Part shown: positions 1 to 64,000 of the stretch, one piece after another
How the letters are laid out: each line of letters begins with the position of its first letter
Numbering within the stretch: the first letter of the stretch is position 1
DNA from: Candidatus Zhuqueibacterota bacterium
Lineage (GTDB): Bacteria > Zhuqueibacterota > Zhuqueibacteria > Thermofontimicrobiales > Thermofontimicrobiaceae
Length of the DNA stretch: 64,000 nucleotides
Reading direction: 5' to 3'
Assembly (NCBI GenBank): GCA_049322915.1
Contig: JBMOPW010000016.1
Span: 199,971 to 263,970, forward strand
Made by a program: the position numbers and the translations under genes
The notes under the pieces: generated by a model
The model's database searches: none
What the model saw: only the letters and a program-made list of their open reading frames with translations
Told to the model about the DNA's origin: nothing

Positions 1-401
1 ATCAGGTTCTTCATGGAGTAAAATTGAATCTGTTTCTGAACGGTGGAAATCGACTCTATCTTTTCGTTGATTTTCAAAGTATCGAGGGTATCCTGTTTGA
101 GTAACTCGGTGAACTCGCGACGTTCGTCGCGCAACTCAGTCATCAGCGTTTTGAATCCTTTGAAAAATTCAGATCGCAGCGCATTCATCTGCTCTGTCTG
201 TTGAGGCGTTAAGTTCAAATCTTTCGCCAGTTTACTCTCAAAGGACTGTCGGCGATCCGAATCGCTTTGGTCTTTAGCATATTCTTTTGGAATCGATGGT
301 CTGTCGTGCTGAAACCAGCGATAGTAGCTGAATGTGACAATGGTCGAAATATTCAGGATGATCGAAAAGAACAAGAGCCAAATCAGTGCTTTTCTGCTCA
401 T
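1..401 (-). CDS. Spy/CpxP-like periplasmic (heavy-metal sensor family) protein, C-terminus runs off the window
   Basis: Not in ORF track; hand-translated from ATG at 401, which overlaps the anti-sigma stop (ATGA): MSRKALIWLLFFSIILNISTIVTF...LAKDLNLTPQQTEQMNALR... N-terminal TM helix, LNLTxxQ motif, helical body. Confidence 0.75.
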   Translation of the reverse strand, partial: MSRKALIWLLFFSIILNISTIVTFSYYRWFQHDRPSIPKEYAKDQSDSDRRQSFESKLAKDLNLTPQQTEQMNALRSEFFKGFKTLMTELRDERREFTELLKQDTLDTLKINEKIESISTVQKQIQFYSMKNL

Positions 402-898
402 TTGTTTGTACCTTTTGGTTCATTATTATCGGCAATCATGGATGCATAAATTTCACTCACAGAATTCGCAGGCAGATCGGAAAATGAACTGACAGATGTT
501 TGCTGCTCCATTTCCTGTTCCAGCGTGATGGAGATTGGCGCGTTGGCATCTTTATAAATGCTCTTACCCAGGTAAATTCCGATCATAATCCCGATGAGGA
601 ACACCAGTGTCGTGATGACCGGTTTTGGCAGCAACGAGAACGGCGCAGCCAGCCTGTCGATGAACCGCTTTTGCGCATCCTGCCTTTGGATCCGATGGGA
701 TAGCCTGGCCCAGAAATAGGGCGCGCTCGTTATGGTCTCCGCGTTCGATAGCTGGGACCATACCTGTTCCATCCGGCGCAGAATCGCCGAGCAATCCGGA
801 CATTCCCGCAGATGGCGCTGAATGTCCAGCTTCAGGGATTCGCTCACTTCGCCATCCTGAAAGGCGGATAATTTTTTTTTGACCTGGTGACACTTCAT
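398..898 (-). CDS. Zinc-binding (zf-HC2/ZAS) transmembrane anti-sigma factor
   Basis: MKC...HLRECPDC (HxxxCxxC), one TM segment, downstream of an ECF sigma; GGAGG RBS before ATG at 898. Confidence 0.9.
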   Translation of the reverse strand: MKCHQVKKKLSAFQDGEVSESLKLDIQRHLRECPDCSAILRRMEQVWSQLSNAETITSAPYFWARLSHRIQRQDAQKRFIDRLAAPFSLLPKPVITTLVFLIGIMIGIYLGKSIYKDANAPISITLEQEMEQQTSVSSFSDLPANSVSEIYASMIADNNEPKGTNK

Positions 899-1042
899 AT
901 CGTTAACCTCCAGCATATTAAACACAGTGTCAGGATAAAACTTGCGGTGGTTTTCTCCGACGAATTTCAGGGGCGCTGCCTGTCAGAGCATTCACTGAGG
1001 GAAATGCGGCGCCGGCTTTTGTTTGAAGTAAAGTCACAGGAC

Positions 1043-1648
1043 TCATTCCATCCTGTTGAGGCTTTTCAACTTCCTCTGCAAATTGAGTTTTGCCCGATGC
1101 AGTCGCGATTCGATCGCTGAGACAGTTGTATTCAGGACGGCGGCGATCTCCTGGTACGAGAGTCCTTCATATCGGTGCAGAATGACGACTGTCTGCTGAT
1201 TCTCTGGCAGGGACTGAATAGCTTGTTGAACGAGCATTTGCAGCTCTTTCTTTTCAAGTATGATATCAGGCTGCTCTTCGCTGATGAGGTCGGGTAGCCG
1301 ATCCCCGGTTGTCTGGCCGGATTCGAACTGGTGATTCAGCGAAAAGAAGTTCAGGATTTTTTTCCGACGCTGAAAATTGAGGCAGACATTCACCGTAATC
1401 CGGTACAACCAGGTGGAGAGCGATGCATCCGGACGGTAGCGCGGCGCAGCGTTCAAAATTCGAATGAAGACATCCTGGGCAATGTCTTCTGCATCGTTTT
1501 TATTGCCGACGAAACGGTAGCATAAATTGAGAACAGACAATTTATGCTGCTCGACAATCTCCCGAAATGCGGACTCATCGCCCTGCTGGAATCGAAGCAT
1601 CAGTTTTGTGCCAGTATCTTCCATTCGTGGTTTTTCGAATATATTCAC
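1043..1648 (-). CDS. ECF (sigma-70 family) RNA polymerase sigma factor
   Basis: Region 2 (DAEDIAQDVF, STWLYRITVN) and region 4 (LSYQEIAAVL...IESRLHRAK). Confidence 0.95.
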   Translation of the reverse strand: MNIFEKPRMEDTGTKLMLRFQQGDESAFREIVEQHKLSVLNLCYRFVGNKNDAEDIAQDVFIRILNAAPRYRPDASLSTWLYRITVNVCLNFQRRKKILNFFSLNHQFESGQTTGDRLPDLISEEQPDIILEKKELQMLVQQAIQSLPENQQTVVILHRYEGLSYQEIAAVLNTTVSAIESRLHRAKLNLQRKLKSLNRME

Positions 1649-1810
1649 TTTTCATTCAATTACGCGACCTATGCACGTTGAAACTCAATAAAAGATGCAC
1701 ACCTGATTTTATGACGACCGGCCCAGATCTTTTGTTTTGACATCGCACCGACAGGCGCGCGGGACTGCGGATTGCATGCGCGCCCCATCTCCGTTCGGCC
1801 AGAGATTGAA

Positions 1811-3502
1811 TTACTGAATCGTGAATCCAATGACGCGATAGTTGAACTCGTACGCCAGGCTGTTGCTCCATGCCGGCGCCAGAATGGTCTTGAAGCGCGT
1901 GCCATCGTCTGGGCCCACCGGTTTTCCGTAGGAATAGAACCAGTTCACAATGGGACGGCCGGAGAATCCCAGCGCGATCCAGTAGCGTCCCGGGGATATT
2001 GTGGGAGCGTCAGTTCCGAAATCAAAATCGACCCAATCGTAGCCCGGCGTGAATTTGATCTGATCCAGGCTCATCATCTCGCTGGTGGCAAGGGTCGCCC
2101 CGGGCAGGCCATTTTCATCCTTCAACAATTCCAGCCAGAGAAATCCGTTGCCGCCAAATTTGTGCAGCACCACCCCAATCTTGTTTGTCTTCATGGGTCG
2201 GTTCAATACAAAAACCTGGGCGTATTGCGCCTGCTCTGTGACATACTCCGCGGTCTCGACTAAAAAGTTCTTGCGCATCTCGAAATTATTGCCATCGGTG
2301 CGGGTCGCCGGTCCCCGAACTGCCAGGAAATCGACGTTGGCGGGAAATTCCAGATTGCCAAACATGAATGGTTTCGAGTAGGTCAGCACTTTCAATTTTT
2401 CTTCCGGGATTCTCAGCGGCGGCGCCTTTTTTTCTACCGGCACCGGCTGAAAGATGGCCTGAACCGAAGGCGTGAGCAGCAGTTTGCTCGGCCCGTACGA
2501 TTGTTTCTCCGCGGCGATATTCACCTGGTCGGAGACAAATGCGGCTTCGATGGATTCCTCGAACTGCGGCGTTGCCAGATCGCCTTTCATCTGGGTCCAG
2601 CGAATGAGTCCGTCCTGCGAGGTCTCCTCGTTATCCAGCCCGACTTCGACGCGAATGAACCGATTGCTGACGAATAACTGCGTCTGCTGGGGATCGAACG
2701 GGACCCAGCCCAGGTCCGGGAAATAGACCTCAATCCAGGAATGGCGCCCTTCGGCCATTTTCAGGGTCAGGTTCTGATTGCCCATTTTTAACGTGTAAGG
2801 TTGTTTCAGGGTGATGCCATTGACGATCCGCGCCGGAATTCCCACTGACCGCAGCAACGCTGCCGCAAGATGCGAATAGTTCTGGCAGTTGCCTTTGCCG
2901 GAGTTGAACGAATACAACGCACCGTATTCCTGGGGCACCAGCACGTAATTCATGTGGTCGATCACCCAGGTGAGAATTCGCTGCACAGCGTCGAATTCGA
3001 TCCTGGCGCCGGCCGTCAATTGTTTCGCCTTGGCCATGATGGACGCATGGGTGGAAGGCACCTGCTTGGTCGCCGTCAGGTACGGACTGATATCCGCCGG
3101 GACAGCGCCTAACGGGAAAGGTGACTTTGTGGTTAGCGGTTGCAGCAGGGTTTTATTCCGCGCAATCAGGCTCACTTCGGTCGTGACCGTGGATGTCGGC
3201 TGCGTCCAGGAAACCTTGACGACTTTATTACCGCGCTCATCAGTGTACTCTTCCTGTTTATCAGGCTGTGGAAAATATCTGAAATTCAGATTGGCAATGG
3301 TCTGATTGTATGTGGGCGACTGATAAGATACCGGCACAACGTAGCTCAGGTAAAGCGTGTGAATGGCCGGATTGGGCTCAACGGTTTGCACCATTTTATA
3401 ATTGATCTGGGACTCCTGTCCGCCATTCAGCAGATAATTCTCCCCGAAGGATGGGGCGCTGAATACGATGAGCAAAACGATACTGAGAAGAATTGTTTTC
3501 AT
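1811..3502 (-). CDS. Secreted transglutaminase-like (Cys-His-Asp) domain protein
   Basis: Signal peptide MKTILLSIVLL; GNCQNY (Cys), HSWIEVY (His), WVPFDP (Asp); extra C-terminal beta-rich domain. Confidence 0.88.
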   Translation of the reverse strand: MKTILLSIVLLIVFSAPSFGENYLLNGGQESQINYKMVQTVEPNPAIHTLYLSYVVPVSYQSPTYNQTIANLNFRYFPQPDKQEEYTDERGNKVVKVSWTQPTSTVTTEVSLIARNKTLLQPLTTKSPFPLGAVPADISPYLTATKQVPSTHASIMAKAKQLTAGARIEFDAVQRILTWVIDHMNYVLVPQEYGALYSFNSGKGNCQNYSHLAAALLRSVGIPARIVNGITLKQPYTLKMGNQNLTLKMAEGRHSWIEVYFPDLGWVPFDPQQTQLFVSNRFIRVEVGLDNEETSQDGLIRWTQMKGDLATPQFEESIEAAFVSDQVNIAAEKQSYGPSKLLLTPSVQAIFQPVPVEKKAPPLRIPEEKLKVLTYSKPFMFGNLEFPANVDFLAVRGPATRTDGNNFEMRKNFLVETAEYVTEQAQYAQVFVLNRPMKTNKIGVVLHKFGGNGFLWLELLKDENGLPGATLATSEMMSLDQIKFTPGYDWVDFDFGTDAPTISPGRYWIALGFSGRPIVNWFYSYGKPVGPDDGTRFKTILAPAWSNSLAYEFNYRVIGFTIQ

Positions 3503-3834
3503 GATGACTCCCGCGCTGATTAGTAAATTCATTCAATTGCTGGATTGGAATTTATGAATTTAACAGATGATTCACAAGCGAAATTTTCGTTGAGTCCCGG
3601 AAGGGACTTCGCACATCCAGGCGCGCTGTCCGGGGCAAACAGGTTGCCGAAGACAAAATGGCGCTGGATAGTAACCGTCGCAGTCAGACTTGAAAATGCT
3701 GGTGCTTTCACTGCTTCGACCGGATGAAATATGCCATGAATATATGAAAATAATCCGGATATATCAACCACAATTTCAACGAATTTCGGCCCCGGCGCAT
3801 CATGCAATTTCACCCGGCGCGTCGAAAAAATCAC

Positions 3835-3863
3835 TTGACAAATCAATTCTAAAATTGTATATT
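3835..3863 (+). promoter_or_regulatory. Sigma70-type promoter of the RpiR/cyanophycinase operon
   Basis: TTGACA (3835-3840), 17 nt spacer, TATATT (3858-3863), about 50 nt before the RpiR start. Confidence 0.7.
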
Positions 3864-3865
3864 GT

Positions 3866-3910
3866 TGCAAGAAAAATTTCATAATCAATAATTATGAAAT
3901 AAAAATTACA
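3866..3910. promoter_or_regulatory. Putative RpiR operator
   Basis: Perfect inverted repeat ATTTCATAAT-N5-ATTATGAAAT (3876-3900), overlapping two similar boxes TGCAAGAAAAATTTCA and TGAAATAAAAATTACA, between the -10 element and the start codon. Confidence 0.6.
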
Positions 3911-3915
3911 TACCG

Positions 3916-4776
3916 ATGGAAAAACGAAAAGCTATCGAAAGCGCTATTCTCAATGTAGTGCCTTCGCTGCCGGCCAATCAAAAGAAAGTGGCGAATTTCT
4001 TCCTGGAACATATCGATCTTGTTGCCCTGCTGCCCATCAAGGACGTCGCCAAAAAAGCTGAAGTCAGCGAAGCGTCCATCGTCCGATTCGCTCAGATGCT
4101 CGGATATAAGGGCTACAAGGAGTTGAAGGACGAACTGACAACCACACTGAAAAGCCAGCTTTCTCCTACTGAATTCTATCAATTCGCCATCTCAGAAAAA
4201 AGTAAAACCCCGGATATTTTCAAACTTGTCGCACACAATGTCATCACCAATATCAACGATAGCATTTCGAACATCGACATGAAAACGTTCTCTCACGTGG
4301 TTGATAGCATCATTTCAGCGCAGCGAATTTATTGTCTGGGAATGGAATTGTCCCATCACCTGTCGCGGCTGATGACCTTTTTGTTGCGCCAGTACAGTTA
4401 CGATGCAAATTATATGTCAGTTGATTTTTTGCAGTACCGCGAGCAGATCGCGTACATGAACAGCGCCGATCTGCTGATTGCCTTCAGTTTTTCGCCCTAT
4501 TCCAGGGAAACGGTGGAGGCGATCGGATTTGCCAGGGATCGGGGCATCAGGAGCATCGCGTTTACGGATAAAAAAACAGCGCCTATTCGGGAGTACGCCA
4601 CCTATTGCCTGCAAATCAAAACGGACAATATCATGTTCAGCAATTCGCTGGGAGCTATTGTCACTATCATTAATGCCATCATCATTGAGTTGAATTTTAG
4701 AGACAAAGAACGGACGCTTTCCGCATTGAAGATTATTGAAGAAAATATTAAGGACGAAAGGTACTTCATCTCATGA
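3916..4776 (+). CDS. MurR/RpiR family transcriptional regulator (HTH + SIS)
   Basis: HTH AKKAEVSEASIVRFAQMLGYKGYKELK; SIS domain DLLIAFSFSPYSRET...IAFTD. Confidence 0.95.
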   Translation: MEKRKAIESAILNVVPSLPANQKKVANFFLEHIDLVALLPIKDVAKKAEVSEASIVRFAQMLGYKGYKELKDELTTTLKSQLSPTEFYQFAISEKSKTPDIFKLVAHNVITNINDSISNIDMKTFSHVVDSIISAQRIYCLGMELSHHLSRLMTFLLRQYSYDANYMSVDFLQYREQIAYMNSADLLIAFSFSPYSRETVEAIGFARDRGIRSIAFTDKKTAPIREYATYCLQIKTDNIMFSNSLGAIVTIINAIIIELNFRDKERTLSALKIIEENIKDERYFIS

Positions 4777-5894
4777 ACGTCGATGAAAAGAAGCTGCTGG
4801 ATCTATTCATGCGCCTGATTCGCGTCGATAGCACGTCCCTCCACGAGCGGGCCATGGCGGATTTTTTAATTACTACATGCAACGATTGGAACATCAAGGT
4901 GGTCGAGGACGATGCCGCGGCCAAAGTCGGCGGCAACTCAGGCAATCTCATCATTCGTTTGTCTTCTGATTCGAACGATGCTCCACCATTGGCGCTGCTG
5001 GCGCACACGGATACAGTGCGCTCCACAGCCCAGGTGAAGCCCAACATCGAGCAGGGCGTGATTCGTTCCGATGGTTCAACAATTTTAGGAGCGGACAACC
5101 GCGGCGGTGTGGCTTTGATTTTGTACGTGATGCAGGAAATTATCGAACGAAAATTGAAACACCGCAGTCTGGAAATTGTTTTCACAGTCGCAGAAGAATT
5201 GGGAATGCTGGGGGCGCTGGCCCTGGACTACAGCCAATTGAAATCCCGGGAAGGCTATGTCTTCGATTGTTCGGCGAAACCCGGTAGCTACGTCAGCGAG
5301 TCTCCCACTGCCTACGATTTTCAGGTGACGTGCAAAGGCCGGCCGGCGCATTCTGCCGTTGCCCCGGAGAAAGGCATCAATGCCGTCCTGATGTCTCTGG
5401 ACGTCATGAATTCGTTTCCGGTCGGACGGCTCAATCAGCACACAGTGGCCAACATTGGCACGATTCAAGGCGGGACAGCCGATAATGTGGTCCCTGATCT
5501 GGTCAAAATCACCGGCGAATTTCGTTCGTTCGTTCCATCGGAAATTGATCGGCTGAAAATGATCCTGCAAAACGCGTGTCACTCAGCAGGGCAAAAATAT
5601 GGCGGTGTTTGCGATGTTGAGTTCAAGCTCAGCTTTAAGGGCTATACATTCAATTCGGCCATGCCAATGATTCGTCGGTTGCACGCGGCCATGCAGAAAT
5701 TGAATCTGGTCCCCAATGCCCTGGTCTATTCCGGGGGCAGTGACGTGAATGTGGTGAATGCCAATGGGATTCTGGCAGTGAATGTCGGGATTGGCGCCAG
5801 CAATCCCCATTCCAATGATGAACAAATCGCGATTTCAGATATGGCAAAAGGCGCAGCGTTGTTGCTGCACCTGATTGAAGCGGAGGAAGCATGA
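4773..5894 (+). CDS. M20 family peptidase T-like metallopeptidase
   Basis: AHTDTV, GADNRGG, AEELG, GGSDVN, NPHSNDE motifs; ATGA overlaps with both neighbours; no signal peptide. Confidence 0.92.
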   Translation: MNVDEKKLLDLFMRLIRVDSTSLHERAMADFLITTCNDWNIKVVEDDAAAKVGGNSGNLIIRLSSDSNDAPPLALLAHTDTVRSTAQVKPNIEQGVIRSDGSTILGADNRGGVALILYVMQEIIERKLKHRSLEIVFTVAEELGMLGALALDYSQLKSREGYVFDCSAKPGSYVSESPTAYDFQVTCKGRPAHSAVAPEKGINAVLMSLDVMNSFPVGRLNQHTVANIGTIQGGTADNVVPDLVKITGEFRSFVPSEIDRLKMILQNACHSAGQKYGGVCDVEFKLSFKGYTFNSAMPMIRRLHAAMQKLNLVPNALVYSGGSDVNVVNANGILAVNVGIGASNPHSNDEQIAISDMAKGAALLLHLIEAEEA

Positions 5895-6733
5895 GAAAAT
5901 TATTTTTCATTTCCCTTGTTCTGATCATGGCTCTGCTCGGCGGCGGGTCGTCTGCAAAAGAGAAAGGACATCTGCTCATCATCGGCGGCGGGGCCAAACC
6001 GCCGGACGCATTGGTCGAGTTCGTCACGCTGAGCCGGAGCGGTCACATCCTGATAATCACCTCAGCCAGCGGCGAACCGGAGTCCTACGGACCGGCGGTG
6101 GTGGAGCAATTCAAACAGGCCGGCGCCAAAAATGTGCACTGGCTGCACATCGACAGCCCGGAGATGGCGAACGCTGACTCCGTGGTGACGCGGATCGAAT
6201 CGTCGACCGGGATTTTTTTCACCGGCGGCATTCAGGAACGACTGATGCAACGCCTGGGAGGCACCCGCTCCGAGGCCGCTGTCGCCACACTCTATTTTGA
6301 AAAAGGCGGCATCATTGGCGGAACCAGCGCCGGCGCTGCAGTGATGAGCGAGGTCATGATTACCGGCAATGAATTGATCAACAAAGACACAACCGATGTG
6401 TTTTTCACCATTCAGGCAGGGAATATTGAAACGAAGCCGGGCTTTGGATTTTTGAAGAAGGTGATCATCGATCAGCATTTCATCGCGCGCAAGCGCCACA
6501 ATCGGCTCATCAGCCTTGTGCTGGAGCATCCCAAACTCGCGGGCATTGGCATCGACGAAGATACCGCGATCCTCGTGAGCCCGGACGATTCGTTCCGCGT
6601 GATCGGCACGGGATCCGTCGTGATCTACGATGCGCGCAAAGCCAAATCGGTTCGAATGGACCAATCCGGACTGTTGGCCGGCCAGGGACTCACCATGTCC
6701 ATTCTCCTCGCCGGAGATAAATTCCGCCTGTAG
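5891..6733 (+). CDS. cphB: Secreted cyanophycinase (peptidase S51)
   Basis: Signal peptide; IIGGG, FTGGIQ, GTSAGA (Ser), IDQHF (His) followed by RKRHNR, GIDEDT (Glu). Confidence 0.9.
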   Translation: MRKLFFISLVLIMALLGGGSSAKEKGHLLIIGGGAKPPDALVEFVTLSRSGHILIITSASGEPESYGPAVVEQFKQAGAKNVHWLHIDSPEMANADSVVTRIESSTGIFFTGGIQERLMQRLGGTRSEAAVATLYFEKGGIIGGTSAGAAVMSEVMITGNELINKDTTDVFFTIQAGNIETKPGFGFLKKVIIDQHFIARKRHNRLISLVLEHPKLAGIGIDEDTAILVSPDDSFRVIGTGSVVIYDARKAKSVRMDQSGLLAGQGLTMSILLAGDKFRL

Positions 6734-6903
6734 TGTTCTTTTCACGAATCCGGTGACGCAATCGCATTTCTCAATTTTCGCGCCATCTCCGGAGACCTGG
6801 CAACAGGACGAGGGCGCTGTTCAAAGCGGCAAAATTTGGGTTCGGCGACTTTGGTCAATTCAAAAGTCCACGGTTCCTGATACATTATTGAAAACAGAGG
6901 GAT

Positions 6904-8295
6904 ATGAAAATCAAATTTAATGTCAACACACTGGTGCTGATTTATGTCATTGTCATTCTCGTCGCGTTGCTCACGTGGATTGTTCCTGGCGGCGAATATC
7001 AGCGGGAAGTCCGGGATGGGAGAACGCTGGTAATCGCTGACTCGTTCACTTACGTCGACAGTCATCCCCAGGGCATTGGCGCTGTGCTAATGGCGCCGAT
7101 TCAGGGGTTCATCCAGGCTGCGCTGATCATCGCGTTCCTGTTCGTCATCGGCGGCGCGTTCAGCGTCATTCAGTCGACTGGCGCGATTACGGCATCGGTT
7201 CAGAAAATGGCTTTCTATTTCAGCAGTAAAAAGCATCTCCAGAAGTTTTTCATCCCGGTGACCATGCTGCTCTTTTCATTGGGCGGCACCTTGTTTGGCA
7301 TGTGCGAAGAGACCATGCCGTTCGTGCTGATTTTCATTCCGCTGTCGATTTCATTGGGCTATGATTCTCTGGTCGGAACGGCCATCCCATTTCTGGGCGC
7401 TGCTGCCGGATTTGCCGGCGCGATTTTCAATCCCTTCACTGTGGGCATCGCGCAAGGCATCGCAGAACTGCCGCTCTATTCCGGCATGGAATACCGCGCG
7501 TTTGTCTGGGTGTTGAGCACTGTTTTTATGACTGCCTTTGTGATGCGTTACGCCGCAAAAATAAAGGCGAACCCGAAGCTCAGTCCGGTCTACGAGATCG
7601 ATCAGGAACGGAAACATAACCTCCACCTGAACACCAACGAACAGACTGAATTTACGCTGTACCATAAACTGGTCATTCTGATCTTCGCTCTGGCCATGAT
7701 TCTTTTAGTGTTCGGCGTGCTGAAATTCCATTGGTACATCAATGAAATTGCTGGCCTGTTTTTGGGACTGGGCATCGTGGCCGGATTTCTGGGGAAATTG
7801 TCGCTCAATCAGATGACCGACAGCTTCAAGAATGGCGCGAAAGACATGATGGGTGTGGCGCTGATCATCGGCTGCGCCAAGGCCATTCTCGTCATTGCCA
7901 ATGACGGCAAAATTCTGGATGCCATGCTGTACAATCTGGCCAGTGTCATCACTCATTTTCATCGGATTGTTGCGGCTCAATCCATGTTCGTCACTCAGGC
8001 GATCATCAATTTCTTCGTGCATTCCGGTTCAGGCCAGGCTGCGCTGACCATGCCGGTCATGGCGCCGCTCGCTGACGTCATTGGCATTTCCCGACAGACG
8101 GCGGTGCTGGCCTTTGTCTTCGGCGAAGGCTGGATCAATCCCATTCTGCCCACATCCGGCGTCACCATGGGCGTGCTGGGGCTGGCCGGCATTTCCTGGG
8201 AGAAATGGGCGAAATGGATGCTGCCGATTCAGATTTTCTTCTTCATCGTAGCGCTGCTATTGTTAATTCCACCGGTGATTTTTCACTGGCAATGA
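6904..8295 (+). CDS. yfcC: YfcC/DcuC-like (basic amino acid/dipeptide) transporter
   Basis: LTWIVPGGEY, FGMCEET, NPFTVGIAQGIAELPLYSG, SGSGQAALTMP motifs; many TM helices. Confidence 0.88.
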   Translation: MKIKFNVNTLVLIYVIVILVALLTWIVPGGEYQREVRDGRTLVIADSFTYVDSHPQGIGAVLMAPIQGFIQAALIIAFLFVIGGAFSVIQSTGAITASVQKMAFYFSSKKHLQKFFIPVTMLLFSLGGTLFGMCEETMPFVLIFIPLSISLGYDSLVGTAIPFLGAAAGFAGAIFNPFTVGIAQGIAELPLYSGMEYRAFVWVLSTVFMTAFVMRYAAKIKANPKLSPVYEIDQERKHNLHLNTNEQTEFTLYHKLVILIFALAMILLVFGVLKFHWYINEIAGLFLGLGIVAGFLGKLSLNQMTDSFKNGAKDMMGVALIIGCAKAILVIANDGKILDAMLYNLASVITHFHRIVAAQSMFVTQAIINFFVHSGSGQAALTMPVMAPLADVIGISRQTAVLAFVFGEGWINPILPTSGVTMGVLGLAGISWEKWAKWMLPIQIFFFIVALLLLIPPVIFHWQ

Positions 8296-8573
8296 ACCTG
8301 TCGGGAAGACTCGTATCACGGTACTGATCTCGCTGGATTTTCATCCAGCGCGGGCAATGGCTGGGACGTATGTCCCCGAATGGGCGAACGTTCGGCTGGT
8401 GGTTACAACTGACGAAACAGTTACCAGTTCCAGTCTTTCGACATCTTTTTTTCTTGGAGTACTTGGTGAAGACTTTGAGCTTTGAGGTGAAGGTTTACAG
8501 TGCGTACGTTTGATTCAGGAATAAATTTTAAAAAAGTTAAACACGGCAATTATCTATGAATCCACTCCAACAA

Positions 8574-8730
8574 GGGGCTGAAGCCCCAAAATCAGAGGTG
8601 AATTTCTGTCCCCCGACTTAAAAGTCGGGACTGTTCAAGTTATCTAAATTTCAAATTTATCAATGAATTGCCACGTCATTCATAACGTGGAAAAGATTTT
8701 ATAACCAACGTATCAAGCCTTTTAAGGCTT
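8574..8730. repeat. Cluster of four short REP-like palindromes
   Basis: GGGGCTGAAGCCCC (8574-8587), CCCGACTTAAAAGTCGGG (8612-8629), CCACGTCATTCATAACGTGG (8671-8690), AAGCCTTTTAAGGCTT (8715-8730) in AT-rich spacer DNA. Confidence 0.6.
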
Positions 8731-8770
8731 TTTAGAGTCGACCCAGCAATTAAAATGAAGGAGGTAGGTT

Positions 8771-9937
8771 ATGTTTTCAAAAGTTACGATCAGTTTGATA
8801 AGCCTGATGTTAGTGACCGGTCTGTGCGTCGGGACAGTTCAGGCGCAAGTTACTTTGGACACCGGAAAAATTGGCGTTCGGATAACCAATGCCGGCAGCA
8901 TTCGATTGATGGCTCCCACGTCCAGCGATGATCAGCAGCTCTCCCGAATCAACATCATCGCTGCTTTATCGGAAGATGCAGTGTGCGATTACAACGAAGA
9001 TCAGGATGCTGTCATCCCGGCGTATCAGTTGACGACTCCGACCATTGCCGACGTTGAAGCGATTGCTGTGTATGACAATCGCTATACAAATTTGCCCCCG
9101 GATGTTACGTTCCGGCTGCATGCCTATGCCTGGAATAATGAGCCATTTATGATTGCGAAATACACGATCATCAACGACTCGACCGAGCAAGTGACTCTGT
9201 CACTAGGTTTGCTGACTGTCCCTCGAATAGCGGGTAATTATGGCGGTGAAACAGATGCATATGATGAAGCACATCGCCTGGCCTATTGTTATCGCGAGGG
9301 CGAAGCACCCCATGCCGGTTTTCGACTGCTGTCCATGGAGCCGCATTCGTTCCATGCGCTGGACTGGTTGGTCTATTCTCCTGCTGATCCCAACGCCGAT
9401 GCGGCTACAGACTCCACCCGCTATCACATGACGGCCGATGCCGGTTTTGATACGAGCATTGTGGCCGGCGGCGATGGCTCCATTTTCAGTTTGAATGCCG
9501 GCGCATTCACCCTGGCGGCCGGGGATTCTGTGATTCTGACATACGCAATCGTCTATGCCGATCTTGTAACGGACCTATTCGCTGCAGCCGACGCGGCCCA
9601 GGTGAAGTACGACAACGAAATGCTTTCTGTTCAAGATAGCAGCACGCCCAACACACCGACGCATTTTACACTATTTCAAAATTATCCCAATCCATTCAAT
9701 CCGAGCACCACGATTCGGTTCGATCTCAGTCGTTCGTCCGATGTGCAGTTGACTGTCTATAACACGCAGGGACAACTGGTGAACTCACTTCTGAAAGGCG
9801 CGTACTCTGCCGGCTGCCACGCAATCACGTGGAACGGGAATAGCACTACCGGCATTGAAGTCGGTTCCGGCGTGTATTTCTATCGTCTCACAGCCAATCA
9901 AATCACCGTCACTAAAAAGATGTTACTGGTTCATTAA
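8771..9937 (+). CDS. Secreted protein with C-terminal FlgD-Ig/T9SS-type sorting domain
   Basis: Signal peptide ending AQ; C-terminus [19 protein letters not shown]...GVYFYRL...KKMLLVH; GGAGG RBS. Confidence 0.85.
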   Translation: MFSKVTISLISLMLVTGLCVGTVQAQVTLDTGKIGVRITNAGSIRLMAPTSSDDQQLSRINIIAALSEDAVCDYNEDQDAVIPAYQLTTPTIADVEAIAVYDNRYTNLPPDVTFRLHAYAWNNEPFMIAKYTIINDSTEQVTLSLGLLTVPRIAGNYGGETDAYDEAHRLAYCYREGEAPHAGFRLLSMEPHSFHALDWLVYSPADPNADAATDSTRYHMTADAGFDTSIVAGGDGSIFSLNAGAFTLAAGDSVILTYAIVYADLVTDLFAAADAAQVKYDNEMLSVQDSSTPNTPTHFTLFQNYPNPFNPSTTIRFDLSRSSDVQLTVYNTQGQLVNSLLKGAYSAGCHAITWNGNSTTGIEVGSGVYFYRLTANQITVTKKMLLVH

Positions 9938-10093
9938 TGTGTGGGGGCTGCACCGGAATTCATGCCTGATGGACGCATGCTGCCTTCCTGAGAGTGAGTC
10001 GGTTCTGCTCGCTCCGAGGCATGCTGTGCGCATTCAGCGATGCTTTTGGTGCAGCCCCTCCAGCGTATTGCACGAATTTTTGAGGCGTACACA

Positions 10094-12565
10094 ATGAAAA
10101 GATTAGTCTTGATATTTCTCTTCATTTTGCCGGTGTCGCTCAGCGCAGGCGTTACCGGCAAATTGTCCGGAACGATCACGGACGCTTCCACCGGCGAAGC
10201 CCTTATTGGCGCAACAGTGCTCATCGCTGGCACCAATCTGGGAGCAGCGACAGATTTGGATGGGAAATTTATCATCCTGAACATCCCACCCGGCAGCGTG
10301 ACGATTCGCGCCAGCTATATCGGTTATGAATCGGCCGCAATATCCAACGTGAAAATAATGATGGACCTGACGACGACCATCACTATCAAGCTGCGGGAGT
10401 CGACCATCGAGCTGGGGCAGGAGGTGGTGATCACAGCCGAAAAGCCGATGATTCAAAAAGACCTCACCAGTTCCAGCGCCTATATGAGACGCGACGAAAT
10501 AGAGGGTCTGCCGGTCTCGGATTTTAGCGATGTGCTGGCCCTGCAGGCCGGAGTGACAGATCAGGAAGGCAGCCTCCATATCCGCGGCGGGCGCTCCAAT
10601 GAAGTGGCATTTCTGATTGACGGCATGTACGTACATGATCCGTTGTTGGGCAGAATGATCACGCAAATCAACAACGACGCGATTCAGGAGATGAGTCTGC
10701 TGAGCGGCACGTTCAATGCCGAGTATGGCAATGCGCTCAGCGGTGTTGTCAATATTGTCACGCGCGATGGGGGTGTTAAGCACAGCGGTCGGATGGAGGC
10801 CCGAACCAGCGAATTCGGCCTGGATCGTTACAATAAGCTGGGTGAAAATCGGTTGAATGGCAATCTCGGCGGCCCTTTTATCACTGAAAAAATCCGCTAT
10901 TTCATTTCAGGCGAGCAGAACAACCGCGACAACTATCTACCTTTTGGCTACGAAGATAACATGACGTTCTTCAGCAAATTGTCGTTCAATTTTTTCCCGG
11001 GATTGAAATTCGTCCTTTCCAATCGCGGCAGCAAGGGGGAGCGACAGGGCTACAGTCACAGTTACAAGTATATTCCCGAACAATATCTGAAGAGTCGAAG
11101 GAATAGCTGGCAAACCACCCTGACGGTTTCCCACATGCTTCGGTCGAATTTATTTTACGATGCGCGCGTCTCATATCTGGAACAGGATTACTACTCCGGT
11201 GTGGACAAAGACACGTCGGAATACCTTTCCACGTCTGAGTGGGAATATTTGACCAACGTCGGCAACAGTTTTGAATTCTGGCAACGCGCCGACCCATTGG
11301 AAATGATCGATAGCAAGACAAAAACCGCGGATTTCAAAGGCGATCTGGTCTGGCAGGCGGGCAAAATCAATGAAGTGAAAGTCGGCTTGCAGTACAAGAA
11401 ACACTGGCTGAATCTGTTCAGCGTATATGATCCGAAGCGAAATTACCCGTACATCAATGACTACCGCATTCAGCCGTTCGAAGCCGCTGCGTATTTCCAG
11501 GATAAAATTGAATTCCCGTTTTTAATCATCAATCTGGGACTGCGTTACGATTATTTTAATGCCAATGCTACATTTCGCGGGGACCCACTGGACACACAAG
11601 CTGCGTTCATTCAGGTCAAATCGAGGTCGCAGTTCAGTCCGCGCGTCGGCATTGCCCATCCGGTCTCCGATAAAACCAAGCTACATTTCGCCTATGGCCA
11701 TTTTTTCCAGAATCCGGAGTACCAATATCTGTTTGAAAACAATCAATATGATTTGAACGTGCGGGAGCCGTTGTTCGGCCAGCCGAATCTGGATGCGGAG
11801 CGGACTATCGCCTACGAAGTCGGTGTTTCGCACCAGTTTTCTGATCGCATTGCCGCGCATCTGACGGCGTATTACAAGGACGTCACCGGGCTAATCGGCA
11901 CCCGCTACTTCGAGGCGTTCATGGGGAACACCGGGCGCTACGTTGGCTATACGGTATACATCAATGAAGATTACGCCAATATCAAAGGTTTCGAGATCAA
12001 CGCCGATGTTCGGCCGGGGAAATATCTGTCCGGCGGCCTGAGCTATACGTTCATGATTGCCAAAGGCAGCGCTTCGTCTGAAACCGAGCAATACCCCGGC
12101 ACCGAAGAATCAACCCGACTCTATTTCCTTAATTATGACCAGCGGCATAATCTGAATATGACGGCAACGTTTCAAATTCCGAAAGATGAGGGGCCGATCC
12201 TGTTTGGCTATCATTGGCTGGCCAATACCGATTACAGCGTGGTGTTACGGGCGAGCTCCGGCTTCCCGTACACACCGAGCGGCAGGGACATTGGTTTCGT
12301 CGATAGAAACTCGTTGCGAATGCCGGGCCGGTACTCCATGGATCTGGAAATTGGCAAGGAATTTTCCAGCATCTTCCAGACAAGAATTCGCGTCTTCGCA
12401 GAGGTCCTGAATCTGACCGATCATCGCAATGTGCTGTACGTCTATGGCGACACAGGGGAACCGGATTTCACCTTCGAAGGCGGCCATTCAGCCGAATGGA
12501 TGAACGATCCCTCGAATTACGGCCCGCCGCGAAGCATTCGGTTGGGGATCGGAATGCGATTCTAA
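10094..12565 (+). CDS. TonB-dependent receptor with N-terminal carboxypeptidase-regulatory-like domain
   Basis: GKLSGTITDASTGEALIGA; plug LHIRGGRSNEVAFLIDG, FNAEYGNALSGVVNIVT; barrel ending LGIGMRF. Start moved to MKRLVL after GAGG. Confidence 0.95.
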   Translation: MKRLVLIFLFILPVSLSAGVTGKLSGTITDASTGEALIGATVLIAGTNLGAATDLDGKFIILNIPPGSVTIRASYIGYESAAISNVKIMMDLTTTITIKLRESTIELGQEVVITAEKPMIQKDLTSSSAYMRRDEIEGLPVSDFSDVLALQAGVTDQEGSLHIRGGRSNEVAFLIDGMYVHDPLLGRMITQINNDAIQEMSLLSGTFNAEYGNALSGVVNIVTRDGGVKHSGRMEARTSEFGLDRYNKLGENRLNGNLGGPFITEKIRYFISGEQNNRDNYLPFGYEDNMTFFSKLSFNFFPGLKFVLSNRGSKGERQGYSHSYKYIPEQYLKSRRNSWQTTLTVSHMLRSNLFYDARVSYLEQDYYSGVDKDTSEYLSTSEWEYLTNVGNSFEFWQRADPLEMIDSKTKTADFKGDLVWQAGKINEVKVGLQYKKHWLNLFSVYDPKRNYPYINDYRIQPFEAAAYFQDKIEFPFLIINLGLRYDYFNANATFRGDPLDTQAAFIQVKSRSQFSPRVGIAHPVSDKTKLHFAYGHFFQNPEYQYLFENNQYDLNVREPLFGQPNLDAERTIAYEVGVSHQFSDRIAAHLTAYYKDVTGLIGTRYFEAFMGNTGRYVGYTVYINEDYANIKGFEINADVRPGKYLSGGLSYTFMIAKGSASSETEQYPGTEESTRLYFLNYDQRHNLNMTATFQIPKDEGPILFGYHWLANTDYSVVLRASSGFPYTPSGRDIGFVDRNSLRMPGRYSMDLEIGKEFSSIFQTRIRVFAEVLNLTDHRNVLYVYGDTGEPDFTFEGGHSAEWMNDPSNYGPPRSIRLGIGMRF

Positions 12566-12709
12566 GTATCAACAATAGATCCTGTTCTCAGTCGACACGT
12601 TTCGAGAGGCAACGACGTTGCGGATCCCGAACAACTCCTGCTTGACTCAGAGGAATCCGCAATTCCAGCGGGCTCATAAATTTTGAATTCTAACGAATGA
12701 TGGTGGTCA

Positions 12710-15520
12710 ATGATGAAAAAAATATTAATCATGCTCCAAACCATTCTACTCCTGACGTCACTTGCGGTGGCTCAGCCAGCTGTAAAAGAAAAGGACAAAG
12801 AGGCCAGGGACGTTTTTGTGGAAAAAGCTTCCGGCGTCGAAGACCGGGCCGGCGGCACGCACAATGCCAGCAACATCGGCCTGTTTTTTGAAAACAGGGG
12901 CAAACTGTATCCGCGCCGACTGACCCAGGGGCCCTCCGGGGAATTTCCCATTGGATCGGCAAAGCATTATGTCTACCGAATCAATCCCATGGTTGGAATT
13001 CCCGGCAATGTCATTCAGGGCCGCTACACGACCAATGAGGAATGGGAAGCAGTCGGTGGGTATCACAACCGGGAGTTCGCGAAGATCGCGTTCAGCGATA
13101 ATCCCAGTTCCTGGAATACGACCCTGGGCTGGCCGGTCAAAGACGCTGAAGGGAATCCGATTTTCAAATCGGATCAGGACAGTTATTGCGTGTACGATGA
13201 CGCCAACAATTCCGTGAAGCGATTGGGGGTGACGGTGATCCAGACCGGTTATGCCTATGGCGTCACGTTCGCCCAGAATTTGATATTCTACAAGTTCGAA
13301 GTAGTCAACAACGGCGCGAACGATCTGAACGACCTGTATTTTGCCATGTACTGCGACATGGATATTGGCAACGTGAGCGGGGGTACGCCGGAGTACGGCG
13401 ATGATCGGATCGATTTTGACAGGCAGAATAATTTTGTCTATAGTTTTGATGATGGCCTTTCCGATGAGTGGGCTGGCGGCGTCACCGGCTACATGGGTGT
13501 GGCCATGCTCAAGACACCGGAGGTCAATGGCGTCGAACTGGGCGTCACGGATATGCATTACAATGTTTATGATGACGATAAAGACGATGATAGTCTGCAA
13601 TTCGCCATCCTGTCCAGCAGAACCGATATGGTCGATCCGCAGTCGCTGGTGCCGCGATATTTTCACCCGGGGGCTGGCGGCGATCTCCATTTTGATGATC
13701 CGGCGACAATTCCCGCGTCTGGAATCGATCTTCTGGCGACCATCAGTTCCGGCCCTTACCAGCTTCAGCGCGGCGATACACTGGTATTTTACATGGCGCT
13801 GATTGCCGGGAATAATCTGGACGATCTCTACAACTCACTGTACACAGCCCAACGCATTTTGGATTTCGATTTCGAAATCAGCAAACCGCCCCGAACACCG
13901 ACGCTGAGCGCCCATGCCGGCGATGGCCGCGTGACGCTCTTCTGGAATGATTTCGCCGAGTTATCGCTCGATAATTATTCCGGCGAATATGATTTCGAGG
14001 GCTATCGAATTTACAAGAGTCTGGATAAAGGGCTGCATTGGGACCAATTCGATAGAAATGTTGATCCGTCCGTGGGGGAGGAACCTGTGCCACTGGCGCA
14101 GTTCGATATTATCAATAACCTGGGACTGGATTCCGGGCTGCAGTACAGCTTCACAGATACCAGCGTTCATAACGGCTTCGAATATTGGTACACAGTCACG
14201 GCATTCGATCGCGGCGATGAATCGGTCGAAAGTCTCGAAAGCCCAAAAGGCAATTCCACCGACGCTCTCAATACCGTGTCCGTCATTCCCAAATCGAACG
14301 CTTCCGGGCGTACGCCGGTCTCGTCCGAATCGGTGAGCCATATCGGACTGGGAAAATCCAACTACGTGCTTGATGTTGAACCGATCGATGAGGATTCACT
14401 GGGCGACCGCGAATACCAGATCAGGTTCTCGTACGTTCAGAGGACGATTCGGGGAACGTTGAAGACGACCATCGTGCCAATTATCTCGGATTCCGCCCGG
14501 ACTGAGTCGAAACGGTATGGCGTGGAATTCATCTCGCCGACGTCGTTTCATCTGATTGATCTGAACACCGGCGATTATATTGGCTCGGACCCGCGCAATT
14601 ATCGCTCCGGCACCACGTATTCGCTCAATGCCGGCATGAAGATAAAAATCGTGGATCCTGATCCGACTGCTGCTCCGGAGTTCCTGCCCAAAGCCGATGA
14701 TTATCTCACGCTCAATTACGCCGCCCATGTCGTGCGCAATAACGCCGATACTATCATGGCGCAGCAGCCGTTCATCATCGGGAAAAAGCATGCCACCAGC
14801 GATGGTGTTGTGTTCAGTCTGGATCCACCCGAAACCATTCAAAGCGTCTCGCGCGTGGGAGGCGCCGACATTCTTGATATCAGCTTCTCAGTCTACGACG
14901 CAACGCTGGTGCAAAACGATACGGTCCTCATTTCCATTCAGCAGAGTGGCTTCGATGGGAGCGGCAATGGATTTGTGTCCGTGCTCATCGAACATGCAAA
15001 TGATGAGTCGGTGACGGTCGATTCGTTGTACAATCTGGACAGCTTTGAATTCGACGGAATTCGCGGCACGCTCGAATTCCAGTCCGCCAACCCGCCCGGT
15101 CCCGGCAATGCATTCGTCATTGTCACCCTTGTGCCTGTGGCGCCGAACATCCGGGACGCCTATCGTTTCAGAATAAAAGGCTCCGTCGTCGAACAGGCGC
15201 GCAGTGACAGCGAGTTGGAGGGCATCAAAGTGGTGCCAAATCCCTATCTGGTCTCTTCATTGTATGAACCTGAATTTGGTGAATTGAGGCGAGAACCCAT
15301 TCGACAGATTCAATTCATCAATTTACCCCAGGAATGCACCATCTATATTTTCACCATTGCCGGCGATCGCGTCAAAACGATTGACCATTCTGCACGGAAC
15401 GGCACGGAGACCTGGGATTTGCGTTCTGATGGCGGACGTGAAATTGCGTCCGGCGTTTATCTTTATATGGTTCGGACGCGAAACGCTCAATTCAAAGGGA
15501 CATTTGCAGTGATCAAATGA
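12710..15520 (+). CDS. Large secreted protein with Fn3-like module and C-terminal sorting domain
   Basis: Signal peptide; AGDGRVTLFW...DFEGYRIYKS...NGFEYWYTVTAFD (Fn3-like); C-terminal IKVVPNPY...WDLRS...IASGVYLY. Confidence 0.8.
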   Translation: MMKKILIMLQTILLLTSLAVAQPAVKEKDKEARDVFVEKASGVEDRAGGTHNASNIGLFFENRGKLYPRRLTQGPSGEFPIGSAKHYVYRINPMVGIPGNVIQGRYTTNEEWEAVGGYHNREFAKIAFSDNPSSWNTTLGWPVKDAEGNPIFKSDQDSYCVYDDANNSVKRLGVTVIQTGYAYGVTFAQNLIFYKFEVVNNGANDLNDLYFAMYCDMDIGNVSGGTPEYGDDRIDFDRQNNFVYSFDDGLSDEWAGGVTGYMGVAMLKTPEVNGVELGVTDMHYNVYDDDKDDDSLQFAILSSRTDMVDPQSLVPRYFHPGAGGDLHFDDPATIPASGIDLLATISSGPYQLQRGDTLVFYMALIAGNNLDDLYNSLYTAQRILDFDFEISKPPRTPTLSAHAGDGRVTLFWNDFAELSLDNYSGEYDFEGYRIYKSLDKGLHWDQFDRNVDPSVGEEPVPLAQFDIINNLGLDSGLQYSFTDTSVHNGFEYWYTVTAFDRGDESVESLESPKGNSTDALNTVSVIPKSNASGRTPVSSESVSHIGLGKSNYVLDVEPIDEDSLGDREYQIRFSYVQRTIRGTLKTTIVPIISDSARTESKRYGVEFISPTSFHLIDLNTGDYIGSDPRNYRSGTTYSLNAGMKIKIVDPDPTAAPEFLPKADDYLTLNYAAHVVRNNADTIMAQQPFIIGKKHATSDGVVFSLDPPETIQSVSRVGGADILDISFSVYDATLVQNDTVLISIQQSGFDGSGNGFVSVLIEHANDESVTVDSLYNLDSFEFDGIRGTLEFQSANPPGPGNAFVIVTLVPVAPNIRDAYRFRIKGSVVEQARSDSELEGIKVVPNPYLVSSLYEPEFGELRREPIRQIQFINLPQECTIYIFTIAGDRVKTIDHSARNGTETWDLRSDGGREIASGVYLYMVRTRNAQFKGTFAVIK

Positions 15521-15601
15521 TGCCCGGTTCGGGCTTCAGGGATAGATTGCCATGATAAGTCTGAAATTACATACACCGTTAAAACAAGCAGGTGAGCACG
15601 C

Positions 15602-16600
15602 ATGAACAAGATAAAAACTCTGGTGATTCTCTGTGTTCTGGCCGGGACGCTTCAGGGTCTGGCCCAGAATCCGAACCTGGGGACGAGCGGCGCGCAATTT
15701 CTCAAAATCCCCATCAGCGCGCGCGCGGCAGCTATGGGCGGCGCCTATACCGGCGTTTGTCAGGATGCGACGTCCGTGTTCTGGAACCCGGCCGGCATTG
15801 CGAATGTCAAAACCCATTCCGCCCATTTTTCGTTCACCAAATGGTTCGATACGTTCGATGTCAATGCAGCGTCTTATATTTACAATGGCGGTCAATTTGG
15901 CGTGGTTGCGGTGAGCATGCTGATGCTGGGCGTCGATGAGATGGAAGTGACCACGGAATTTTCTCCCAATGGCACCGGCCGATTTTTCGATGCGCAGGAT
16001 CTGGCGCTGGGCCTGAGCTATGGCCGGAATCTGACGGATCGATTTCGCATCGGTCTGACAGCGAGGTATGTGCAGCAGCGAATCTGGAACGAAACGGCCA
16101 ACGGGATCGCATTTGATGTGGGCACGCAATACCAATTGGCGTTCAGAAATATGACCATTGCCATGAGCATGACCAATTTTGGGCCGGATATGCAATTCGG
16201 CGGGCCGGATTTGAGCGTCACATACGACAACGACGCGAATTTTCCCAACCGATTGGTACCGACGCGGCTGGAAACTGAGACCTATCCGCTCCCGTTGAAT
16301 TTTGAATTTGGCATTGCCATGGATCTGTATTCGTCCCAATTCGTAAGCGCAATCGTCGCCGTGGATGCGGTCCATCCGAATGACAATCAGGAGCGAATCC
16401 ACATTGGGACAGAGGTGTCATTTTACGACCGGCTGTTCTTCCGCGGCGGGTATAAACTAAATCATGAAGACGAAATGTATAATTTCGGAAGCGGCGTCAC
16501 GGCCTTCATCGCCGGCGCCGTGCTCAGCTTTGATTACGCCTTTTCCGTCTACGACATTCTGCCAGATGTGCATCGGTTTTCTTTTGGGGTGAATTTTTGA
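15602..16600 (+). CDS. PorV/PorQ (UPF0164-like) outer-membrane beta-barrel
   Basis: GTSGAQFLKIPISARAAAMGGA...SVFWNPAG; ends HRFSFGVNF. Confidence 0.88.
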   Translation: MNKIKTLVILCVLAGTLQGLAQNPNLGTSGAQFLKIPISARAAAMGGAYTGVCQDATSVFWNPAGIANVKTHSAHFSFTKWFDTFDVNAASYIYNGGQFGVVAVSMLMLGVDEMEVTTEFSPNGTGRFFDAQDLALGLSYGRNLTDRFRIGLTARYVQQRIWNETANGIAFDVGTQYQLAFRNMTIAMSMTNFGPDMQFGGPDLSVTYDNDANFPNRLVPTRLETETYPLPLNFEFGIAMDLYSSQFVSAIVAVDAVHPNDNQERIHIGTEVSFYDRLFFRGGYKLNHEDEMYNFGSGVTAFIAGAVLSFDYAFSVYDILPDVHRFSFGVNF

Positions 16601-16634
16601 GCGCGCGTCCGGCTTCGACGCGAAATTTGGAGCG

Positions 16635-17468
16635 ATGACGATGAACAGAGGTGGCTCACGCAGAACCGCGTGGCCGATGCTTTACGCAGTCGCGCTGGTC
16701 TTGATATTGGGTCCGTTTCAGGGCTGCTCGCTCGTGCATCATTCTGTGGCCGCCCTGAGATCCACGGATCGGTTCATCCCGAACGAAATCGATGACAGAG
16801 TGTTCTTCGAGCCCGGCGCTGAGGTGATTGCGAATAAGGTGGCTTTGTTTCTCCCATCGGCCGTGAATCGCGTCGAGGAGAAGCAGTTTCAGCGATTCGC
16901 CGATCCGGTTCGGGTCTATGTCTGCGTATCGCGCGAGAGTTTCAGGAAATTTTACGGGGCTGATGTGCGCGCTGGTGTATTGACAAAGCTGTTCCTGTCA
17001 CCCCGCATCTTCGAATTTGGGGATGACATCGCTGAAAAATATGTGACGCATGAATTGTCCCATCTACATTTGCTGCAACACATCGGTATTTTCAAAATGA
17101 GCCGGTTGCCCACGTGGTTCAAAGAAGGGCTGGCGACATCTGTCTCGGACGGTGGAGGCGCCCATTTGATTTCGCCGGAACAGGCGGTTGAAGCGATTCA
17201 TTCGGGCAAAAACCTTGTTCCCAATGAAGCGGACGGACTATTCATTAGAAAGACTCCCAGCGATTTTGGACTGGAGCCGCATCTGTTCTATCGGCAAAGC
17301 ATGATGTTCGTCGATTATCTGGCAGCCATCGACGCGCCGGCGTTTCGAAACCTGATGCTGTCCGTCGAACAGGGAGAACGGCTTTCTGCTGCCATCGATG
17401 AAGCGTACCATAACAATCTGGATGAATTGTGGCGCGGATTTTTGAATGAAGTGAAAAAGAAGGATTGA
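16635..17468 (+). CDS. Zn-metallopeptidase (gluzincin/MA-like), probable lipoprotein
   Basis: HELSH...PTWFKEGLA; hydrophobic N-terminus with FQGC lipobox. Confidence 0.75.
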   Translation: MTMNRGGSRRTAWPMLYAVALVLILGPFQGCSLVHHSVAALRSTDRFIPNEIDDRVFFEPGAEVIANKVALFLPSAVNRVEEKQFQRFADPVRVYVCVSRESFRKFYGADVRAGVLTKLFLSPRIFEFGDDIAEKYVTHELSHLHLLQHIGIFKMSRLPTWFKEGLATSVSDGGGAHLISPEQAVEAIHSGKNLVPNEADGLFIRKTPSDFGLEPHLFYRQSMMFVDYLAAIDAPAFRNLMLSVEQGERLSAAIDEAYHNNLDELWRGFLNEVKKKD

Positions 17469-17480
17469 TATTCAAATAAA

Positions 17481-17514
17481 CGCGCCGGGATGAATCGAAC
17501 TCGTTCCCGGCGCG
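17481..17514. terminator. Hairpin between convergent genes
   Basis: CGCGCCGGGA...TCCCGGCGCG 10-bp stem. Confidence 0.55.
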
Positions 17515-17668
17515 GTGTATTCTTTTAATTGCAGTCGGCCCGGACGCCCTGTCCTGATTGAGAGAAAAGACACGGCGAGATCAAAAAAATTGAACCTGTT
17601 CACCTCTGAAAACCGCATACGGATGTGATTCTGCTTCGGACTGGAATTGCTCTTTCAAAACCTCGGCA

Positions 17669-18877
17669 TCACGCCCCGAATTTCAGCAATCGTTTGGCAT
17701 TGGCCAGAATGACCGGCATCAGATCTTTGCTCGGCATTCGTCCCAATCCTCCCTGAATACAGGCGATTTCATCGAACTGAGTGACGTTGTCTTTGCGGCA
17801 ATATTTCGAATATAGCAGCACCGGCACCGGGTGCCAGCTATGCGACGCTAACGCCGCAGGCGTGGAATGATCGGCGGTCACGACCATTACGTCCGGATTG
17901 AGCCGGGTGAGCAATGGGATCAATTTGTCCACTTCTTCGATGACGTTCACTTTCCCATCAAAAGCGCCGTCCTCGCCGCGGGAATCTGTCGGTTTGACGT
18001 GCACGAAGAAGTAGTCATATCGATCGTAATTCGCTTTCACGACTTCGAATTCTTCCCTGATGTCAGCGACCACCGGATGCAGATCCATATTGAGCAGAAA
18101 AGCGACGCCGCGATACATGGGATAATTGGCGATGGCCAGGCTTCTCAATTTGTATCGTTCCCACATGGATTTATAAGGTTTATGCCTGGCGAATCCGCGC
18201 AGCAGCAGGGTGTTGGCTTTCTCTTCATTCGCCAGAGCGGCATGCGCCTGATCCAGAAACCGCTGCGCCAGTCGCGCGGTCACTTCGCTTTGTTTATTCA
18301 ACGCGTGCGGCTTCAGGTAGGGGACGCCCTCTTTCTGGGGGTCTGTATCCTCCACATCGCCGCCGAGATTGTCTCCGCGAAGCAGCAGCGCAGCGCGGTG
18401 CTCTTTGACCGTCTCGATGACGAACTCCGCATCCGGCGCCAGAGAGACATTGTCGCGGATGATCTTGCAGATACGCTTGTTAGACTCGCTGTCGATTCTG
18501 CCGGCGCGTCGGTCGGTGATATTGCCCTGTTTATCCGACGTGGCAAAATTGATTCGGATGGCCACATCGCGATCCGTCATGGGCAAATTAATGCCGGCTG
18601 CTTCCAGCACGCCGCGGCCAATATTGGCCTCAATGGGATTGTAGCCAAAAAGAGCAAAATGAGCCGGGCCGCTTCCCGGCGTGATGCCCGGCAGGATGGG
18701 ATCCATCAGACCGCAAATGGATTCCGCCGCCAGCTTGTCCAGGTTTGGTTTGTGCGCAGCTTGCAGTTCTGTCCCCCGGCTATCGGTATTCAGACCGCCG
18801 AGTCCATCCATCACAAGAAATATAATTTTTGTGGTATTTTCAATTGTCAAATGATCGACAAAATTTTCCATGTCCAT
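17669..18877 (-). CDS. apgM: Cofactor-independent phosphoglycerate mutase, ApgM (archaeal-like) type
   Basis: VMDGLGG, TPGSGPAH, GRGVLEAAG, ITDRRAGRI, HVKPTDSRGEDG, TADHSTP, HSWHPVP. Confidence 0.93.
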   Translation of the reverse strand: MDMENFVDHLTIENTTKIIFLVMDGLGGLNTDSRGTELQAAHKPNLDKLAAESICGLMDPILPGITPGSGPAHFALFGYNPIEANIGRGVLEAAGINLPMTDRDVAIRINFATSDKQGNITDRRAGRIDSESNKRICKIIRDNVSLAPDAEFVIETVKEHRAALLLRGDNLGGDVEDTDPQKEGVPYLKPHALNKQSEVTARLAQRFLDQAHAALANEEKANTLLLRGFARHKPYKSMWERYKLRSLAIANYPMYRGVAFLLNMDLHPVVADIREEFEVVKANYDRYDYFFVHVKPTDSRGEDGAFDGKVNVIEEVDKLIPLLTRLNPDVMVVTADHSTPAALASHSWHPVPVLLYSKYCRKDNVTQFDEIACIQGGLGRMPSKDLMPVILANAKRLLKFGA

Positions 18878-19379
18878 TTCCTTTCGTTGTTAGTACCCAT
18901 CTGGTTCGTCTATTTCATTGATACCTAAAAGAAGCGATTCGCTTTTCGCTTTCAGCGACAAGAAAAACAGCGTGTTCAAATGGAATTATCCTATCACATG
19001 AGGGGTGAACCCTCACAAATGTTTTTTTTAGTGTTATCAAAGGAGCTGATGGCTGAATGCTGTTCGCTCAATTTAGGTGATAATAATTTTCAGGAAGATA
19101 AAATATGCACCCGACACCACGCTATCGAAAAAGGGAGTCAGGTTAGCGTTTTACGCCGCCACGATGGAAATAGTTCACACAAAATTGAGACATGTGGAAA
19201 TGAACTCCCGTCGATTCATCCTCAGGATAGTGCGTCGATATCGGCTCGGATTTTTATTCATAACTCACTCTTTTCGAAACTTTCGTTTGTCACTCCTGGT
19301 TGTCGTTCGGCTCGCAGCGCGTCTGATACACAGTATTCGCCCGAATGAATCATCGGATGGCGATAGCATGAACCAGGAC

Positions 19380-21935
19380 TCAGGGCCACATGGTGGGGTC
19401 TTCGCTCAATTTTTTTTCAATGCTCAGGATTTTTTGTTTCCATTCTTTCACGGCAAAATTGAGCTGGAAGCCTAACTGAATGAGACAGGTGGCGGTTTCA
19501 AAACCGGCGTCCTGCATGTTTTTTCCGAGCATGGAATCGATCAATTCGGGCAATTTTTCTTTCAATATCGTGAACACAACATTCTGAAGATTTGTCTCAT
19601 TGATTTCGAGCCTGAGATTACGGGTGATCTGCAATATTTCATTCAATTCCCGGCAATTGACGAATTCGGGATTTTCGGAAAGCTGCTTCACCCGTTTTTC
19701 CAGAATCTGATTGAAAATTTTCTCCGGGATTTCTGTGTTGAGTTCAAATCCGAATCGGTCGGCCATTTCCACAATGCCTAGGGCGATTTTATAGAATTTG
19801 CTGTTGAAATCGTGCTGCGACTTCTCGATCTCCCGAACCAGTTGATTGCTCAAAATGAACTCCGCCGGAATCTTCAATTCATCCGGGATGGGAATCCCGA
19901 TCTCTTTCATAGTGAATAGCAGGTCCTTGTTGTCCTCGTAGAGTTTGGAGAACACCTGATGGAAATTTTCCGAGCGATCGCTGAAAATAATCTGGAAGAA
20001 ATCCTCCCGTTCATCATAGAGAACATCTTTCAGGGTGAACTGATTATCGCCCCAATTTTCATGGAGATAGCGATTGAATTGGTGTCGTTTATCGCAAGCC
20101 AGTTTCAGAAAATCCGCTTTGAGTTGATCGAATTTCTTGCCATTATGCAGGTGCTTCACGTAGCAGGCATATTGCAGATGATCGGTTTTATGCAGCAGAT
20201 AGGCGTATTCGCGCCATTCCCTGGTGATGCCGGACCCCACCTGCACGCGGCCTATGGTGCAGGTTTGTCCCCTGGCGGTGATGTCTGTTTTATCCGTCTG
20301 TTTGATCTGGAAATGGTAAATCGAATGGGTGGCGCCGACTGGCTTCACGCTGGAAAGGATGGCAAAATGGTTCACCACGCGGGAAAAAGTGACGATGAAG
20401 GGTCGCACCCGGGTTTCGTACAGTTTCGCGCCATCTTTGTATTCGTGAATATTGCTCTTAGCGTGTTTCAGCCGCGCGAGAACTTTTTTCTCCAATTCGT
20501 CATTGCCAAAATTGCGGGCGATCTCGATTGCCCGGCCGGCGTACTGTAAAATCTGTATGGTCTCCAGTCCTGAGATGTCGTTGAAAAACCAGCCGCAACT
20601 GGTGAACATCAACATGGCGTGGCGCTGCATTTCCATCAGGTTGAAAATTTTCACCCGCTTTTTTTCATCCAGGGCGCCGGCGCCATGCCGATCCAGAAAA
20701 TCCTGCATGGTCGCAGCATCGCGCTGCAGGATGACCTGAATGTATTCGTCGCGGGCGCGCCAGCCATCTTTCAGGCAATCCGCCGCTTCTTTCTCGAACA
20801 GCTCTGCCAAATCATCCCGCAGTTGATTGAGAGCCTCTCTCAAATGAAACCGCCATTTCTGATTCCATTCCGGCGAGCCGCCGGTGTGGCACCCGCAGTC
20901 GCGATACCAGCGCCCTACGCCGTGATAACAGCTCCACGATGTGCCCTCGCCATTGGGACCTTGTTTCAACTCCACTTCCCATTGCGGCGGATTATTCGCC
21001 AGATACTCGCCGTAATTGGTCACCCGGATGCCTCGCCGTTCCGTTTCGTTGTGGAGAAGATAAGCCAGCCCCATGTCGCCGAATGGTTCGTGATGCCCAT
21101 AGGATTCGCCATCGGTGCAGACGGAGACCAGTTGATTATTGGCGGACTGCTGATTGAACGCCGCCTGAATCTGATCGGCAAATTTCCCGGCATCGCGCAG
21201 AAGGTGCTCAAACCCAACGCCGCGGGAGAGCTCCCCGTGATAGAAGAAAATGTCGATGAAACGGGATTTGTCCTTCGCACCCAGGGCATCCAGCAGATAG
21301 CAGCGGTACGGTTGCCGCGTGTCGATGTCGCCGGAAGAGACATCGGTCCACTGATCCTGTCGCGCCGACTGGAGCGGCTGAACCCGATACGCCTGATACG
21401 GCGAAAGAATGAGGTACCTGAATCCGAAGTGATCCAGCGCATCCAGCGTTGCATAATTCACTGCTGTTTCCGGCAGCCAGATCGATTCGGATTTTCGGCC
21501 AAAGCGATGCTCAAAATCTGCCAATCCCCATCGGATCTGGGTGAACGTGTCACGGGTGTTGGCAAGGGGCAAAATGATATGATTGTAAGCCTGGGCAATG
21601 GCATTACCGTGGCCGGAGAAGAGTTCAACGCTTTGTCTATCTGCCTGAATGATCGCCTGGTAAGTTTCGGCGGCATGTTCCTGGAGCCAGCTCAGCAGCG
21701 TTGGCCCATAGTTGTAACTCATTTTTCGATAGTTGCTGACAATGTCTTTGATGCGGTATTCATTATCCAGAATTCGGGAGAAGGCATTGGGAGAATAACA
21801 CTCCGAAGCGATTTTATCATTCCAGTTGTGAAATGGAGCGGCGCTTTCCTGCCGTTCGATGGCTTCAGTCCAGGGATTTTCACGGGGCGGTTGATAGAAG
21901 TGACCGTGAATCGTTAGGAATAAATTGTTTGACAT
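19380..21935 (-). CDS. GH57-family glycoside hydrolase with DUF3536 C-terminal domain
   Basis: IHGHFYQPPRENPW, WLPETA (nucleophile Glu), TDGESYGHH (Asp), SWSCYHGVGRW, MFTSCGWFF. Confidence 0.92.
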   Translation of the reverse strand: MSNNLFLTIHGHFYQPPRENPWTEAIERQESAAPFHNWNDKIASECYSPNAFSRILDNEYRIKDIVSNYRKMSYNYGPTLLSWLQEHAAETYQAIIQADRQSVELFSGHGNAIAQAYNHIILPLANTRDTFTQIRWGLADFEHRFGRKSESIWLPETAVNYATLDALDHFGFRYLILSPYQAYRVQPLQSARQDQWTDVSSGDIDTRQPYRCYLLDALGAKDKSRFIDIFFYHGELSRGVGFEHLLRDAGKFADQIQAAFNQQSANNQLVSVCTDGESYGHHEPFGDMGLAYLLHNETERRGIRVTNYGEYLANNPPQWEVELKQGPNGEGTSWSCYHGVGRWYRDCGCHTGGSPEWNQKWRFHLREALNQLRDDLAELFEKEAADCLKDGWRARDEYIQVILQRDAATMQDFLDRHGAGALDEKKRVKIFNLMEMQRHAMLMFTSCGWFFNDISGLETIQILQYAGRAIEIARNFGNDELEKKVLARLKHAKSNIHEYKDGAKLYETRVRPFIVTFSRVVNHFAILSSVKPVGATHSIYHFQIKQTDKTDITARGQTCTIGRVQVGSGITREWREYAYLLHKTDHLQYACYVKHLHNGKKFDQLKADFLKLACDKRHQFNRYLHENWGDNQFTLKDVLYDEREDFFQIIFSDRSENFHQVFSKLYEDNKDLLFTMKEIGIPIPDELKIPAEFILSNQLVREIEKSQHDFNSKFYKIALGIVEMADRFGFELNTEIPEKIFNQILEKRVKQLSENPEFVNCRELNEILQITRNLRLEINETNLQNVVFTILKEKLPELIDSMLGKNMQDAGFETATCLIQLGFQLNFAVKEWKQKILSIEKKLSEDPTMWP

Positions 21936-22168
21936 TGAATTTGTATGAAGTTCTCTTGTTGAGTCAACTTTTTATTATGGGATAAAGCCCTGATCTCAGG
22001 CATAGACATCTGATAGATTGTATAAAAATCAGCAACGTGGGCCACCATTTTTGCTCTGTTGTTCGTCGGAACTGGCGCTGGCGCCCGTCCACTCCGCGCG
22101 GCGAGAACCGATTCCGGCCTTCGACAGATACGCGCGAAACATGAGCGCACCCTTGGCGCGGGACAGGA

Positions 22169-23584
22169 TCATTTAATTCGAACGAACTCGATCCGCCGGT
22201 TGGCTGCCCGACCGATTGTCGTCGCATTATCAGCGACCGGCTGCAGATGCCCATACCCGATTGCCCTGATTCTCGCCGGATCGATGCCCCGATTGATGAG
22301 ATATTGCCGCACCGCGTGGGCGCGAAGCTCGGACAGTTTTATATTGGAATGTAAATTTCCAGTATTATCCGTGTGCCCCTGAATTTCGATCTCGATCTGC
22401 GGGAAATCGACCAGCGTGTGAAAGACTTCATCCAGTGCGGAAAAGGACGCTGTCGTGAGCATTGCGCTCCCGGAAGGAAAGGTCACTCCATTGAGAACAA
22501 TATTCTTGCCTTTTTCCATGGGCTCCGGCTGGGGTTTTTCATCCGGACACCCATCTTCGTCCAGATAATCGTTGTAATCCTCAGGCCAATTTTTGCACTG
22601 GTCCAGGCTATCGGGAATTCCATCATTGTCATTGTCCGTGTCCGGACAGCCGTCATGGTCTTCAAAATCATCGAAATCTTCCGGCATGAGGGGACACTTG
22701 TCTTTAATATCTTCGATGGTATCCTGATCATTATCAGCGTCGGGTATCCCATCATAATCTTTGAATCCGTCCATATCTTCGGGTTTATTGGGCGCTTTGT
22801 CATCGATATCCGGAATCCCATCGCCGTCATTGTCCTCTTCCGGCGCGCCATCGTTATCCTTGAAGCCATCGAAATCTTCTTTGCGCAGCGGATCGAGATC
22901 AAGTTTATCTTCAATGCCATCCTGGTCGCGATCTCTGAATGCGCCCGGGTAGTAGGTCAACCCGAATCGTAATTCAGCAATGGCGTTATTGGCATCGTCC
23001 CCCATGCCCATTGTATCCTCATCGCCCTTGAGCAATCGATGATAGTTAGCGCCCAAATTGAGAACGATTTCCTGGGTGAAAAAAAATTCGAAGCCAAAAC
23101 CCCCGATCAATGTGAAATTCATGGTGCTGCCGTTCACGCTCGTTCCGCGGGAAAATGTGCTCACTTCGTTGTCCAGCGCACGAATGTCCCAAATTGTAAG
23201 ACCTGCTCCCCAATTGAGATAGGGCCGAACCATGGATTCCGGGAGTAAATTGTAAACGACATTTACATCGACAGGAATGAGGAGTGTTTTGAAACCACCT
23301 CCTGCCGATTCAAATTGTGAGCCATTGGGATCTCTGGGGTAGACCCATCCGTAGGATACGTTGGTGTGGACGGCCAGCGTCGGAGAATAGCCGTAACAAA
23401 ACTGAACGCCGGCCCATTGATCGATCGTTGACCTGTCAATATCACCGCCCACCATTTTCACCGGCCCGGCCATGAGACCGATGCCGTAGCGGTCGGACAG
23501 GTCTTGGGCTAATAGATTTGGAATCAGAGCCGCGTATAAAATGGTGCAGTATAGTGTCAAGTGTTTATTGTAAAGTCGCCTCAT
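22169..23584 (-). CDS. OmpA-family protein (beta-barrel, TSP3-like repeats, peptidoglycan-binding domain)
   Basis: Repeated DxDxDGIxDxxDxCP/EDxDGFxDxDG units; C-terminal IQGHTDN...LSELRA...NRRIEF; GAGGTG RBS before ATG 23584. Confidence 0.92.
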   Translation of the reverse strand: MRRLYNKHLTLYCTILYAALIPNLLAQDLSDRYGIGLMAGPVKMVGGDIDRSTIDQWAGVQFCYGYSPTLAVHTNVSYGWVYPRDPNGSQFESAGGGFKTLLIPVDVNVVYNLLPESMVRPYLNWGAGLTIWDIRALDNEVSTFSRGTSVNGSTMNFTLIGGFGFEFFFTQEIVLNLGANYHRLLKGDEDTMGMGDDANNAIAELRFGLTYYPGAFRDRDQDGIEDKLDLDPLRKEDFDGFKDNDGAPEEDNDGDGIPDIDDKAPNKPEDMDGFKDYDGIPDADNDQDTIEDIKDKCPLMPEDFDDFEDHDGCPDTDNDNDGIPDSLDQCKNWPEDYNDYLDEDGCPDEKPQPEPMEKGKNIVLNGVTFPSGSAMLTTASFSALDEVFHTLVDFPQIEIEIQGHTDNTGNLHSNIKLSELRAHAVRQYLINRGIDPARIRAIGYGHLQPVADNATTIGRAANRRIEFVRIK

Positions 23585-24332
23585 AGCACACCTCACGATT
23601 GAAGACCCGGAAAATTCCACTCAAACTAAAGAAATATTTTGAAATTGTCAAGGTGTTTTTTAAATGTGAACAAATCTTTAACCGGTCTGAAAAAATACTT
23701 TGCAGTCGACGCCATCAATTCCATTCTAACGGCGAGCGTGGATTCAAGCCGGGCGCATTCGTTGCAGCGCTCGATGAAGAATGAAAGTGACCATCGCTGC
23801 CGGGACATACCTGGCTGGCGCTGGAGCCGAATCCTGTGCCAGCCTGCTGTTGAATTTGCTCCGCTATCATGAAAAAGAAAAGTCGCAATTCAGAACAATG
23901 GCCGGTATAATTAATTATCAATTCAATCAGGTGAGCGATTCGGGCAAGGATGAAGAAAAAGCTGTTAGTCTCTGACAACTATTTTTCAGGCTTTTTTTGG
24001 GCAGAAAATTATAGAGAGTACGGATGATGCTGATGATCCGCCAAAAAGATAGCGAACGTTCAGCACGGATCATGCCAAAGGCAGATGCGTCCGTCGGCGC
24101 ATTTACACTGATCAAAAATCCGTGAAGGTCAGCGCGGAACGTCCGCCGAATTTTCAGGAGGATCATCAGCGTTCTATTTCATTTTTGGTTCCGGCTTGTC
24201 CAGGTCAGGGTTATTGTTTAATAAATAATCGCTGAGTTCCTTGTCCCGCAGCACCGAACTGTATCGTTCGTCTATGCGAATACAACGAATTCAGAATAAT
24301 GCACTTGATCCAATGAAAAACGGAAAGGGAAT

Positions 24333-25502
24333 ATGAATCGGTTCAGAGCGGTTGTATCAGGTCTCATTTTTTGCATGACAGCAATTGGATTCGGGGGAGA
24401 ATTTTATCACGGCACCAGAGGGCCATTGAATGTGGTACCGGCATGGAATATCGCCCGGGGCGATGTGACCATTTCCGGGAGTTCCCGGTTTTATTTCAAT
24501 AATAAAACCTATCCCGGTTCGACCGGGCCTGCGGCTGCGGTGACATTCTGGGATATTCAGGGTGGCGCCAATATCGCCTATGGCATCGCGCGAAATTACC
24601 AGGTGGGCATTTCCCAGATCATTTATCAGGATAATCACAAGCCCGGTAAGGGATATAATTTTCCGGATGACCTGTTTTTCGATGTTCGAATCGGTTCGTT
24701 TCCCAATGCACCATCAATGTTGCAGTACGGCGCCCGGGTCATCGCCCGCGTACCTCTGGCGCAATACCACAATGTCCCGTTAGAACCGTATTCCGCCGGA
24801 AAAGTGGAACTTGGCCTGTTCGGATTGCTCTCTTACTCAGCCAACGCGACTCGCCCTGATGATGCGCTCAACGGCCATGTCAACCTGGGAATCATCGACC
24901 ATAACGATAAGGGCGCGAACATCGCTGAAGAATACGGCGTGAATTACGTCAACGAAGGACACAGCCGGGAGCTCTTCGGTGGCTTGGCGCTCATTTTTCC
25001 GACAATTAAATTTGATTTTTCTGCGGAGCTATATGGAAATTACTATATCTCGAAACCTCCGCAAACTGCATTCAGTCGCCACAATTACATCTATGTCACT
25101 CCCGGCATCACCTATAAAGCGAGCCCTTGGGCTGCATTTACATTCGGTTTTGATTTTCGATTGACTTCGAACAAGTCGAACGATAGTTATTATTTGCCAG
25201 GCAGCTCGACCCATTGGTTGCCGACTTTCCCGACGTGGCGGGTGAATTTCAACGTGCGGCTGAATCTGTTCTCGAAAGAGAAAACACTTTTTGCCGAAAA
25301 AGAAAAATCAGCGATGGCGAAGCAGGATGAAAAGAAGGATGTGTACCAGGAGATAGCAACTGAGCGGAAAAAGGTGGAGAACGCGGAAGCTGAATTGGAG
25401 AAGATCAAGGAAGAGCGTCGCCGCATGGATGAGATTTTGGTGCGATTGAGAAAGGCGCTGGAAAATACTGAAAAGCAGGAAGGTCAGAAAGAGAAGAAAT
25501 AG
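24333..25502 (+). CDS. Hypothetical secreted/outer-membrane protein with C-terminal coiled coil
   Basis: Signal peptide, alternating aromatic beta-strands, charged helical tail; RBS AAGGGA. Confidence 0.7.
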   Translation: MNRFRAVVSGLIFCMTAIGFGGEFYHGTRGPLNVVPAWNIARGDVTISGSSRFYFNNKTYPGSTGPAAAVTFWDIQGGANIAYGIARNYQVGISQIIYQDNHKPGKGYNFPDDLFFDVRIGSFPNAPSMLQYGARVIARVPLAQYHNVPLEPYSAGKVELGLFGLLSYSANATRPDDALNGHVNLGIIDHNDKGANIAEEYGVNYVNEGHSRELFGGLALIFPTIKFDFSAELYGNYYISKPPQTAFSRHNYIYVTPGITYKASPWAAFTFGFDFRLTSNKSNDSYYLPGSSTHWLPTFPTWRVNFNVRLNLFSKEKTLFAEKEKSAMAKQDEKKDVYQEIATERKKVENAEAELEKIKEERRRMDEILVRLRKALENTEKQEGQKEKK

Positions 25503-25636
25503 AACTTGGCCAGGGCAATAAAACGCGCACTGGCCGGTTGAAAAGTTTGGTGGTTTTGATGCGATCGTGAAACAGGAAAACCGGATGGGGAGGAGCTGAA
25601 TTCGCCCGTACGTAGTTTCAGCTTCCCCGCATTATG

Positions 25637-25978
25637 TCAACTTTCTTTTTCTTTGGGCACGGATAAATAGGCGTATGCGTTGAACCCGGACATCATTAAA
25701 TCCGCCTCCGGGGACACATTAATGATTTTGACATCGCCCTCTTTGCTTCGAACCTTGGCCGTGGCTTCAATAATGGTGGAGATGAAATTCTGGGATGGAT
25801 CATCGATATTGGTCATATCCAGGATCAGCTTGTAAAATTTATTTTTAAAGCACTTGTTAAAAGCGGCGGTCAAATAGGCCGGAGCCAGCTTTGCACTCAA
25901 CGGTTCGGTGAAACGAATTTTGATGATGGAGCCATCCTGGCCTATTTTTTCCAAAACAATCTTTTGTCCTTTGCCCAT
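25637..25978 (-). CDS. STAS-domain protein (anti-sigma antagonist-like)
   Basis: KLILDMTNI...GDVKIINVSP pattern; AGGAG RBS before MGKGQK. Confidence 0.7.
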   Translation of the reverse strand: MGKGQKIVLEKIGQDGSIIKIRFTEPLSAKLAPAYLTAAFNKCFKNKFYKLILDMTNIDDPSQNFISTIIEATAKVRSKEGDVKIINVSPEADLMMSGFNAYAYLSVPKEKES

Positions 25979-26146
25979 ATCAATGCTCCTTGATGCCCCT
26001 CGCTGCCATTGCATCCCTTAGCAGCAGCCCTTGTAACAGACGAAACTGGCACATCCGATGAACGACCGAAACCGGGCCAATCCCTCCGGATGACGCGCTG
26101 GAATTTTTCCGAAGCCGGATCGTCCGCGAATATCACGCCTTAATTA

Positions 26147-26340
26147 TTGCCTGAACAAAAACTAGTTTTATATTAAACGATAACGAGATTTCCCAGGTTT
26201 ATTTAAATTGACCTCATCCCCTGATCCCTTCTTACCCTGCGGGCGCTACGCCTGGAAGAAGAAGGGGAAAATTGTTTTCTCCCTTTCCGTGTAGGAGAGG
26301 GTCGGGGTGATGTCTATAATAGTAGCTTTCGTTCAACCAC
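26147..26340. mobile_element. MITE-like element with imperfect TIRs enclosing a CCCCT.../...AGAGGG repeat
   Basis: TTGCCTGAACAAAAACTAGTTTTATA vs reverse complement of the right end GTGGTTGAACGAAAGCTACTATTATA (19/26 identical); core CCTCATCCCCTGATCCCTTCT..AGAAGGGG..CTCCCTTTCC..GGAGAGGGTCGGGGTGA. Confidence 0.5.
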
Positions 26341-26346
26341 AAATTA

Positions 26347-27261
26347 TCAGATGAGATGATCCAGGAAAAAACTCAGGATCAACAACAGCCCGGTGAATAA
26401 ATGGTTCAAAATTGTGGTCGCATTTGCCGGGACAAGTTTAATACTATTATCGTAATTTTCCTGAGCAACCTTAATCGATTTCAATGCCAGTGGTAGAGTG
26501 AGCAGCGCGATCAACGAAACAGGCGGCAGCACATCGGTTACGACCGACACGACCACGGTGAAATAGGTGAGCAGAATGATGGCAATATAACCTTTCACTG
26601 CTCGTTCTTTGCCGAAGCGCACGACAAGATGATTCTTTCCGACTGCCTCGTCGGCCCGGGCGTCAGGGAATTCGTTGATGTACAGCACCGCGGCAATGAG
26701 CAGCGCTACCGGCAACGACGACACAATCGGAATCCACGAGAAAGAGCCTGTCTGCGTGTAATACGCTCCCAGCGTCATAAGCACGCCGAAGTTAATGCCG
26801 ATGAGAAGTTCCCCGATACCGCGCGCCACGAGATTCACTCCCGGCGCCACGTAAAACACCGCTGAAAACACACCCAGAATACCGATGGCCAGAACGACCC
26901 AGCCGAATTTATAGGTGAAATACAGTCCGATGAGACTTCCGAGAAACAGAAAAATCAGCGCGCCGACCAGCACTTCTTTGGGCGTCAGCAGTTTGTCCTG
27001 AATCAGACGACTGCCGCCACTGAAGGGTCGCATAAATTCTTCATTGATCTCATCGTTGCGGGATAAGTGGTCGAAATAGTCATTGATCACATTGGCGCCG
27101 GCGTGCAACATCACTGCGCCGACCAGCGTCAACACAAAATGCAGCCAGTGGATCGATTGGGTCATGTGGTAGGCGATGGTTGTTCCCAGAATGACCGGGA
27201 TGAGCGTCGCTGTGAAAAAAGGAGCCCTCACTTCCATGATCCATAACTTCAATTTACTCAT
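26347..27261 (-). CDS. menA: 1,4-dihydroxy-2-naphthoate polyprenyltransferase (UbiA family)
   Basis: RAPFFTA, NVINDYFD, FSGGSRLI, GIGELLI, NEFPDARADEAVGK; multi-TM. Confidence 0.85.
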   Translation of the reverse strand: MSKLKLWIMEVRAPFFTATLIPVILGTTIAYHMTQSIHWLHFVLTLVGAVMLHAGANVINDYFDHLSRNDEINEEFMRPFSGGSRLIQDKLLTPKEVLVGALIFLFLGSLIGLYFTYKFGWVVLAIGILGVFSAVFYVAPGVNLVARGIGELLIGINFGVLMTLGAYYTQTGSFSWIPIVSSLPVALLIAAVLYINEFPDARADEAVGKNHLVVRFGKERAVKGYIAIILLTYFTVVVSVVTDVLPPVSLIALLTLPLALKSIKVAQENYDNSIKLVPANATTILNHLFTGLLLILSFFLDHLI

Positions 27262-27280
27262 ACACTATTTTCTCCTGCTA

Positions 27281-28990
27281 TTATTCAAATAAAATTGCCT
27301 TCACGATATTAAAAATTTTCAGCTTGTTCCGAAGAATGGGCCATTTAATCTCGGCCTCTTCGTTTATAGTGGCGATGCTGTCGCGATCCATATCCAGCCC
27401 CAGATCGCTCAATCGACTCAGGGCGGTTTGTTCGTCGTTGCCGACATAGAATTCGTCGATCGTGCGCATCAACTCCGTTGCCCTGTCGATTCGCGCGATG
27501 ATGTTGTTCAGCGTCTCCTGCGAAATGAGTCCGTGGTTGAATTTAATCTGCGAGAGCCGTTTCCCCGCTTCATAGCTGCTGGCGACGATTTGATCGCGCG
27601 CGAGCCATTGCGTTTCGTAGCTCAGAAAATATTTCCAGCTCGGTTTGAGGAGCGCCAGACGAAAATCTTCCAGCGTCCTGTAAAACAGGGTGTAGCCCAA
27701 TTTATCCGCATGTTCAAAGGCGATGCTGCCCGGATCGAGGAACGGCGCCAGGGGAGAAATGAACGGCGCCAATCGGTTACCGAAATCGGAGAGCAGGTGA
27801 TCGCAGTACTCCACCGTGTCCCTGACCGATTGGGGTGTTTGCAGCGGCAGTCCGATCATGAAAAAAATGTCATATTTTTTACAGCCGCGCTCCAGGGCCC
27901 ATCGGATATTATTTTCGATACCCTCATTGCTGAAGAATTTGCCGCTCTTTTTTCGCACTGCCGGGTCGTGGGATTCCGGAGAAAATTCGATGTTGAAATT
28001 GGAGACGCTGTCCGCCAGCATGTTGAAGAAATGCTCTGAGGCCGGCTCGAAAAATTCGAACACCATTTCGTTCCTGAGCCGCAGTGATTTCAGGCCAGCT
28101 AATACGCGTGCGGCATAGTCCTGGCCCGGTTGATTGATATCGCCAATGATGAAGATGGGGCCATTGGTGAATCGGCTGATCTGCCGCACATCCTCGACAA
28201 TCCGTTCTGCGTCCCGATACGATGGCAAGTCCCGATTGTTGTAAAATTTCATGGCATATTTTGAGCCGCCGCAAATGATGCAATTGTAGCGACAGCCGCG
28301 GCACGTCATCACAGCGGTGATAGGATAGCGCCACCAGTCGTGGATGGCTGTCATGCTCTTGGCGTCAAAATATTTCACGGCCATCTTGAACAGATTTTTG
28401 TAATTATTGGTGAAATTGTTCAGCGCGGCCGGCAGGTATTCGATGGGATTGGAACGAACCTCACTGCTCGAGTCCCGCCAGGTGAGGTTGGGAATGGAAG
28501 CGACATCGCTTTTCGCTTTGATGGCGCGCATCAACCGCAGCAGTGGTTCTTCCGTGGAATCGCCTTTGAGGATGAAATCGACCTGGGGATAGCGAATGAG
28601 CTCCTCGTGAAAATAGGTGGACGAGTAGCCGCCGAAAATCACCGGAATTTCAGGGTGGTACTGCTTGCAGATTCGTGCGATTTCGAGACTGCCCTGAGCA
28701 TGCACCAGCCAGTGCAGATCAATGCCGAACGCGGCCGGCCTGAGTCCGGCAATCATCTTTTCTGCGTCGAAATTTGCATCGTCCAGCATGCGAAAGGCAA
28801 GATTGATGATTCGAACGCCAACGCCGTTCTTCTCCAAATGCTCAGCCATTGAAGAAAATCCCACCGGGTACATCTCGAAAATGGGCGTCGACGGAACCAC
28901 ATCGCTGATTGGGCCGAGTAAGTTGGGGCGCTTTCGAAAATCGTAAATTGCCGGGGCATGAAGCAAAATTAAATCTGGCTTTTTAAACAT
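27281..28990 (-). CDS. B12-binding domain radical SAM protein (class B)
   Basis: Cobalamin-binding N-terminus (GIDLHWLVH, VIFGGYSST, DFILKGD); RGCRYNCIIC; FFMIGLP. N-terminus resembles TIGR04190 from memory (unverified). Confidence 0.9.
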   Translation of the reverse strand: MFKKPDLILLHAPAIYDFRKRPNLLGPISDVVPSTPIFEMYPVGFSSMAEHLEKNGVGVRIINLAFRMLDDANFDAEKMIAGLRPAAFGIDLHWLVHAQGSLEIARICKQYHPEIPVIFGGYSSTYFHEELIRYPQVDFILKGDSTEEPLLRLMRAIKAKSDVASIPNLTWRDSSSEVRSNPIEYLPAALNNFTNNYKNLFKMAVKYFDAKSMTAIHDWWRYPITAVMTCRGCRYNCIICGGSKYAMKFYNNRDLPSYRDAERIVEDVRQISRFTNGPIFIIGDINQPGQDYAARVLAGLKSLRLRNEMVFEFFEPASEHFFNMLADSVSNFNIEFSPESHDPAVRKKSGKFFSNEGIENNIRWALERGCKKYDIFFMIGLPLQTPQSVRDTVEYCDHLLSDFGNRLAPFISPLAPFLDPGSIAFEHADKLGYTLFYRTLEDFRLALLKPSWKYFLSYETQWLARDQIVASSYEAGKRLSQIKFNHGLISQETLNNIIARIDRATELMRTIDEFYVGNDEQTALSRLSDLGLDMDRDSIATINEEAEIKWPILRNKLKIFNIVKAILFE

Positions 28991-29014
28991 GGTACTTTCA
29001 CGGATCAAATATAA

Positions 29015-29245
29015 CTATTCGATTTTGTCGGGCAAAGCCAGCGTGTCCAATTCGCTCAAACGTTTATCCACCAGCCATTGAATCTGCTGGTTGAGTTTGT
29101 TTTCCAGGCGTAAACTCTCAATATCGCTTTTCAATTGCTTGCACGTCTGGTGAATCTCAACTTTGTCGATTGGACGCTGAAAATCGTCCGTGTTCCAGGA
29201 GTGAGTCACAGGACTCCCTGGTGTCGTGCGTCGGTGTCGTGGCAT
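29015..29245 (-). CDS. Small hypothetical protein (76 aa, helical)
   Basis: GAGGA RBS before ATG 29245; ends 24 nt before the radical SAM start. Confidence 0.55.
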   Translation of the reverse strand: MPRHRRTTPGSPVTHSWNTDDFQRPIDKVEIHQTCKQLKSDIESLRLENKLNQQIQWLVDKRLSELDTLALPDKIE

Positions 29246-29576
29246 GGAGTATCCTCGTGTTGTTTGAAAAAATAAAGGACTTAATATAGAATTCAAATTT
29301 GTTAAATACAAGGAGATTTTTGAAAAAAATATCTGCGCCGGGATGGGCAATACGGCTCGGTGAAACCGGGGATTCCAGCCCCACTGCAAACTCGGGCTGT
29401 CCGGGGAGTGTCGCCTGAAAAATGCGCCGACAGAATTTCAATTTGGTAAACGGGAAAGCAATGCCCCCATCGCGTATTTTCATGCGTCGAAAAGGGATGA
29501 TGGGAGAATTGGAGACCGCGGTGAGCGCCACTGCCCCGAACGCTCCCATAATCCCTTTGCGGCGGAGATGCCCCGG

Positions 29577-30059
29577 TCAGATCGGGGAAATGATCGGCTC
29601 GTCGACGAACATTTTGTTGAAGGCATGCATGGCCTGATTGAATTGATGCTCGGGCAAAATGCAGGTCATGCCCTCCTGCGTGGTCGTCAGCGAATCGAAA
29701 TCCACGTTGTATTCGCTGAATGCGCGCATGACATCGGAGACAAACGCGGAGAGGTTTTTGATACCTTCGCCTAAAATAAAAACAAGGGCCAGGTCTTTTT
29801 TGATAGTAACATCGCTTGCGCCAATTTCTTTTTTATGATGTTCCATGAGCTGAAAAGCTTCATCGGCCTGGTCTTTGGAAACCGTGAATGCAATTTCTCC
29901 GGTATCCGCTGAGAGGACGAGGTGACGGATGGTCAATATGTTGATCTGTCGATCTGCGAGAATATTCGTCATTTTTGCAAAAACGCCGGGTTTTTCAGGA
30001 ATGTTGTGGAGAATGATTTTCACGTAACTGCCGGTATGAAGAAACTGATATTTGTCCAT
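29577..30059 (-). CDS. Stand-alone tandem ACT-domain protein (aspartokinase regulatory-subunit-like)
   Basis: IPEKPGVFAKMTNILADRQINI...IAFTV and LALVFILGEGIK...VMRAFSEYNV; GGAGG RBS. Confidence 0.75.
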   Translation of the reverse strand: MDKYQFLHTGSYVKIILHNIPEKPGVFAKMTNILADRQINILTIRHLVLSADTGEIAFTVSKDQADEAFQLMEHHKKEIGASDVTIKKDLALVFILGEGIKNLSAFVSDVMRAFSEYNVDFDSLTTTQEGMTCILPEHQFNQAMHAFNKMFVDEPIISPI

Positions 30060-30239
30060 TCAGGCCTCCTTGTAATTTTAGGTTGTCAAAATATAAAAAA
30101 AAGAAACATAGATTGCAAGAAAATTCTCTTGCATTTTAGGCAGTAATATGATAATATTAAAACGACTTCTCGCCATTCCAGCGCAACACGATCCGGATGC
30201 GCTGCGAACACTGAACGATAATCCGAACAGGGAGCGCGG

Positions 30240-31220
30240 ATGACAAAAGAACCGATACAAAAAATTATCCGGCTGGATCAAATCGATTGGAGCGATCGCA
30301 GTTACATTTACGCCTTTGAACCGCCCATATCGGAAATGATCCAGTCCATCCGGCAGATTGGGCTACTGAATCCCCCGATCCTGGAGGAGACGATGCCGGA
30401 GACCTATCGCATCGTTTCCGGACTGCGCCGGATCATTGCGTTAGACCACCTGGGGCATCATGAATTTCCGGCGAAAATCTACAGCGAGGCCGGCCCCGGG
30501 CCGGATCTGAACCTGTTCTTGCTGAACCTCTATGACAACGCCGCGATCCGAAAATTTTCCATCGTCGAAAAGGCGCATATTCTGGATCGGCTCACTCGTC
30601 TTTTTCAGATGACCGGGCAGGAGATATATGAACGGATTTTTCCATTGCTGGAACTTGGCCGGAATCCACAGGTGCTGACGCGCTATTTGAAACTCGTCTC
30701 GGCAGATGACTCCCTGAAAGTGGCGCTGGTTGCCGATGAAATTTCCCCGGATACAGTGCTGCAACTTCTGGACTTGTCTCTTGATGATCGAAAAAATGTA
30801 TTTCAATTATTTCAGCAATTGAAGATTGGGAAGAACAACCAGAAGGAAGTGCTGCGATTATTGATCGATATTTCAAATAGGGATGAAATGCCCGTGAGCC
30901 GGATCATCGATCAGCCGGCTTTCGCGCGAATCATGACTGATGAAAAACTGACGCTGCCGGTGAAGGCGAATCTCGTCAAAGAATCGCTGAAAAAATTGCG
31001 CTATCCCCGGCTGAGCCAGGCAGAGATGCAGTTCGACCTTCTGAAAAAGAAGATGAAATTGCCGCCGACAATTCGTCTGAGTCCGCCGCCCTATTTTGAA
31101 GGGGACAAGTTTTCCGTAGAATTCAGTTTCAGGAACAAGAGCGAATTCGAGCGGGCGCTGAAAATTTTGAACAGCATGGCTGAGGAAAAAGAACTTGAAA
31201 CAATGCATCTGCTGGTTTGA
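30240..31220 (+). CDS. ParB/Srx N-terminal domain protein
   Basis: SIRQIGLLNPPIL...YRIVSGLRRI...DNAAIRKFSIVEKA. Confidence 0.85.
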   Translation: MTKEPIQKIIRLDQIDWSDRSYIYAFEPPISEMIQSIRQIGLLNPPILEETMPETYRIVSGLRRIIALDHLGHHEFPAKIYSEAGPGPDLNLFLLNLYDNAAIRKFSIVEKAHILDRLTRLFQMTGQEIYERIFPLLELGRNPQVLTRYLKLVSADDSLKVALVADEISPDTVLQLLDLSLDDRKNVFQLFQQLKIGKNNQKEVLRLLIDISNRDEMPVSRIIDQPAFARIMTDEKLTLPVKANLVKESLKKLRYPRLSQAEMQFDLLKKKMKLPPTIRLSPPPYFEGDKFSVEFSFRNKSEFERALKILNSMAEEKELETMHLLV

Positions 31221-31223
31221 ACG

Positions 31224-32330
31224 ATGACCGCTGTGACCTATGATCCAATCTCGGTGTTTGTCGAGGAGAAGGTCGCGTCGCACCCGGTGACGCGACGCAT
31301 TCTTCAGAAATTGCCGCACCTCACTCCAACAGTGTTCGCCGATCTCTCCCGGTTTCTGATGACGCCGCAGCACCATGACCGGACGCTTGCCCCATCGCGA
31401 AAACCGCTGGTACTGGCATTTCAAAAAGCGCCGTTTTTGAAGCGCTGTCCCGGCACCATGAATTATATTTGCTGCGGCTACCAGATTCTGAATCTGGTCA
31501 ATAACTGTGAAATGAATTGCAGCTACTGCATTTTGCAGGGCTATCTCAGCAGTCCCTACATCATCGTGTATGTCAATATCGAGGATATGTTCGGGGAACT
31601 GGAGCGAAAGCTAGCCCGGAATCCCGGAAAAATCTATCGGATTGGCACCGGGGAATTGGCGGATAGTTTGAGCACAGACGCCCTGACGAATTACTCCAGC
31701 CAGTTGGTGACGTTTTTTTCGGACAAACCGAACGCAGTCATTGAGCTGAAGACAAAATCCACTGCCATCGAGAATTTCATTGGCCTGGCCCATGCTGGCC
31801 GGACCGTGGCGGCGTGGTCGCTGAATACGCCGAAGCTGATGGCTGCGGAAGAGTCGCTGGCGCCGACGCTGGACCAACGGTTGGCTGCGGCGCTGAAATG
31901 CCAGTCCGCCGGTTTCAGGCTGGCTTTCCATTTTGACCCTATGATGTATTATGACGCGTGGGAAACAGATTATCGCTCCGTGGTAGAGCGCTTGTTCTCG
32001 GTCATTCAGCCGCAGAATATCCTCTGGATCAGCCTGGGCGCATTGCGCTATCCGCCGCATCTCGATTCGATTATCCGTTTCAGCCACCCGCAAAGCCGCA
32101 TCGTGTACGGCGAACTGGTCCCCGGGAAGGACGGAAAGCTCCGCTATTTCCAGCCGATACGGACGGAGATGTTCGGAAAGATGGTTGCATGGATCAGGGA
32201 GTTTGCCCCGAACGTGTTCGTGTATCTGTGCATGGAAAGCTCCGAAGTGTGGCAAAAATCGTTCGGCTGGAGTCCCAAAACCAGCGCCGGGTTAAAACGA
32301 ATGATGGATCGATTGGTGCAATCACTGTAA
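31224..32330 (+). CDS. Spore photoproduct lyase-like radical SAM protein
   Basis: NCEMNCSYC, IVYVNIEDM, GELADSL, ELKTKS, WSLN, FHFDP, YLCME. Confidence 0.88.
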   Translation: MTAVTYDPISVFVEEKVASHPVTRRILQKLPHLTPTVFADLSRFLMTPQHHDRTLAPSRKPLVLAFQKAPFLKRCPGTMNYICCGYQILNLVNNCEMNCSYCILQGYLSSPYIIVYVNIEDMFGELERKLARNPGKIYRIGTGELADSLSTDALTNYSSQLVTFFSDKPNAVIELKTKSTAIENFIGLAHAGRTVAAWSLNTPKLMAAEESLAPTLDQRLAAALKCQSAGFRLAFHFDPMMYYDAWETDYRSVVERLFSVIQPQNILWISLGALRYPPHLDSIIRFSHPQSRIVYGELVPGKDGKLRYFQPIRTEMFGKMVAWIREFAPNVFVYLCMESSEVWQKSFGWSPKTSAGLKRMMDRLVQSL

Positions 32331-32347
32331 ATGTATCGGGAGGTGTC

Positions 32348-34603
32348 ATGAATTTCAGCTTCATCAGGAATTTGAGTCTGCTTGTGTTTGCACTTCTGGG
32401 TTGCACGGATGGAGCGGCGCAGCAAGAACAAGTCTGGCACATCGCGGCCAGCGGAGAGATTTACTCATCTGCCGAGTGGACGGCATTGCCGGCAGGCGAC
32501 GCCGGAACCTGTGTTTCGGACAATGGTCTTCTCCGCGGCGTCTATGGTTTCCGCGAGGTCGGGTTCGATAATTTTTCGGTGAGCGAGTTCAGGCTGTTTT
32601 CCGGGGACTCGCTCCTGGGTGTGATTGCTGAACCGCACGGCATGGGATTTTATCTTTCCAACTGCGGCGTCATCGCTGCTGTGACTGCGACGGAATCCCT
32701 GACAGGGAAAGGGAGCGTCACGTTCTATTCGCCAACCGGCCAGGAATTTTTCAGCCTGGCCACGCTTCATGCCCGACGATTCAAATTTTCCGGCGATGGC
32801 AAATGGTTCGGCGTCGTCGATGACGCCGGTCTGCATCTGGTTCAACCGGAAAGCCGCGTGACTTTTGAATTAGACCGGATTGAACTGTTCGATTTTTCTG
32901 ACGATGCCGGGCATGTCGCCGGATGTGGAGACGGCCGGATTGCGCTCTGGACCCGGGCCGACAATCGCATGGAGGCGCATCCCTTGTCAGACATGCCGTA
33001 TGTTCGCGAGATTGCAATATCGCCGGACGGAGAAATCGTGGCCGTGATTGCGAGGGACGAAGCGCGGATTTTCCCCTGGCGAAAGCCTGACCAGTGGCTT
33101 CTTCGCCAGACCGTGTCCGGCGCGAAACGCTACCGCGATGTCCGGCTGGAGAACGAGCGCATTTTACTGGGAGTGCAGGAGAGAGAACGGGATCGATCCC
33201 GCGGTACCCTGGAAATTTACAATGTCCGGGGTGAGTTGATGACGTCAGAATCGAGCGATGCGCAAATTCTCCCCCATCCTGCCGGCGCCGGCTCGCTCAA
33301 AAAATCACTCAATCGCGATGAAATCCACTGGCCGTTCGCGCCGTTCGACAGCGTGTACAGCATTGGCAACAGCTACGAGGAGTATCAGAATTACGGCGGT
33401 GATCCCTATCCCCATCCCGGCGTGGATTTAATGGCGGCCGCCCATACGCCGGTGTACGCTGTGTCCGATGGCGTGGTGAAGGCTGTGCTGACCATTTCCG
33501 GCAGCTATCACTGGCGTGTGGCTGTCGGCGATTCCGCCGGGCCGGAACGCTGCGAAGGCTGGCTGTATGCCCATCTGGATCGACCCACGATTGCTGTCGC
33601 CGTGGGCGATGTGGTGTATGCCGGGGACTGTCTGGGTCAATTGGTCCCGTGGCCGTCGTACAGTTTCACTCATTTGCATTTTGTCAAAGTCGAGCAGGAG
33701 GGAGATACCTGGACAGGGAACTGGGACGTGATTGTCAATGCGCTGGAAGTGATGCGGCCCAATAGCGATAGCACAGCGCCCATGTTTTTCAATACCATCG
33801 ATGAAGATCGCTTCGCCTTCTGCTACAATGAGTCCAATATTTATCTGCCGGCCGATAATTTGAATGGGCAAATCGACATCATCGCCCGCGTTTCCGATTT
33901 CATCAACGACGAGTACTGGCAATGCGCGGTTTACAAACTGACATACTGGATCCGGCATATCCCGGCCGACACCCTCATTCTCCAGCCAACTCTGGCTGCG
34001 GTGTTGAATCACCGAATTCCGAATTACACCGCAACCCCGGAATTCACGCGGACGCTGTACAAAGACGATTTTCCCCTGGACACCAAAGGCGATTACAATT
34101 ACCGGATTTATTATCACATCCTCACCAACAACGATGGGGACGCGCTGCTCGAGGACGCTGACAGGGATAAATGTTTCGACACCGCGCAATTTCCGGATGG
34201 ACCCTATCGCATCTACGTTCAGGCGGAAGATGCCTTTGGCAATAGCTCCGTGGATAGCATGAATGTCGTTTTCAATAATGGCAATAGTGCTGTTCATAAC
34301 CAGATTGCCGCATCCGGGGCGACTTCCATTTTTCGTCTGTCCCAGAATTGCCCCAATCCGTTCAATTCTCGGACAGTGATACGTTACCAACTCGAGAAGG
34401 CGGGTCGTGCGACTGTTTCGATCTATAATGTGAAAGGACAGCGCATCATCACGCTGTTGAATCAGGACTCTCCGGCCGGGCAGTTTGAAATTGTGTGGGA
34501 CGGCGCTGATACCTCCGGTCGTCCGATGCCTTCCGGCTTATATTTTTATTCATTGGAAACGCGCGGCGAGACTGAGACCAGGAAGATGCTGCTGCTGGAA
34601 TGA
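32348..34603 (+). CDS. Secreted M23 metallopeptidase with propeller-like N-terminus and FlgD-Ig CTD
   Basis: HPGVD, YAHLD, THLHF; C-terminal LSQNCPNPFN...TRKMLLLE; GGAGGTG RBS before ATG 32348. Confidence 0.85.
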   Translation: MNFSFIRNLSLLVFALLGCTDGAAQQEQVWHIAASGEIYSSAEWTALPAGDAGTCVSDNGLLRGVYGFREVGFDNFSVSEFRLFSGDSLLGVIAEPHGMGFYLSNCGVIAAVTATESLTGKGSVTFYSPTGQEFFSLATLHARRFKFSGDGKWFGVVDDAGLHLVQPESRVTFELDRIELFDFSDDAGHVAGCGDGRIALWTRADNRMEAHPLSDMPYVREIAISPDGEIVAVIARDEARIFPWRKPDQWLLRQTVSGAKRYRDVRLENERILLGVQERERDRSRGTLEIYNVRGELMTSESSDAQILPHPAGAGSLKKSLNRDEIHWPFAPFDSVYSIGNSYEEYQNYGGDPYPHPGVDLMAAAHTPVYAVSDGVVKAVLTISGSYHWRVAVGDSAGPERCEGWLYAHLDRPTIAVAVGDVVYAGDCLGQLVPWPSYSFTHLHFVKVEQEGDTWTGNWDVIVNALEVMRPNSDSTAPMFFNTIDEDRFAFCYNESNIYLPADNLNGQIDIIARVSDFINDEYWQCAVYKLTYWIRHIPADTLILQPTLAAVLNHRIPNYTATPEFTRTLYKDDFPLDTKGDYNYRIYYHILTNNDGDALLEDADRDKCFDTAQFPDGPYRIYVQAEDAFGNSSVDSMNVVFNNGNSAVHNQIAASGATSIFRLSQNCPNPFNSRTVIRYQLEKAGRATVSIYNVKGQRIITLLNQDSPAGQFEIVWDGADTSGRPMPSGLYFYSLETRGETETRKMLLLE

Positions 34604-34624
34604 TCGATGGGATGAAATAAAACC

Positions 34625-34653
34625 GATGAGGCGCCGATGGGAAGCGCCTCATC
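34625..34653. terminator. Hairpin between convergent genes
   Basis: GATGAGGCGC...GCGCCTCATC 10-bp stem. Confidence 0.55.
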
Positions 34654-34690
34654 TTGACCGCTCAATGAACTCCGTTAGCCCTTGGTTTTT

Positions 34691-37024
34691 TCAAGGTTTC
34701 GCTTCAAAAATGAACAGCTTGCCAGCCAGAAAATCGGTCATCCACAATCGACCGTGCGAATCGACGACAGCCTTTGTGAGCGAATAGATGGCGTCGCCGA
34801 ACTGTCCGTTCATGTAAAACGATGCATTGCGCGTATCGAAACGGGTATCGCCAAAGGGATAATCGAACTGGTGCAGGGCCGTAAATTCACCGTCCCCCGG
34901 ATTGAATTGGAGAATGACAAGCCGATCCTTTTGATGGCAGGTGATGATGAGGCGGTTCTCCCAGACGAACATATTGTCCGGCAGGCCGCGAACCGGCAGC
35001 GGCCAGGTGGAGCCGCGTCCGCCAATTTCCTGCACGCTGTTTGCCAGATGGTTGATCACGTACACCCCATCCCGGAACCGGCGCAGGGTGAGCGGTCCGT
35101 CGCCTGTGGCTGTTTGTGTTTGGGCGAAGGTGGCTTTGTCGATTGTGGTGACGGTGTTCGATTCGAAATTGGCGATGTAAATGCGCTGCGAATCGAACAT
35201 CAGGTCAGTGGCAGAGCGCCCTGTTTCACTGCGATGGATGACCTTCTGTGAATCCAGATCGATGACCTGGAAAATGCTATTCTCCGAATCGGTTTCGCCG
35301 GCGCGAACCAGATACAACCGATGCAACGCCGCATCATACTCCAGAATTCGCTGCGTCGTTTCCCGCGTGACCTGATCTTTCAGCGGCAGTCTTTTCCCGA
35401 TTTCGAACAACCGCACCTCGTCTTCCAATCGCCCGATAAATTGCTCTTCGCTGCCCCAGTTATTCTGGGTGAAATAGAGCACGCCATTTTTGTCAATGGC
35501 CATCTGTTGCGCCTGGCGCGGAATGCGTCGGTCGTAGACGCTCAGGTCGTTGGTGTGCAGAGTGAGGATGCCATTTTTCGCATCCCAGATGTACACATCC
35601 GGCCAGTAGGATTGATGCGCGCCGTAGGAGAGACTCACATCGCCGGCGGCGTTGAGCCCAGCGCAAATTGGATAATCAAAGGGCAGCCGGTGCATCTGAA
35701 ATTGGCCATCGCTGTTCACCTCGGCGAACTGGTCTTCAGAATTGAAAACCAGCACGCTGTTCCTGGAATTCACGGCGACCAGGTCTATGGGCGCCCAGCC
35801 GGTGTAAATTTTTGTCATCTCTTCGGTCACGGGATTGAGCACGCTGATGGCCGCGCCGAAAGCGCCATTGACAGCCGTCGCGCCTCTGGGAATGTAAAGC
35901 TGATTGTCGTTGGGATTGAACGCCATGGAAAACATGTGGGGAAGAATGCCCAGCCCCGGGATGCGTTTCACAAACTGCCGCGTCTTCAGATCGACCACAT
36001 CAATTTCGCCGTGAGCCCAGCTCGCGATATAGAGCCGTTCATTTTTGAAATCGACGGCGCTGGCGTCGTTGCCGAACGCCGGCAATTTGATTTCCGAGAT
36101 CATTCCGTTTTGCTTGAAATTCACGACGTGAACCGTGGGATGGTTGTCGTAGGGAATGTAAATTTCATCCCGGTCCGGGAAATAGGTGATTCCGACCCCC
36201 TCGGTGAGTTGAGGCAATTCGATGATCGTCTCGCTGTTCGGGGCGATGCCGATCCGGGCGGCCTGAATGACTCTCCGCTGATCTGTTTCCAGCGCCAGAT
36301 AGAGCGAATGAGTCGATTGATTGTAGCCGGCGAAATGCCAGCGCCCGCCTTTGTTCAGCGACAGTTGGCGCGTTTCCATCAGCTTGCAGTTGCCCGGATC
36401 GAATAAGAACAGCCGGGCGGTCAGGCCGTCGATGGCGATGGCGCGATTCAAATCCCGGTCGAGTACCACCCTGCGAATCGGCGGCGGCGGTGTTGCATTG
36501 AGATTCATCAATTCCTCGGCAAAATCCAGCCAGTCCACCATTCGGAATTTGCCGGATCTGGCGTGGAAGAATCCGAGGGATTTGCTCTGACGGCCGGCCA
36601 GGAACACATTGCCGCTGTGCTCATCCACAGCGATGGTCTCGAATTGCGTCGCCGTTGTCACGGTGAACGCGGTTTGCTTTTCCGGCGAAATGATGAAAAA
36701 ACAATGGATCCCCAGAAGATACACGTCCCCGGTTTTGGCATGGATCGTCATGGCGTCGGATTTGAGATGCTGCAACACGCGGCTGCTGAGCCGGATATTG
36801 GCGACGCCTCGGGTGGCTCCGTCGATGATGGAAACGCTGGAAGATAGCGTGTTGGCGACGACGACGCGGTTGCGCTCAGCGTCCATTTTCACGAGCATTG
36901 GCCCGGCAGCATTGACGTTCAGATTGACCGCATCGAGGAAATCGACGGTCGTCACGGTGATTTCAGCGTGGAGCGGAACGACGAAGGAAAGGCAGAGACT
37001 AAGGATTAATTTTTTAATCAACAT
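34691..37024 (-). CDS. Secreted YncE/YVTN-like beta-propeller protein
   Basis: Signal peptide; blades such as VVANTLSSSVSIID, LYIASWAHGEIDVVD, IYIANFESNTVTTID. Confidence 0.8.
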   Translation of the reverse strand: MLIKKLILSLCLSFVVPLHAEITVTTVDFLDAVNLNVNAAGPMLVKMDAERNRVVVANTLSSSVSIIDGATRGVANIRLSSRVLQHLKSDAMTIHAKTGDVYLLGIHCFFIISPEKQTAFTVTTATQFETIAVDEHSGNVFLAGRQSKSLGFFHARSGKFRMVDWLDFAEELMNLNATPPPPIRRVVLDRDLNRAIAIDGLTARLFLFDPGNCKLMETRQLSLNKGGRWHFAGYNQSTHSLYLALETDQRRVIQAARIGIAPNSETIIELPQLTEGVGITYFPDRDEIYIPYDNHPTVHVVNFKQNGMISEIKLPAFGNDASAVDFKNERLYIASWAHGEIDVVDLKTRQFVKRIPGLGILPHMFSMAFNPNDNQLYIPRGATAVNGAFGAAISVLNPVTEEMTKIYTGWAPIDLVAVNSRNSVLVFNSEDQFAEVNSDGQFQMHRLPFDYPICAGLNAAGDVSLSYGAHQSYWPDVYIWDAKNGILTLHTNDLSVYDRRIPRQAQQMAIDKNGVLYFTQNNWGSEEQFIGRLEDEVRLFEIGKRLPLKDQVTRETTQRILEYDAALHRLYLVRAGETDSENSIFQVIDLDSQKVIHRSETGRSATDLMFDSQRIYIANFESNTVTTIDKATFAQTQTATGDGPLTLRRFRDGVYVINHLANSVQEIGGRGSTWPLPVRGLPDNMFVWENRLIITCHQKDRLVILQFNPGDGEFTALHQFDYPFGDTRFDTRNASFYMNGQFGDAIYSLTKAVVDSHGRLWMTDFLAGKLFIFEAKP

Positions 37025-37066
37025 GCAGGTTACTCCATAATGGTTCTGTATTGAATTTTTTCCAGG

Positions 37067-37765
37067 TCACCCGGCGACCAGCACAGAATTTTTCTCCAAC
37101 TGAGCCACGAGTTTTTGGAAATGAGTATCGGCATCGACAATCGGCCATTGGAAGCGATGGGCATATTTCCGAAGCCGTCTGTCCGGGAAAACAGCAATGG
37201 GAAGTTTCACCGAGTCCAGCAGAAAGCGATCGTCCCAGTGATTGGCCAGGGCCGCAGTCTGGTCCCAATGGCAGCCGTGCTCGCGGAGCCAGTTCGCTGC
37301 AGCGGTCACTTTGCGCTGTCCCCGCGGGTGCAGGCCGTTCAATTCGCCGGTCAGTTTGCCTGACTCGATGGCCGGCTCGGCGCAGATGATTTCATTTATC
37401 TGAAGAAGACGCAGCAGAGGCTGCGCCAGCGGCCGCGGCGTGCCGCTGAGCAGGACCAACCTGTCGCCGCGGGACTGGAACCAGCGTACTATTTTCAGCG
37501 ACTCCGGCCGGAGATGATGTTTCATCGTGTCCTCCCAGCACTGGTCGATCCATGTCCCCACGTCGTCGGTCGACTGGCCGGCCAGGTAGATCAGTTTCAG
37601 ATGCAGCCAGGCCGAGGGTGGTATTTTCAGCGCCGAACGGAATAGTTGAGCCAGGATGCGACCGGGGCGAATTTTACCGGTTCGAATCAGGTACTGTAAA
37701 AACCATTGCTCCAGACTCCGTTCGATGAGAGTCCCGTCAATGTCCACCAGAATGATTGGCCGCAG
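37067..37765 (-). CDS. HAD-IB family phosphatase, probable CTG start
   Basis: IILVDIDGT (motif I), LLSGT (II), GQRK (III), ANHWDDRFLL (IV), PIAVFPD. Confidence 0.85.
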   Translation of the reverse strand: MRPIILVDIDGTLIERSLEQWFLQYLIRTGKIRPGRILAQLFRSALKIPPSAWLHLKLIYLAGQSTDDVGTWIDQCWEDTMKHHLRPESLKIVRWFQSRGDRLVLLSGTPRPLAQPLLRLLQINEIICAEPAIESGKLTGELNGLHPRGQRKVTAAANWLREHGCHWDQTAALANHWDDRFLLDSVKLPIAVFPDRRLRKYAHRFQWPIVDADTHFQKLVAQLEKNSVLVAG

Positions 37766-38411
37766 ATTCCTCCTCCTTTCGCTGGATGAGAACGCTCCCT
37801 TCGATGATCACCGGAATTCCCCGCACAAGGCACATGGCGGCTGTTGCAACGGCGAGGATCAATCCCAATTTCAATCCGAATTGAATGAAGTCGGGTGTAA
37901 CAATTGGCTTTTTGATAATCAATTTGTCCAGGGCGGAAATGAGCAACAGCCAACTGAACGTGACGGCTTTCATGATCGCGTACGAGGTTCGCATCCAGGG
38001 TGAGCCGGTGAGAAATCGCCCTAACTTCGTCCGCATGATGGTCGTTTTGCCGAAGGCCGTGTAGCCAAAGCGCAGCGCGTAACTCCGGATGGTATCGGTC
38101 AGGATGTCGCGGGAAATGACCACAATCGGAATCCAGACCGGCACAAGATTCAGATCGCCCATGATGATCCAGAGAACGCTCTCGATCATACGGTCGCCGG
38201 CAATGTCCAGGACGCTGCCGAACATGGTTGACATTTCCAGCCGTCGCGCTAAAAAGCCGTCCAGCCAGTCCATGACGATGATCAGGATTGTCAGGCAAAC
38301 CGCCAGCAGGCGCGCCCAGATGCCATGATCGTAAATTAAGAAAACCAGGAAGAACAGCAACCCCACTCGCAAGACGGTCACCATGTTCGGCCAGGAGAGA
38401 AATTTTTTCAT
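37737..38411 (-). CDS. CDP-alcohol phosphatidyltransferase (PgsA-like)
   Basis: PNMVTVLR; DWLDGFLARRLEMSTMFGSVLDIAGD signature. Confidence 0.92.
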   Translation of the reverse strand: MKKFLSWPNMVTVLRVGLLFFLVFLIYDHGIWARLLAVCLTILIIVMDWLDGFLARRLEMSTMFGSVLDIAGDRMIESVLWIIMGDLNLVPVWIPIVVISRDILTDTIRSYALRFGYTAFGKTTIMRTKLGRFLTGSPWMRTSYAIMKAVTFSWLLLISALDKLIIKKPIVTPDFIQFGLKLGLILAVATAAMCLVRGIPVIIEGSVLIQRKEEESAANHSGGH

Positions 38412-38444
38412 GAGTTACCCTTCAGTTTGAGTTGGTCAGCAGAT

Positions 38445-40517
38445 TTACTTTTGCAGAAAACGCTCTTTAAATGTTGGTTTTTCTCCGGCCATTTTCATAA
38501 ACAGGTCGAGCGGAACCAGTTTGAACTCGTCGCTCAGTTTGTCCAGTATCCCCTTCACGCGCTTCACATCGCTGGATTCCCGGACATGCACGAGCAGAAA
38601 ATAGGGCCGTTCCGCGTTGATGGCGGCCAACTCGTGCAGGTCGGCCACGGCGTCCGCTTCCGGGCGAGTCGGGGACAGGTAGTAATCGTACGAAATCAGT
38701 GGCCGCGAGTCCCGCGCCGTGAAGGTGAAGGACGGGGCATAGCCGTTGATGAATCCGATGGCGTCCGGCATGTTTTGATAATAGGCATCGACAATTTCCC
38801 TCGTCAGTTCGGTGTTGCCCTCCACGGTTGCGCCCTCGGAATAGTCCATGATTTCGAAGATTTTCAAATCGAGCCGCTTCATCAAATCGTACGTGCGGAG
38901 GAGCAGCGGTGACATGAATTTGGCCGGCACAGCTTTGGGATACATGTATCCCGGCCCGGAGAGACAGCCGATGAAATAATCATTGGGCGTGGCTAACGTG
39001 TAAAAATATTCCAGCAAGCCCGGCGCCAGCCACGAGTAATTCATGATCACTTCCCAGGCATAGGGAATATCCCCGCGGCCCGGCTTCAGCCACGCGCCAA
39101 TGCCCAGACCATCGGTCTGGACGCATGAAATGTAAATCTTCTTTTCCGGCTTGTACTTTTTTCCCGGCTCAATGTGGTGATTGTTTTTCATCGAAAACCC
39201 TTTGGAAAACGGGATCTGGTGGTTGAAGCTGAAATTGGGCAGGGTGTGCAGACCTTCCACTGTATGGCCGTAGTTGGACGTGAGGGTGACGTGATCGCGC
39301 TCTTTATCCTTGGCATAGCTGTGCCAGCCCATTACCAGGGACATGGGCTTCATCTCGCTTAATAATTTATTGGCCAGCGCGTATTCTTCGGCATCCTCCG
39401 GCCGGGAGGACAAATCGCTGAAGAATACGTTGTTGTACATGCCCCAGTCGGCCACGCCCGGTTTCATCACCGGGCCGGCATCGCCGCCGAGCCACACAAT
39501 GAGCTCTTTGTTGCAGCGCGCCCAGTACTGATTATAGGCCCAGGTGTAAATCTGCGCATCGCTCTGACCGGTGAATTTGCCGCGGAAATCCTCTTTCATG
39601 ACAAGGCCGGCTTTTTCGACCAGGGGAATCAGTTCCTCGGTGACAACCACGGCGCGCTCCAGGCCGGCGACCGTGAACGCAACGATGAGCGACGTGCGAA
39701 CCGATTTGTCCCAGACCACATATCCAGCGGCGTATTGTTTGAGTGTATTCAGCGCCTGTTCTGCGGACTTCAATTCCACGAACGAATAGCTGCGCTGGTT
39801 TTTATAATAATCGAATACAGACGCCGTGTAGTTGAATGGCCAGGTTGGTGGATAAATGAAATAGAGCAAGGGGCCGTTAACATTAGCCACGCCCTGCAGG
39901 CTGATGAGAAATGCCTGTTGTCCGAGCCCGGCCTGCACATTCCAGTCGTCTTCGAGGCGCATGAAAAAGGCGTTCCGTTCGTTCGCGCGTTTTAACAGGT
40001 ATCGGACGTCCGGGCCGGTTTTGCGCGTCGAGCGGTCGATTGTGTAGATGAGCAATTCGTCATCGCTGGAAAGCTGATACCGGTGTTTGCTGGTGATGAG
40101 AGATTCGCCCTGGGAACTGCTGATGCTGTACTTTTGCACCATGCTGAGGCTCCCTGTTGTTTTATCAAAAGTCGCGCTAACGTCCCGCGCCCCGGCCACA
40201 GGCATGGATAGCCCCATGAATACATTGGTCGGAAATACACGGGAGGTGACGGGAAATTTATGAAATACACCATCCGGTTTTAACCGAAAGGTATCGGCGT
40301 AACTGCGGCTGAGTCCCCATTTCTCAATGATAGTGACAAGGCTGTCGGTTTGGTTGATGTCAATGGAAAGCGTTTCGTACAGACCAATCTCACTGCTCTT
40401 TTCCGGGATGAGCTTCCAAACGCCATTCAGGTTCGCCTTCGCCCCGGCAGAAGAAACGGCTGTTCCTCCGAACAGCGCCACGAGAAAAATACACATACAG
40501 CGCATGAAATAAGACAT
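38445..40517 (-). CDS. Secreted GxGYxYP-motif putative glycoside hydrolase (paralog 1)
   Basis: SGPGYMYP; ISLQGVAN; signal peptide; GGAGGG RBS before ATG 40517. Confidence 0.85.
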   Translation of the reverse strand: MSYFMRCMCIFLVALFGGTAVSSAGAKANLNGVWKLIPEKSSEIGLYETLSIDINQTDSLVTIIEKWGLSRSYADTFRLKPDGVFHKFPVTSRVFPTNVFMGLSMPVAGARDVSATFDKTTGSLSMVQKYSISSSQGESLITSKHRYQLSSDDELLIYTIDRSTRKTGPDVRYLLKRANERNAFFMRLEDDWNVQAGLGQQAFLISLQGVANVNGPLLYFIYPPTWPFNYTASVFDYYKNQRSYSFVELKSAEQALNTLKQYAAGYVVWDKSVRTSLIVAFTVAGLERAVVVTEELIPLVEKAGLVMKEDFRGKFTGQSDAQIYTWAYNQYWARCNKELIVWLGGDAGPVMKPGVADWGMYNNVFFSDLSSRPEDAEEYALANKLLSEMKPMSLVMGWHSYAKDKERDHVTLTSNYGHTVEGLHTLPNFSFNHQIPFSKGFSMKNNHHIEPGKKYKPEKKIYISCVQTDGLGIGAWLKPGRGDIPYAWEVIMNYSWLAPGLLEYFYTLATPNDYFIGCLSGPGYMYPKAVPAKFMSPLLLRTYDLMKRLDLKIFEIMDYSEGATVEGNTELTREIVDAYYQNMPDAIGFINGYAPSFTFTARDSRPLISYDYYLSPTRPEADAVADLHELAAINAERPYFLLVHVRESSDVKRVKGILDKLSDEFKLVPLDLFMKMAGEKPTFKERFLQK

Positions 40518-40779
40518 GATTCCCTCCATGATTGAAATGAAAAAAAGCCATCGCATTGATGGATGCGAACTACCGCCGTTGTTTCATCCCCGAAGATACT
40601 GACAGGCATTGGGCCGGGCCAGACGGTATTGCCGTCAGTTTAAGGAATTAAAAATTTCACTCTCGGTCACAATCACGCCAGAGATGGATGCGACTTTGTT
40701 GCATTGTCAGCTAACAGTTCACAATTCTCAATTCACTATGATAATTTGGTCGAATCGAAAAAGCACAAGCATTCTATTG

Positions 40780-40912
40780 ATATGAATGACCAGTAGAAAT
40801 TTTGGTGCCTGTATTCTTTTGGACATACGTGTAGTGGACGGTCGCGACCGTCCAATACAGCTACAAAAAAGTATAGAATTTATTGCGCCTGCTTTCACCG
40901 AGTCATTCATAT
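40780..40912. mobile_element. MITE-like element copy A
   Basis: TIRs ATATGAATGAC/GTCATTCATAT; central hairpin GTAGTGGACGGTCGCGACCGTCCAATAC; aligns to reverse complement of 42812-42949. Confidence 0.75.
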
Positions 40913-41010
40913 TATAGAATAATCTTTGAAAAATACAAGAGAAAAGTGATGAGCCATTCGGATGAAATAGATTGACCGCGTGCCCCCGGTATTCAATCCC
41001 TTAAAAATGA

Positions 41011-41040
41011 AAATAGCTGAGAATGATTTCCCAGCTATTT
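41011..41040 (-). terminator. Intrinsic terminator of the C1A protease gene
   Basis: AAATAGCTG...CAGCTATTT stem followed by a T-rich run on the minus strand. Confidence 0.6.
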
Positions 41041-41075
41041 CGTCAATTGTCAAATTCAGGCTGTCCGGCGAACAG

Positions 41076-42728
41076 CTACCTCAGGAACATCATTTTGCGA
41101 TTGAATACCTGGTCTCCGGCAATCAGTCGGTACACGTACATGCCGGAGCTGACGAGTTGGCCGGCATGGTTACGGCCATCCCACTGAGCGATGTGCGTCC
41201 CGGCAGTTCGCGCGCCGCTGACCAGCGTTTGAATTTCTTCTCCCAGCAGATTGAATATTTTCAATTCAACATGCGATTGAGCCGGCACACTGAATTCGAT
41301 GGTCGTGGTCGGATTGAACGGATTGGGATAGTTCTGGGCTAACGAATATCCCGGGACAACAGAAGGCTCATCCGTTGCAACCTGATTGGAGCCTGGGTAT
41401 GTGACCAGCCCTTTGATGCAGAAATTGGCAGTGCCGTTGGGCCAGGGATAGAGATTGGAATCGTACAAATCCTGCCAGGCATCGCCGCTCCTGTAATAGC
41501 TTTCCCCTGGATGGGCAATGGATTCAACGACTGTGGCTTTGAGGCTGGAGCCCAGCAGCACCGGGATTTCCGACGTGCGGTCGAAAGGCTGTCCGCCGTG
41601 CGAAAGATTGAGGTAGATGAAAAAGTCATCGCCGTACGAGAGATTGACCGGCGAAGGCAGATCGATGGTGTGAAATCCGGTGTACTTGATGACGCCGCTG
41701 ACTGAGGCTAACTCATCGTGCAATTGGCCATTTTCGAACCGATCGAAAATTTTGACGGTATATCCCACTTCATCAGCTGCGGTGTAAAAACTGACCGCCT
41801 TCAGAAGTTCCTCGCCTCCGGCGACGAACGCGTTGAAAGCTTCAGTGCAGCCGGCCATTGTATCGCGCCAGCCGTGATAGTCGTGATAATAAATGTAATC
41901 ATAAGCCAATGGCTCGACGTTCTGGAAGGAGACAGCCCCCATCTCCGGATGCTTGCAACTGTGCTTGTCTTCGTAGGCAATCCAGAAATAACCGTTCAAT
42001 CCCCAGGAACTGTGCCAACTGTTTTTGCAAAGCCATGCCCCGGGATTCGGCGCCTGCGTTAATTTGGCGTCGTTCCAACCGACGATGGCGATCGCATGAT
42101 TGGGATCATTGGCATCGGTTGCAGGCTGGTAATGGGTATAAGTCCCTGTTTTGATGAAGTTGTTCGTGTAAAACATGCAGGTTCCCATAACGCCATCGGA
42201 CATGATTGTATTTTTGATGACCTTGACGTAATCAACCCCGGTCGACGGGCCGTACCACTCAATATCCCGCGCGTAATAAATGTGATAGGTTGAATCGTAT
42301 CGCGCCGGTGGATATTCGTAGGACTGGCCATCTTGCTCGCGGACAGCGCCCTCGCCCCGCGCCAGATAGGCGGAGGTGACCCGATAGTCGCCGCCGAGGT
42401 GCACTTCCAGTCCTCCGGTCTCCGGCGCAATGTCGTCGTTATTGAATTGATTGAATCCGTTCCACCAATCCAGATGGTACTCGGCCAGATCCGGTTCGCC
42501 TGATTCGCCGACGATCATCCACACTTTGGTTATGAGCAGATTGCCCTCCATGGCGGCCATGGCGCCATGAGTCCAGCAGGTTCCGCCGGTTTGACTTTTC
42601 ACGGAGGTCACGTAGTTTTTTCCATTGGCACTGCGCAAATCGTAGGTAGCAGGTGGATCATCCGCGCGCAGCGCCGGGGCGAATGAAATTAACATGAAAA
42701 ATAGGGTGTAAATCAATGTTCGTTTCAT
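41076..42728 (-). CDS. Secreted papain-family (C1A) cysteine protease with lectin-like domain and FlgD-Ig CTD
   Basis: [10 protein letters not shown] (Cys), NHAIAIVGW (His), KNSW (Asn); [14 protein letters not shown]. Confidence 0.92.
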
Positions 42729-42811
42729 AACTGATTCCTTTTCAGAATGCCGGAAAGACAACAGTATCGCCCTTCGAAATGTCCGTCATTTCCGTCGTGT
42801 CGATGAATTCC

Positions 42812-42949
42812 TAATATGAATAACCCGTTGACAGCATGTGCAATAAATTCGATACTTTTTTATATCTGCAGTGGACGGTCGCGACCGTCCACTGCGCGTA
42901 TATCCAATAATAATAGGGACGCCAAAATTTTAACTGGTTATTCATATTA
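42812..42949. mobile_element. MITE-like element copy B (inverted relative to copy A)
   Basis: Perfect 14-bp TIR TAATATGAATAACC/GGTTATTCATATTA; central palindrome GCAGTGGACGGTCGCGACCGTCCACTGC. Confidence 0.78.
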
Positions 42950-43113
42950 CGATAAGACTACAGAGCCGAAGGATTTTGGACGCCTCTGCCGCCGGACACT
43001 TTCAGGTAGAAGAGGCGCCGTTTCTGTCTTTCCGATGACATACAGGTGAAATCGTAACAGGTCGATGGATCGGCTTTAATTTTGGGACAACGCCGGTCTG
43101 CCAGCACATCGCC

Positions 43114-45264
43114 CTAATTTTTAATTCCTGACAAATGAAACATAAACGCGTATTCCAACGCCGTTTCCTTGTAGCGTTCAAATCGGCCGGACTTGCCGCC
43201 ATGTCCTGCTTTCATATCGGTTTTCAGCAGCAGAATATTCTGATCTGTCTTCATAGTCCGCAATTTGGCGACCCATTTGGCCGGTTCCCAGTACTGCACC
43301 TGGGAATCGTGGAGCCCGGTCGTCACGAGCATGGCCGGGTACGGCTTTGCTTCAACATTGTCATACGGCGAATAGGAAAGCATGTAATCATAATATTCTT
43401 TGACATTGGGATTGCCCCATTCATCGTATTCACTGGTGGTGAGTGGGATGCTTTCGTCCAGCATGGTGGTGATTACATCCACCCAGGGCACCTGGGCAAT
43501 GACTCCCTTGAATAAATCCGGCCGCATATTCACCACAGCGCCCATTAATAAACCGCCGGCGCTGCCGCCCATGGCGAACAGGTTTTCCTGGTTGGTGTAT
43601 TTTTCAGCAATCAGAAATTCAGCGCAGTTGATGAAATCAGTGAATGTATTTTTCTTCTTCAATAACTTCCCGTTTTCGTACCAGTCCCGGCCCATTTCCT
43701 GACCGCCGCGAATATGGGCGATGGCATACACAAACCCTCTGTCCAGAAGACTCAGTCGCACGGAGCTGAACGTGGCGTCCATGCTGGCGCCGTACGAGCC
43801 ATAGCCGTACAGCAGCAGGGGATTCGCGCCGTTGGTCACCAATCCTTTTTTATATACCAGCGAGATGGGTATTTTTGTTCCATCTGTCGCCGGGGCGTAC
43901 AGACGTTTTGATTCATAATTTTTTGGATCGTATCCGCCGAGCACTTCCTGCTGTTTGAGCAGGGTCTGTTCGCGGGTTTGCATATTGTAATCGTAGGTGG
44001 AATTTGGGGTCGTCAGGGACGTGTAGCTGTATCGCAGCAGATTGGTATCGAATTCCAGATTTGTCGTCGGATACGCCAGATAGGCCTCGTCTGGAAATTC
44101 CAGAGAATAGGAATTGCCGCTTTTGTGCTCGGTGACTTTTATCTGCTGCAGCCCATTTTGCCGCTCACTCACCACCAGATAATCCTTGAAAATATCGATT
44201 CCCTCCAGCAGCACATCGGTGCGATGGGGGATGACTTCTTTCCAGTTTTCTTTGGACGTCCGGGCGACATCGGTTTGCATCAATCTGAAATTTTTCGCCT
44301 GCCAGTTGGTGACAATGTAGAATGAATTCCCGAAATGGTCTACACTATATTCATGGTCTTTTTCGCGCTTCTGAACAATCTTAAATTCACCGTCCGGCGA
44401 ATCTGCTTTCAGGAATCGATACTCCGTGGAAAGCGTGCTGCCGGAGACAATGAACAGGAATTCTCTGGATTTGGATTTGTAAACATAGGTTCCGAACGTA
44501 TTATCCGTCTCGTGGAAAATGAGCCGGTCCGTTTCCGAACTGGTTCCCAGCACATGCTTCATGATTTTTTCCGGCCGCAGCGTGCTGTCTTTGGTCACGT
44601 AGAAGACCGTCTTATTGTCGTTGGCCCAGGTGGCGCCGCCGGTCGTGTTGGGAATCTGATCCGGCAGGATTTCGCCGGTGCCCAGATTTTTGAAATAAAT
44701 TGTGTATTTTCTCCGGCTGACAGTATCCACGCCGAACGCCAGAAATAGATTATCCTCGCTCACTTCCAGTCCCTGAACCTGATAGAATGCATGGCCCGTT
44801 GCCATTTCATTGACATTGAGCAGTATTTCTTCCGGCGCATCCAGCTTGCCTTTTTTCCGGCAATGGATGGGGTATTCTTTTCCCTCTTCGAAACGGGAGT
44901 AATAGAAATATCCATTGCTCATGTACGGCACGGACATGTCGGTTTGTTTGATGCGGCCGACGATTTCATTGAACAACTTCTGCTGCAGCTTTTCTGTGTG
45001 CGCCATCATCGATTCGAGGTAAGTATTTTCAGCGGTCAAATACTCGATCACTTTGGGATTTTCGCGTTCCCTGAGCCAGAAGTAGTTGTCGATTCGGGTA
45101 TCGTTGTGAATGGTCAATTCCTTCGCAATCTGCTCGGCAACGGGCGGAGTGACCGTTGCGGTTTTTTGTGTGATATCTGCACACCCTGTCCAGAGCCCCA
45201 CAAATAGAAAAGCGCTCAACACCAGGACAGTGAAACGAATGGAAAATTTGTCGAATGACTTCAT
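43114..45264 (-). CDS. ptrB: Oligopeptidase B (S9A), probable lipoprotein
   Basis: DNYFWLR, YGYGSYG, GGSAGG (Ser), HDSQV (Asp), AGHGGKSGR (His); LWTGC lipobox. Confidence 0.93.
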   Translation of the reverse strand: MKSFDKFSIRFTVLVLSAFLFVGLWTGCADITQKTATVTPPVAEQIAKELTIHNDTRIDNYFWLRERENPKVIEYLTAENTYLESMMAHTEKLQQKLFNEIVGRIKQTDMSVPYMSNGYFYYSRFEEGKEYPIHCRKKGKLDAPEEILLNVNEMATGHAFYQVQGLEVSEDNLFLAFGVDTVSRRKYTIYFKNLGTGEILPDQIPNTTGGATWANDNKTVFYVTKDSTLRPEKIMKHVLGTSSETDRLIFHETDNTFGTYVYKSKSREFLFIVSGSTLSTEYRFLKADSPDGEFKIVQKREKDHEYSVDHFGNSFYIVTNWQAKNFRLMQTDVARTSKENWKEVIPHRTDVLLEGIDIFKDYLVVSERQNGLQQIKVTEHKSGNSYSLEFPDEAYLAYPTTNLEFDTNLLRYSYTSLTTPNSTYDYNMQTREQTLLKQQEVLGGYDPKNYESKRLYAPATDGTKIPISLVYKKGLVTNGANPLLLYGYGSYGASMDATFSSVRLSLLDRGFVYAIAHIRGGQEMGRDWYENGKLLKKKNTFTDFINCAEFLIAEKYTNQENLFAMGGSAGGLLMGAVVNMRPDLFKGVIAQVPWVDVITTMLDESIPLTTSEYDEWGNPNVKEYYDYMLSYSPYDNVEAKPYPAMLVTTGLHDSQVQYWEPAKWVAKLRTMKTDQNILLLKTDMKAGHGGKSGRFERYKETALEYAFMFHLSGIKN

Positions 45265-45337
45265 GAACCCTCCAAATTAAATGATGTGTTCGCGGAATAG
45301 CAAGGTGCTTTCCGTTTTGAAGATGAATTATAGGCGG

Positions 45338-46906
45338 CTACTCGCGCCGGCCAACGATATAGTTCTTTGCCAGATCATTGAATCGTCGAATTTGTTCTTT
45401 TTTCCAGGCTCCTTTTTTGTTCAATTCGCGGGCTAAAAGTTCAGCGACTGTCGGGGCCATTTCCAGGCAGGCCCGCGCATTGAGAAGCAGGGCACGCGTG
45501 CGTCGTGACAGAAAATCATCAATGGTACGCGCCATTTCATATCGGGCCGCCCAGACCACTTCGCCGGCCAGATAGGGCAGGGAAGGATGCAGCGGCCTGG
45601 AATAGCTGGCCTCATCCCGCAGCAGGTCAAGCAAAGCCGGAGCGTCCGAGCCATAGCTCGCCAGTTCACCAAACTGGTCGGCGTTTTTGTGATAGCCGTG
45701 AATATGAAGATCGTGAGTGACGCAGGAAACTGTATTGAGCTGCGCCAGCACAGCGGCCTGGTCGATGGTGTCCTCGGCCATTTTTCGGTAGGTAGTCCAT
45801 TTGCCGCCGGTGATGGTGACCAGCCCGAATTGAGAGATATGCACCACGTGATCGCGGGAGATGGCCGCGGTATTTTCCGAATCGCCGACAGCCACAAGGG
45901 GTCGGAGGCCGGCAAAGGCGCTCAGCACATCCGCCGGGGTGGGATCCTTGCTCAAATAGCGCGCTGCATGGCGGATGAGAAAATCGATTTCCGAAGGCAG
46001 CGGAACCGGCTCCAGCGGAATTGTCGTGACCTCGGTATCAGTCGTGCCCACGAGCACGCAATTCTGCCAGGGAATGGCGAACAGAACGCGGCCGTCATCC
46101 GTGTGCGGCACCATAATGGCGCTGTCACCGGGCAGGAAACTCCTGTCCAGCACAATGTGCACGCCCTGGCTGGGACGGATCATCGGCCGGGAAGTTGGGT
46201 CTTCCATGACCCGAATTTCATCCGCGTAAACCCCGGTCGCATTGATGACGCAGCGAGCTGCCAACGAATATTTTTTCCCGGTCTCGATGTCCTTTGTCAC
46301 AACGCCATCCACGAAATGGTCTGTCCTGGAAAGCGATTCGGCGCGCATGTAATTGACCAGCGTGGCGCCCTGTTCCGCGGCCGTCCGGGCCATATTCATC
46401 ACGAGCCGGGCGTCATCGAACTGGCCGTCGAAATACATCACGCCGCCGCGCAAGCCATTGGTCTCCACGGTGGGGAGGTGTTGCAAGGTCTGCTCGAATG
46501 ATAAAATTTTCGAATGGCCAAATCCGTGCTTCCCGGCCAGAATGTCGTACAGCTTCAATCCAATGCCGTAAAAGGGGGACTCCCACCAGTCATAATTCGG
46601 AACGATAAACGGAAGGTTATGAACGAGGTGCGGCGCATTCTGTAGCAGCAATCCCCGCTCCTTCAACGCTTCGAGGACGAAGGAGACGTTGCCCTGCTGC
46701 AAATACCGCACACCGCCGTGAATCAGTTTGGTGCTGCGACTCGATGTGCCCTGGCCAAAATCGGCCTGCTCGAGCAAAAGCGTCTGATAGCCGCGCGACG
46801 CTGCATCAATAGCCACGCCCATGCCGGTGGCGCCTCCGCCAATGACGATGAAATCCCATTTCTTCGAAGTCATTTGAATTCGTTCAATCATTTCGTCGCG
46901 GTTCAT
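45338..46906 (-). CDS. glpD: FAD-dependent glycerol-3-phosphate dehydrogenase
   Basis: VIGGGATG, GTSSRSTKLIHGGVRYL, DGQFDDAR, GGKWTTYRKMAE; GGAGGT RBS before ATG 46906. Confidence 0.95.
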   Translation of the reverse strand: MNRDEMIERIQMTSKKWDFIVIGGGATGMGVAIDAASRGYQTLLLEQADFGQGTSSRSTKLIHGGVRYLQQGNVSFVLEALKERGLLLQNAPHLVHNLPFIVPNYDWWESPFYGIGLKLYDILAGKHGFGHSKILSFEQTLQHLPTVETNGLRGGVMYFDGQFDDARLVMNMARTAAEQGATLVNYMRAESLSRTDHFVDGVVTKDIETGKKYSLAARCVINATGVYADEIRVMEDPTSRPMIRPSQGVHIVLDRSFLPGDSAIMVPHTDDGRVLFAIPWQNCVLVGTTDTEVTTIPLEPVPLPSEIDFLIRHAARYLSKDPTPADVLSAFAGLRPLVAVGDSENTAAISRDHVVHISQFGLVTITGGKWTTYRKMAEDTIDQAAVLAQLNTVSCVTHDLHIHGYHKNADQFGELASYGSDAPALLDLLRDEASYSRPLHPSLPYLAGEVVWAARYEMARTIDDFLSRRTRALLLNARACLEMAPTVAELLARELNKKGAWKKEQIRRFNDLAKNYIVGRRE

Positions 46907-47039
46907 CTGTACCTCCGTTTCGTCCATTTCGCAATTGGGAAAAGTGATCGGGAATTCGCGGATTCTCCTTCCGATCGCGCGCCAGAGGGTAACCTGGACT
47001 TTTGTCCTTCCCCCAACCGTGTTGCCGGTTTTTCGCTGT

Positions 47040-48020
47040 TCACAGGCGATGAAGCCTGTCGATCCAGCGATTGAGTTTATCCATCATTCGCACCAGGATT
47101 GGATTCCTGTCGCGCGTCAGAAATTCATTGATGATGTTAGCGCATTCCGGCGTCCGCAGGTAGCCGAAATCCTTGTGCGAATTTTTCACGCCATTCATTT
47201 CGTAATTATTGTAGACGACGAGATCGGTGACTTTGATATGCCGGGAATTGGGCTGGAATTCGTCGGCCAGTTCGTAATTGAAAGCGACTTTATCATTGAG
47301 GTCGGACAGATTGTACCAGGAACGCCGGACGTTTTCCGGCGTGGCGAGTTGTCCCGGGCGCCCCTTCCGCTGTTTCAGTTCGGTGATCGTCTTGTTGACA
47401 ATGGCCGGTATTCCCAGGGGCGAACCAATGGTGACGAGGGTGTCGATTGTAACATCCGGCGCAGTTTGCGTCAATACATCATAGGATAAAATGGAACCCA
47501 TGGAATGACCGATGAGAAGTATTTCCTTGTTCTTGTGCTTTCGCAACACCGAAGCCAGGTGCTCCCGGAGCACGTGTTTCACCGGCCGCGTCTCCCTGTT
47601 TTTATCCTGACACGTTCCGGAATAATACTGATCCAGGTCTGTAAAAAAATGTTTGATGATATAGTCTGAAATGCCTGAAAAATTGATGGATAAATCCTCG
47701 TTCAAAAATACTTTCTCCAATTCCTTTTCAAGGTAGTTCAGAATTTTTCTTTTCAGGTCGCTCGGTTTTTTCATCACGGTGTCTCTGGCCGGCTGATAGG
47801 GCTCTTTCAAATACAGAGGGTGCTCTTTGTCTTTGATCGAAACATCGAGCGGCTGGTCGTGGAGAAAATCCGCCCAGTACACAAATTCGAATGTGAAAAA
47901 TTGAATCGGGTAGCCGATCGATTTCAATCCCTCGCGGATCGATTTTTCCCACCATTTTTTCATGATGCGTTGCGGTGGCTTTTTCCCGAGTCCATGGATT
48001 CCGATGATGATCTTGGCCAT
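47040..48020 (-). CDS. Alpha/beta-hydrolase (putative lipase/phospholipase)
   Basis: IHGLG, GHSMG nucleophile elbow, TIGSPLG, DKVA, SHKD. Confidence 0.75.
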   Translation of the reverse strand: MAKIIIGIHGLGKKPPQRIMKKWWEKSIREGLKSIGYPIQFFTFEFVYWADFLHDQPLDVSIKDKEHPLYLKEPYQPARDTVMKKPSDLKRKILNYLEKELEKVFLNEDLSINFSGISDYIIKHFFTDLDQYYSGTCQDKNRETRPVKHVLREHLASVLRKHKNKEILLIGHSMGSILSYDVLTQTAPDVTIDTLVTIGSPLGIPAIVNKTITELKQRKGRPGQLATPENVRRSWYNLSDLNDKVAFNYELADEFQPNSRHIKVTDLVVYNNYEMNGVKNSHKDFGYLRTPECANIINEFLTRDRNPILVRMMDKLNRWIDRLHRL

Positions 48021-48063
48021 TCGCGTTCATTTCCTCCGCGTTAGTGTCAGTAAAATGTCGGGC

Positions 48064-48825
48064 TTACTGAGTGCAACAATTGAATTTCAACCAACCTGCG
48101 CGATCTGATGTGATTCCATCCAGGTTCAATGCGACGAACCGCTGCGCGTCGGTCACATTGTTTACAGTCCATACGTAAATTTTCAGACCGGCGTTTCGAG
48201 CTTTTTTCACAAAATTTTCATCCACTGCATCGCAGGCGAACAGGTCGACCCCATCCACACCGGCGCTCAGCGCCGAAGAAATGATATGTTCCGGATCCGG
48301 CCGCCAGCAATGGGTGACGATGTCTTTTTGGAGATGAAAGAGAAAACAAATCTCGTATTCAGGGACTAATTTTTTCGCCTGCGTCATGAGCGACAGGTCA
48401 AAGCCGATCAGTGTCACCTGATCCGGCCGAAGCGCGGATGCGCGGAGCACGGCTTTCAGAATTGGCAGCACAGATTCCCGGCATTTGATTTCGATGAATA
48501 TTCGTTTGTCCCCGGGAACCGCGGCCAGCACTTCATCGAGCGCGGGGATTCTCTGATTCGCCCATTGGCTGCCCTTCCATGCGCCGGCATCCAGATTCCG
48601 GAGTTCAGCGAGCGTCAAATCCCTGACGTTGTGATTTGCGCCAGTCGTTCTGCCTGTTGTGTCATCGTGAATGACAACAATCTTATTGTCTTTTGAAAGA
48701 TGAATATCCACCTCCACGGCGTCGGCATGTTGCTCCCAGGCAAGGTGAATCGCTGCCAGCGTATTTTCAGGCGCATCGTACGAAGCGCCGCGATGGGCAA
48801 TGAAGGATGGGTGAGATGGCTGCAT
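48064..48825 (-). CDS. Glycerophosphodiester phosphodiesterase (GDPD)
   Basis: IAHRGAS, PENT, EVDI, VIHD, IEIK, VWTVN, ITSD. Confidence 0.93.
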   Translation of the reverse strand: MQPSHPSFIAHRGASYDAPENTLAAIHLAWEQHADAVEVDIHLSKDNKIVVIHDDTTGRTTGANHNVRDLTLAELRNLDAGAWKGSQWANQRIPALDEVLAAVPGDKRIFIEIKCRESVLPILKAVLRASALRPDQVTLIGFDLSLMTQAKKLVPEYEICFLFHLQKDIVTHCWRPDPEHIISSALSAGVDGVDLFACDAVDENFVKKARNAGLKIYVWTVNNVTDAQRFVALNLDGITSDRAGWLKFNCCTQ

Positions 48826-48961
48826 GTCGTTTCCTTTCGCCGGATAGCGGTGAATTCGTTTCCCGGAGAGGCGCGGGAGTTGAATTCCCGTAACGCGGTG
48901 GTTGAGTTATAATATAACTAATTCAGCAAGAAATCAAGTGAAAAAAATGGCATTGACTAAA

Positions 48962-48992
48962 AAGTAGGTCAAAGCGGTGACTTGACCTACTT
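48962..48992. repeat. GTAG-type REP-like hairpin, possible terminator
   Basis: AAGTAGGTCAA-N9-TTGACCTACTT. Confidence 0.5.
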
Positions 48993-49071
48993 GTACGGAG
49001 TCCTCCGGAGCGCCAGTTCTGATCAGCTCAGGATGGTACTTTTTGGGAAGTGACGCTGTAACAAGACCAGG

Positions 49072-51153
49072 TCATTGCATCTCCTGGTTCAGGAACCGCT
49101 CTTTGAATGTCGGTTTGGCGCCGGCCATTTTGATGAAAATATCAAGCGGCACTACCTCAAATTCCGGGCCCAGATTGTCCAGAATGGCTTTCACGCGGGT
49201 AATATCGCTCCACTGGCGGACGTGCATCAGCAGAAAATAGGGCCGTTGGGAATTGATCGTTGCCAGTTCCTGCAAATCAGCCGCAGCGTCGGCTTCGGTG
49301 CGGGTCGGCGAAAGATAGTAATCGAACGACAGAAACGGCCGGCCGTCGCGGCTGGTGAAGGTGAAGGATGGGGAATAGCCGTTGGCAAATCCAATGGCGC
49401 CGGGCATCCGTTCATAGTACACATCCACAACGTCCCGGGGCAACTCGGTATTGCCCTCCACCGTGGCGCCTTGGGAATAGTCCATGATTTCGAAGACGTT
49501 CAGGTCGAGCTTCTTCATCAGATCATAGGCGATGTCAATGATCGCGGGCAGCGTCTCTTTTGGGATGGCTTTGGGATACATGTAACCCGGCCCTGAGAGC
49601 GAGCCGATGAAAAAGTCATTTGGCGTGGCCTGGGTGTAGAAATATTCCATCATGGCCGGAGCCAGCCACGACCAGTTCATGGTCACTTCCCAGGCATAGG
49701 GTAGTTGGCCGCGGCCCGGTCGCGTCCATGCGCCAAGTCCGAGACAGTCGGTCTGGATGCACGAAATGTACACTTTCTTTTTGGGCGAATAGGTTTTTCC
49801 CGGCACGATGTTGTGATTATTTTTGAATGTGAATCCCGGCGACGCCGGCACCTGGCTGCTGAAGCTCATGTTCGGCAACGTGTGCAAGCCTTCCACGCGC
49901 AGGGAATAGCTTGAAGTGAGCGTCACGTGGTCGCGCTCTTTGTCTTTTTTATAGGAATGCCAGCCGAATACGTAGGACAGTGGTTTCATTTCCGACAGCA
50001 GTTTATTGGCCAGCGCATACTCTTCGGTATCCGTGACTTTGGTGGAGAGATCATTGAAAAAGGCGCGCTTGAAAATGCCCCAGTCGGCGACGCCCGGTTT
50101 CATGATGGCGCCGTGCTCGCCGCCCATCCACACGATGTATTCTTTACTGCACCGATTCCAGTACTGCTCGTACGCCCAGGCGTAGATTTGCGCATCGCTC
50201 TGTCCGGTGAATTTGCCCCGGAAGTCTTCGACTTTTTTCAAACCGAATTTCTCGACCAGTGGAATCATCTCTTCGCTGACCACAATAGCTTGCTCCAGCC
50301 CTGCCACCGTGAACGAGACGATGAGTGAGGTGCGCACATCCTTGTCCCAGACCACGTAGCCGTGAACGTTTTCCTTGAATCGTTGCAGCGCCTGTTCGGC
50401 CGTGGCCAGTTTGTTGAATGTGTAGTGTCGCTCGTTTTTCAAAAACTCGAGGACATTGGGCGTGAACCGAAAGTCCCACGTCGACGGATAGACAAAGTAC
50501 AAATTCGGCCCGGTGGCGTTGGCCAGTCCCTGAAGGCTTATCAGAAAAGCCTGCGTCGGCAGCTTGCCGCTGATTTCCCAGTTGTCTTCCAGTTCCATGT
50601 ACCAGGCGTTTTTAATGCCTTCCTTTTTCAGGACGTACCTGACCTTCGGACCGGTCTTGCGCGAGGCGCGATTAACATCGTAGGTGATGATTTCCTTATC
50701 CGCAGACAGGGTGTAGTGATGGGTGACAGTTTCCGGGAATCGTCCCTGGGAACTGATGAGGTTGAATTGCTCCACCAGTTTTAATACCGCGCCGGGTTTC
50801 TCCCAGGTCGCTTTGATCTGCCGCTGCTCGCCCACCGGCATGGACAATCCCATGAAAACATTGGTTGCCACAACGCGGTCGTGGATTTCGAATGCATGAA
50901 AATTGCTATCGATGTTCAGGTTGATGGAATCCCGGAAGCTGCGGCCAACGCCCCACTGATGAATGAGCGTGAGCTGGTCTCCGCTGATGTGAAACTCTAC
51001 CGAGAGCGCGCCGTACAGGTCAATTTCCGTGCTTTTTTCGTTGATCATCTTCCATGTGCCATCAAAGTCATTCGATTCTGCTTCGGATATTAATGAAAAA
51101 AATAAAAAGAAAATACATGTGAAATAGGCGACGCTTTTCATTCTTTTTAACAT
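49072..51153 (-). CDS. Secreted GxGYxYP-motif putative glycoside hydrolase (paralog 2)
   Basis: SGPGYMYP; shares long blocks with 38445-40517 (EDFRGKFTGQSDAQIY, KDKERDHVTLTS, GATVEGNTEL). Confidence 0.85.
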   Translation of the reverse strand: MLKRMKSVAYFTCIFFLFFSLISEAESNDFDGTWKMINEKSTEIDLYGALSVEFHISGDQLTLIHQWGVGRSFRDSINLNIDSNFHAFEIHDRVVATNVFMGLSMPVGEQRQIKATWEKPGAVLKLVEQFNLISSQGRFPETVTHHYTLSADKEIITYDVNRASRKTGPKVRYVLKKEGIKNAWYMELEDNWEISGKLPTQAFLISLQGLANATGPNLYFVYPSTWDFRFTPNVLEFLKNERHYTFNKLATAEQALQRFKENVHGYVVWDKDVRTSLIVSFTVAGLEQAIVVSEEMIPLVEKFGLKKVEDFRGKFTGQSDAQIYAWAYEQYWNRCSKEYIVWMGGEHGAIMKPGVADWGIFKRAFFNDLSTKVTDTEEYALANKLLSEMKPLSYVFGWHSYKKDKERDHVTLTSSYSLRVEGLHTLPNMSFSSQVPASPGFTFKNNHNIVPGKTYSPKKKVYISCIQTDCLGLGAWTRPGRGQLPYAWEVTMNWSWLAPAMMEYFYTQATPNDFFIGSLSGPGYMYPKAIPKETLPAIIDIAYDLMKKLDLNVFEIMDYSQGATVEGNTELPRDVVDVYYERMPGAIGFANGYSPSFTFTSRDGRPFLSFDYYLSPTRTEADAAADLQELATINSQRPYFLLMHVRQWSDITRVKAILDNLGPEFEVVPLDIFIKMAGAKPTFKERFLNQEMQ

Positions 51154-51257
51154 AACAATCTCCTCGCTTTAATGATAAAATGATTGTATCTACTCAGGTT
51201 GGCTGGTTCAGAGTTCAGGGTTTAAGGTTATAATCATGTAGATTTCGTAAATGAATG

Positions 51258-51612
51258 TTCGTAACTGTTCAGCCACAAAATCTCAAAGGCACGAAGAAAA
51301 AAATACATCTAACCTGAATTATTCATGAACTTGCTCAGAATTTGAGTCAACATTCAGATTTTCAATTAGCTAAATGCTAAGCTATTTTGAAACTCAGTTT
51401 TTATACGTTTATTCTAAAAAGAGCATCATTCAGGTTAGCCAGCCTCCTTTAAAAATACTATGAATAATGCAGGTTAAATTATCGATTCAGAAAAGCTAAC
51501 GTGGTTTAAAGAAAAATGAATCTCACAAAATAAGAATGAATAAAAGGACATCGTCCTGAAAAGTGTGGTTTGGTGGCTTCGCGGCAAGACTACATGCCTG
51601 AATAGCGACGAA
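51258..51612. mobile_element. Degenerate AT-rich MITE-like element with a nested inverted-repeat element
   Basis: Outer ends TTCGTAACTGTTCAG / CTGAATAGCGACGAA (12/15); inner perfect 11-bp IR CTAACCTGAAT (51309) / ATTCAGGTTAG (51428-51438). Confidence 0.45.
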
Positions 51613-51736
51613 AATTCTCTTTAACCCGGAACCGGACGTTTTGCTTAATTAAAGGAATAGGTAATCCAACATTACGAGTGGATATGCGTCCTGATTCTCT
51701 ATCGACTGTACACCATTCACCACTCATCCGTAGCGA

Positions 51737-52405
51737 CTAATCTCGAAGCATGGCCTGGATATCTCCGCTCAGTTTCAAACTCTCACTGTGCATGCTTTGA
51801 TGAAGTAAAAAATTTTGCCTCAAAAGAACCTGATACCCCAATAATAGATTCTTGAATTTATAGTCGCGAATGATGTCCATGCGAACGATTTTTGCAGACT
51901 CAAGATCAATGTGTTCAAACAAAAATGGAATAAAATAGGAATTCAGAAATGAAGAAAAGTTTTGTTCCTGCATTTTTCGTTCATCGTTTCGCTGGTAGTA
52001 TTTGAAAATCTTCTCTTTCAGGGAATAATCTGAAAGGGTGTTCAGGTCGCCGCTGTTCTTAAGGGATTCGTAGGTGCCGGCATTCTGAAAGAACGGATAA
52101 TATTGACTCATGGTCGAGAGAATTACCAAAATCGAGTCGCTGGGGACTGTCGTTTGGTGAAGCAATGCAATGAGACGGGTGATATTCTTTAAGGTATTCT
52201 CTTCATGAGCGATTATATCGGCAAGTTGCACGCTGTCTTTTGCAATGTCATCGTAAAAGCTTTGAAGGTAATTTTTTTCCAACTGGCTGGCTTTGTAATT
52301 TTCCTGGGCGCGGTCAATCATAAAAGCCAGTGTAATTCCGATGATGACAACAATGAGTTCGACGACTTGATTGATCCAGTCTATTTTTGTTTTTTTCATA
52401 GGCAT
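51737..52405 (-). CDS. Hypothetical membrane-anchored helical protein (DUF6090-like)
   Basis: ELIVVIIGITLAFMID N-terminal TM and TYESLKNSGDLNTL motif; AT-rich. Confidence 0.7.
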   Translation of the reverse strand: MPMKKTKIDWINQVVELIVVIIGITLAFMIDRAQENYKASQLEKNYLQSFYDDIAKDSVQLADIIAHEENTLKNITRLIALLHQTTVPSDSILVILSTMSQYYPFFQNAGTYESLKNSGDLNTLSDYSLKEKIFKYYQRNDERKMQEQNFSSFLNSYFIPFLFEHIDLESAKIVRMDIIRDYKFKNLLLGYQVLLRQNFLLHQSMHSESLKLSGDIQAMLRD

Positions 52406-52452
52406 CACTATATTATTTAAAAATTCAAGTATGCACAGAGTAACCACGTGCT

Positions 52453-53844
52453 TTATTTTGGAAACGCGTCCAGAACCTCTGCCGCGAATATTTTGAAATC
52501 CCACGAAGTCGGTTCAATGCTCAAACCGAGCCGAACAAGAACCAGATTGCGCGACGGAATGATGAACACGTGTTGACTTTCGTGGCCCCAGCAGAAGAAC
52601 AAATCCGCCGGCAACGCGGGCATCCATTGGCCATTCGGCGTTTTGGGATTGATCCAGAAATGCGCGCCGTATTTCCATTGCCGCGAGGCTTTCGTCGGAG
52701 AGGTCGAGTAGCCGACCCAGCCCTCCGGCAGAATGCGCTCGCCCTGCCACACGCCATCCTGCAGGTACAACTGGCCAAACCGCGCCCAGTCGCGTGCCGT
52801 GGCGTACATGAACGATGATCCGACAAATGTGCCGGCGGCGTCCGGCTCCAGCACGGCGCCGGTCATGCCGATTTTTCCAAAGAGCGCCTGACCGGGAAAA
52901 CGGAGATAGTCGGCATCCGTCCCGGCCAGTGCATGTTTTAGCAGCCGGGCGATGATATTGGTCGTGCCGCTGGAGTAGTGCCATGTTTCGCCAGGCGGAT
53001 GGGCCCGGGGTTTGTTCGCGGCGAAAGCGGCTGCGTCGCGCTCGACGAATAGCATCTGAGAAACGTCTGTTTTTGGCGTGGTGTATTGTTCGTGAAATTT
53101 CAACCCGCTGTTCATGCGCAGCAAATGGTCGAGGGTGATCGCGCGGCGCGGATCATCGGGTTTTTGCCATTCGGGCAAATTCAGCGGCGCGTCCAGCGAC
53201 AATTTTCCCTGACCAACGAGGATGCCAGCCAGGGCATTGATCACGCTCTTGGTCATGGACCAGCCTAACAGCGGCGTGTCTTTGTTGAAGCAGTCCGCAT
53301 ATCTTTCCGCGACGATCCGGCCTTTGTACGCCACCACAACCGCTCGCGTGCGTCGCAGCCGGGTTGAATCCGGCTCCGAAAATGCATGGTCGATGGCCTG
53401 ATTCAATTTCACCGAATCCACCTCCGCGGGCAGATCCGACAGGTTCACGGCTTCCCCCTGCGGCCAGAGTAATTCGTCACTGAGCCGGGCCATGGCGGGC
53501 AGTCCGGTGCTGCGGTCTTCCGGCTGTACATGGAGCGTCACTCCCAATCCCGGCCTGAAGCTGGCGCGGCTCTTCACCAAACCCAGCAGGGTCGACGCCG
53601 TGACGCTCTGGTTGAGGCTATCGATGTCTACATCGAAAAATTGATAGACAGTGGCCGATAGATCTTCACGAAGCACCGAGTCCGCATTTCGCCCTGAGAC
53701 GAAGATGCCGGAGGCGAGTATTTTAGCTTTGTAACCGGCGCCGATGGCAGCGACCTGCAGCAGATAATTCCCGCCGAAAATCAATGCGATGAGGAGCAAG
53801 ATCAGGCCGATGCATCGAACCTTTTTCAGAGTCGTTTTTTTCAT
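52453..53844 (-). CDS. Serine hydrolase (beta-lactamase class C-like)
   Basis: WSMTKS (SxxK), WHYSSG (Tyr), ARDWARFG, WGHESQ; N-terminal TM. Confidence 0.88.
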   Translation of the reverse strand: MKKTTLKKVRCIGLILLLIALIFGGNYLLQVAAIGAGYKAKILASGIFVSGRNADSVLREDLSATVYQFFDVDIDSLNQSVTASTLLGLVKSRASFRPGLGVTLHVQPEDRSTGLPAMARLSDELLWPQGEAVNLSDLPAEVDSVKLNQAIDHAFSEPDSTRLRRTRAVVVAYKGRIVAERYADCFNKDTPLLGWSMTKSVINALAGILVGQGKLSLDAPLNLPEWQKPDDPRRAITLDHLLRMNSGLKFHEQYTTPKTDVSQMLFVERDAAAFAANKPRAHPPGETWHYSSGTTNIIARLLKHALAGTDADYLRFPGQALFGKIGMTGAVLEPDAAGTFVGSSFMYATARDWARFGQLYLQDGVWQGERILPEGWVGYSTSPTKASRQWKYGAHFWINPKTPNGQWMPALPADLFFCWGHESQHVFIIPSRNLVLVRLGLSIEPTSWDFKIFAAEVLDAFPK

Positions 53845-53968
53845 CCAAAGTCTCCGCGGATAAAGTGGACAGTTGGGATTGAATTCACATTCGTTATCGT
53901 GTCGGAGCAGACAATCAGCGTGCTGGTGCAACCCGAGACCGCGCCCTGACGATGGGCCGCTATAAATT

Positions 53969-54000
53969 AATCAGGCATGGAATTTTTCCCATGCCTGATT
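53969..54000 (-). terminator. Intrinsic terminator
   Basis: AATCAGGCATGG...CCATGCCTGATT 12-bp stem just after the 54014 stop. Confidence 0.65.
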
Positions 54001-54013
54001 TCATAAAGCATCT

Positions 54014-56404
54014 TTATATGTCGCTCAATTGACCTGTGACCGGCGAAGGACCGGCGTCGATCTCGTCCAGTGAATAGAAATCGATGCCCGGCACGCGCCA
54101 GATGAAATTGGGATCAACGTAGGGTTCGTCATTCTCATGGCCCTGCATGAGCTCAATTTTCCGTTTCAGCAGCTCGCCGAAATTCTCGCCCAATTGATGC
54201 ACGGATTCGCCATGCCCGGAAATGAGCATAAAATCCGTGGCGCTGGTTTCCCAGAGATGCAGCAACTGCTTTGTGTTTTCAATTTCGGACAGCACCATCT
54301 CTTTCAACAGCGCGCGGCATTTTTTCTTCGTCTCTTTGTCCGATGTGCGCAGATACCCATGCACCCCGGCAATCCACGCCTGGGCATTGCGCTGGGTGAT
54401 GAACCAGTATTTGAGCGCGTGCAGCCGATCGGACAGATCGATAAACAAACGATGGGCAGCCGGATCCGCTTCGGTCTTTTTCACCACGGACAGAATGAAT
54501 TCGAGGACTCTGTCCATCACCGGCCGGATGTTGTCGTCCATTCGCTGCGCATTTCGCGACGCCAAATCCGGCCCGCCCAATTCGAACAACACGTCGCGGT
54601 TCAGGTCCACGCGGGTCGGATTGTGGGGCGGCGCTAACAGATAGTTCTCATAGTAGGCGCGATCTTCCTCAGAAATGGCTTCGATGTTGGGAATGAGGGG
54701 ACGAACCCAGAGCCGGTACCAGGTGATTCCGACAAAGGTGTACAGGCCGACCGGCGGGTAGGCGCGAACGGCTTCCTGAACCATCTGCCAGATTTTATAG
54801 AGATCGTCCGCATGGGCCTGGCCGACCCATTTACGGGCGATGCTCTTCAATGTCGCGTCGATATCCAGGTCCGGATTGAACTGAAACTGTCCGACGATCT
54901 CGCGGTTGATGCACCACGGCGCCAATGATGGCGGGTGAATGCCGCCCTGATTGACCACGTACTGCGCGCCAACCCGGCGCATAGCGCTGAGCTTTTCGCA
55001 CAGCATCCACGGGAACGGAATGCCCAGCAGGGGATCGAAATTCAGATAGAGACCAAAGGAGTAAATCACGTGAGCCAGAGAACCCTTGCCGGTCATCATG
55101 TCCATGAATTCCTTCTCTTCCTGTTTGAACGTATTCTGGTGGGCTGTGGATTGCACCGCATCGACATCCTCGTAGAGTTCGTGCCGGTACGCGGAACCAT
55201 ACCCGCGGCTCAGGAATGACGATCCTTCCACGTCGATTCGTTCGCCGATTTCATTCAACATGTGGGTGCGCTCATCGGCGAACGGCTCCAACCGAAACAT
55301 GACGCGGAAGTTCGGATTGATCTCGGCTGCACCGTCCCTGAGCAGCTTGAAAAAGCTCATGGCATTTTTGGCCGCAGCTTTGGCGACGTCATCCACCGAT
55401 TTCCATTCGCGGATGAGATAAGCGCCGCCGTTAGCGCCCACATAGAGCGAGCGGGTGAATTCGAAGCCGGCGCCGCTGTCGTTGGTGACAATCGAAATGT
55501 ATCCCAGTTCCGGCACTTCGCGGAGCAGGTTCTGAATCAATTCCTTGTAATGCATTCGGACGAACGGATGAGCCAGCGCCATACTGAATCGCGGTTTCAT
55601 GCTGCGAAACGGGTGATCCACGCGGGCGCCGCGCAGCATGGGATATTTTTTCAGCAACTCGTCCGGCACATTGCGCGGCTCAAAGCTGTGCAGTCCCGGC
55701 GTCAGCCCGTATCGCACCGTTTCTGTGGCATATTTTTTCAACAGACTTAAATTGGCATTGAGATATTCCCTCGGATAGATACCATCGTTGAGCTTGCTGG
55801 AGACGAACTGATCCAGCGCCGGGCAATAGGTGTAAAACACCGGGTACACCTCATGCTCCACGCCCGGTTCCAGCCCGTGGGCGGTCGCCAGAGAATTCAC
55901 TTCCACGTGGGAGAAGCCCAGACGGGCATATTCCCGAATGTGCGCCTTCCAGTCCATGTGACGGGACGTGCGATCCAATTGGGTGAGACAACAATCATAC
56001 ACCGGCCGGTTCCACTTGAAACCGATCTCCAGCAGCGTGCCATCGTGAAAATCCCCGGCGGATTGCTCGCCCAGAAAATCAAACAGATGACAGACTGTGG
56101 CGAACAGCAAATGGTTCCGGGCGACGATGATTTCAACATTCCCGTTTTTGCTGAGCCTGATATAGCTCCAGTCCCTGTCTTCCGGCGCGCGGAGTTTTTT
56201 GGCCAGCGCCTCCGGCTTCGGTGCATCTTCTGCGATGAGCAGGAATAGCTCCCCGGCCGTGGCCGAGGCTTCACTGCCGTGCGCCACCGGCAGCTTTCGT
56301 TTCAAACGATCCCCCACCTCGTCGGCGACGGTCTGGTACACCGGTTTTTTCACATCGGGAAATACGACGCGGTCGATTTTATTCAACATGTCGATTACAC
56401 TCAT
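54014..56404 (-). CDS. Hypothetical 796-aa cytoplasmic protein, possibly glycoside-hydrolase-like
   Basis: Long ORF, GAGGAG RBS, no signal peptide; barrel-like segment HIREYARLGFSHVEVN. Function not recognised. Confidence 0.6.
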   Translation of the reverse strand: MSVIDMLNKIDRVVFPDVKKPVYQTVADEVGDRLKRKLPVAHGSEASATAGELFLLIAEDAPKPEALAKKLRAPEDRDWSYIRLSKNGNVEIIVARNHLLFATVCHLFDFLGEQSAGDFHDGTLLEIGFKWNRPVYDCCLTQLDRTSRHMDWKAHIREYARLGFSHVEVNSLATAHGLEPGVEHEVYPVFYTYCPALDQFVSSKLNDGIYPREYLNANLSLLKKYATETVRYGLTPGLHSFEPRNVPDELLKKYPMLRGARVDHPFRSMKPRFSMALAHPFVRMHYKELIQNLLREVPELGYISIVTNDSGAGFEFTRSLYVGANGGAYLIREWKSVDDVAKAAAKNAMSFFKLLRDGAAEINPNFRVMFRLEPFADERTHMLNEIGERIDVEGSSFLSRGYGSAYRHELYEDVDAVQSTAHQNTFKQEEKEFMDMMTGKGSLAHVIYSFGLYLNFDPLLGIPFPWMLCEKLSAMRRVGAQYVVNQGGIHPPSLAPWCINREIVGQFQFNPDLDIDATLKSIARKWVGQAHADDLYKIWQMVQEAVRAYPPVGLYTFVGITWYRLWVRPLIPNIEAISEEDRAYYENYLLAPPHNPTRVDLNRDVLFELGGPDLASRNAQRMDDNIRPVMDRVLEFILSVVKKTEADPAAHRLFIDLSDRLHALKYWFITQRNAQAWIAGVHGYLRTSDKETKKKCRALLKEMVLSEIENTKQLLHLWETSATDFMLISGHGESVHQLGENFGELLKRKIELMQGHENDEPYVDPNFIWRVPGIDFYSLDEIDAGPSPVTGQLSDI

Positions 56405-56572
56405 ACATTTTTCTCCTCGTAATAAACATCTTCTTCATGTATTTGAACTATAGTGAATTATCTTCAGAAAGACCAACAGAGCCATTCATGGATTCCGCGC
56501 GCGGGAACCCGGCGCTGCGGAAAGGCACTCCGGCTGCGGGGATTCGCGCCACGATATTTTAACAACGCTTTA

Positions 56573-57472
56573 CTAAAATTGCAGCATTGCGGACAGCGGC
56601 GCCCGAAACGCCTCCAGCATGAGCACAAGAAAACCGATGCCGAATCCCAGAATCATCAGTTTGTTGAGCCGCTCTTTATAAATCCACGCCGTGAGCACAA
56701 CGCCGCCCAGTAACGAAATTCCCTGGGTCAATGGGAAAACGACAGTCGCCGGCAGACTCATGGCTTTGATGAAAAAGATCGTTCCGCTGGAACTGAAAAT
56801 GCCGACCAGAATTCCGATTTTCACCTCATTTGTGGAAACCATTGGCCGGAGCTTGTTTTTCAGCGCGATGATCAGGACGATGATCGCGGTGACAGCGTAA
56901 GCAATGGTGGCCAAACCGGCGGTATTGTCATTTCCGAACAGTACGTATTTGAGCTTATTGCCGGTGATGAATAAGCCGTTGGACATGAAAACGATGATCA
57001 GCAGAAGAAGGAAGCGCCGGTTCGCCCGGTGAAGACCTGTGTCCGCGACTCTCATCCCGTGCGCGAAAAGAAGCAGCATGATGACAAAGAACAGCACGAT
57101 GAACGGATCGACCAGCAGCACCTGGTCATGAAAAAACAGCGGTGAGATGAGAATGGGCACCAGCAACGACAGATTGAGAATTGTCCAGCTCACGGACGCC
57201 GGGCCGATACGATTGGCCTCGAGAATCAGAAGCAGGGCAATGACCAGCAAAACTCCCATGACGATGCCCTGCGCCCAGAGTCGCGGGTCATCCCAGTGCG
57301 TGACTTCATAGAACGAAGTGATCAGCGAAATAATTCCCCCGGTCAGGGAGAAGACGAACGAGAAGACAACAGGTCGGCATTTGTGCTGCTCAGCGATTTT
57401 ATAGCCCAGACCCATCAAGGCGAAAAGAACGCCGGCAGCGATAGCATACAGAATTACCAATGACATGTTCAC
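56573..57472 (-). CDS. DMT/EamA family transporter
   Basis: About 10 TM helices in two repeats; GPASVSWTILNLS, PATVVFP, YKERL. Confidence 0.85.
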   Translation of the reverse strand: MNMSLVILYAIAAGVLFALMGLGYKIAEQHKCRPVVFSFVFSLTGGIISLITSFYEVTHWDDPRLWAQGIVMGVLLVIALLLILEANRIGPASVSWTILNLSLLVPILISPLFFHDQVLLVDPFIVLFFVIMLLLFAHGMRVADTGLHRANRRFLLLLIIVFMSNGLFITGNKLKYVLFGNDNTAGLATIAYAVTAIIVLIIALKNKLRPMVSTNEVKIGILVGIFSSSGTIFFIKAMSLPATVVFPLTQGISLLGGVVLTAWIYKERLNKLMILGFGIGFLVLMLEAFRAPLSAMLQF

Positions 57473-57502
57473 ACTTTCTCAGTAAAATTGTGAGTACCCG
57501 AA

Positions 57503-59563
57503 TCATTTTTTGGCAGCGCCGCAAAGTCGGATGATTGTGAGATATTCAATTTCAGGCACGGTGAAAGTACAGACGCCGTTTTCCATGGTGAAAGGGATGT
57601 CCTGTCCAGCCGGTTCGATGACAACGTTGCTGACGTGCCGGCAACGGACGCGGCAGACGATGTTGTGCGCCGGCTCCACGCGTTCGATCCCGGCAATGGC
57701 CGACTGTCCGCCCTGATGTCCCAGCGAATAGTGAATGAGATTGAGCAGCCAATCGTCTCCGCTGCGCATCAGGTTCGCTTCAATGGTACCGGAAGCGTCG
57801 ATGCGATACGGCTGCCCGGGGTCGACATAACGCAACAGTGCTTCCGTGAATTGCCGCAGCCAGTGGTGATTGGTTCGCCAGTAAATTTCAAAGATGGACG
57901 CAGCGATGTACACGGCCTTGCCCCTGCCGTACGGATGAAGTGTGGCAAAGGGAAATGGCGATGGGCGTTCCGAGGCCGGAGGATAATCGTGACGAAATCC
58001 TTTCACCGGAGGCTGGGATTCCCCGACCGGAAAAATCAGATCTGCCAGCGGAATAGCCCCATCGCACAGCACTTTGAAACAGTCCCCGCGGAGTTGCAGC
58101 GGGATGGCGTCGGTTGCGCCGCGGACTTCGGCGTGCGGAATGAAGTGAGCGACGCTGAAGCTGAGCGGCTCCACGTAACGAATGCCGAACACATCGGCCA
58201 ACGGACAGGTTCCATCGGTGAATATCGAATTGCCGACTGCGACGAGTATGCCCCGGTTGCGGACATAGTCGCGCAGACGTGACTCCATGCCGGGCTGGTA
58301 CGAAGCCGGCTCCGGCAAAATGATCAGCGGAAATTGATTCATATCTTCAGCCAGCACGCTGTAAACCAGGTCGGTCTGAATGTGGCTTTCGACCAGCATT
58401 TTGTGCGCGCCGCGCCAGGCAGGCGCCATGCCTTTCCAATTGAGCTGCGGATTTGCTGCGCACGCGCCGGCGATGAAGGGGAGGTTCGGATCCGGCACCG
58501 GCAGCAATACGACCGAATGCCGAATCGACTCGGCGCTGCGCAAAATATCCTCGCGTTGCTGCACAAAGCCGAAGGATGCGTCGAATGTGTCGTAAACGGC
58601 CGGCTGCAGCGTGCCGTCGACATTGACCTGGTCGCCCACGGTGGGAACCATGCCATTGCCGATAATGGCGGCCAGTTCGGTTCGCAGTTGCGGCTCCGGC
58701 TTGAGCGACATATCGCCCCAGCCCTCGTAAAAACGGACGGTCATCATCTGAATATCGAGGATGTCGTTGCGACCCAGCCGGGATGAAAAGCTATGGCCCA
58801 GATAATCCCCGGGACGGGGCTGACTCTCCCAGACGCCGATATCGCACAGTTCTTTGACCGGGCGGGACACGGCGCTGGCGCCGACAACGTTGCAGCAAAG
58901 GGCCAGTTGCGGATTGGTTCGCCGGAAGATATCGCGAATTTGTAACAGCCAGGTTTCAGCAAGACGCATGTTCAATCGTTGCCGTTGAACCGGCGGGAGC
59001 GCCGGCGTGATGTCGAGATTGAACTCTTTGAGCCAGCGCTGCCGGCAGAATTTGCAGAAGCAGAAATAATCCGGCGCGCCCCACGGAAACGGAATATCGA
59101 TGAACAGCCCATCCACCGGATAGTTGGCGGCAATCTCCTCCAATTGGGGCAGGGCCAGTTCGTCTTTGTAAGGCGTATTCATGCATACGGAGCCGAAGCG
59201 GTCGGAGTAGGTTTTCCCCTCGCCATCCACATAGCGCCAGTCAGGGTTTTCATCGAATGCGCGTTTATCCACGCACAGCGAATAGTAGGCCAGCGTTCGG
59301 ATGCCGCGCCGCCGGCACTCGAGAGCGGTTTCCATGAGAAAATCCTGAGTCAGTCCGCTGTGCCGATGCCCCACGTGGGTATGGTAATAGGAATTGCCAA
59401 AGTGGCATTTGGCAAACAGAGCGACCAGATTGACACGACCGCGCTGGAGGTGATCGACAAATATGCGGGCGTTAAAATTCTTAATTGCAGACCGGGGAAA
59501 TTCCGGCATGTGAAAATCCATGTGGACCTGCCGGTAGCAATCGCGGAACCAGTTGCAATGCAT
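57503..59563 (-). CDS. GHL6/GH151-like glycoside hydrolase with GH42-like trimerisation domain
   Basis: RQVHMDFH, FAKCHFGNSYY, YPVDGLFID, CFCKFC; C-terminal YGRGKAVY; no signal peptide. Confidence 0.8.
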   Translation of the reverse strand: MHCNWFRDCYRQVHMDFHMPEFPRSAIKNFNARIFVDHLQRGRVNLVALFAKCHFGNSYYHTHVGHRHSGLTQDFLMETALECRRRGIRTLAYYSLCVDKRAFDENPDWRYVDGEGKTYSDRFGSVCMNTPYKDELALPQLEEIAANYPVDGLFIDIPFPWGAPDYFCFCKFCRQRWLKEFNLDITPALPPVQRQRLNMRLAETWLLQIRDIFRRTNPQLALCCNVVGASAVSRPVKELCDIGVWESQPRPGDYLGHSFSSRLGRNDILDIQMMTVRFYEGWGDMSLKPEPQLRTELAAIIGNGMVPTVGDQVNVDGTLQPAVYDTFDASFGFVQQREDILRSAESIRHSVVLLPVPDPNLPFIAGACAANPQLNWKGMAPAWRGAHKMLVESHIQTDLVYSVLAEDMNQFPLIILPEPASYQPGMESRLRDYVRNRGILVAVGNSIFTDGTCPLADVFGIRYVEPLSFSVAHFIPHAEVRGATDAIPLQLRGDCFKVLCDGAIPLADLIFPVGESQPPVKGFRHDYPPASERPSPFPFATLHPYGRGKAVYIAASIFEIYWRTNHHWLRQFTEALLRYVDPGQPYRIDASGTIEANLMRSGDDWLLNLIHYSLGHQGGQSAIAGIERVEPAHNIVCRVRCRHVSNVVIEPAGQDIPFTMENGVCTFTVPEIEYLTIIRLCGAAKK

Positions 59564-59987
59564 CGGGGTGTTCCTTTGAACCGGAATAAATGACACGTGA
59601 CGTTTAAGTTAAGGCTGCACCGGCAAACCTCAAAAGGATGAATAGCGACTTCATCAGCAAATGGCTTGACACCAGCGATTGAAAGGCGACTGCGAAGTCT
59701 GCGAGTTCAGCCCTGCAATTATCCAACCCGGGTAGCCAACCAAAATCAGGAGCAAGCCTGGGTTGTCCGAAGTCTTCAGGCAAATTTCAGGCGCTTCTGA
59801 CCGCGATGAATTTCGAAGTTCAGTCGGGCAGCAATGTCGTGAATATTGAGATCGCGAAAGCCAAATATAGGTAAACGACTGAAAAATGTCAAGGCATTTA
59901 TAGGTGAATTTTGCCGATGAGCGCATGTTTGCCACCTGTCAATTGGGAGATTTCATATTAACCGCAAGCGCTGCCTGGTTGAAATAG

Positions 59988-60026
59988 CAAAGCCCGAAAT
60001 TCTGGCTGAACGGAATTCGGGCTTTG
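59988..60026 (-). terminator. Hairpin terminator after the DUF2961 gene
   Basis: CAAAGCCCGAA...TTCGGGCTTTG 11-bp stem. Confidence 0.6.
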
Positions 60027-60045
60027 GAGTCTGCATGTCCGATGG

Positions 60046-61194
60046 TTATTTGATCTCCAGATAATCCCGATCCGGTAGCTTGGGGAATTTGGCGTGCGGC
60101 TCTTTCTGATACCAGTACGCGACAGAGGAGATATCATCCTGCAATGGCAGATAGCGACCGCCGGAGCGCCAGCCCAGGGCCTGCATGGTCACTTTCAAAT
60201 CTTTCTCGAAACGAACCGGATCCATGATGTGCCAGCGGTACAAACCAAATCGCTGCTGCGAATTCCAGAGTCCGTCCGGGCTGATCACCTGGGGCATCCC
60301 GGCAAAGGGCGTGGAATATTCTTTATATTTATCATCAGCGACAAAGCCGTAGGAACCGCAGAAATAATCTTCGGTACCGGTCCCGCAGATGGTTGGAAAT
60401 TGTTTATCGCCATCGATGAAAAATTTGATCTCGCCTTCGCCCCACCAACCTGTGTTGTTGGAGCCCCAGCACATGTACGTCCCCACAAAGTGCCCCTGGC
60501 CTTTCACTCCATCGAGAATGGTGAAGACGTCTTTGTAGGGCACCGGATTCACGCGCCGGAATTGGGCGTGGAAATAGGCGGCATCCTCCGGCACTTCAGT
60601 GAGGGTGTAGTTGATCTGATAGTACAAGGTCATCTGATTATCATCCAGGTTCTCCATGGTGATCTTGCAGGACTTGCGGAACGGCATCACCCAGTAGCAG
60701 TTGAAGGCGCTGCCCGGATTGACGCACACTGGCAGGGAGTTGACATGGGCATATTTGCCCCAGCCGCAGGCAAAAAAATCACCGACCGGAACTTCGACCG
60801 ATGGCTCGGTTTCGCCGTCCCAATAAAACCGGATGATGGAAAAGCGCCAGTTGCCGGAGGGCGTCATCCATATTTGCTGAATGGCGCCAGAACCCGTGAT
60901 TTCTGCGAGCACATAGGTCTCGTGCGATTTGATGTGGATGTACGGTGAAACTTTCCAGCCCTGGCCTAAGTCGCGCGCCGCTTTGGCAGCCAGTCCATCG
61001 GTGGACATGCCGCCTTTGCCTTTTTCACCGGTGAAATTTTCCGGGCTGATGGAACGTGTTTGGGCGTTGGATAGTCGGGGCAGATTGCCCATATCCATGT
61101 ACAACCCGTTGAATGCTGAACTCTGAGCCAGGACAATGGATGCCGAGAAGACAAGGAGCAAGAATGGACTCAGAATACCCTGTAATTTTTTCAT
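60046..61194 (-). CDS. Secreted DUF2961 (GH172) glycoside hydrolase
   Basis: RSISPENFTGEKGKGG, WWGEGEIKF, GTGTEDYF, YRWHIMDP, DDISSVAYWYQ. Confidence 0.92.
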   Translation of the reverse strand: MKKLQGILSPFLLLVFSASIVLAQSSAFNGLYMDMGNLPRLSNAQTRSISPENFTGEKGKGGMSTDGLAAKAARDLGQGWKVSPYIHIKSHETYVLAEITGSGAIQQIWMTPSGNWRFSIIRFYWDGETEPSVEVPVGDFFACGWGKYAHVNSLPVCVNPGSAFNCYWVMPFRKSCKITMENLDDNQMTLYYQINYTLTEVPEDAAYFHAQFRRVNPVPYKDVFTILDGVKGQGHFVGTYMCWGSNNTGWWGEGEIKFFIDGDKQFPTICGTGTEDYFCGSYGFVADDKYKEYSTPFAGMPQVISPDGLWNSQQRFGLYRWHIMDPVRFEKDLKVTMQALGWRSGGRYLPLQDDISSVAYWYQKEPHAKFPKLPDRDYLEIK

Positions 61195-61283
61195 GGAACC
61201 CTCCTGAAATAAATGCAGTTACAGTGATTAATTCATAACTACTCAGCAACAAAGATACGAAGGCACAACGTAAAAGAAATATC

Positions 61284-61325
61284 CGAACCCAGAACGCTAA
61301 ACCTTAAACCTTAAACCTTAAACCC
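61284..61325. repeat. Heptamer tandem repeat (TAAACCT-like, 6 units)
   Basis: CGAACCC AGAACGC TAAACCT TAAACCT TAAACCT TAAACCC. Confidence 0.7.
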
Positions 61326-61498
61326 GTATGACTACCACTAATATATATGAAATATGCTGAATGTCAAGTGTTTCGTTCAGAAAAGTGAATCCGTCACCAG
61401 GGCGCAAAGCGAATCGGCCGGGGTGAAAATCGTCTGTGAAAAAACTCGGCCTGAACCGAATTAAAATTGAATAAATTCTGCTTTCCAAGAAAAACTAC

Positions 61499-61529
61499 TT
61501 GCTTCTTAAATTCAATTTTACTATCTTTG
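61499..61529 (+). promoter_or_regulatory. Putative promoter of the rplM operon
   Basis: TTGCTT, 17 nt, TATCTT(TG); the -10 also fits the Bacteroidota TAnnTTTG motif. Confidence 0.5.
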
Positions 61530-61599
61530 GTAATTTTAAAAAAATATTTTTTCATAAATTCATAGTAATAAAAAAGAAACATAGTTAGGAGAAACAGAC

Positions 61600-62034
61600 G
61601 TGAAAACTTTTTCACCACGACCGAAAGACATCGATCGGCACTGGTTCGTTGTCGATGCGAGAAATCAGGTGTTAGGTCGATTGGCATCGCAGGTCGCGCA
61701 TGTCCTGCGCGGCAAACATAAACCGACTTTCGCACCGCATTTCGATGTTGGCGATCATGTTGTTGTAATTAACGCCGAGAAGGTTCGCCTAACCGGAAGG
61801 AAAGCCCAGCACAAAGTGTACAGTCGTCATACCGGCTATCCCGGCGGTCTGCGGCAGACAGTCTATGAAGACATGATGAAAACCTATCCGGAACGAATCA
61901 TCGAACATGCAATAAAAGGCATGCTGCCCGATAATCGTCTCGGCCGGCAGATGTTCAGAAAATTGAAAGTGTATGTCGGTGAATCGCATCCTCATCATGC
62001 CCAAAATCCCAAGCCTCTGGAGCTTCATAAATAA
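61600..62034 (+). CDS. rplM: 50S ribosomal protein L13
   Basis: WFVVDA..LGRLAS..LRGKHKP..GDHVVVINA..HTGYPGG; GTG start with AGGAG RBS. Confidence 0.98.
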   Translation: MKTFSPRPKDIDRHWFVVDARNQVLGRLASQVAHVLRGKHKPTFAPHFDVGDHVVVINAEKVRLTGRKAQHKVYSRHTGYPGGLRQTVYEDMMKTYPERIIEHAIKGMLPDNRLGRQMFRKLKVYVGESHPHHAQNPKPLELHK

Positions 62035-62125
62035 AAGGCAGTCAGGCGGGCCATCATCGTTCGCTCGGTTTGAAAACAGTCGTAATTAAAGTAAGGCATA
62101 AATCAAAAAAACAAAGAGGTTATGT

Positions 62126-62518
62126 ATGAAAGTAACGGAGTATCGCGCGACAGGCCGGAGAAAAGGCTCCATCGCAAGAGTCAGGGTGATGCCTGGCAAT
62201 GGAAAAATCGAAGTGAATAAAAAGTCGCTGATTGATCATTTCAAACGTGAAACACTGAAGATGTTGATCGAGCAGCCGTTTATCAAAACTGAAACACAGG
62301 AAAAGTTCGATGTTGTGGCTGATGTCAACGGCGGCGGATTGTCCGGTCAGGCCGGCGCTGTGCGTCTGGGAATTTCCAGGGCGCTGCTGCAATACGATGA
62401 AGAGCTGCGATCCATTTTACGGGCTAACGGCTTTTTGACCAGGGATCCTCGCGAGAAAGAGCGCAAGAAATATGGTATGGCTGGCGCGCGCAAACGGTAT
62501 CAATTTTCCAAACGTTAA
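62126..62518 (+). CDS. rpsI: 30S ribosomal protein S9
   Basis: ATGRRK..GGGLSGQAGA..LTRDPREKERKKYG..QFSKR. Confidence 0.98.
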   Translation: MKVTEYRATGRRKGSIARVRVMPGNGKIEVNKKSLIDHFKRETLKMLIEQPFIKTETQEKFDVVADVNGGGLSGQAGAVRLGISRALLQYDEELRSILRANGFLTRDPREKERKKYGMAGARKRYQFSKR

Positions 62519-62538
62519 TATCTGTTTATCTGATGAAG

Positions 62539-62632
62539 AACACACATCTCTTGATCACGTATGGGGTGCCGGAATGAGTGAAATAAAATTCGGTACAGAC
62601 GTTTTGCCAAAGAGATGGAGGAAAAACCCCAA
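62539..62632 (+). ncRNA. rpsB leader (t44 / S2 autoregulatory RNA)
   Basis: ACACACAUC...GGGGUGCC...UGGAGG..AACCCC layout as in the E. coli rpsB leader; CAUCUCUU (62545)/AAGAGAUG (62610) stem; GGGGU/ACCCC complementarity. Confidence 0.8.
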
Positions 62633-62649
62633 ATTAGAGGAGAATTATC

Positions 62650-63426
62650 ATGAGTGTCAATTTGCAAGATCTGTTGATGGCGGGAACTCACTTCGGGCAT
62701 TTGACCCGTCGCTGGAATCCGAAAATGAAGAAATACATCTTCATGGAAAAAAATGGGATTTACATTATCGATATAAAAAAGACTCTGACCTATCTGGAAC
62801 GAGCCTGCGAAGAAGTGAAGAACGTGGTGAAAAATGGCGGCAAGGTGCTGTTCGTCGGAACCAAAAAACAGGCCAAGGATATTATTCGAATCGAAGCCGA
62901 ACGATGCAATCAATTTTATGTCAATGAGCGATGGTTGGGTGGTACGCTCACCAACTTTGTGACTGTCAAAAAGAGCATCAAGCGGCTCAAAAATTTTGAT
63001 AAGATGATGACGGACGGTTCGTATGAAAAACTCACCAAAAAAGAAATCCTGAATATCGAGCGCGACAAGGAAAAACTGGAACGCGTACTGGGCGGGATTA
63101 AAGAGATGACGAAACTGCCGGGAATTATTTTTGTCGTGGATACGAAAAAAGAAGCGATCGCAGTTGCCGAAGCTGACCGATTGAATATTCCCATCATTGG
63201 ATTGATTGATACAAATTCCGATCCGGATATGATTGACTACCCGATCCCGGGAAACGATGATGCATTCAAATCGATCAACCTGATCACCCATACTATCGCT
63301 GACGCTGTGATTGAAGGCATGCAGTACCAGTCAGCCCATGCCATGGAAGAAGAGGGGATCGAAGAGAAGAAATCGATGGAATATGAAGTCGAAACAGAAA
63401 AAAGTTTTGAAGAAGAAAACTATTAA
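62650..63426 (+). CDS. rpsB: 30S ribosomal protein S2
   Basis: [40 protein letters not shown]. Confidence 0.98.
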
Positions 63427-63451
63427 AATTTTATATAGAGAGGAGTTAGAA

Positions 63452-64000
63452 ATGACTGTCAGTGCAGATGATGTAAAAAAACTACGGGAGAGCACCGGCG
63501 CCGGAATTATGGACTGTAAAAATGCCCTCAAGGAAACGAATGGCGATTACGATCAGGCCGTTGATTATTTGAGAAAAAAAGGCATTGCCAAGGCGGAGAA
63601 GAAAGCATCTCGCGAAGCAAAGGATGGAAGCATTGAAAGTTACATTCACCCCGGGAGCAAACTTGGCGTGATTCTTGAGATAAATTGTGAGACTGACTTT
63701 GTAGCGAAGACCGATGATTTTAAAAAATTTGTCTCATCCGTGGCGGTTCACATTGCCGAGAAGCAGCCGAAAGATGTGGCCGATTTGAACGGGCAGCCTT
63801 TTATGAATGGAAAATCCGTCGAAGAAATCCGGAAAGAGATTGTCGGGAAGTTGGGCGAAAACATCACCATCAAACGATTCGAAATCTACCCTTATAAAAA
63901 TGGATTGATCGAGAAATACATCCACCCGGGGAGCAAGCTGGGAGTGCTCGTCGAAGTGAATACCGAAAGTGATGCAGCAAGCCAGTCGGCCGAGTTCAAA
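63452..64000 (+). CDS. tsf: Elongation factor Ts, runs off the window
   Basis: Not in ORF track; hand-translated MTVSADDVKKLRESTGAGIMDCKNAL...EINCETDFVAK...GENITIKRF. Confidence 0.97.
   Translation, partial: MTVSADDVKKLRESTGAGIMDCKNALKETNGDYDQAVDYLRKKGIAKAEKKASREAKDGSIESYIHPGSKLGVILEINCETDFVAKTDDFKKFVSSVAVHIAEKQPKDVADLNGQPFMNGKSVEEIRKEIVGKLGENITIKRFEIYPYKNGLIEKYIHPGSKLGVLVEVNTESDAASQSAEFK

Follow-up and report, generated by a model that had tools for sequence, protein, structure and literature searches.

Cyanophycin is a widespread store of nitrogen, carbon, and energy, and to our knowledge only three enzyme families are known for the final step of its breakdown. The locus described here raises the question of which enzyme takes that step in a bacterium of the phylum KSB1, as judged from the names of homologues, where a gene for an M20 metallopeptidase lies beside a cyanophycinase gene in the position expected of an isoaspartyl dipeptidase. 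Such dipeptidases are reported to remain unidentified in many genomes, those of Bacteroidota among them (PMC10206079). The original prediction was that this M20 clade may be a further beta-aspartyl dipeptidase, not homologous to the others, an idea now supported by genomic context, clade structure, and complementary distribution. On these sequence-derived grounds, we consider the M20 protein a strong candidate, and probably a dedicated, cytoplasmic dipeptidase for beta-Asp-Arg or beta-Asp-Lys.

Organization of the locus

The window (the whole stretch of 64,000 nucleotides analyzed) contains three consecutive plus-strand genes, identified by open reading frames and family scans: rpiR (3916-4776), the gene for the M20 peptidase (4773-5894), and the gene for an S51 cyanophycinase (5891-6733). 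The M20 gene had been noted to overlap both the RpiR stop and the cyanophycinase start, and the sequence bears this out, with ATGA and a start-stop overlap of 4 nt at each junction. These overlaps indicate translational coupling from rpiR to M20 and from M20 to S51. The first gene of the operon encodes a regulator of the RpiR/MurR family with HTH_6 and SIS domains, which adjoins M20 in most related loci. A sigma-70-like promoter match (TTGACA-17-TATATT, 11/12; 3835-3863, plus strand) lies 53 nt upstream of the rpiR start. We note that this putative promoter is a consensus match only, from a search that found 11 such sites compared with 7.2 expected in shuffles.

The trio is followed on the same strand by genes for transport and secretion. 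A YfcC/DcuC-family inner-membrane transporter (6904-8295; PF03606, 347 bits), a putative dipeptide importer, is conserved beside S51 and reaches 402 bits on NF008611 ("putative basic amino acid antiporter YfcC"), under the cut-off of 500 bits. An uncharacterized 388-aa cargo protein of the type IX secretion system (T9SS) comes next (8771-9937); it carries a sorting domain at its C-terminus and has homologues at the equivalent position in related loci. The outer-membrane module consists of a TonB-dependent receptor-like protein with CarboxypepD_reg, Plug, and barrel domains (10040-12565), kept in the loci of the phylum and of metagenomes, then a 936-aa protein with no Pfam match (12710-15520), and then a PorV-like outer-membrane protein (15602-16600; PF19572, 31.6 bits). 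The positions of the last two are conserved, and the 936-aa protein, which always comes after the receptor, is possibly its surface partner.

Gene content across 3916-16600 points to a cyanophycin-scavenging locus of the polymer-utilization type, not a storage cluster. The S51 protein (P0002, 280 aa) scores 177.1 bits on TIGR02069, about 50 bits above the cut-off of 126.6, aligns over its full length to the solved cyanophycinases 7uqv and 3en0, and retains the catalytic and arginine-rich motifs GTSAGA, DQHF..R.R..R, and GIDEDT. It had been taken for an intracellular CphB, an assignment that proved wrong: its N-terminus, MRKLFFISLVLIMALLGGGSSA, is a signal peptide, and the enzyme is an exported, CphE-like cyanophycinase. 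No cyanophycin synthetase (CphA1) was found over the cut-off in the genome, which is 96% complete, the best match to TIGR02068 being 153.9 bits compared with a cut-off of 850. Because the cyanophycinase is exported and the genome has no detected synthetase, we interpret the locus as serving scavenging rather than storage. The genome also encodes a second, secreted S51 protein with a T9SS tail (S51 and Por_Secre_tail domains) on another contig (C14; L080:7534-9243). Most relatives encode the corresponding protein within the locus, and against Pfam's S51 model these long T9SS-tailed proteins score only 28-38 bits. The transporter and M20 genes are both conserved beside the cyanophycinase, and their substrates are putative.

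This type of locus, the cyanophycin utilization locus, was reportedly named by Ben Hania et al. in 2017. The locus of Salinivirga cyanobacteriivorans L21-Spi-D4 is described as containing two kinds of cyanophycinase gene, one small and one with a Por-secretion tail (PMC10206079, PMC6243061), along with a dipeptidase gene (iadA) and a transporter gene (PMC10206079). Judged from these later summaries, the place of the Salinivirga iadA is taken here by the M20 gene, and the outer-membrane module here comprises a CarboxypepD_reg-type TonB receptor, an unnamed protein of 640-940 aa, and PorV. Our full-text literature searches, PMC3400609 included, returned no link between M20 and cyanophycin, with the original 2017 Salinivirga paper outside their reach, and a search for cyanophycinase, TonB-dependent, and dipeptidase together also returned nothing.

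Family, fold, and active site of the M20 protein

The M20 protein (P0001, 373 aa) matches two Pfam models, Peptidase_M20 at 65.9 bits and M20_dimer at 53 bits, and it is predicted to be cytoplasmic because its N-terminus has no hydrophobic leader. Its full-length score on TIGR01883 ("PepT-like") is 268.6 bits, a near miss of 5.6 bits relative to the cut-off of 274.25, which suggests a close relative, and not a certified member, of that uncharacterized group. Peptidase T (PepT, an M20B tripeptidase) and the TIGR01883 group have their fold, domain plan, and metal-binding residues in common with the M20 protein. However, the models for true PepT lie far under cut-off (TIGR01882, 78 bits vs 285.75; PRK05469, 124.2 vs 255; PRK13381, 130.9 vs 293), with matches spanning residues 88-371 only. 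The ArgE/DapE model TIGR01910 gives 90.5 bits, relative to a cut-off of 217.6. Family scans found no homology to the IadA, IaaA, or CphZ models (TIGR01975, PF01112, and PF04952/PF24827), so the protein would work like those enzymes without belonging to their families.

Structural comparison gave a consistent picture. With an AF2 model of the protein (pLDDT 93.6), all top Foldseek matches were M20 enzymes, and the nearest solved structures were 3gb0 (E 1e-69 by sequence, TM 0.88 by fold) and 3rza. Both are structural-genomics proteins, and we know of no published assay for either. The protein has the catalytic domain and inserted dimerization (lid) domain that characterize family M20 (clan MH), as well as the family's two-metal site. 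Across 25 diverse clade members, H78, D108, E141, D165, and H346 never vary, and at least 90% of the members retain E142. From PepT and DapE structures, we take the first five to be the ligands of two metals and E142 to be the catalytic glutamate.

The fifth-ranked structural match (E 7e-29, TM 0.79) was PahZ2 (7ljh) of Sphingomonas sp. KT-1, which has the same fold and is reported to cleave alpha or beta amide links in oligo-aspartate (PMC13017698). By analogy, this precedent shows that an M20 fold is capable of beta-aspartyl amide cleavage. PahZ2 differs from the M20 protein in that it is periplasmic, shares only 19% identity, and has oligo-aspartate, not a dipeptide, as its substrate.

Linkage to cyanophycinase across phyla

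The association of M20 and cyanophycinase extends well beyond the window's genome. In 167 genomes of its own phylum (KSB1), we counted the cyanophycinase type at 200 bits or more and took M20 as adjacent when it lay on the same strand and no more than 650 nt away. The cyanophycinase type occurred in 46 of the 167, and M20 adjoined it in 35 of these 46 (34 of 45 when one unpublished genome, G158, is left out). The 35 genomes cover eight families, and we note that such counts include kin and are not independent. In two further genomes, the contig ends exactly where the M20 neighbor would be expected. Members of the S51-linked M20 clade also occur in genomes with no cyanophycinase; in one family (f14), they lie beside an S4-domain gene and citrate synthase. 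A single-protein search for related loci on genome contigs returned two weak, unrelated matches only.

A second phylum showed the same association, a claim that rests on 401 evenly sampled genomes belonging to the same phylum as a Flammeovirgaceae MAG (G167, Bacteroidota). At E<=1e-50, there were 21 M20 matches in 17 of these genomes. The neighbor was S51 in 18 of the 21 (13 of these also with YfcC) and M14 in three, and none of the matches lacked both. Relative to the 88 cyanophycinase-bearing Bacteroidota genomes, M20 adjoins S51 in 17, compared with at least two for IadA, a lower bound as four candidates were scored per genome. Among the best 20 cyanophycinase loci of this sample, an IaaA-type gene was next door in 15, and CphA1 was confirmed in both of the two loci scanned for it. 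The partner of cyanophycinase in the Bacteroidota sample therefore varies with locus type.

Metagenomes, whose loci carry no taxonomy, contributed 80 loci that encode 74 distinct M20 proteins, many on short contigs. S51 accompanied 31 of the proteins and M14 accompanied 16; eight had YfcC, on contigs that mostly end before a possible S51, three had locus genes only, four had neither S51 nor M14, and 12 were on contigs too short to judge. The link between M20 and S51 persists through the gene orders rpiR-M20-S51-yfcC, M20-yfcC-rpiR-S51, and M20-S51-yfcC. Linkage to a cyanophycinase gene unique to this genome would have counted against the original prediction, and the adjacencies in KSB1, Bacteroidota, and metagenomes rule out that uniqueness.

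A further proposed check was whether the linked proteins form a clade, as they do. When 143 M20 proteins are placed in a tree, the 76 rows linked to S51 all group in a single clade of 106 (SH-aLRT 96) that contains no M14-linked rows, and of the 20 rows linked to M14, 19 belong to a different clade, of 23 (SH-aLRT 95). The housekeeping M20 paralogue of the window's genome lies outside both. Both linked clades differ from this paralogue at T85, R110, G171, G322, S323, N326, and P345, and the two are separated from each other at four alignment positions only (F253/A, F288/Y, P345/A, and I340/V). With so few separating positions, the active sites of the linked M20s may not be tuned to a single product.

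Distribution of known dipeptide hydrolases

The three known families provide the comparison for the proposed role. CphZ/AotO, an M14 enzyme of the AstE/AspA type, is a zinc hydrolase like M20 and came to light because its gene clusters with those for cyanophycin (Sharon et al. 2023, PMC9974463). It is also described in synthetase-less genomes, beside a transporter, where it enables growth on imported beta-Asp-Arg (PMC9974463), which is the role that we propose for M20. The two enzymes are unrelated in fold and family, and CphZ activity is proven whereas M20 activity is predicted. Genes for IadA (an amidohydrolase) and IaaA (an Ntn hydrolase), described as promiscuous housekeeping enzymes, adjoin cyanophycinase genes, especially where cphA1 is absent (PMC10206079). 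They thus fill the same slot beside cyanophycinase as M20 does here, without being homologous to it.

As had been noted, IadA-, IaaA-, and CphZ-type genes are absent from the window, and the only genome-wide matches lie outside it. The sole Asparaginase_2 (IaaA-type) match is an unlinked, leaderless protein of 312 aa on contig C35 (PF01112, 312 bits; NF007589, 189 bits vs a cut-off of 567), which could be an alternative enzyme for splitting beta-Asp-Arg. The best match to the IadA model is 26 bits, on contig C7. For the CphZ type, PF04952 matched nothing in the whole genome, and PF24827 gave weak matches on contigs C7, C3, and C30 and one further match under cut-off on the window's own contig (C16), about 145 kb upstream. 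We rejected two remote AstE/AspA-like ORFs on C7 as CphZ orthologues; among solved structures they come closest to 2qj8 (44 bits), and no CphZ chain is among their matches there.

Across the phylum, the original suggestion that M20 replaces iadA or iaaA holds in part. Nine cyanophycinase genomes have no M20: three carry IadA (G051, G120, and G121), four carry a full-length IaaA type (G043-G046), and two are only 56-59% complete. IadA is thus found mainly in cyanophycinase genomes without M20, and among the 37 genomes with both M20 and cyanophycinase it occurs in one. Replacement of IaaA is less clear, in that 13 of these 37, including the window's genome, keep a full-length IaaA-type gene elsewhere.

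Alternative explanations

The observed basis for our reading consists of gene order, predicted locations, conserved linkage, clade structure, and complementarity with IadA and IaaA, and from these we infer the M20 substrate, the cargoes of transporter and receptor, and the signal of the regulator. The same observations could accommodate a broad, PepT-like cytoplasmic di- or tripeptidase for imported alpha-peptides, with beta-Asp-Arg split by an IaaA type elsewhere or by a periplasmic Asparaginase_2. An IaaA-type gene is present in 113 of the 167 genomes of the phylum as well as in this one, and in one genus (G154, G155, and G156) a gene for a Tat-exported Asparaginase_2 lies within the locus, beside M20. 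The nearest named families are PepT-like, with relatives annotated as tripeptidases, the f14 members occur without cyanophycinase, and the sister M20s, set apart at only four positions, serve M14-type loci. We nevertheless think a broad peptidase unlikely, given that a beta-linked dipeptide is described as the sole known product of cyanophycinase (PMC9974463). The genome also has its own PepT-type gene at C14:623874 (25% identity), as well as a PepT-like paralogue at C14:175174 (33% identity). Neither belongs to the linked clades, and in two phyla the M20s divide neatly according to the partner enzyme. Among the 37 genomes with both genes, 24 have no full-length IaaA type and 36 have no IadA.

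The target of the locus might instead be another aspartate-rich peptide or polyamide, so that S51 and M20 act on a product other than beta-Asp-Arg. RpiR/SIS regulators are not known as peptide sensors, the T9SS-tailed S51s score low on the Pfam model, and literature searches found no demonstrated cyanophycin degradation in any member of the phylum. This is distinctly improbable in view of the small S51, with its score well over the cyanophycinase equivalog cut-off, its full-length alignment, and its retained motifs; the pairing of a small and a Por-tailed S51 is also reported in the cyanobacteria-feeding Salinivirga (PMC6243061). Many M20 enzymes are N-acyl-amino-acid hydrolases, and the weak TIGR01910 match, along with DapE and ArgE structures among the fold matches, would fit an ArgE/DapE-type deacylase acting on an N-acylated amino acid later in arginine or aspartate catabolism, not on a dipeptide. 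We regard such a deacylase as very improbable, however, as the conserved locus has no acylating or catabolic enzyme to make its substrate, and the sequence and fold neighbors belong to the PepT-like group rather than to ArgE/DapE.

Proposed pathway and biological relevance

With the M20 protein as a dipeptidase for beta-Asp-Arg/Lys, the locus would form a scavenging route. Cyanophycin from other microbes would be attacked extracellularly by the long T9SS-tailed S51, encoded here on the other contig, and the TonB-dependent receptor would carry fragments over the outer membrane. In the periplasm, the small exported cyanophycinase would cut these to beta-Asp-Arg (or beta-Asp-Lys), and the YfcC-type transporter would import the dipeptide. 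In chemical terms, beta-Asp-Arg is an N-acyl-arginine whose C-terminal carboxylate is free. The cytoplasmic M20 would hydrolyze its isopeptide bond by the family's two-metal mechanism, releasing free aspartate and arginine, with the operon under the control of the RpiR-type regulator.

A broader interpretation, which we offer tentatively and think rather unlikely, is that the linked M20s are cytoplasmic isopeptide dipeptidases acting on acidic residues linked through their side chains, in two matched clades. The S51/YfcC clade would end the breakdown of cyanophycin, and its sister would end that of a different acidic polyamide, for instance poly-gamma-glutamate, after an exported CCP-like M14 and an NhaC-type transporter. 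If so, the M20s, together with RpiR, the TonB receptor, its large partner, PorV, and T9SS cargo, would define a "polyamide utilization locus" of the FCB group, a protein-polymer counterpart to polysaccharide utilization loci.

Should M20 prove to be the missing enzyme, cyanophycin scavenging in FCB-group bacteria and in the little-known phylum KSB1 might usually end with it, and it would represent a fourth, unrelated solution to one reaction. The "PepT-like" M20 group would also gain a function, and the recycling of cyanophycin in sediments, mats, and sludge would have a marker gene.

Genomic context of the M20 gene

The candidate beta-Asp-Arg/Lys dipeptidase, a cytoplasmic M20 metallopeptidase (4773-5894, +), is encoded in a run of four co-directional genes. 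It lies between an RpiR/MurR-type regulator (3916-4776, +) and a small S51 peptidase, the cyanophycinase (5891-6733, +), which is followed by a YfcC/DcuC-family transporter (6904-8295, +). The gene overlaps that had been noticed on either side of M20 were confirmed, each junction being an ATGA, a 4-nt start/stop overlap. A strong match to a predicted sigma-70-like promoter (3835-3863) is located 53 nt before the first of the four genes. Downstream of the transporter, the plus strand also encodes a type IX secretion system (T9SS) cargo protein with no assigned function (8771-9937), a TonB-dependent receptor whose N-domain is of the CarboxypepD_reg type (10040-12565), a protein of 936 aa that had no match in a Pfam search (12710-15520), and a PorV-like protein (15602-16600). 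Just upstream of rpiR, the opposite strand carries an anti-sigma factor gene of the zf-HC2 type (398-925, -), an ECF sigma factor gene (1043-1648, -), and a gene whose 573-aa product is transglutaminase-like (1811-3532, -); these three genes (398-3532) showed no sign of locus membership. At the far end of the window, positions 62001-64000 deviate in composition (GC 0.446, GC skew 0.163, AT skew 0.21) from the rest (GC ~0.5, GC skew ~0.02, AT skew near 0).

Properties of the M20 enzyme and the cyanophycinase

The M20 protein scored 268.6 bits against the "PepT-like" model TIGR01883, 5.6 bits under the cut-off, and 78-131 bits against true peptidase T models, whose cut-offs are 255-293. Five residues (H78, D108, E141, D165, and H346) are invariant in 25 diverse clade members, as are H193, N227, and R251 in the lid domain, which we take to be the His/Asn/Arg set with which other M20 dipeptidases and deacylases hold the carboxylate of their substrates. 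Chemically, beta-Asp-Arg is an N-acyl-arginine and so resembles the substrates of DapE and ArgE, which are N-succinyl and N-acetyl amino acids. The nearest solved proteins are the structural-genomics entries 3gb0 (E 1e-69) and 3rza (E 1e-54). These also led the fold matches to the AlphaFold model (pLDDT 93.6, pTM 0.89), with TM 0.88-0.90, followed by PepT and, at rank 5, PahZ2 (7ljh, TM 0.79), with CPG2, DapE, and ArgE ranking below. PahZ2 cleaves oligo-aspartate at alpha or beta amide links (PMC13017698), so the fold is capable of hydrolysing beta-aspartyl bonds.

The small S51 protein scored 177.1 bits against the NCBI cyanophycinase equivalog model (cut-off 126.6) and its full-length sequence aligned to two cyanophycinases of solved structure, 7uqv and 3en0. 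It retains GTSAGA, DQHF..R.R..R, and GIDEDT, which, following the CphB literature, we assume to form the Ser-His-Glu triad and arginine-rich pocket. The original prediction regarded it as a CphB-type cyanophycinase; its N-terminal signal peptide revises this to an exported, scavenging-type enzyme. The N-terminus of the M20 protein has no leader.

Our search of the whole genome (6.25 Mb, 45 contigs, 96% complete) returned no cyanophycin synthetase above cut-off, no IadA (top match 26 bits), and zero matches to PF04952. On a different contig, two remote AstE/AspA-like ORFs were considered as CphZ and rejected, as they had no match to CphZ chains. A single leaderless IaaA-type gene is present on contig C35, outside the window; within the window, IadA, IaaA, and CphZ are absent, as originally noticed. 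A long, T9SS-tailed S51 protein is encoded on contig C14 (L080:7534-9243), apart from the window's locus and beside a 1063-aa T9SS-tailed M1 aminopeptidase, the two together spanning L080:7534-12951; close relatives have the long S51 as the last gene of the locus itself. A third, short S51-domain match (G000:C12:113195-113527, L213; 36 bits, in a 259-aa ORF) lies outside every locus examined.

Conservation of the M20-cyanophycinase linkage

The window's own phylum is candidate division KSB1, going by the NCBI names given to homologues with 46-72% identity. Among 167 species genomes of this phylum, 46 matched the cyanophycinase query at >=200 bits, and in 35 of these the top M20 match was <=650 nt away on the same contig and strand (34/45 when the unpublished genome G158 is left out). 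The linked genomes represent eight families, with M20 identity to the window's protein falling to 36-42% in the most distant. In two of the 11 unlinked genomes (G134 and G165), the contig breaks exactly at the expected M20 position, and the rpiR-M20 part of the G134 locus sits on another contig, of 2.8 kb. In G122, M20 stays with the rpiR-receptor half of a locus split in two, and the remaining unlinked genomes had no M20 orthologue. The other half of the G122 locus (L061:5975-14461) carries a T9SS-tailed S51 gene, yfcC, and the small S51 gene beside M49 and M1 peptidase genes. In G044 (L055:9330-10748) and G045 (L056:8346-9881), from a family whose cyanophycinase-yfcC pair is without M20, a divergent M28 peptidase gene (472-511 aa) adjoins the cyanophycinase.

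Extended loci share one plan of 12-16 kb, beginning with rpiR, M20, the small S51, and yfcC and continuing with the receptor, a 630-940-aa partner protein, a PorV-like gene, and the long T9SS-tailed S51. Two further members of this plan are missing from some loci: the T9SS cargo protein, placed between yfcC and the receptor, and an NhaC-type transporter, placed between the PorV-like gene and the long S51.

The linkage extends to Bacteroidota, from which we drew 401 genomes evenly, using a Flammeovirgaceae MAG as centre. Searching these with the M20 protein returned 21 matches at E<=1e-50, spread over 17 genomes. An S51 gene was the immediate neighbour of 18 (yfcC inside the 1.5-kb flank in 13), an M14 peptidase gene was the neighbour of three, and none lay beside neither. 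Since cyanophycinase was above cut-off in 88/401 genomes of this sample, the M20-linked form accounts for 17/88. An alignment of 25 clade members, used to scan contigs from metagenomes, yielded 80 loci with 74 distinct M20 proteins. Their contexts were S51 (31, including L116 upon inspection), M14 (16), yfcC on contigs mostly ending before any S51 position (8), receptor or regulator genes only (3), none of the locus genes (4), and contigs too short for judgement (12). Gene orders included rpiR-M20-S51-yfcC, M20-yfcC-rpiR-S51, and M20-S51-yfcC-...-rpiR-receptor; rearranged loci thus keep the M20-S51 link. Linkage of M20 to an S51 gene is not confined to the genome in which it was first noticed, recurring in all three samples.

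Phylogeny of linked M20 proteins

We built a maximum likelihood tree (IQ-TREE quick search, LG+G4, SH-aLRT, rooted on housekeeping paralogues) from 143 M20 proteins: 48 from the own phylum (KSB1), 74 from metagenomes, and 21 from the Bacteroidota sample. As the original prediction anticipated, cyanophycinase-linked M20s formed one group: 76/76 fell in a single clade of 106 (support 96) with zero M14-linked members, and 19/20 M14-linked proteins grouped apart from it, in a clade of 23 (support 95) with zero S51-linked members; we note that labels came from gene context and topology from sequence, and that related genomes are non-independent samples. All Bacteroidota proteins, 18 S51-linked and three M14-linked, were placed in the clade matching their context, and two smaller trees agreed with this one. 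Outside both clades fell two other peptidases of the window's genome, a PepT-like paralogue (C14:175174, 33% identity) and the product of a PepT-type gene (C14:623874, 25% identity). Some members of the S51 clade are without linkage: eight from family f14, together with relatives from metagenomes, have an S4-domain gene and citrate synthase as neighbours, in genomes that lack a cyanophycinase of this type.

The sister locus type consists of a receptor, a large partner protein, a PorV-like gene, and a ~480-aa T9SS protein with no domain match, then M20, an exported ~500-aa M14 peptidase, NhaC-type and DASS transporters, and rpiR. It was seen in metagenomes (L113:1-12417, L146, L127, L118, L130) and Bacteroidota (L164, L166, L180). 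The nearest solved relatives of its M14 peptidase are CCP-like (4a37, 4b6z). In one clade member (L137), M20 adjoins a gene with a PGA_cap domain, a hint that poly-gamma-glutamate may be the substrate.

Relationship to known isoaspartyl dipeptidases

The proposal that M20 replaces iadA or iaaA stood only in part. Nine genomes of the own phylum, from three independent lineages, have cyanophycinase and no M20 orthologue. Three of these have IadA above cut-off (G051, G120, G121), four have a full-length IaaA-type gene (G043-G046), and the other two are only 56-59% complete. Among the 37 genomes with both cyanophycinase and M20, IadA occurs in one (G097, where the gene is partial and its contig only 861 nt long), and by manual reading of the match table a full-length IaaA type occurs in 13; the other 24 have a shorter-matching Asparaginase_2 type only, or none. 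M20 is not simply a substitute for a dipeptidase gene absent from the genome. In G154 (L204:8912-9994) and G155 (L205:7714-8898), a gene of this shorter-matching Asparaginase_2 type shares the locus with M20, between rpiR and the receptor gene; its product should be periplasmic, given its twin-arginine leader (MSLTRREFLAL...). G156 has an Asparaginase_2 gene at the equivalent place by coordinates.

In Bacteroidota, the partner of cyanophycinase varies with the kind of locus. An IaaA-type gene adjoins cyanophycinase in 15 of the 20 top-scoring loci, most of which also have an 870-895-aa ORF beside it, identified as cyanophycin synthetase (CphA1) in both loci scanned (L184, L189); these are storage clusters. 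IadA adjoins S51 in at least two genomes, with four candidates scored per genome, and M20 does so in 17. M20 therefore takes the slot that known isoaspartyl dipeptidases have elsewhere.

A putative cyanophycin scavenging pathway

The locus most likely serves cyanophycin scavenging, ending in cytoplasmic cleavage of beta-Asp-Arg/Lys by M20. The analysis shows how the genes are ordered, where their products are predicted to reside, how far the locus is conserved, and how the clades divide, and from these we infer all substrate assignments along the route. The long S51 enzyme, secreted by the T9SS, would attack extracellular cyanophycin, and fragments would enter through the TonB-dependent receptor and its partner protein. 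The small exported cyanophycinase would then yield beta-Asp-Arg/Lys in the periplasm, YfcC may carry the dipeptide across the inner membrane, and the M20 enzyme would split it in the cytoplasm, with the operon presumably under RpiR control.

Scavenging clusters in which a cyanophycinase gene is combined with a transporter and with iadA or iaaA have already been described (PMC10206079, citing Ben Hania et al. 2017); M20 occupies the dipeptidase slot here. CphZ was likewise found through gene context, but its activity was afterwards proven by assay, while M20 is a candidate; the CphZ paper contains no occurrence of M20 (PMC9974463). A full-text literature search found no link between an M20 peptidase and cyanophycinase. 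The locus type is known, and what is new is its non-homologous candidate terminal enzyme, M20.

Follow-up and report, generated by a model that had tools for sequence, protein, structure and literature searches.

An eight-gene unit common to this phylum and several related ones likely captures, imports, and digests cyanophycin, a polymer in which other microbes store nitrogen. In the window, i.e., the whole 64,000-nt stretch of DNA analyzed here, a preliminary description had read nine co-directional open reading frames as a nine-gene unit for cyanophycin scavenging. All nine are present where it placed them (3916..17468), and the proposal is supported for genes 1 to 8; gene 9 is not a member. 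We are highly confident that genes 1 to 8 are real and form one conserved, functional unit, likely a single operon under RpiR control. The best overall explanation, with a probability of roughly 0.65, is that these RpiR-controlled genes scavenge environmental cyanophycin or its oligomers. Gene content, phylum-wide linkage, operator sites, enzyme residues, and the absence of cphA were observed directly. The features of the locus are as follows.

3835..3863, + strand: sigma-70-type promoter, TTGACA-17-TATATT (best regional match, 11/12)
3866..3881, unstranded: operator 1, predicted 16-bp palindrome-like site (matrix score 19.9)
3895..3910, unstranded: operator 2, predicted, 29 bp after operator 1 (matrix score 21.9)
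3916..4776, + strand: gene 1, RpiR-family regulator (HTH_6 and SIS; profile searches), present in most linked loci
4773..5894, + strand: gene 2, PepT-like M20 metallopeptidase, predicted cytoplasmic (profile search, metal ligands, R110)
5891..6733, + strand: gene 3, S51 cyanophycinase-like enzyme, predicted exported (TIGR02069, PDB matches, residues, hydrophobic N terminus)
6904..8295, + strand: gene 4, YfcC/DcuC-family inner-membrane transporter (profile searches), next after S51 in nearly all linked loci
8324..8403, unstranded: dispersed repeat A (41 other blastn matches in the genome)
8550..8760, unstranded: dispersed repeat B (67 other genome matches, 35 of at least 150 nt)
8771..9937, + strand: gene 5, T9SS type-A C-terminal domain (CTD) protein (TIGR04183 passed)
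10094..12565, + strand: gene 6, TonB-dependent receptor of the S51-linked clade (profile searches, trees)
12710..15520, + strand: gene 7, large partner of 936 aa, predicted secreted (weak CTD match, structure model)
15602..16600, + strand: gene 8, PorV/PorQ-family barrel (NF033709 passed, 213.8 against a cutoff of 90)

Linkage of the two halves across genomes

We surveyed 164 genomes of the phylum, including the one that contains the window. An S51 enzyme scoring >200 bits was found in 44 of them and the receptor (E ≤ 1e-150) in 36, with 35 of the latter among the 44 S51 genomes. The receptor lay 1.5 to 6.4 kb downstream of S51 on the same strand in 29/36 genomes from 7 families, a count in which kin genomes are non-independent samples. 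The preliminary description had seen its weak point in the connection between genes 1 to 4 and the receptor cassette. As receptor orthologues are linked to S51-YfcC genes in these 29 genomes, we conclude that the two halves belong together. The refuting outcome it had named, cassette orthologues not linked to cphB in other genomes, did not occur. The co-occurrence also extends beyond the phylum: records bearing the titles Ignavibacteria, Caldithrix, and Fidelibacterota show the same layout. In trees, the linked receptors group as a single clade that excludes the paralogues of this genome (SH, 99 with FastTree on 54 rows; 100/99 with IQ-TREE on 24 rows). The link is absent in 7 of the 36 receptor genomes; in three of them, all from a single genus, the genes are clearly separated. 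In two unlinked genomes (L061 and L096), M20 is still found with the triad of receptor, partner, and barrel, together with RpiR in one of them.

The 475-nt gap between genes 4 and 5 (8296-8770) has the length, the hairpins (fold z, −2.7), and the U-tract (a T run near 8447) described before, but our scan listed no terminator site in it. A search of Rfam over 3400-18000 returned a single chance-level match (E = 0.4). The spacer consists largely of two genome-wide dispersed repeats, and repeat A is an insertion, not a locus boundary. From YfcC to the next gene, the gap is ≤150 nt in 30/35 loci.

Promoter and operators

The operon start is marked by a tandem 16-bp operator, and −35 and −10 boxes comparable to those found here lie 5′ of RpiR in most relatives. 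The operator matrix was trained on sequences of relatives only, and operators 1 and 2 are the sole tandem pair among 223 genome-wide matches scoring >12. Among relatives, 45 sites occur in 24/25 upstream regions (shuffle mean, 0.07), the pattern having been spotted by eye first and then counted in those very sequences. The sites are likely bound by the RpiR protein, and they offer a handle on the inducer. The matrix scan found no operator ahead of the receptor, partner, or barrel genes or ahead of an unlinked CTD-bearing S51 gene. RpiR is placed between YfcC or gene 5 and the receptor in 14/36 loci.

The S51 enzyme and its neighborhoods

Gene 3 passed the cyanophycinase profile TIGR02069 (177.1; cutoff, 126.6), and its PDB matches were 7UQV (best), 3EN0, and 7UQW. 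The catalytic Ser-His-Glu and the RxRxxR motif noted earlier were confirmed by alignment: S146, H196, and E223 align with the triad of 3EN0, and Q115, D194, Q195, R200, R202, and R205 equal the published pocket residues Gln101, Asp172, Gln173, Arg178, Arg180, and Arg183. All nine published key residues of cyanophycinase (PMC3235067) are retained. In published numbering, Q101, S132, Q173, H174, R180, R183, and E201 are kept in 40/40 linked S51 enzymes and D172 and R178 in 39/40; a different S51 clade within the phylum has R183D in 4/4. The variants GGGAK and GGIQ read as described before. GGIQ is a local variant (GGDQ occurs in 24/40 linked S51 enzymes), D100 is replaced by V or I in 16/40, and the acidic residues of the N-terminal GGAED are lost across the whole linked clade. 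The top structural match, 7UQV, carries the title “pseudo-CphB.” This protein is reportedly inactive although its motifs are intact, and motif retention is thus no proof of cyanophycinase activity. Hydrolysis of cyanophycin to beta-Asp-Arg is a candidate activity of the gene 3 product, and cyanophycin is the probable main substrate of the locus.

A cyanophycin synthetase had been reported as missing from the window, and indeed no cphA was found there or elsewhere in the genome (96% complete), the best match scoring 154 bits (cutoff, 850). In the phylum, cphA occurs in 3/164 genomes and in 0/44 S51 genomes. Related S51 enzymes adjoin SusC/SusD in 17/120 loci, with IadA or IaaA in 4 of these; in Bacteroidota, the related S51 stands beside SusC/SusD and known isoaspartyl dipeptidases, in agreement with the cyanophycin utilization locus proposed in 2017. 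One related S51 (locus L164) lies in a CphB-IaaA-CphA cluster, and 38/120 loci have no marker gene.

This genome also encodes, unlinked on another contig (C14), a T9SS-tailed second S51 enzyme. Such CTD-bearing enzymes are linked in 16/36 related loci and have Ser/Thr at the Gln173 position; many relatives encode one at the 3′ end of their locus. Their middle domain may be a decayed S51-domain repeat, as a weak match (14%; E = 0.002) would suggest; the Foldseek list for this domain held no clear match. A PepE-like enzyme is present separately in this genome.

The YfcC gene scored 347 bits against PF03606 (cutoff, 23) and 402 against NF008611, the YfcC basic amino acid antiporter (cutoff, 500). 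An NhaC-family carrier with a sub-cutoff ArcD match occurs in 9/36 loci, and arginine decarboxylase and agmatinase genes stand behind S51-YfcC in locus L039.

The M20 peptidase and final cleavage

The M20 enzyme fell just under the cutoff of TIGR01883 (PepT-like; 268.6 against 274.25 bits). Its metal ligands H78, D108, E141/E142, D165, and H346 are all present, an extra arginine, R110, is invariant in 49/49 locus rows, and the nearest solved relatives (3GB0 and 3RZA) are named peptidase T and tripeptidase. From genomic context, we tentatively regard it as a candidate beta-Asp-Arg dipeptidase, at somewhat less than even odds. M20 lies immediately 5′ of S51 in most loci, and IadA or IaaA is found in 0/46 M20 loci. 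All 8 S51 genomes without M20 carry IadA (3) or an IaaA-like gene (5). Six M20 genomes (89 to 100% complete) have no match for IadA, Asparaginase_2, or PF04952; among the 24 M20 genomes without IadA/IaaA matches, 18 have a more distant Asparaginase_2 member. In one family (f8), the same M20 subfamily also occurs alone, in genomes without this S51; among more distant M20 loci, those with receptors show no S51 within the stretch read. In this genome, we found no IadA, arginine deiminase, or PF04952 match, and its IaaA-like gene lies on another contig, unlinked to the locus. An asparaginase-family gene in the locus of three genomes of one genus was considered as IaaA and rejected, being closer to glycosylasparaginase.

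The outer-membrane cassette

For the receptor, a start at ATG 10094 is more likely than one at 10040, because relatives align from 10094. It scored 104 bits against the SusC-type profile TIGR04056 (cutoff, 368), and no SusD or CAZyme match was obtained among the nine genes. The model of gene 7 (pLDDT, 72) has a beta-supersandwich N-domain, FN3/Ig-like domains, and a PorZ-like C-terminal domain. The N-domain resembles GH94-type N-domains (VIA-align Z, about 16; identity, 8 to 12%) and is homologous to that of gene 5 (hhalign, 98.6%; E = 9e-16), while the C terminus matches the PorZ C-terminal domain (Z, 13.1; rmsd, 1.9 Å; 30% identity). The gene 8 barrel scored higher as PorQ than as PorV and is likely, from its type and position, the partner's own anchor. 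This genome has 16 copies of the triad, and the barrel is 3′ of the partner in all of them. SprA is present, which completes the T9SS cargo/anchor set (cargo CTD, PorV/PorQ-family barrel, and SprA), with secretion and binding predicted. A predicted complex of receptor residues 220-823 with partner N-domain 36-394 scored 0.01. Gene 9 encodes an HExxH protein with a weak PF13485 match; it was rejected as a locus member, having no homologue in any of 169 fetched stretches.

Proposed mechanism and alternatives

In our model, the second, T9SS-tailed S51 would be secreted and cut the polymer outside the cell. The large partner, held on the PorV-like barrel by its C-terminal domain, and the gene 5 protein would bind substrate at the surface, replacing SusD, and the TonB receptor would import oligomers or dipeptides. 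The signal-peptide S51 would complete cleavage to beta-Asp-Arg in the periplasm, YfcC would carry the dipeptide inward, and M20 or the unlinked IaaA-like enzyme would free Asp and Arg. RpiR would repress its own promoter via the two operators until a product binds.

That genes 1 to 4 (a peptide uptake operon) and genes 5 to 8 (a generic triad) are two unrelated neighbors is very improbable and largely refuted. The spacer is structured, 16 triads per genome make chance neighbors likely, and 7/36 genomes are unlinked; against this, linkage spans 7 families with receptors of one clade, RpiR is on the cassette side in 14 loci, M20 stays with the triad in two unlinked genomes, the spacer consists of dispersed repeats, and operators occur at the start only. 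One conserved uptake operon could instead serve another beta-aspartyl or isopeptide substrate, such as isoAsp peptides from aged protein, polyaspartate, or Asn-linked glycopeptide remnants. This we consider unlikely. It would fit the absence of the N-terminal acidic motif throughout the clade, the variable D100, the pseudo-CphB match, the glycosylasparaginase-like gene in 3 loci, the resemblance of the partner to glycan-enzyme domains, and the promiscuity of IadA and IaaA (PMC10206079), but every residue named critical for cyanophycinase is retained, one clade member lies inside a cphA cluster (L164), arginine-handling neighbors recur, and this genome has a separate PepE-like enzyme.

With cyanophycin as the substrate, M20 might still be a general di/tripeptidase, with an unlinked IaaA/asparaginase-family enzyme doing the last step, which is possible though doubtful. 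The IaaA-like gene of this genome, the distant Asparaginase_2 members in 18/24 genomes, and M20 without S51 in family f8 speak for it; the position of M20 directly before S51, the 0/46 count, the 8/8 replacement by IadA or IaaA-like genes, and the six genomes without a match for IadA, Asparaginase_2, or PF04952 speak against it. Taken jointly, the locus might represent a second polymer-nitrogen scavenging architecture, in which a T9SS-built partner on a private barrel takes the SusD role for a nonribosomal peptide polymer, and Arg110-type PepT-like M20 enzymes a fourth, unrelated beta-Asp-Arg hydrolase family after IadA, IaaA, and CphZ; we hold this combination to be rather doubtful. If true, the uncharacterized TIGR01883 group gains a function. 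For the common but uncharacterized triad, one clade would now have a predicted ligand that is small and can be bought. Cyanophycin scavenging would reach a largely uncultured phylum with the enzyme in 44/164 genomes and the synthetase in only 3. Two papers (PMC9974463 and PMC10206079) point out that for several lineages no isoaspartyl dipeptidase has yet been found; M20, with its diagnostic residue, offers a concrete candidate.

Comparison with known systems

A cyanophycin utilization locus was proposed for Salinivirga cyanobacteriivorans L21-Spi-D4 by Ben Hania et al. in 2017, as described in citing passages (PMC10206079 and PMC6243061), and the scavenging concept is therefore not new. As far as these passages describe it, that locus shares with ours a scavenging cluster in a nonproducer, with cyanophycinase genes but no genomic cphA, a dipeptidase (a candidate in our locus), and transport (by YfcC/DcuC and the TonB receptor in our locus). 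Of its S51 enzymes, one is monomeric and the other carries a Por secretion domain, and both forms occur here or in relatives. By the same passages, our cluster differs in lacking iadA/iaaA, with a PepT-like M20 in that position, in having the second T9SS-domain S51 outside the cluster in this genome, and in its RpiR regulator with tandem operators. The locus is a variant of the 2017 locus with a different outer-membrane module and a different candidate final enzyme. Among the titles and abstracts searched, none described the triad-plus-M20 locus.

Like SusC/SusD polysaccharide utilization loci, the cluster combines a TonB receptor, surface proteins, hydrolases, an inner-membrane carrier, and a local regulator; unlike them, its receptor is not SusC-type, there is no susC-susD tandem, and the hydrolases are peptidases. 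The Bacteroidota S51 loci seen here have SusC/SusD where ours has a receptor, CTD partner, and PorV-like barrel. Gene 3 shares the S51 fold, Ser-His-Glu, and the Gln/Asp/three-Arg pocket with CphB (Synechocystis; 3EN0/7UQW) and CphE (Pseudomonas). At 280 aa it has the size of CphB, yet it carries an export signal as in CphE, and the Ser/Thr of the CTD-bearing S51 resembles the Thr of CphE. The gene 3 clade differs from both in having GGGx[KR] for GGAED and is separate from most cphA-linked enzymes. M20 is unrelated to IadA, IaaA, and CphZ and occupies the same position beside cyanophycinase and transporter genes.

PorZ pairs with PorQ in the T9SS attachment complex. The partner C terminus and barrel found here resemble this pair, but here the pair is encoded 3′ of a TonB receptor, many times per genome, and its members would bind each other privately.

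Conservation of the locus across the phylum

All nine open reading frames (ORFs) of the preliminary description were found, and its family assignments stand after profile searches. The S51 enzyme scored above the cyanophycinase cutoff (177 versus 126.6); the M20 peptidase (268.6 versus 274.25) and the YfcC transporter (402 versus 500) were under their NCBIfam cutoffs, yet both pass Pfam. Among the matches listed, the closest named relatives include records titled candidate division KSB1, at 57 to 61% identity, so that the window probably belongs to this phylum as well.

The acknowledged weak point was the junction between genes 1 to 4 (RpiR, M20, S51, and YfcC) and the receptor cassette starting at gene 5, which are separated by a 475-nt spacer (8296 to 8770). 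The own genome has 23 receptor-like ORFs, 16 of which belong to complete triads of TonB receptor, large secreted partner, and PorV-like barrel. With so generic a triad, chance adjacency to the S51-side genes was a real rival explanation. We searched for S51 and the receptor separately in 164 genomes of the phylum (≥70% complete). S51 exceeded 200 bits in 44 genomes and the receptor reached an E value of ≤1e-150 in 36 (six candidates scored per genome), 35 of which were also among the 44. Against chance adjacency, the receptor lay 1.5 to 6.4 kb downstream of S51 on the same strand in 29 of the 36 genomes (own genome included), which upholds the doubted link, the genomes behind these counts being kin rather than independent samples. 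As for the remaining seven, one has a contig break within gene 5 (L070/L071), one has its receptor on a 3.7-kb contig, two (L061 and L096) carry M20, one of them with RpiR, immediately before the triad and S51-YfcC elsewhere, and three, all of one genus, truly lack linkage. In 14 of 36 loci, RpiR follows YfcC or gene 5 and precedes the receptor; the two halves are therefore interleaved.

The linked receptors comprise several subtypes with a mutual likeness of merely 36 to 42%. They form one clade apart from the own-genome paralogues (34 versus 20 rows; SH 99), and a smaller tree gave the same split (12 versus 12 rows; support, 100/99); this separation is partly built in because rows were picked by similarity or linkage. 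In one relative (L031 and L052), a single S51-YfcC pair is followed by two triads in tandem, each with a different receptor of this clade.

The spacer consists largely of two dispersed palindromic repeat families (8324 to 8403 and 8550 to 8760), with 41 and 67 other matches genome-wide, respectively, and a terminator scan found no sites within it. For 30 of 35 loci of relatives, YfcC is followed by a gap no longer than 150 nt (longest-ORF starts).

Genes 1 to 8 of the proposed nine-gene locus are a real, conserved unit, and gene 9 drops out. This HExxH lipoprotein-like peptidase (16635 to 17468) had no homologue in 169 fetched stretches; its named homologues come from other phyla (Desulfobacterota and Nitrospirota records), and it is likely a separate acquisition.

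Regulation

A promoter scan had its best match before the first gene:
3835-3863, promoter upstream of RpiR

Two 16-bp sites, TG[AT]AA-N6-TT[TAG]CA, follow 3′ of it, spaced 29 to 30 bp. The pattern was read by eye from the very sequences in which it was counted. Of 25 regions upstream of RpiR, 24 contain it, with 45 sites in total (shuffle mean, 0.07), and 20 hold two or more sites. With a matrix trained without the window, the sites at 3866 and 3895 were the sole tandem pair in the own genome. Across 50 loci (repeated loci included), the site precedes M20 in nine, mostly M20-first clusters, and was found before no receptor, partner, or barrel gene. The promoter and tandem sites would fit one operon with an autoregulated RpiR. 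Upstream of the locus, on the minus strand (398 to 3532), are divergent genes including one for a transglutaminase-domain secreted protein; from sequence reading alone, this region also appears to hold ECF-sigma-like and anti-sigma-like ORFs.

S51 enzymes and the surface module

PMC3235067 lists as critical in CphB Ser132, Gln101, Asp172, Gln173, Arg178, Arg180, and Arg183, with a Ser-His-Glu triad. As had been claimed of Ser-His-Glu and RxRxxR, all are present in the window's S51, and they are retained in 39 to 40 of 40 triad-linked enzymes. Both motif deviations raised earlier exist: GGIQ is a local variant only (D in 24, V in 15, and I in 1 of the 40), and the loss of GGAED is clade-wide, GGGx[KR] replacing it even in Bacteroidota enzymes adjoining IadA. 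A signal-like hydrophobic N-terminal stretch occurs in 38 of 39 S51s by a crude hydrophobicity test (not SignalP). The top PDB match, 7UQV, is titled pseudo-CphB and was counted against the cyanophycinase reading; it is reportedly inactive.

The own genome has two further S51 genes and encodes SprA. On contig C14 (L050:13534-15243) lies a 569-amino-acid S51 that carries a middle domain and a T9SS tail (model pLDDT, 90; TM, 0.85 to 7UQV over the target), which belongs to the system, though unlinked here. A CTD-bearing S51 is the last gene of 16 of 36 triad loci; nine of the 36 include an NhaC-family carrier. A separate exported S51 clade (L062, L098, L099, and L101) with R183D and D100R probably has a different specificity. 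The exported S51 clade to which the locus enzymes belong also has a signal-less member, which a Syntrophomonadaceae record shows within a CphB-IaaA-CphA cluster (L164:9938-15825).

The gene 7 model (pLDDT, 72) predicts a beta-supersandwich N-domain, FN3/Ig-like domains, and a PorZ-like C terminus. The modeled N-domain resembles GH94/GH15 enzyme N-domains (Z about 16; 8 to 12% identity), a fold likeness that shows no function. Gene 5 encodes a short protein homologous to this N-domain that carries a type-A CTD. Gene order and anatomy suggest a SusD-like role for the surface module.

Candidate dipeptidases

The absence of a cyanophycin synthetase gene (cphA) extends from the window to the own genome (96.3% complete), in which IadA and PF04952 also had no matches; an IaaA-like gene is present, unlinked to the locus, and an arginase-family gene adjoins a pyruvoyl arginine decarboxylase gene. 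Across the phylum, cphA occurs in 3 of 164 genomes and in none of the 44 with S51.

The M20 metal ligands are intact in the alignment. In all 49 locus M20 rows, the residue after the bridging Asp is Arg; the own genome's two M20 paralogues and PDB 3GB0/3RZA have Lys there. M20 is present in 36 of the 44 S51 genomes, and the other eight all have IadA (three) or an IaaA-like gene (five). At the thresholds used, 24 of the 36 lack both; 18 of these carry a more distant Asparaginase_2 member, and six yielded no candidate when IadA, Asparaginase_2, and PF04952 were looked for. The M20 subfamily also occurs alone in one family of the phylum (f8). It is a fair candidate for the final dipeptidase, not more.

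In four SusCD-type loci (L139:10872-12182, L141, L161, and L130), a signal-bearing, glutamate-carboxypeptidase-like M20, a candidate second dipeptidase, adjoins S51, and these stretches contain no IadA or IaaA. Three sister loci (L193, L194, and L196) combine a more distant M20 with NhaC, SusC(D), or a receptor triad, and S51 is absent from the stretch read.

Distribution and comparison with known systems

We compared 120 S51 loci. Of 579 stretches confirmed in the wider genome scan, the 80 best were kept (six duplicates of earlier stretches dropped). In this set, with its scan part so limited, 39 loci have the triad (accompanied by M20 in 37 and by IadA or IaaA in none), 17 have SusC/SusD-like genes (13 Bacteroidota and 4 Gemmatimonadota; two with IaaA-like genes, two with IadA, and none with the locus-type M20), and 38 have no marker gene. 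The co-occurrence sought outside the phylum was found in records titled Ignavibacteria (at least six), Caldithrix (L117), and Fidelibacterota (L111).

Earlier papers describe one monomeric and one Por-domain S51 in Salinivirga (PMC6243061), propose on the basis of genomic neighborhoods that cyanophycin is a TonB substrate (PMC3400609), and describe CphZ and beta-Asp-Arg scavenging (PMC9974463). None of the titles and abstracts in the literature searched describes the triad-plus-M20 form. Whereas iadA marks the cyanophycin utilization locus and SusCD the SusC/SusD loci, the eight-gene unit carries neither; it is nevertheless predicted to work like a cyanophycin utilization locus.
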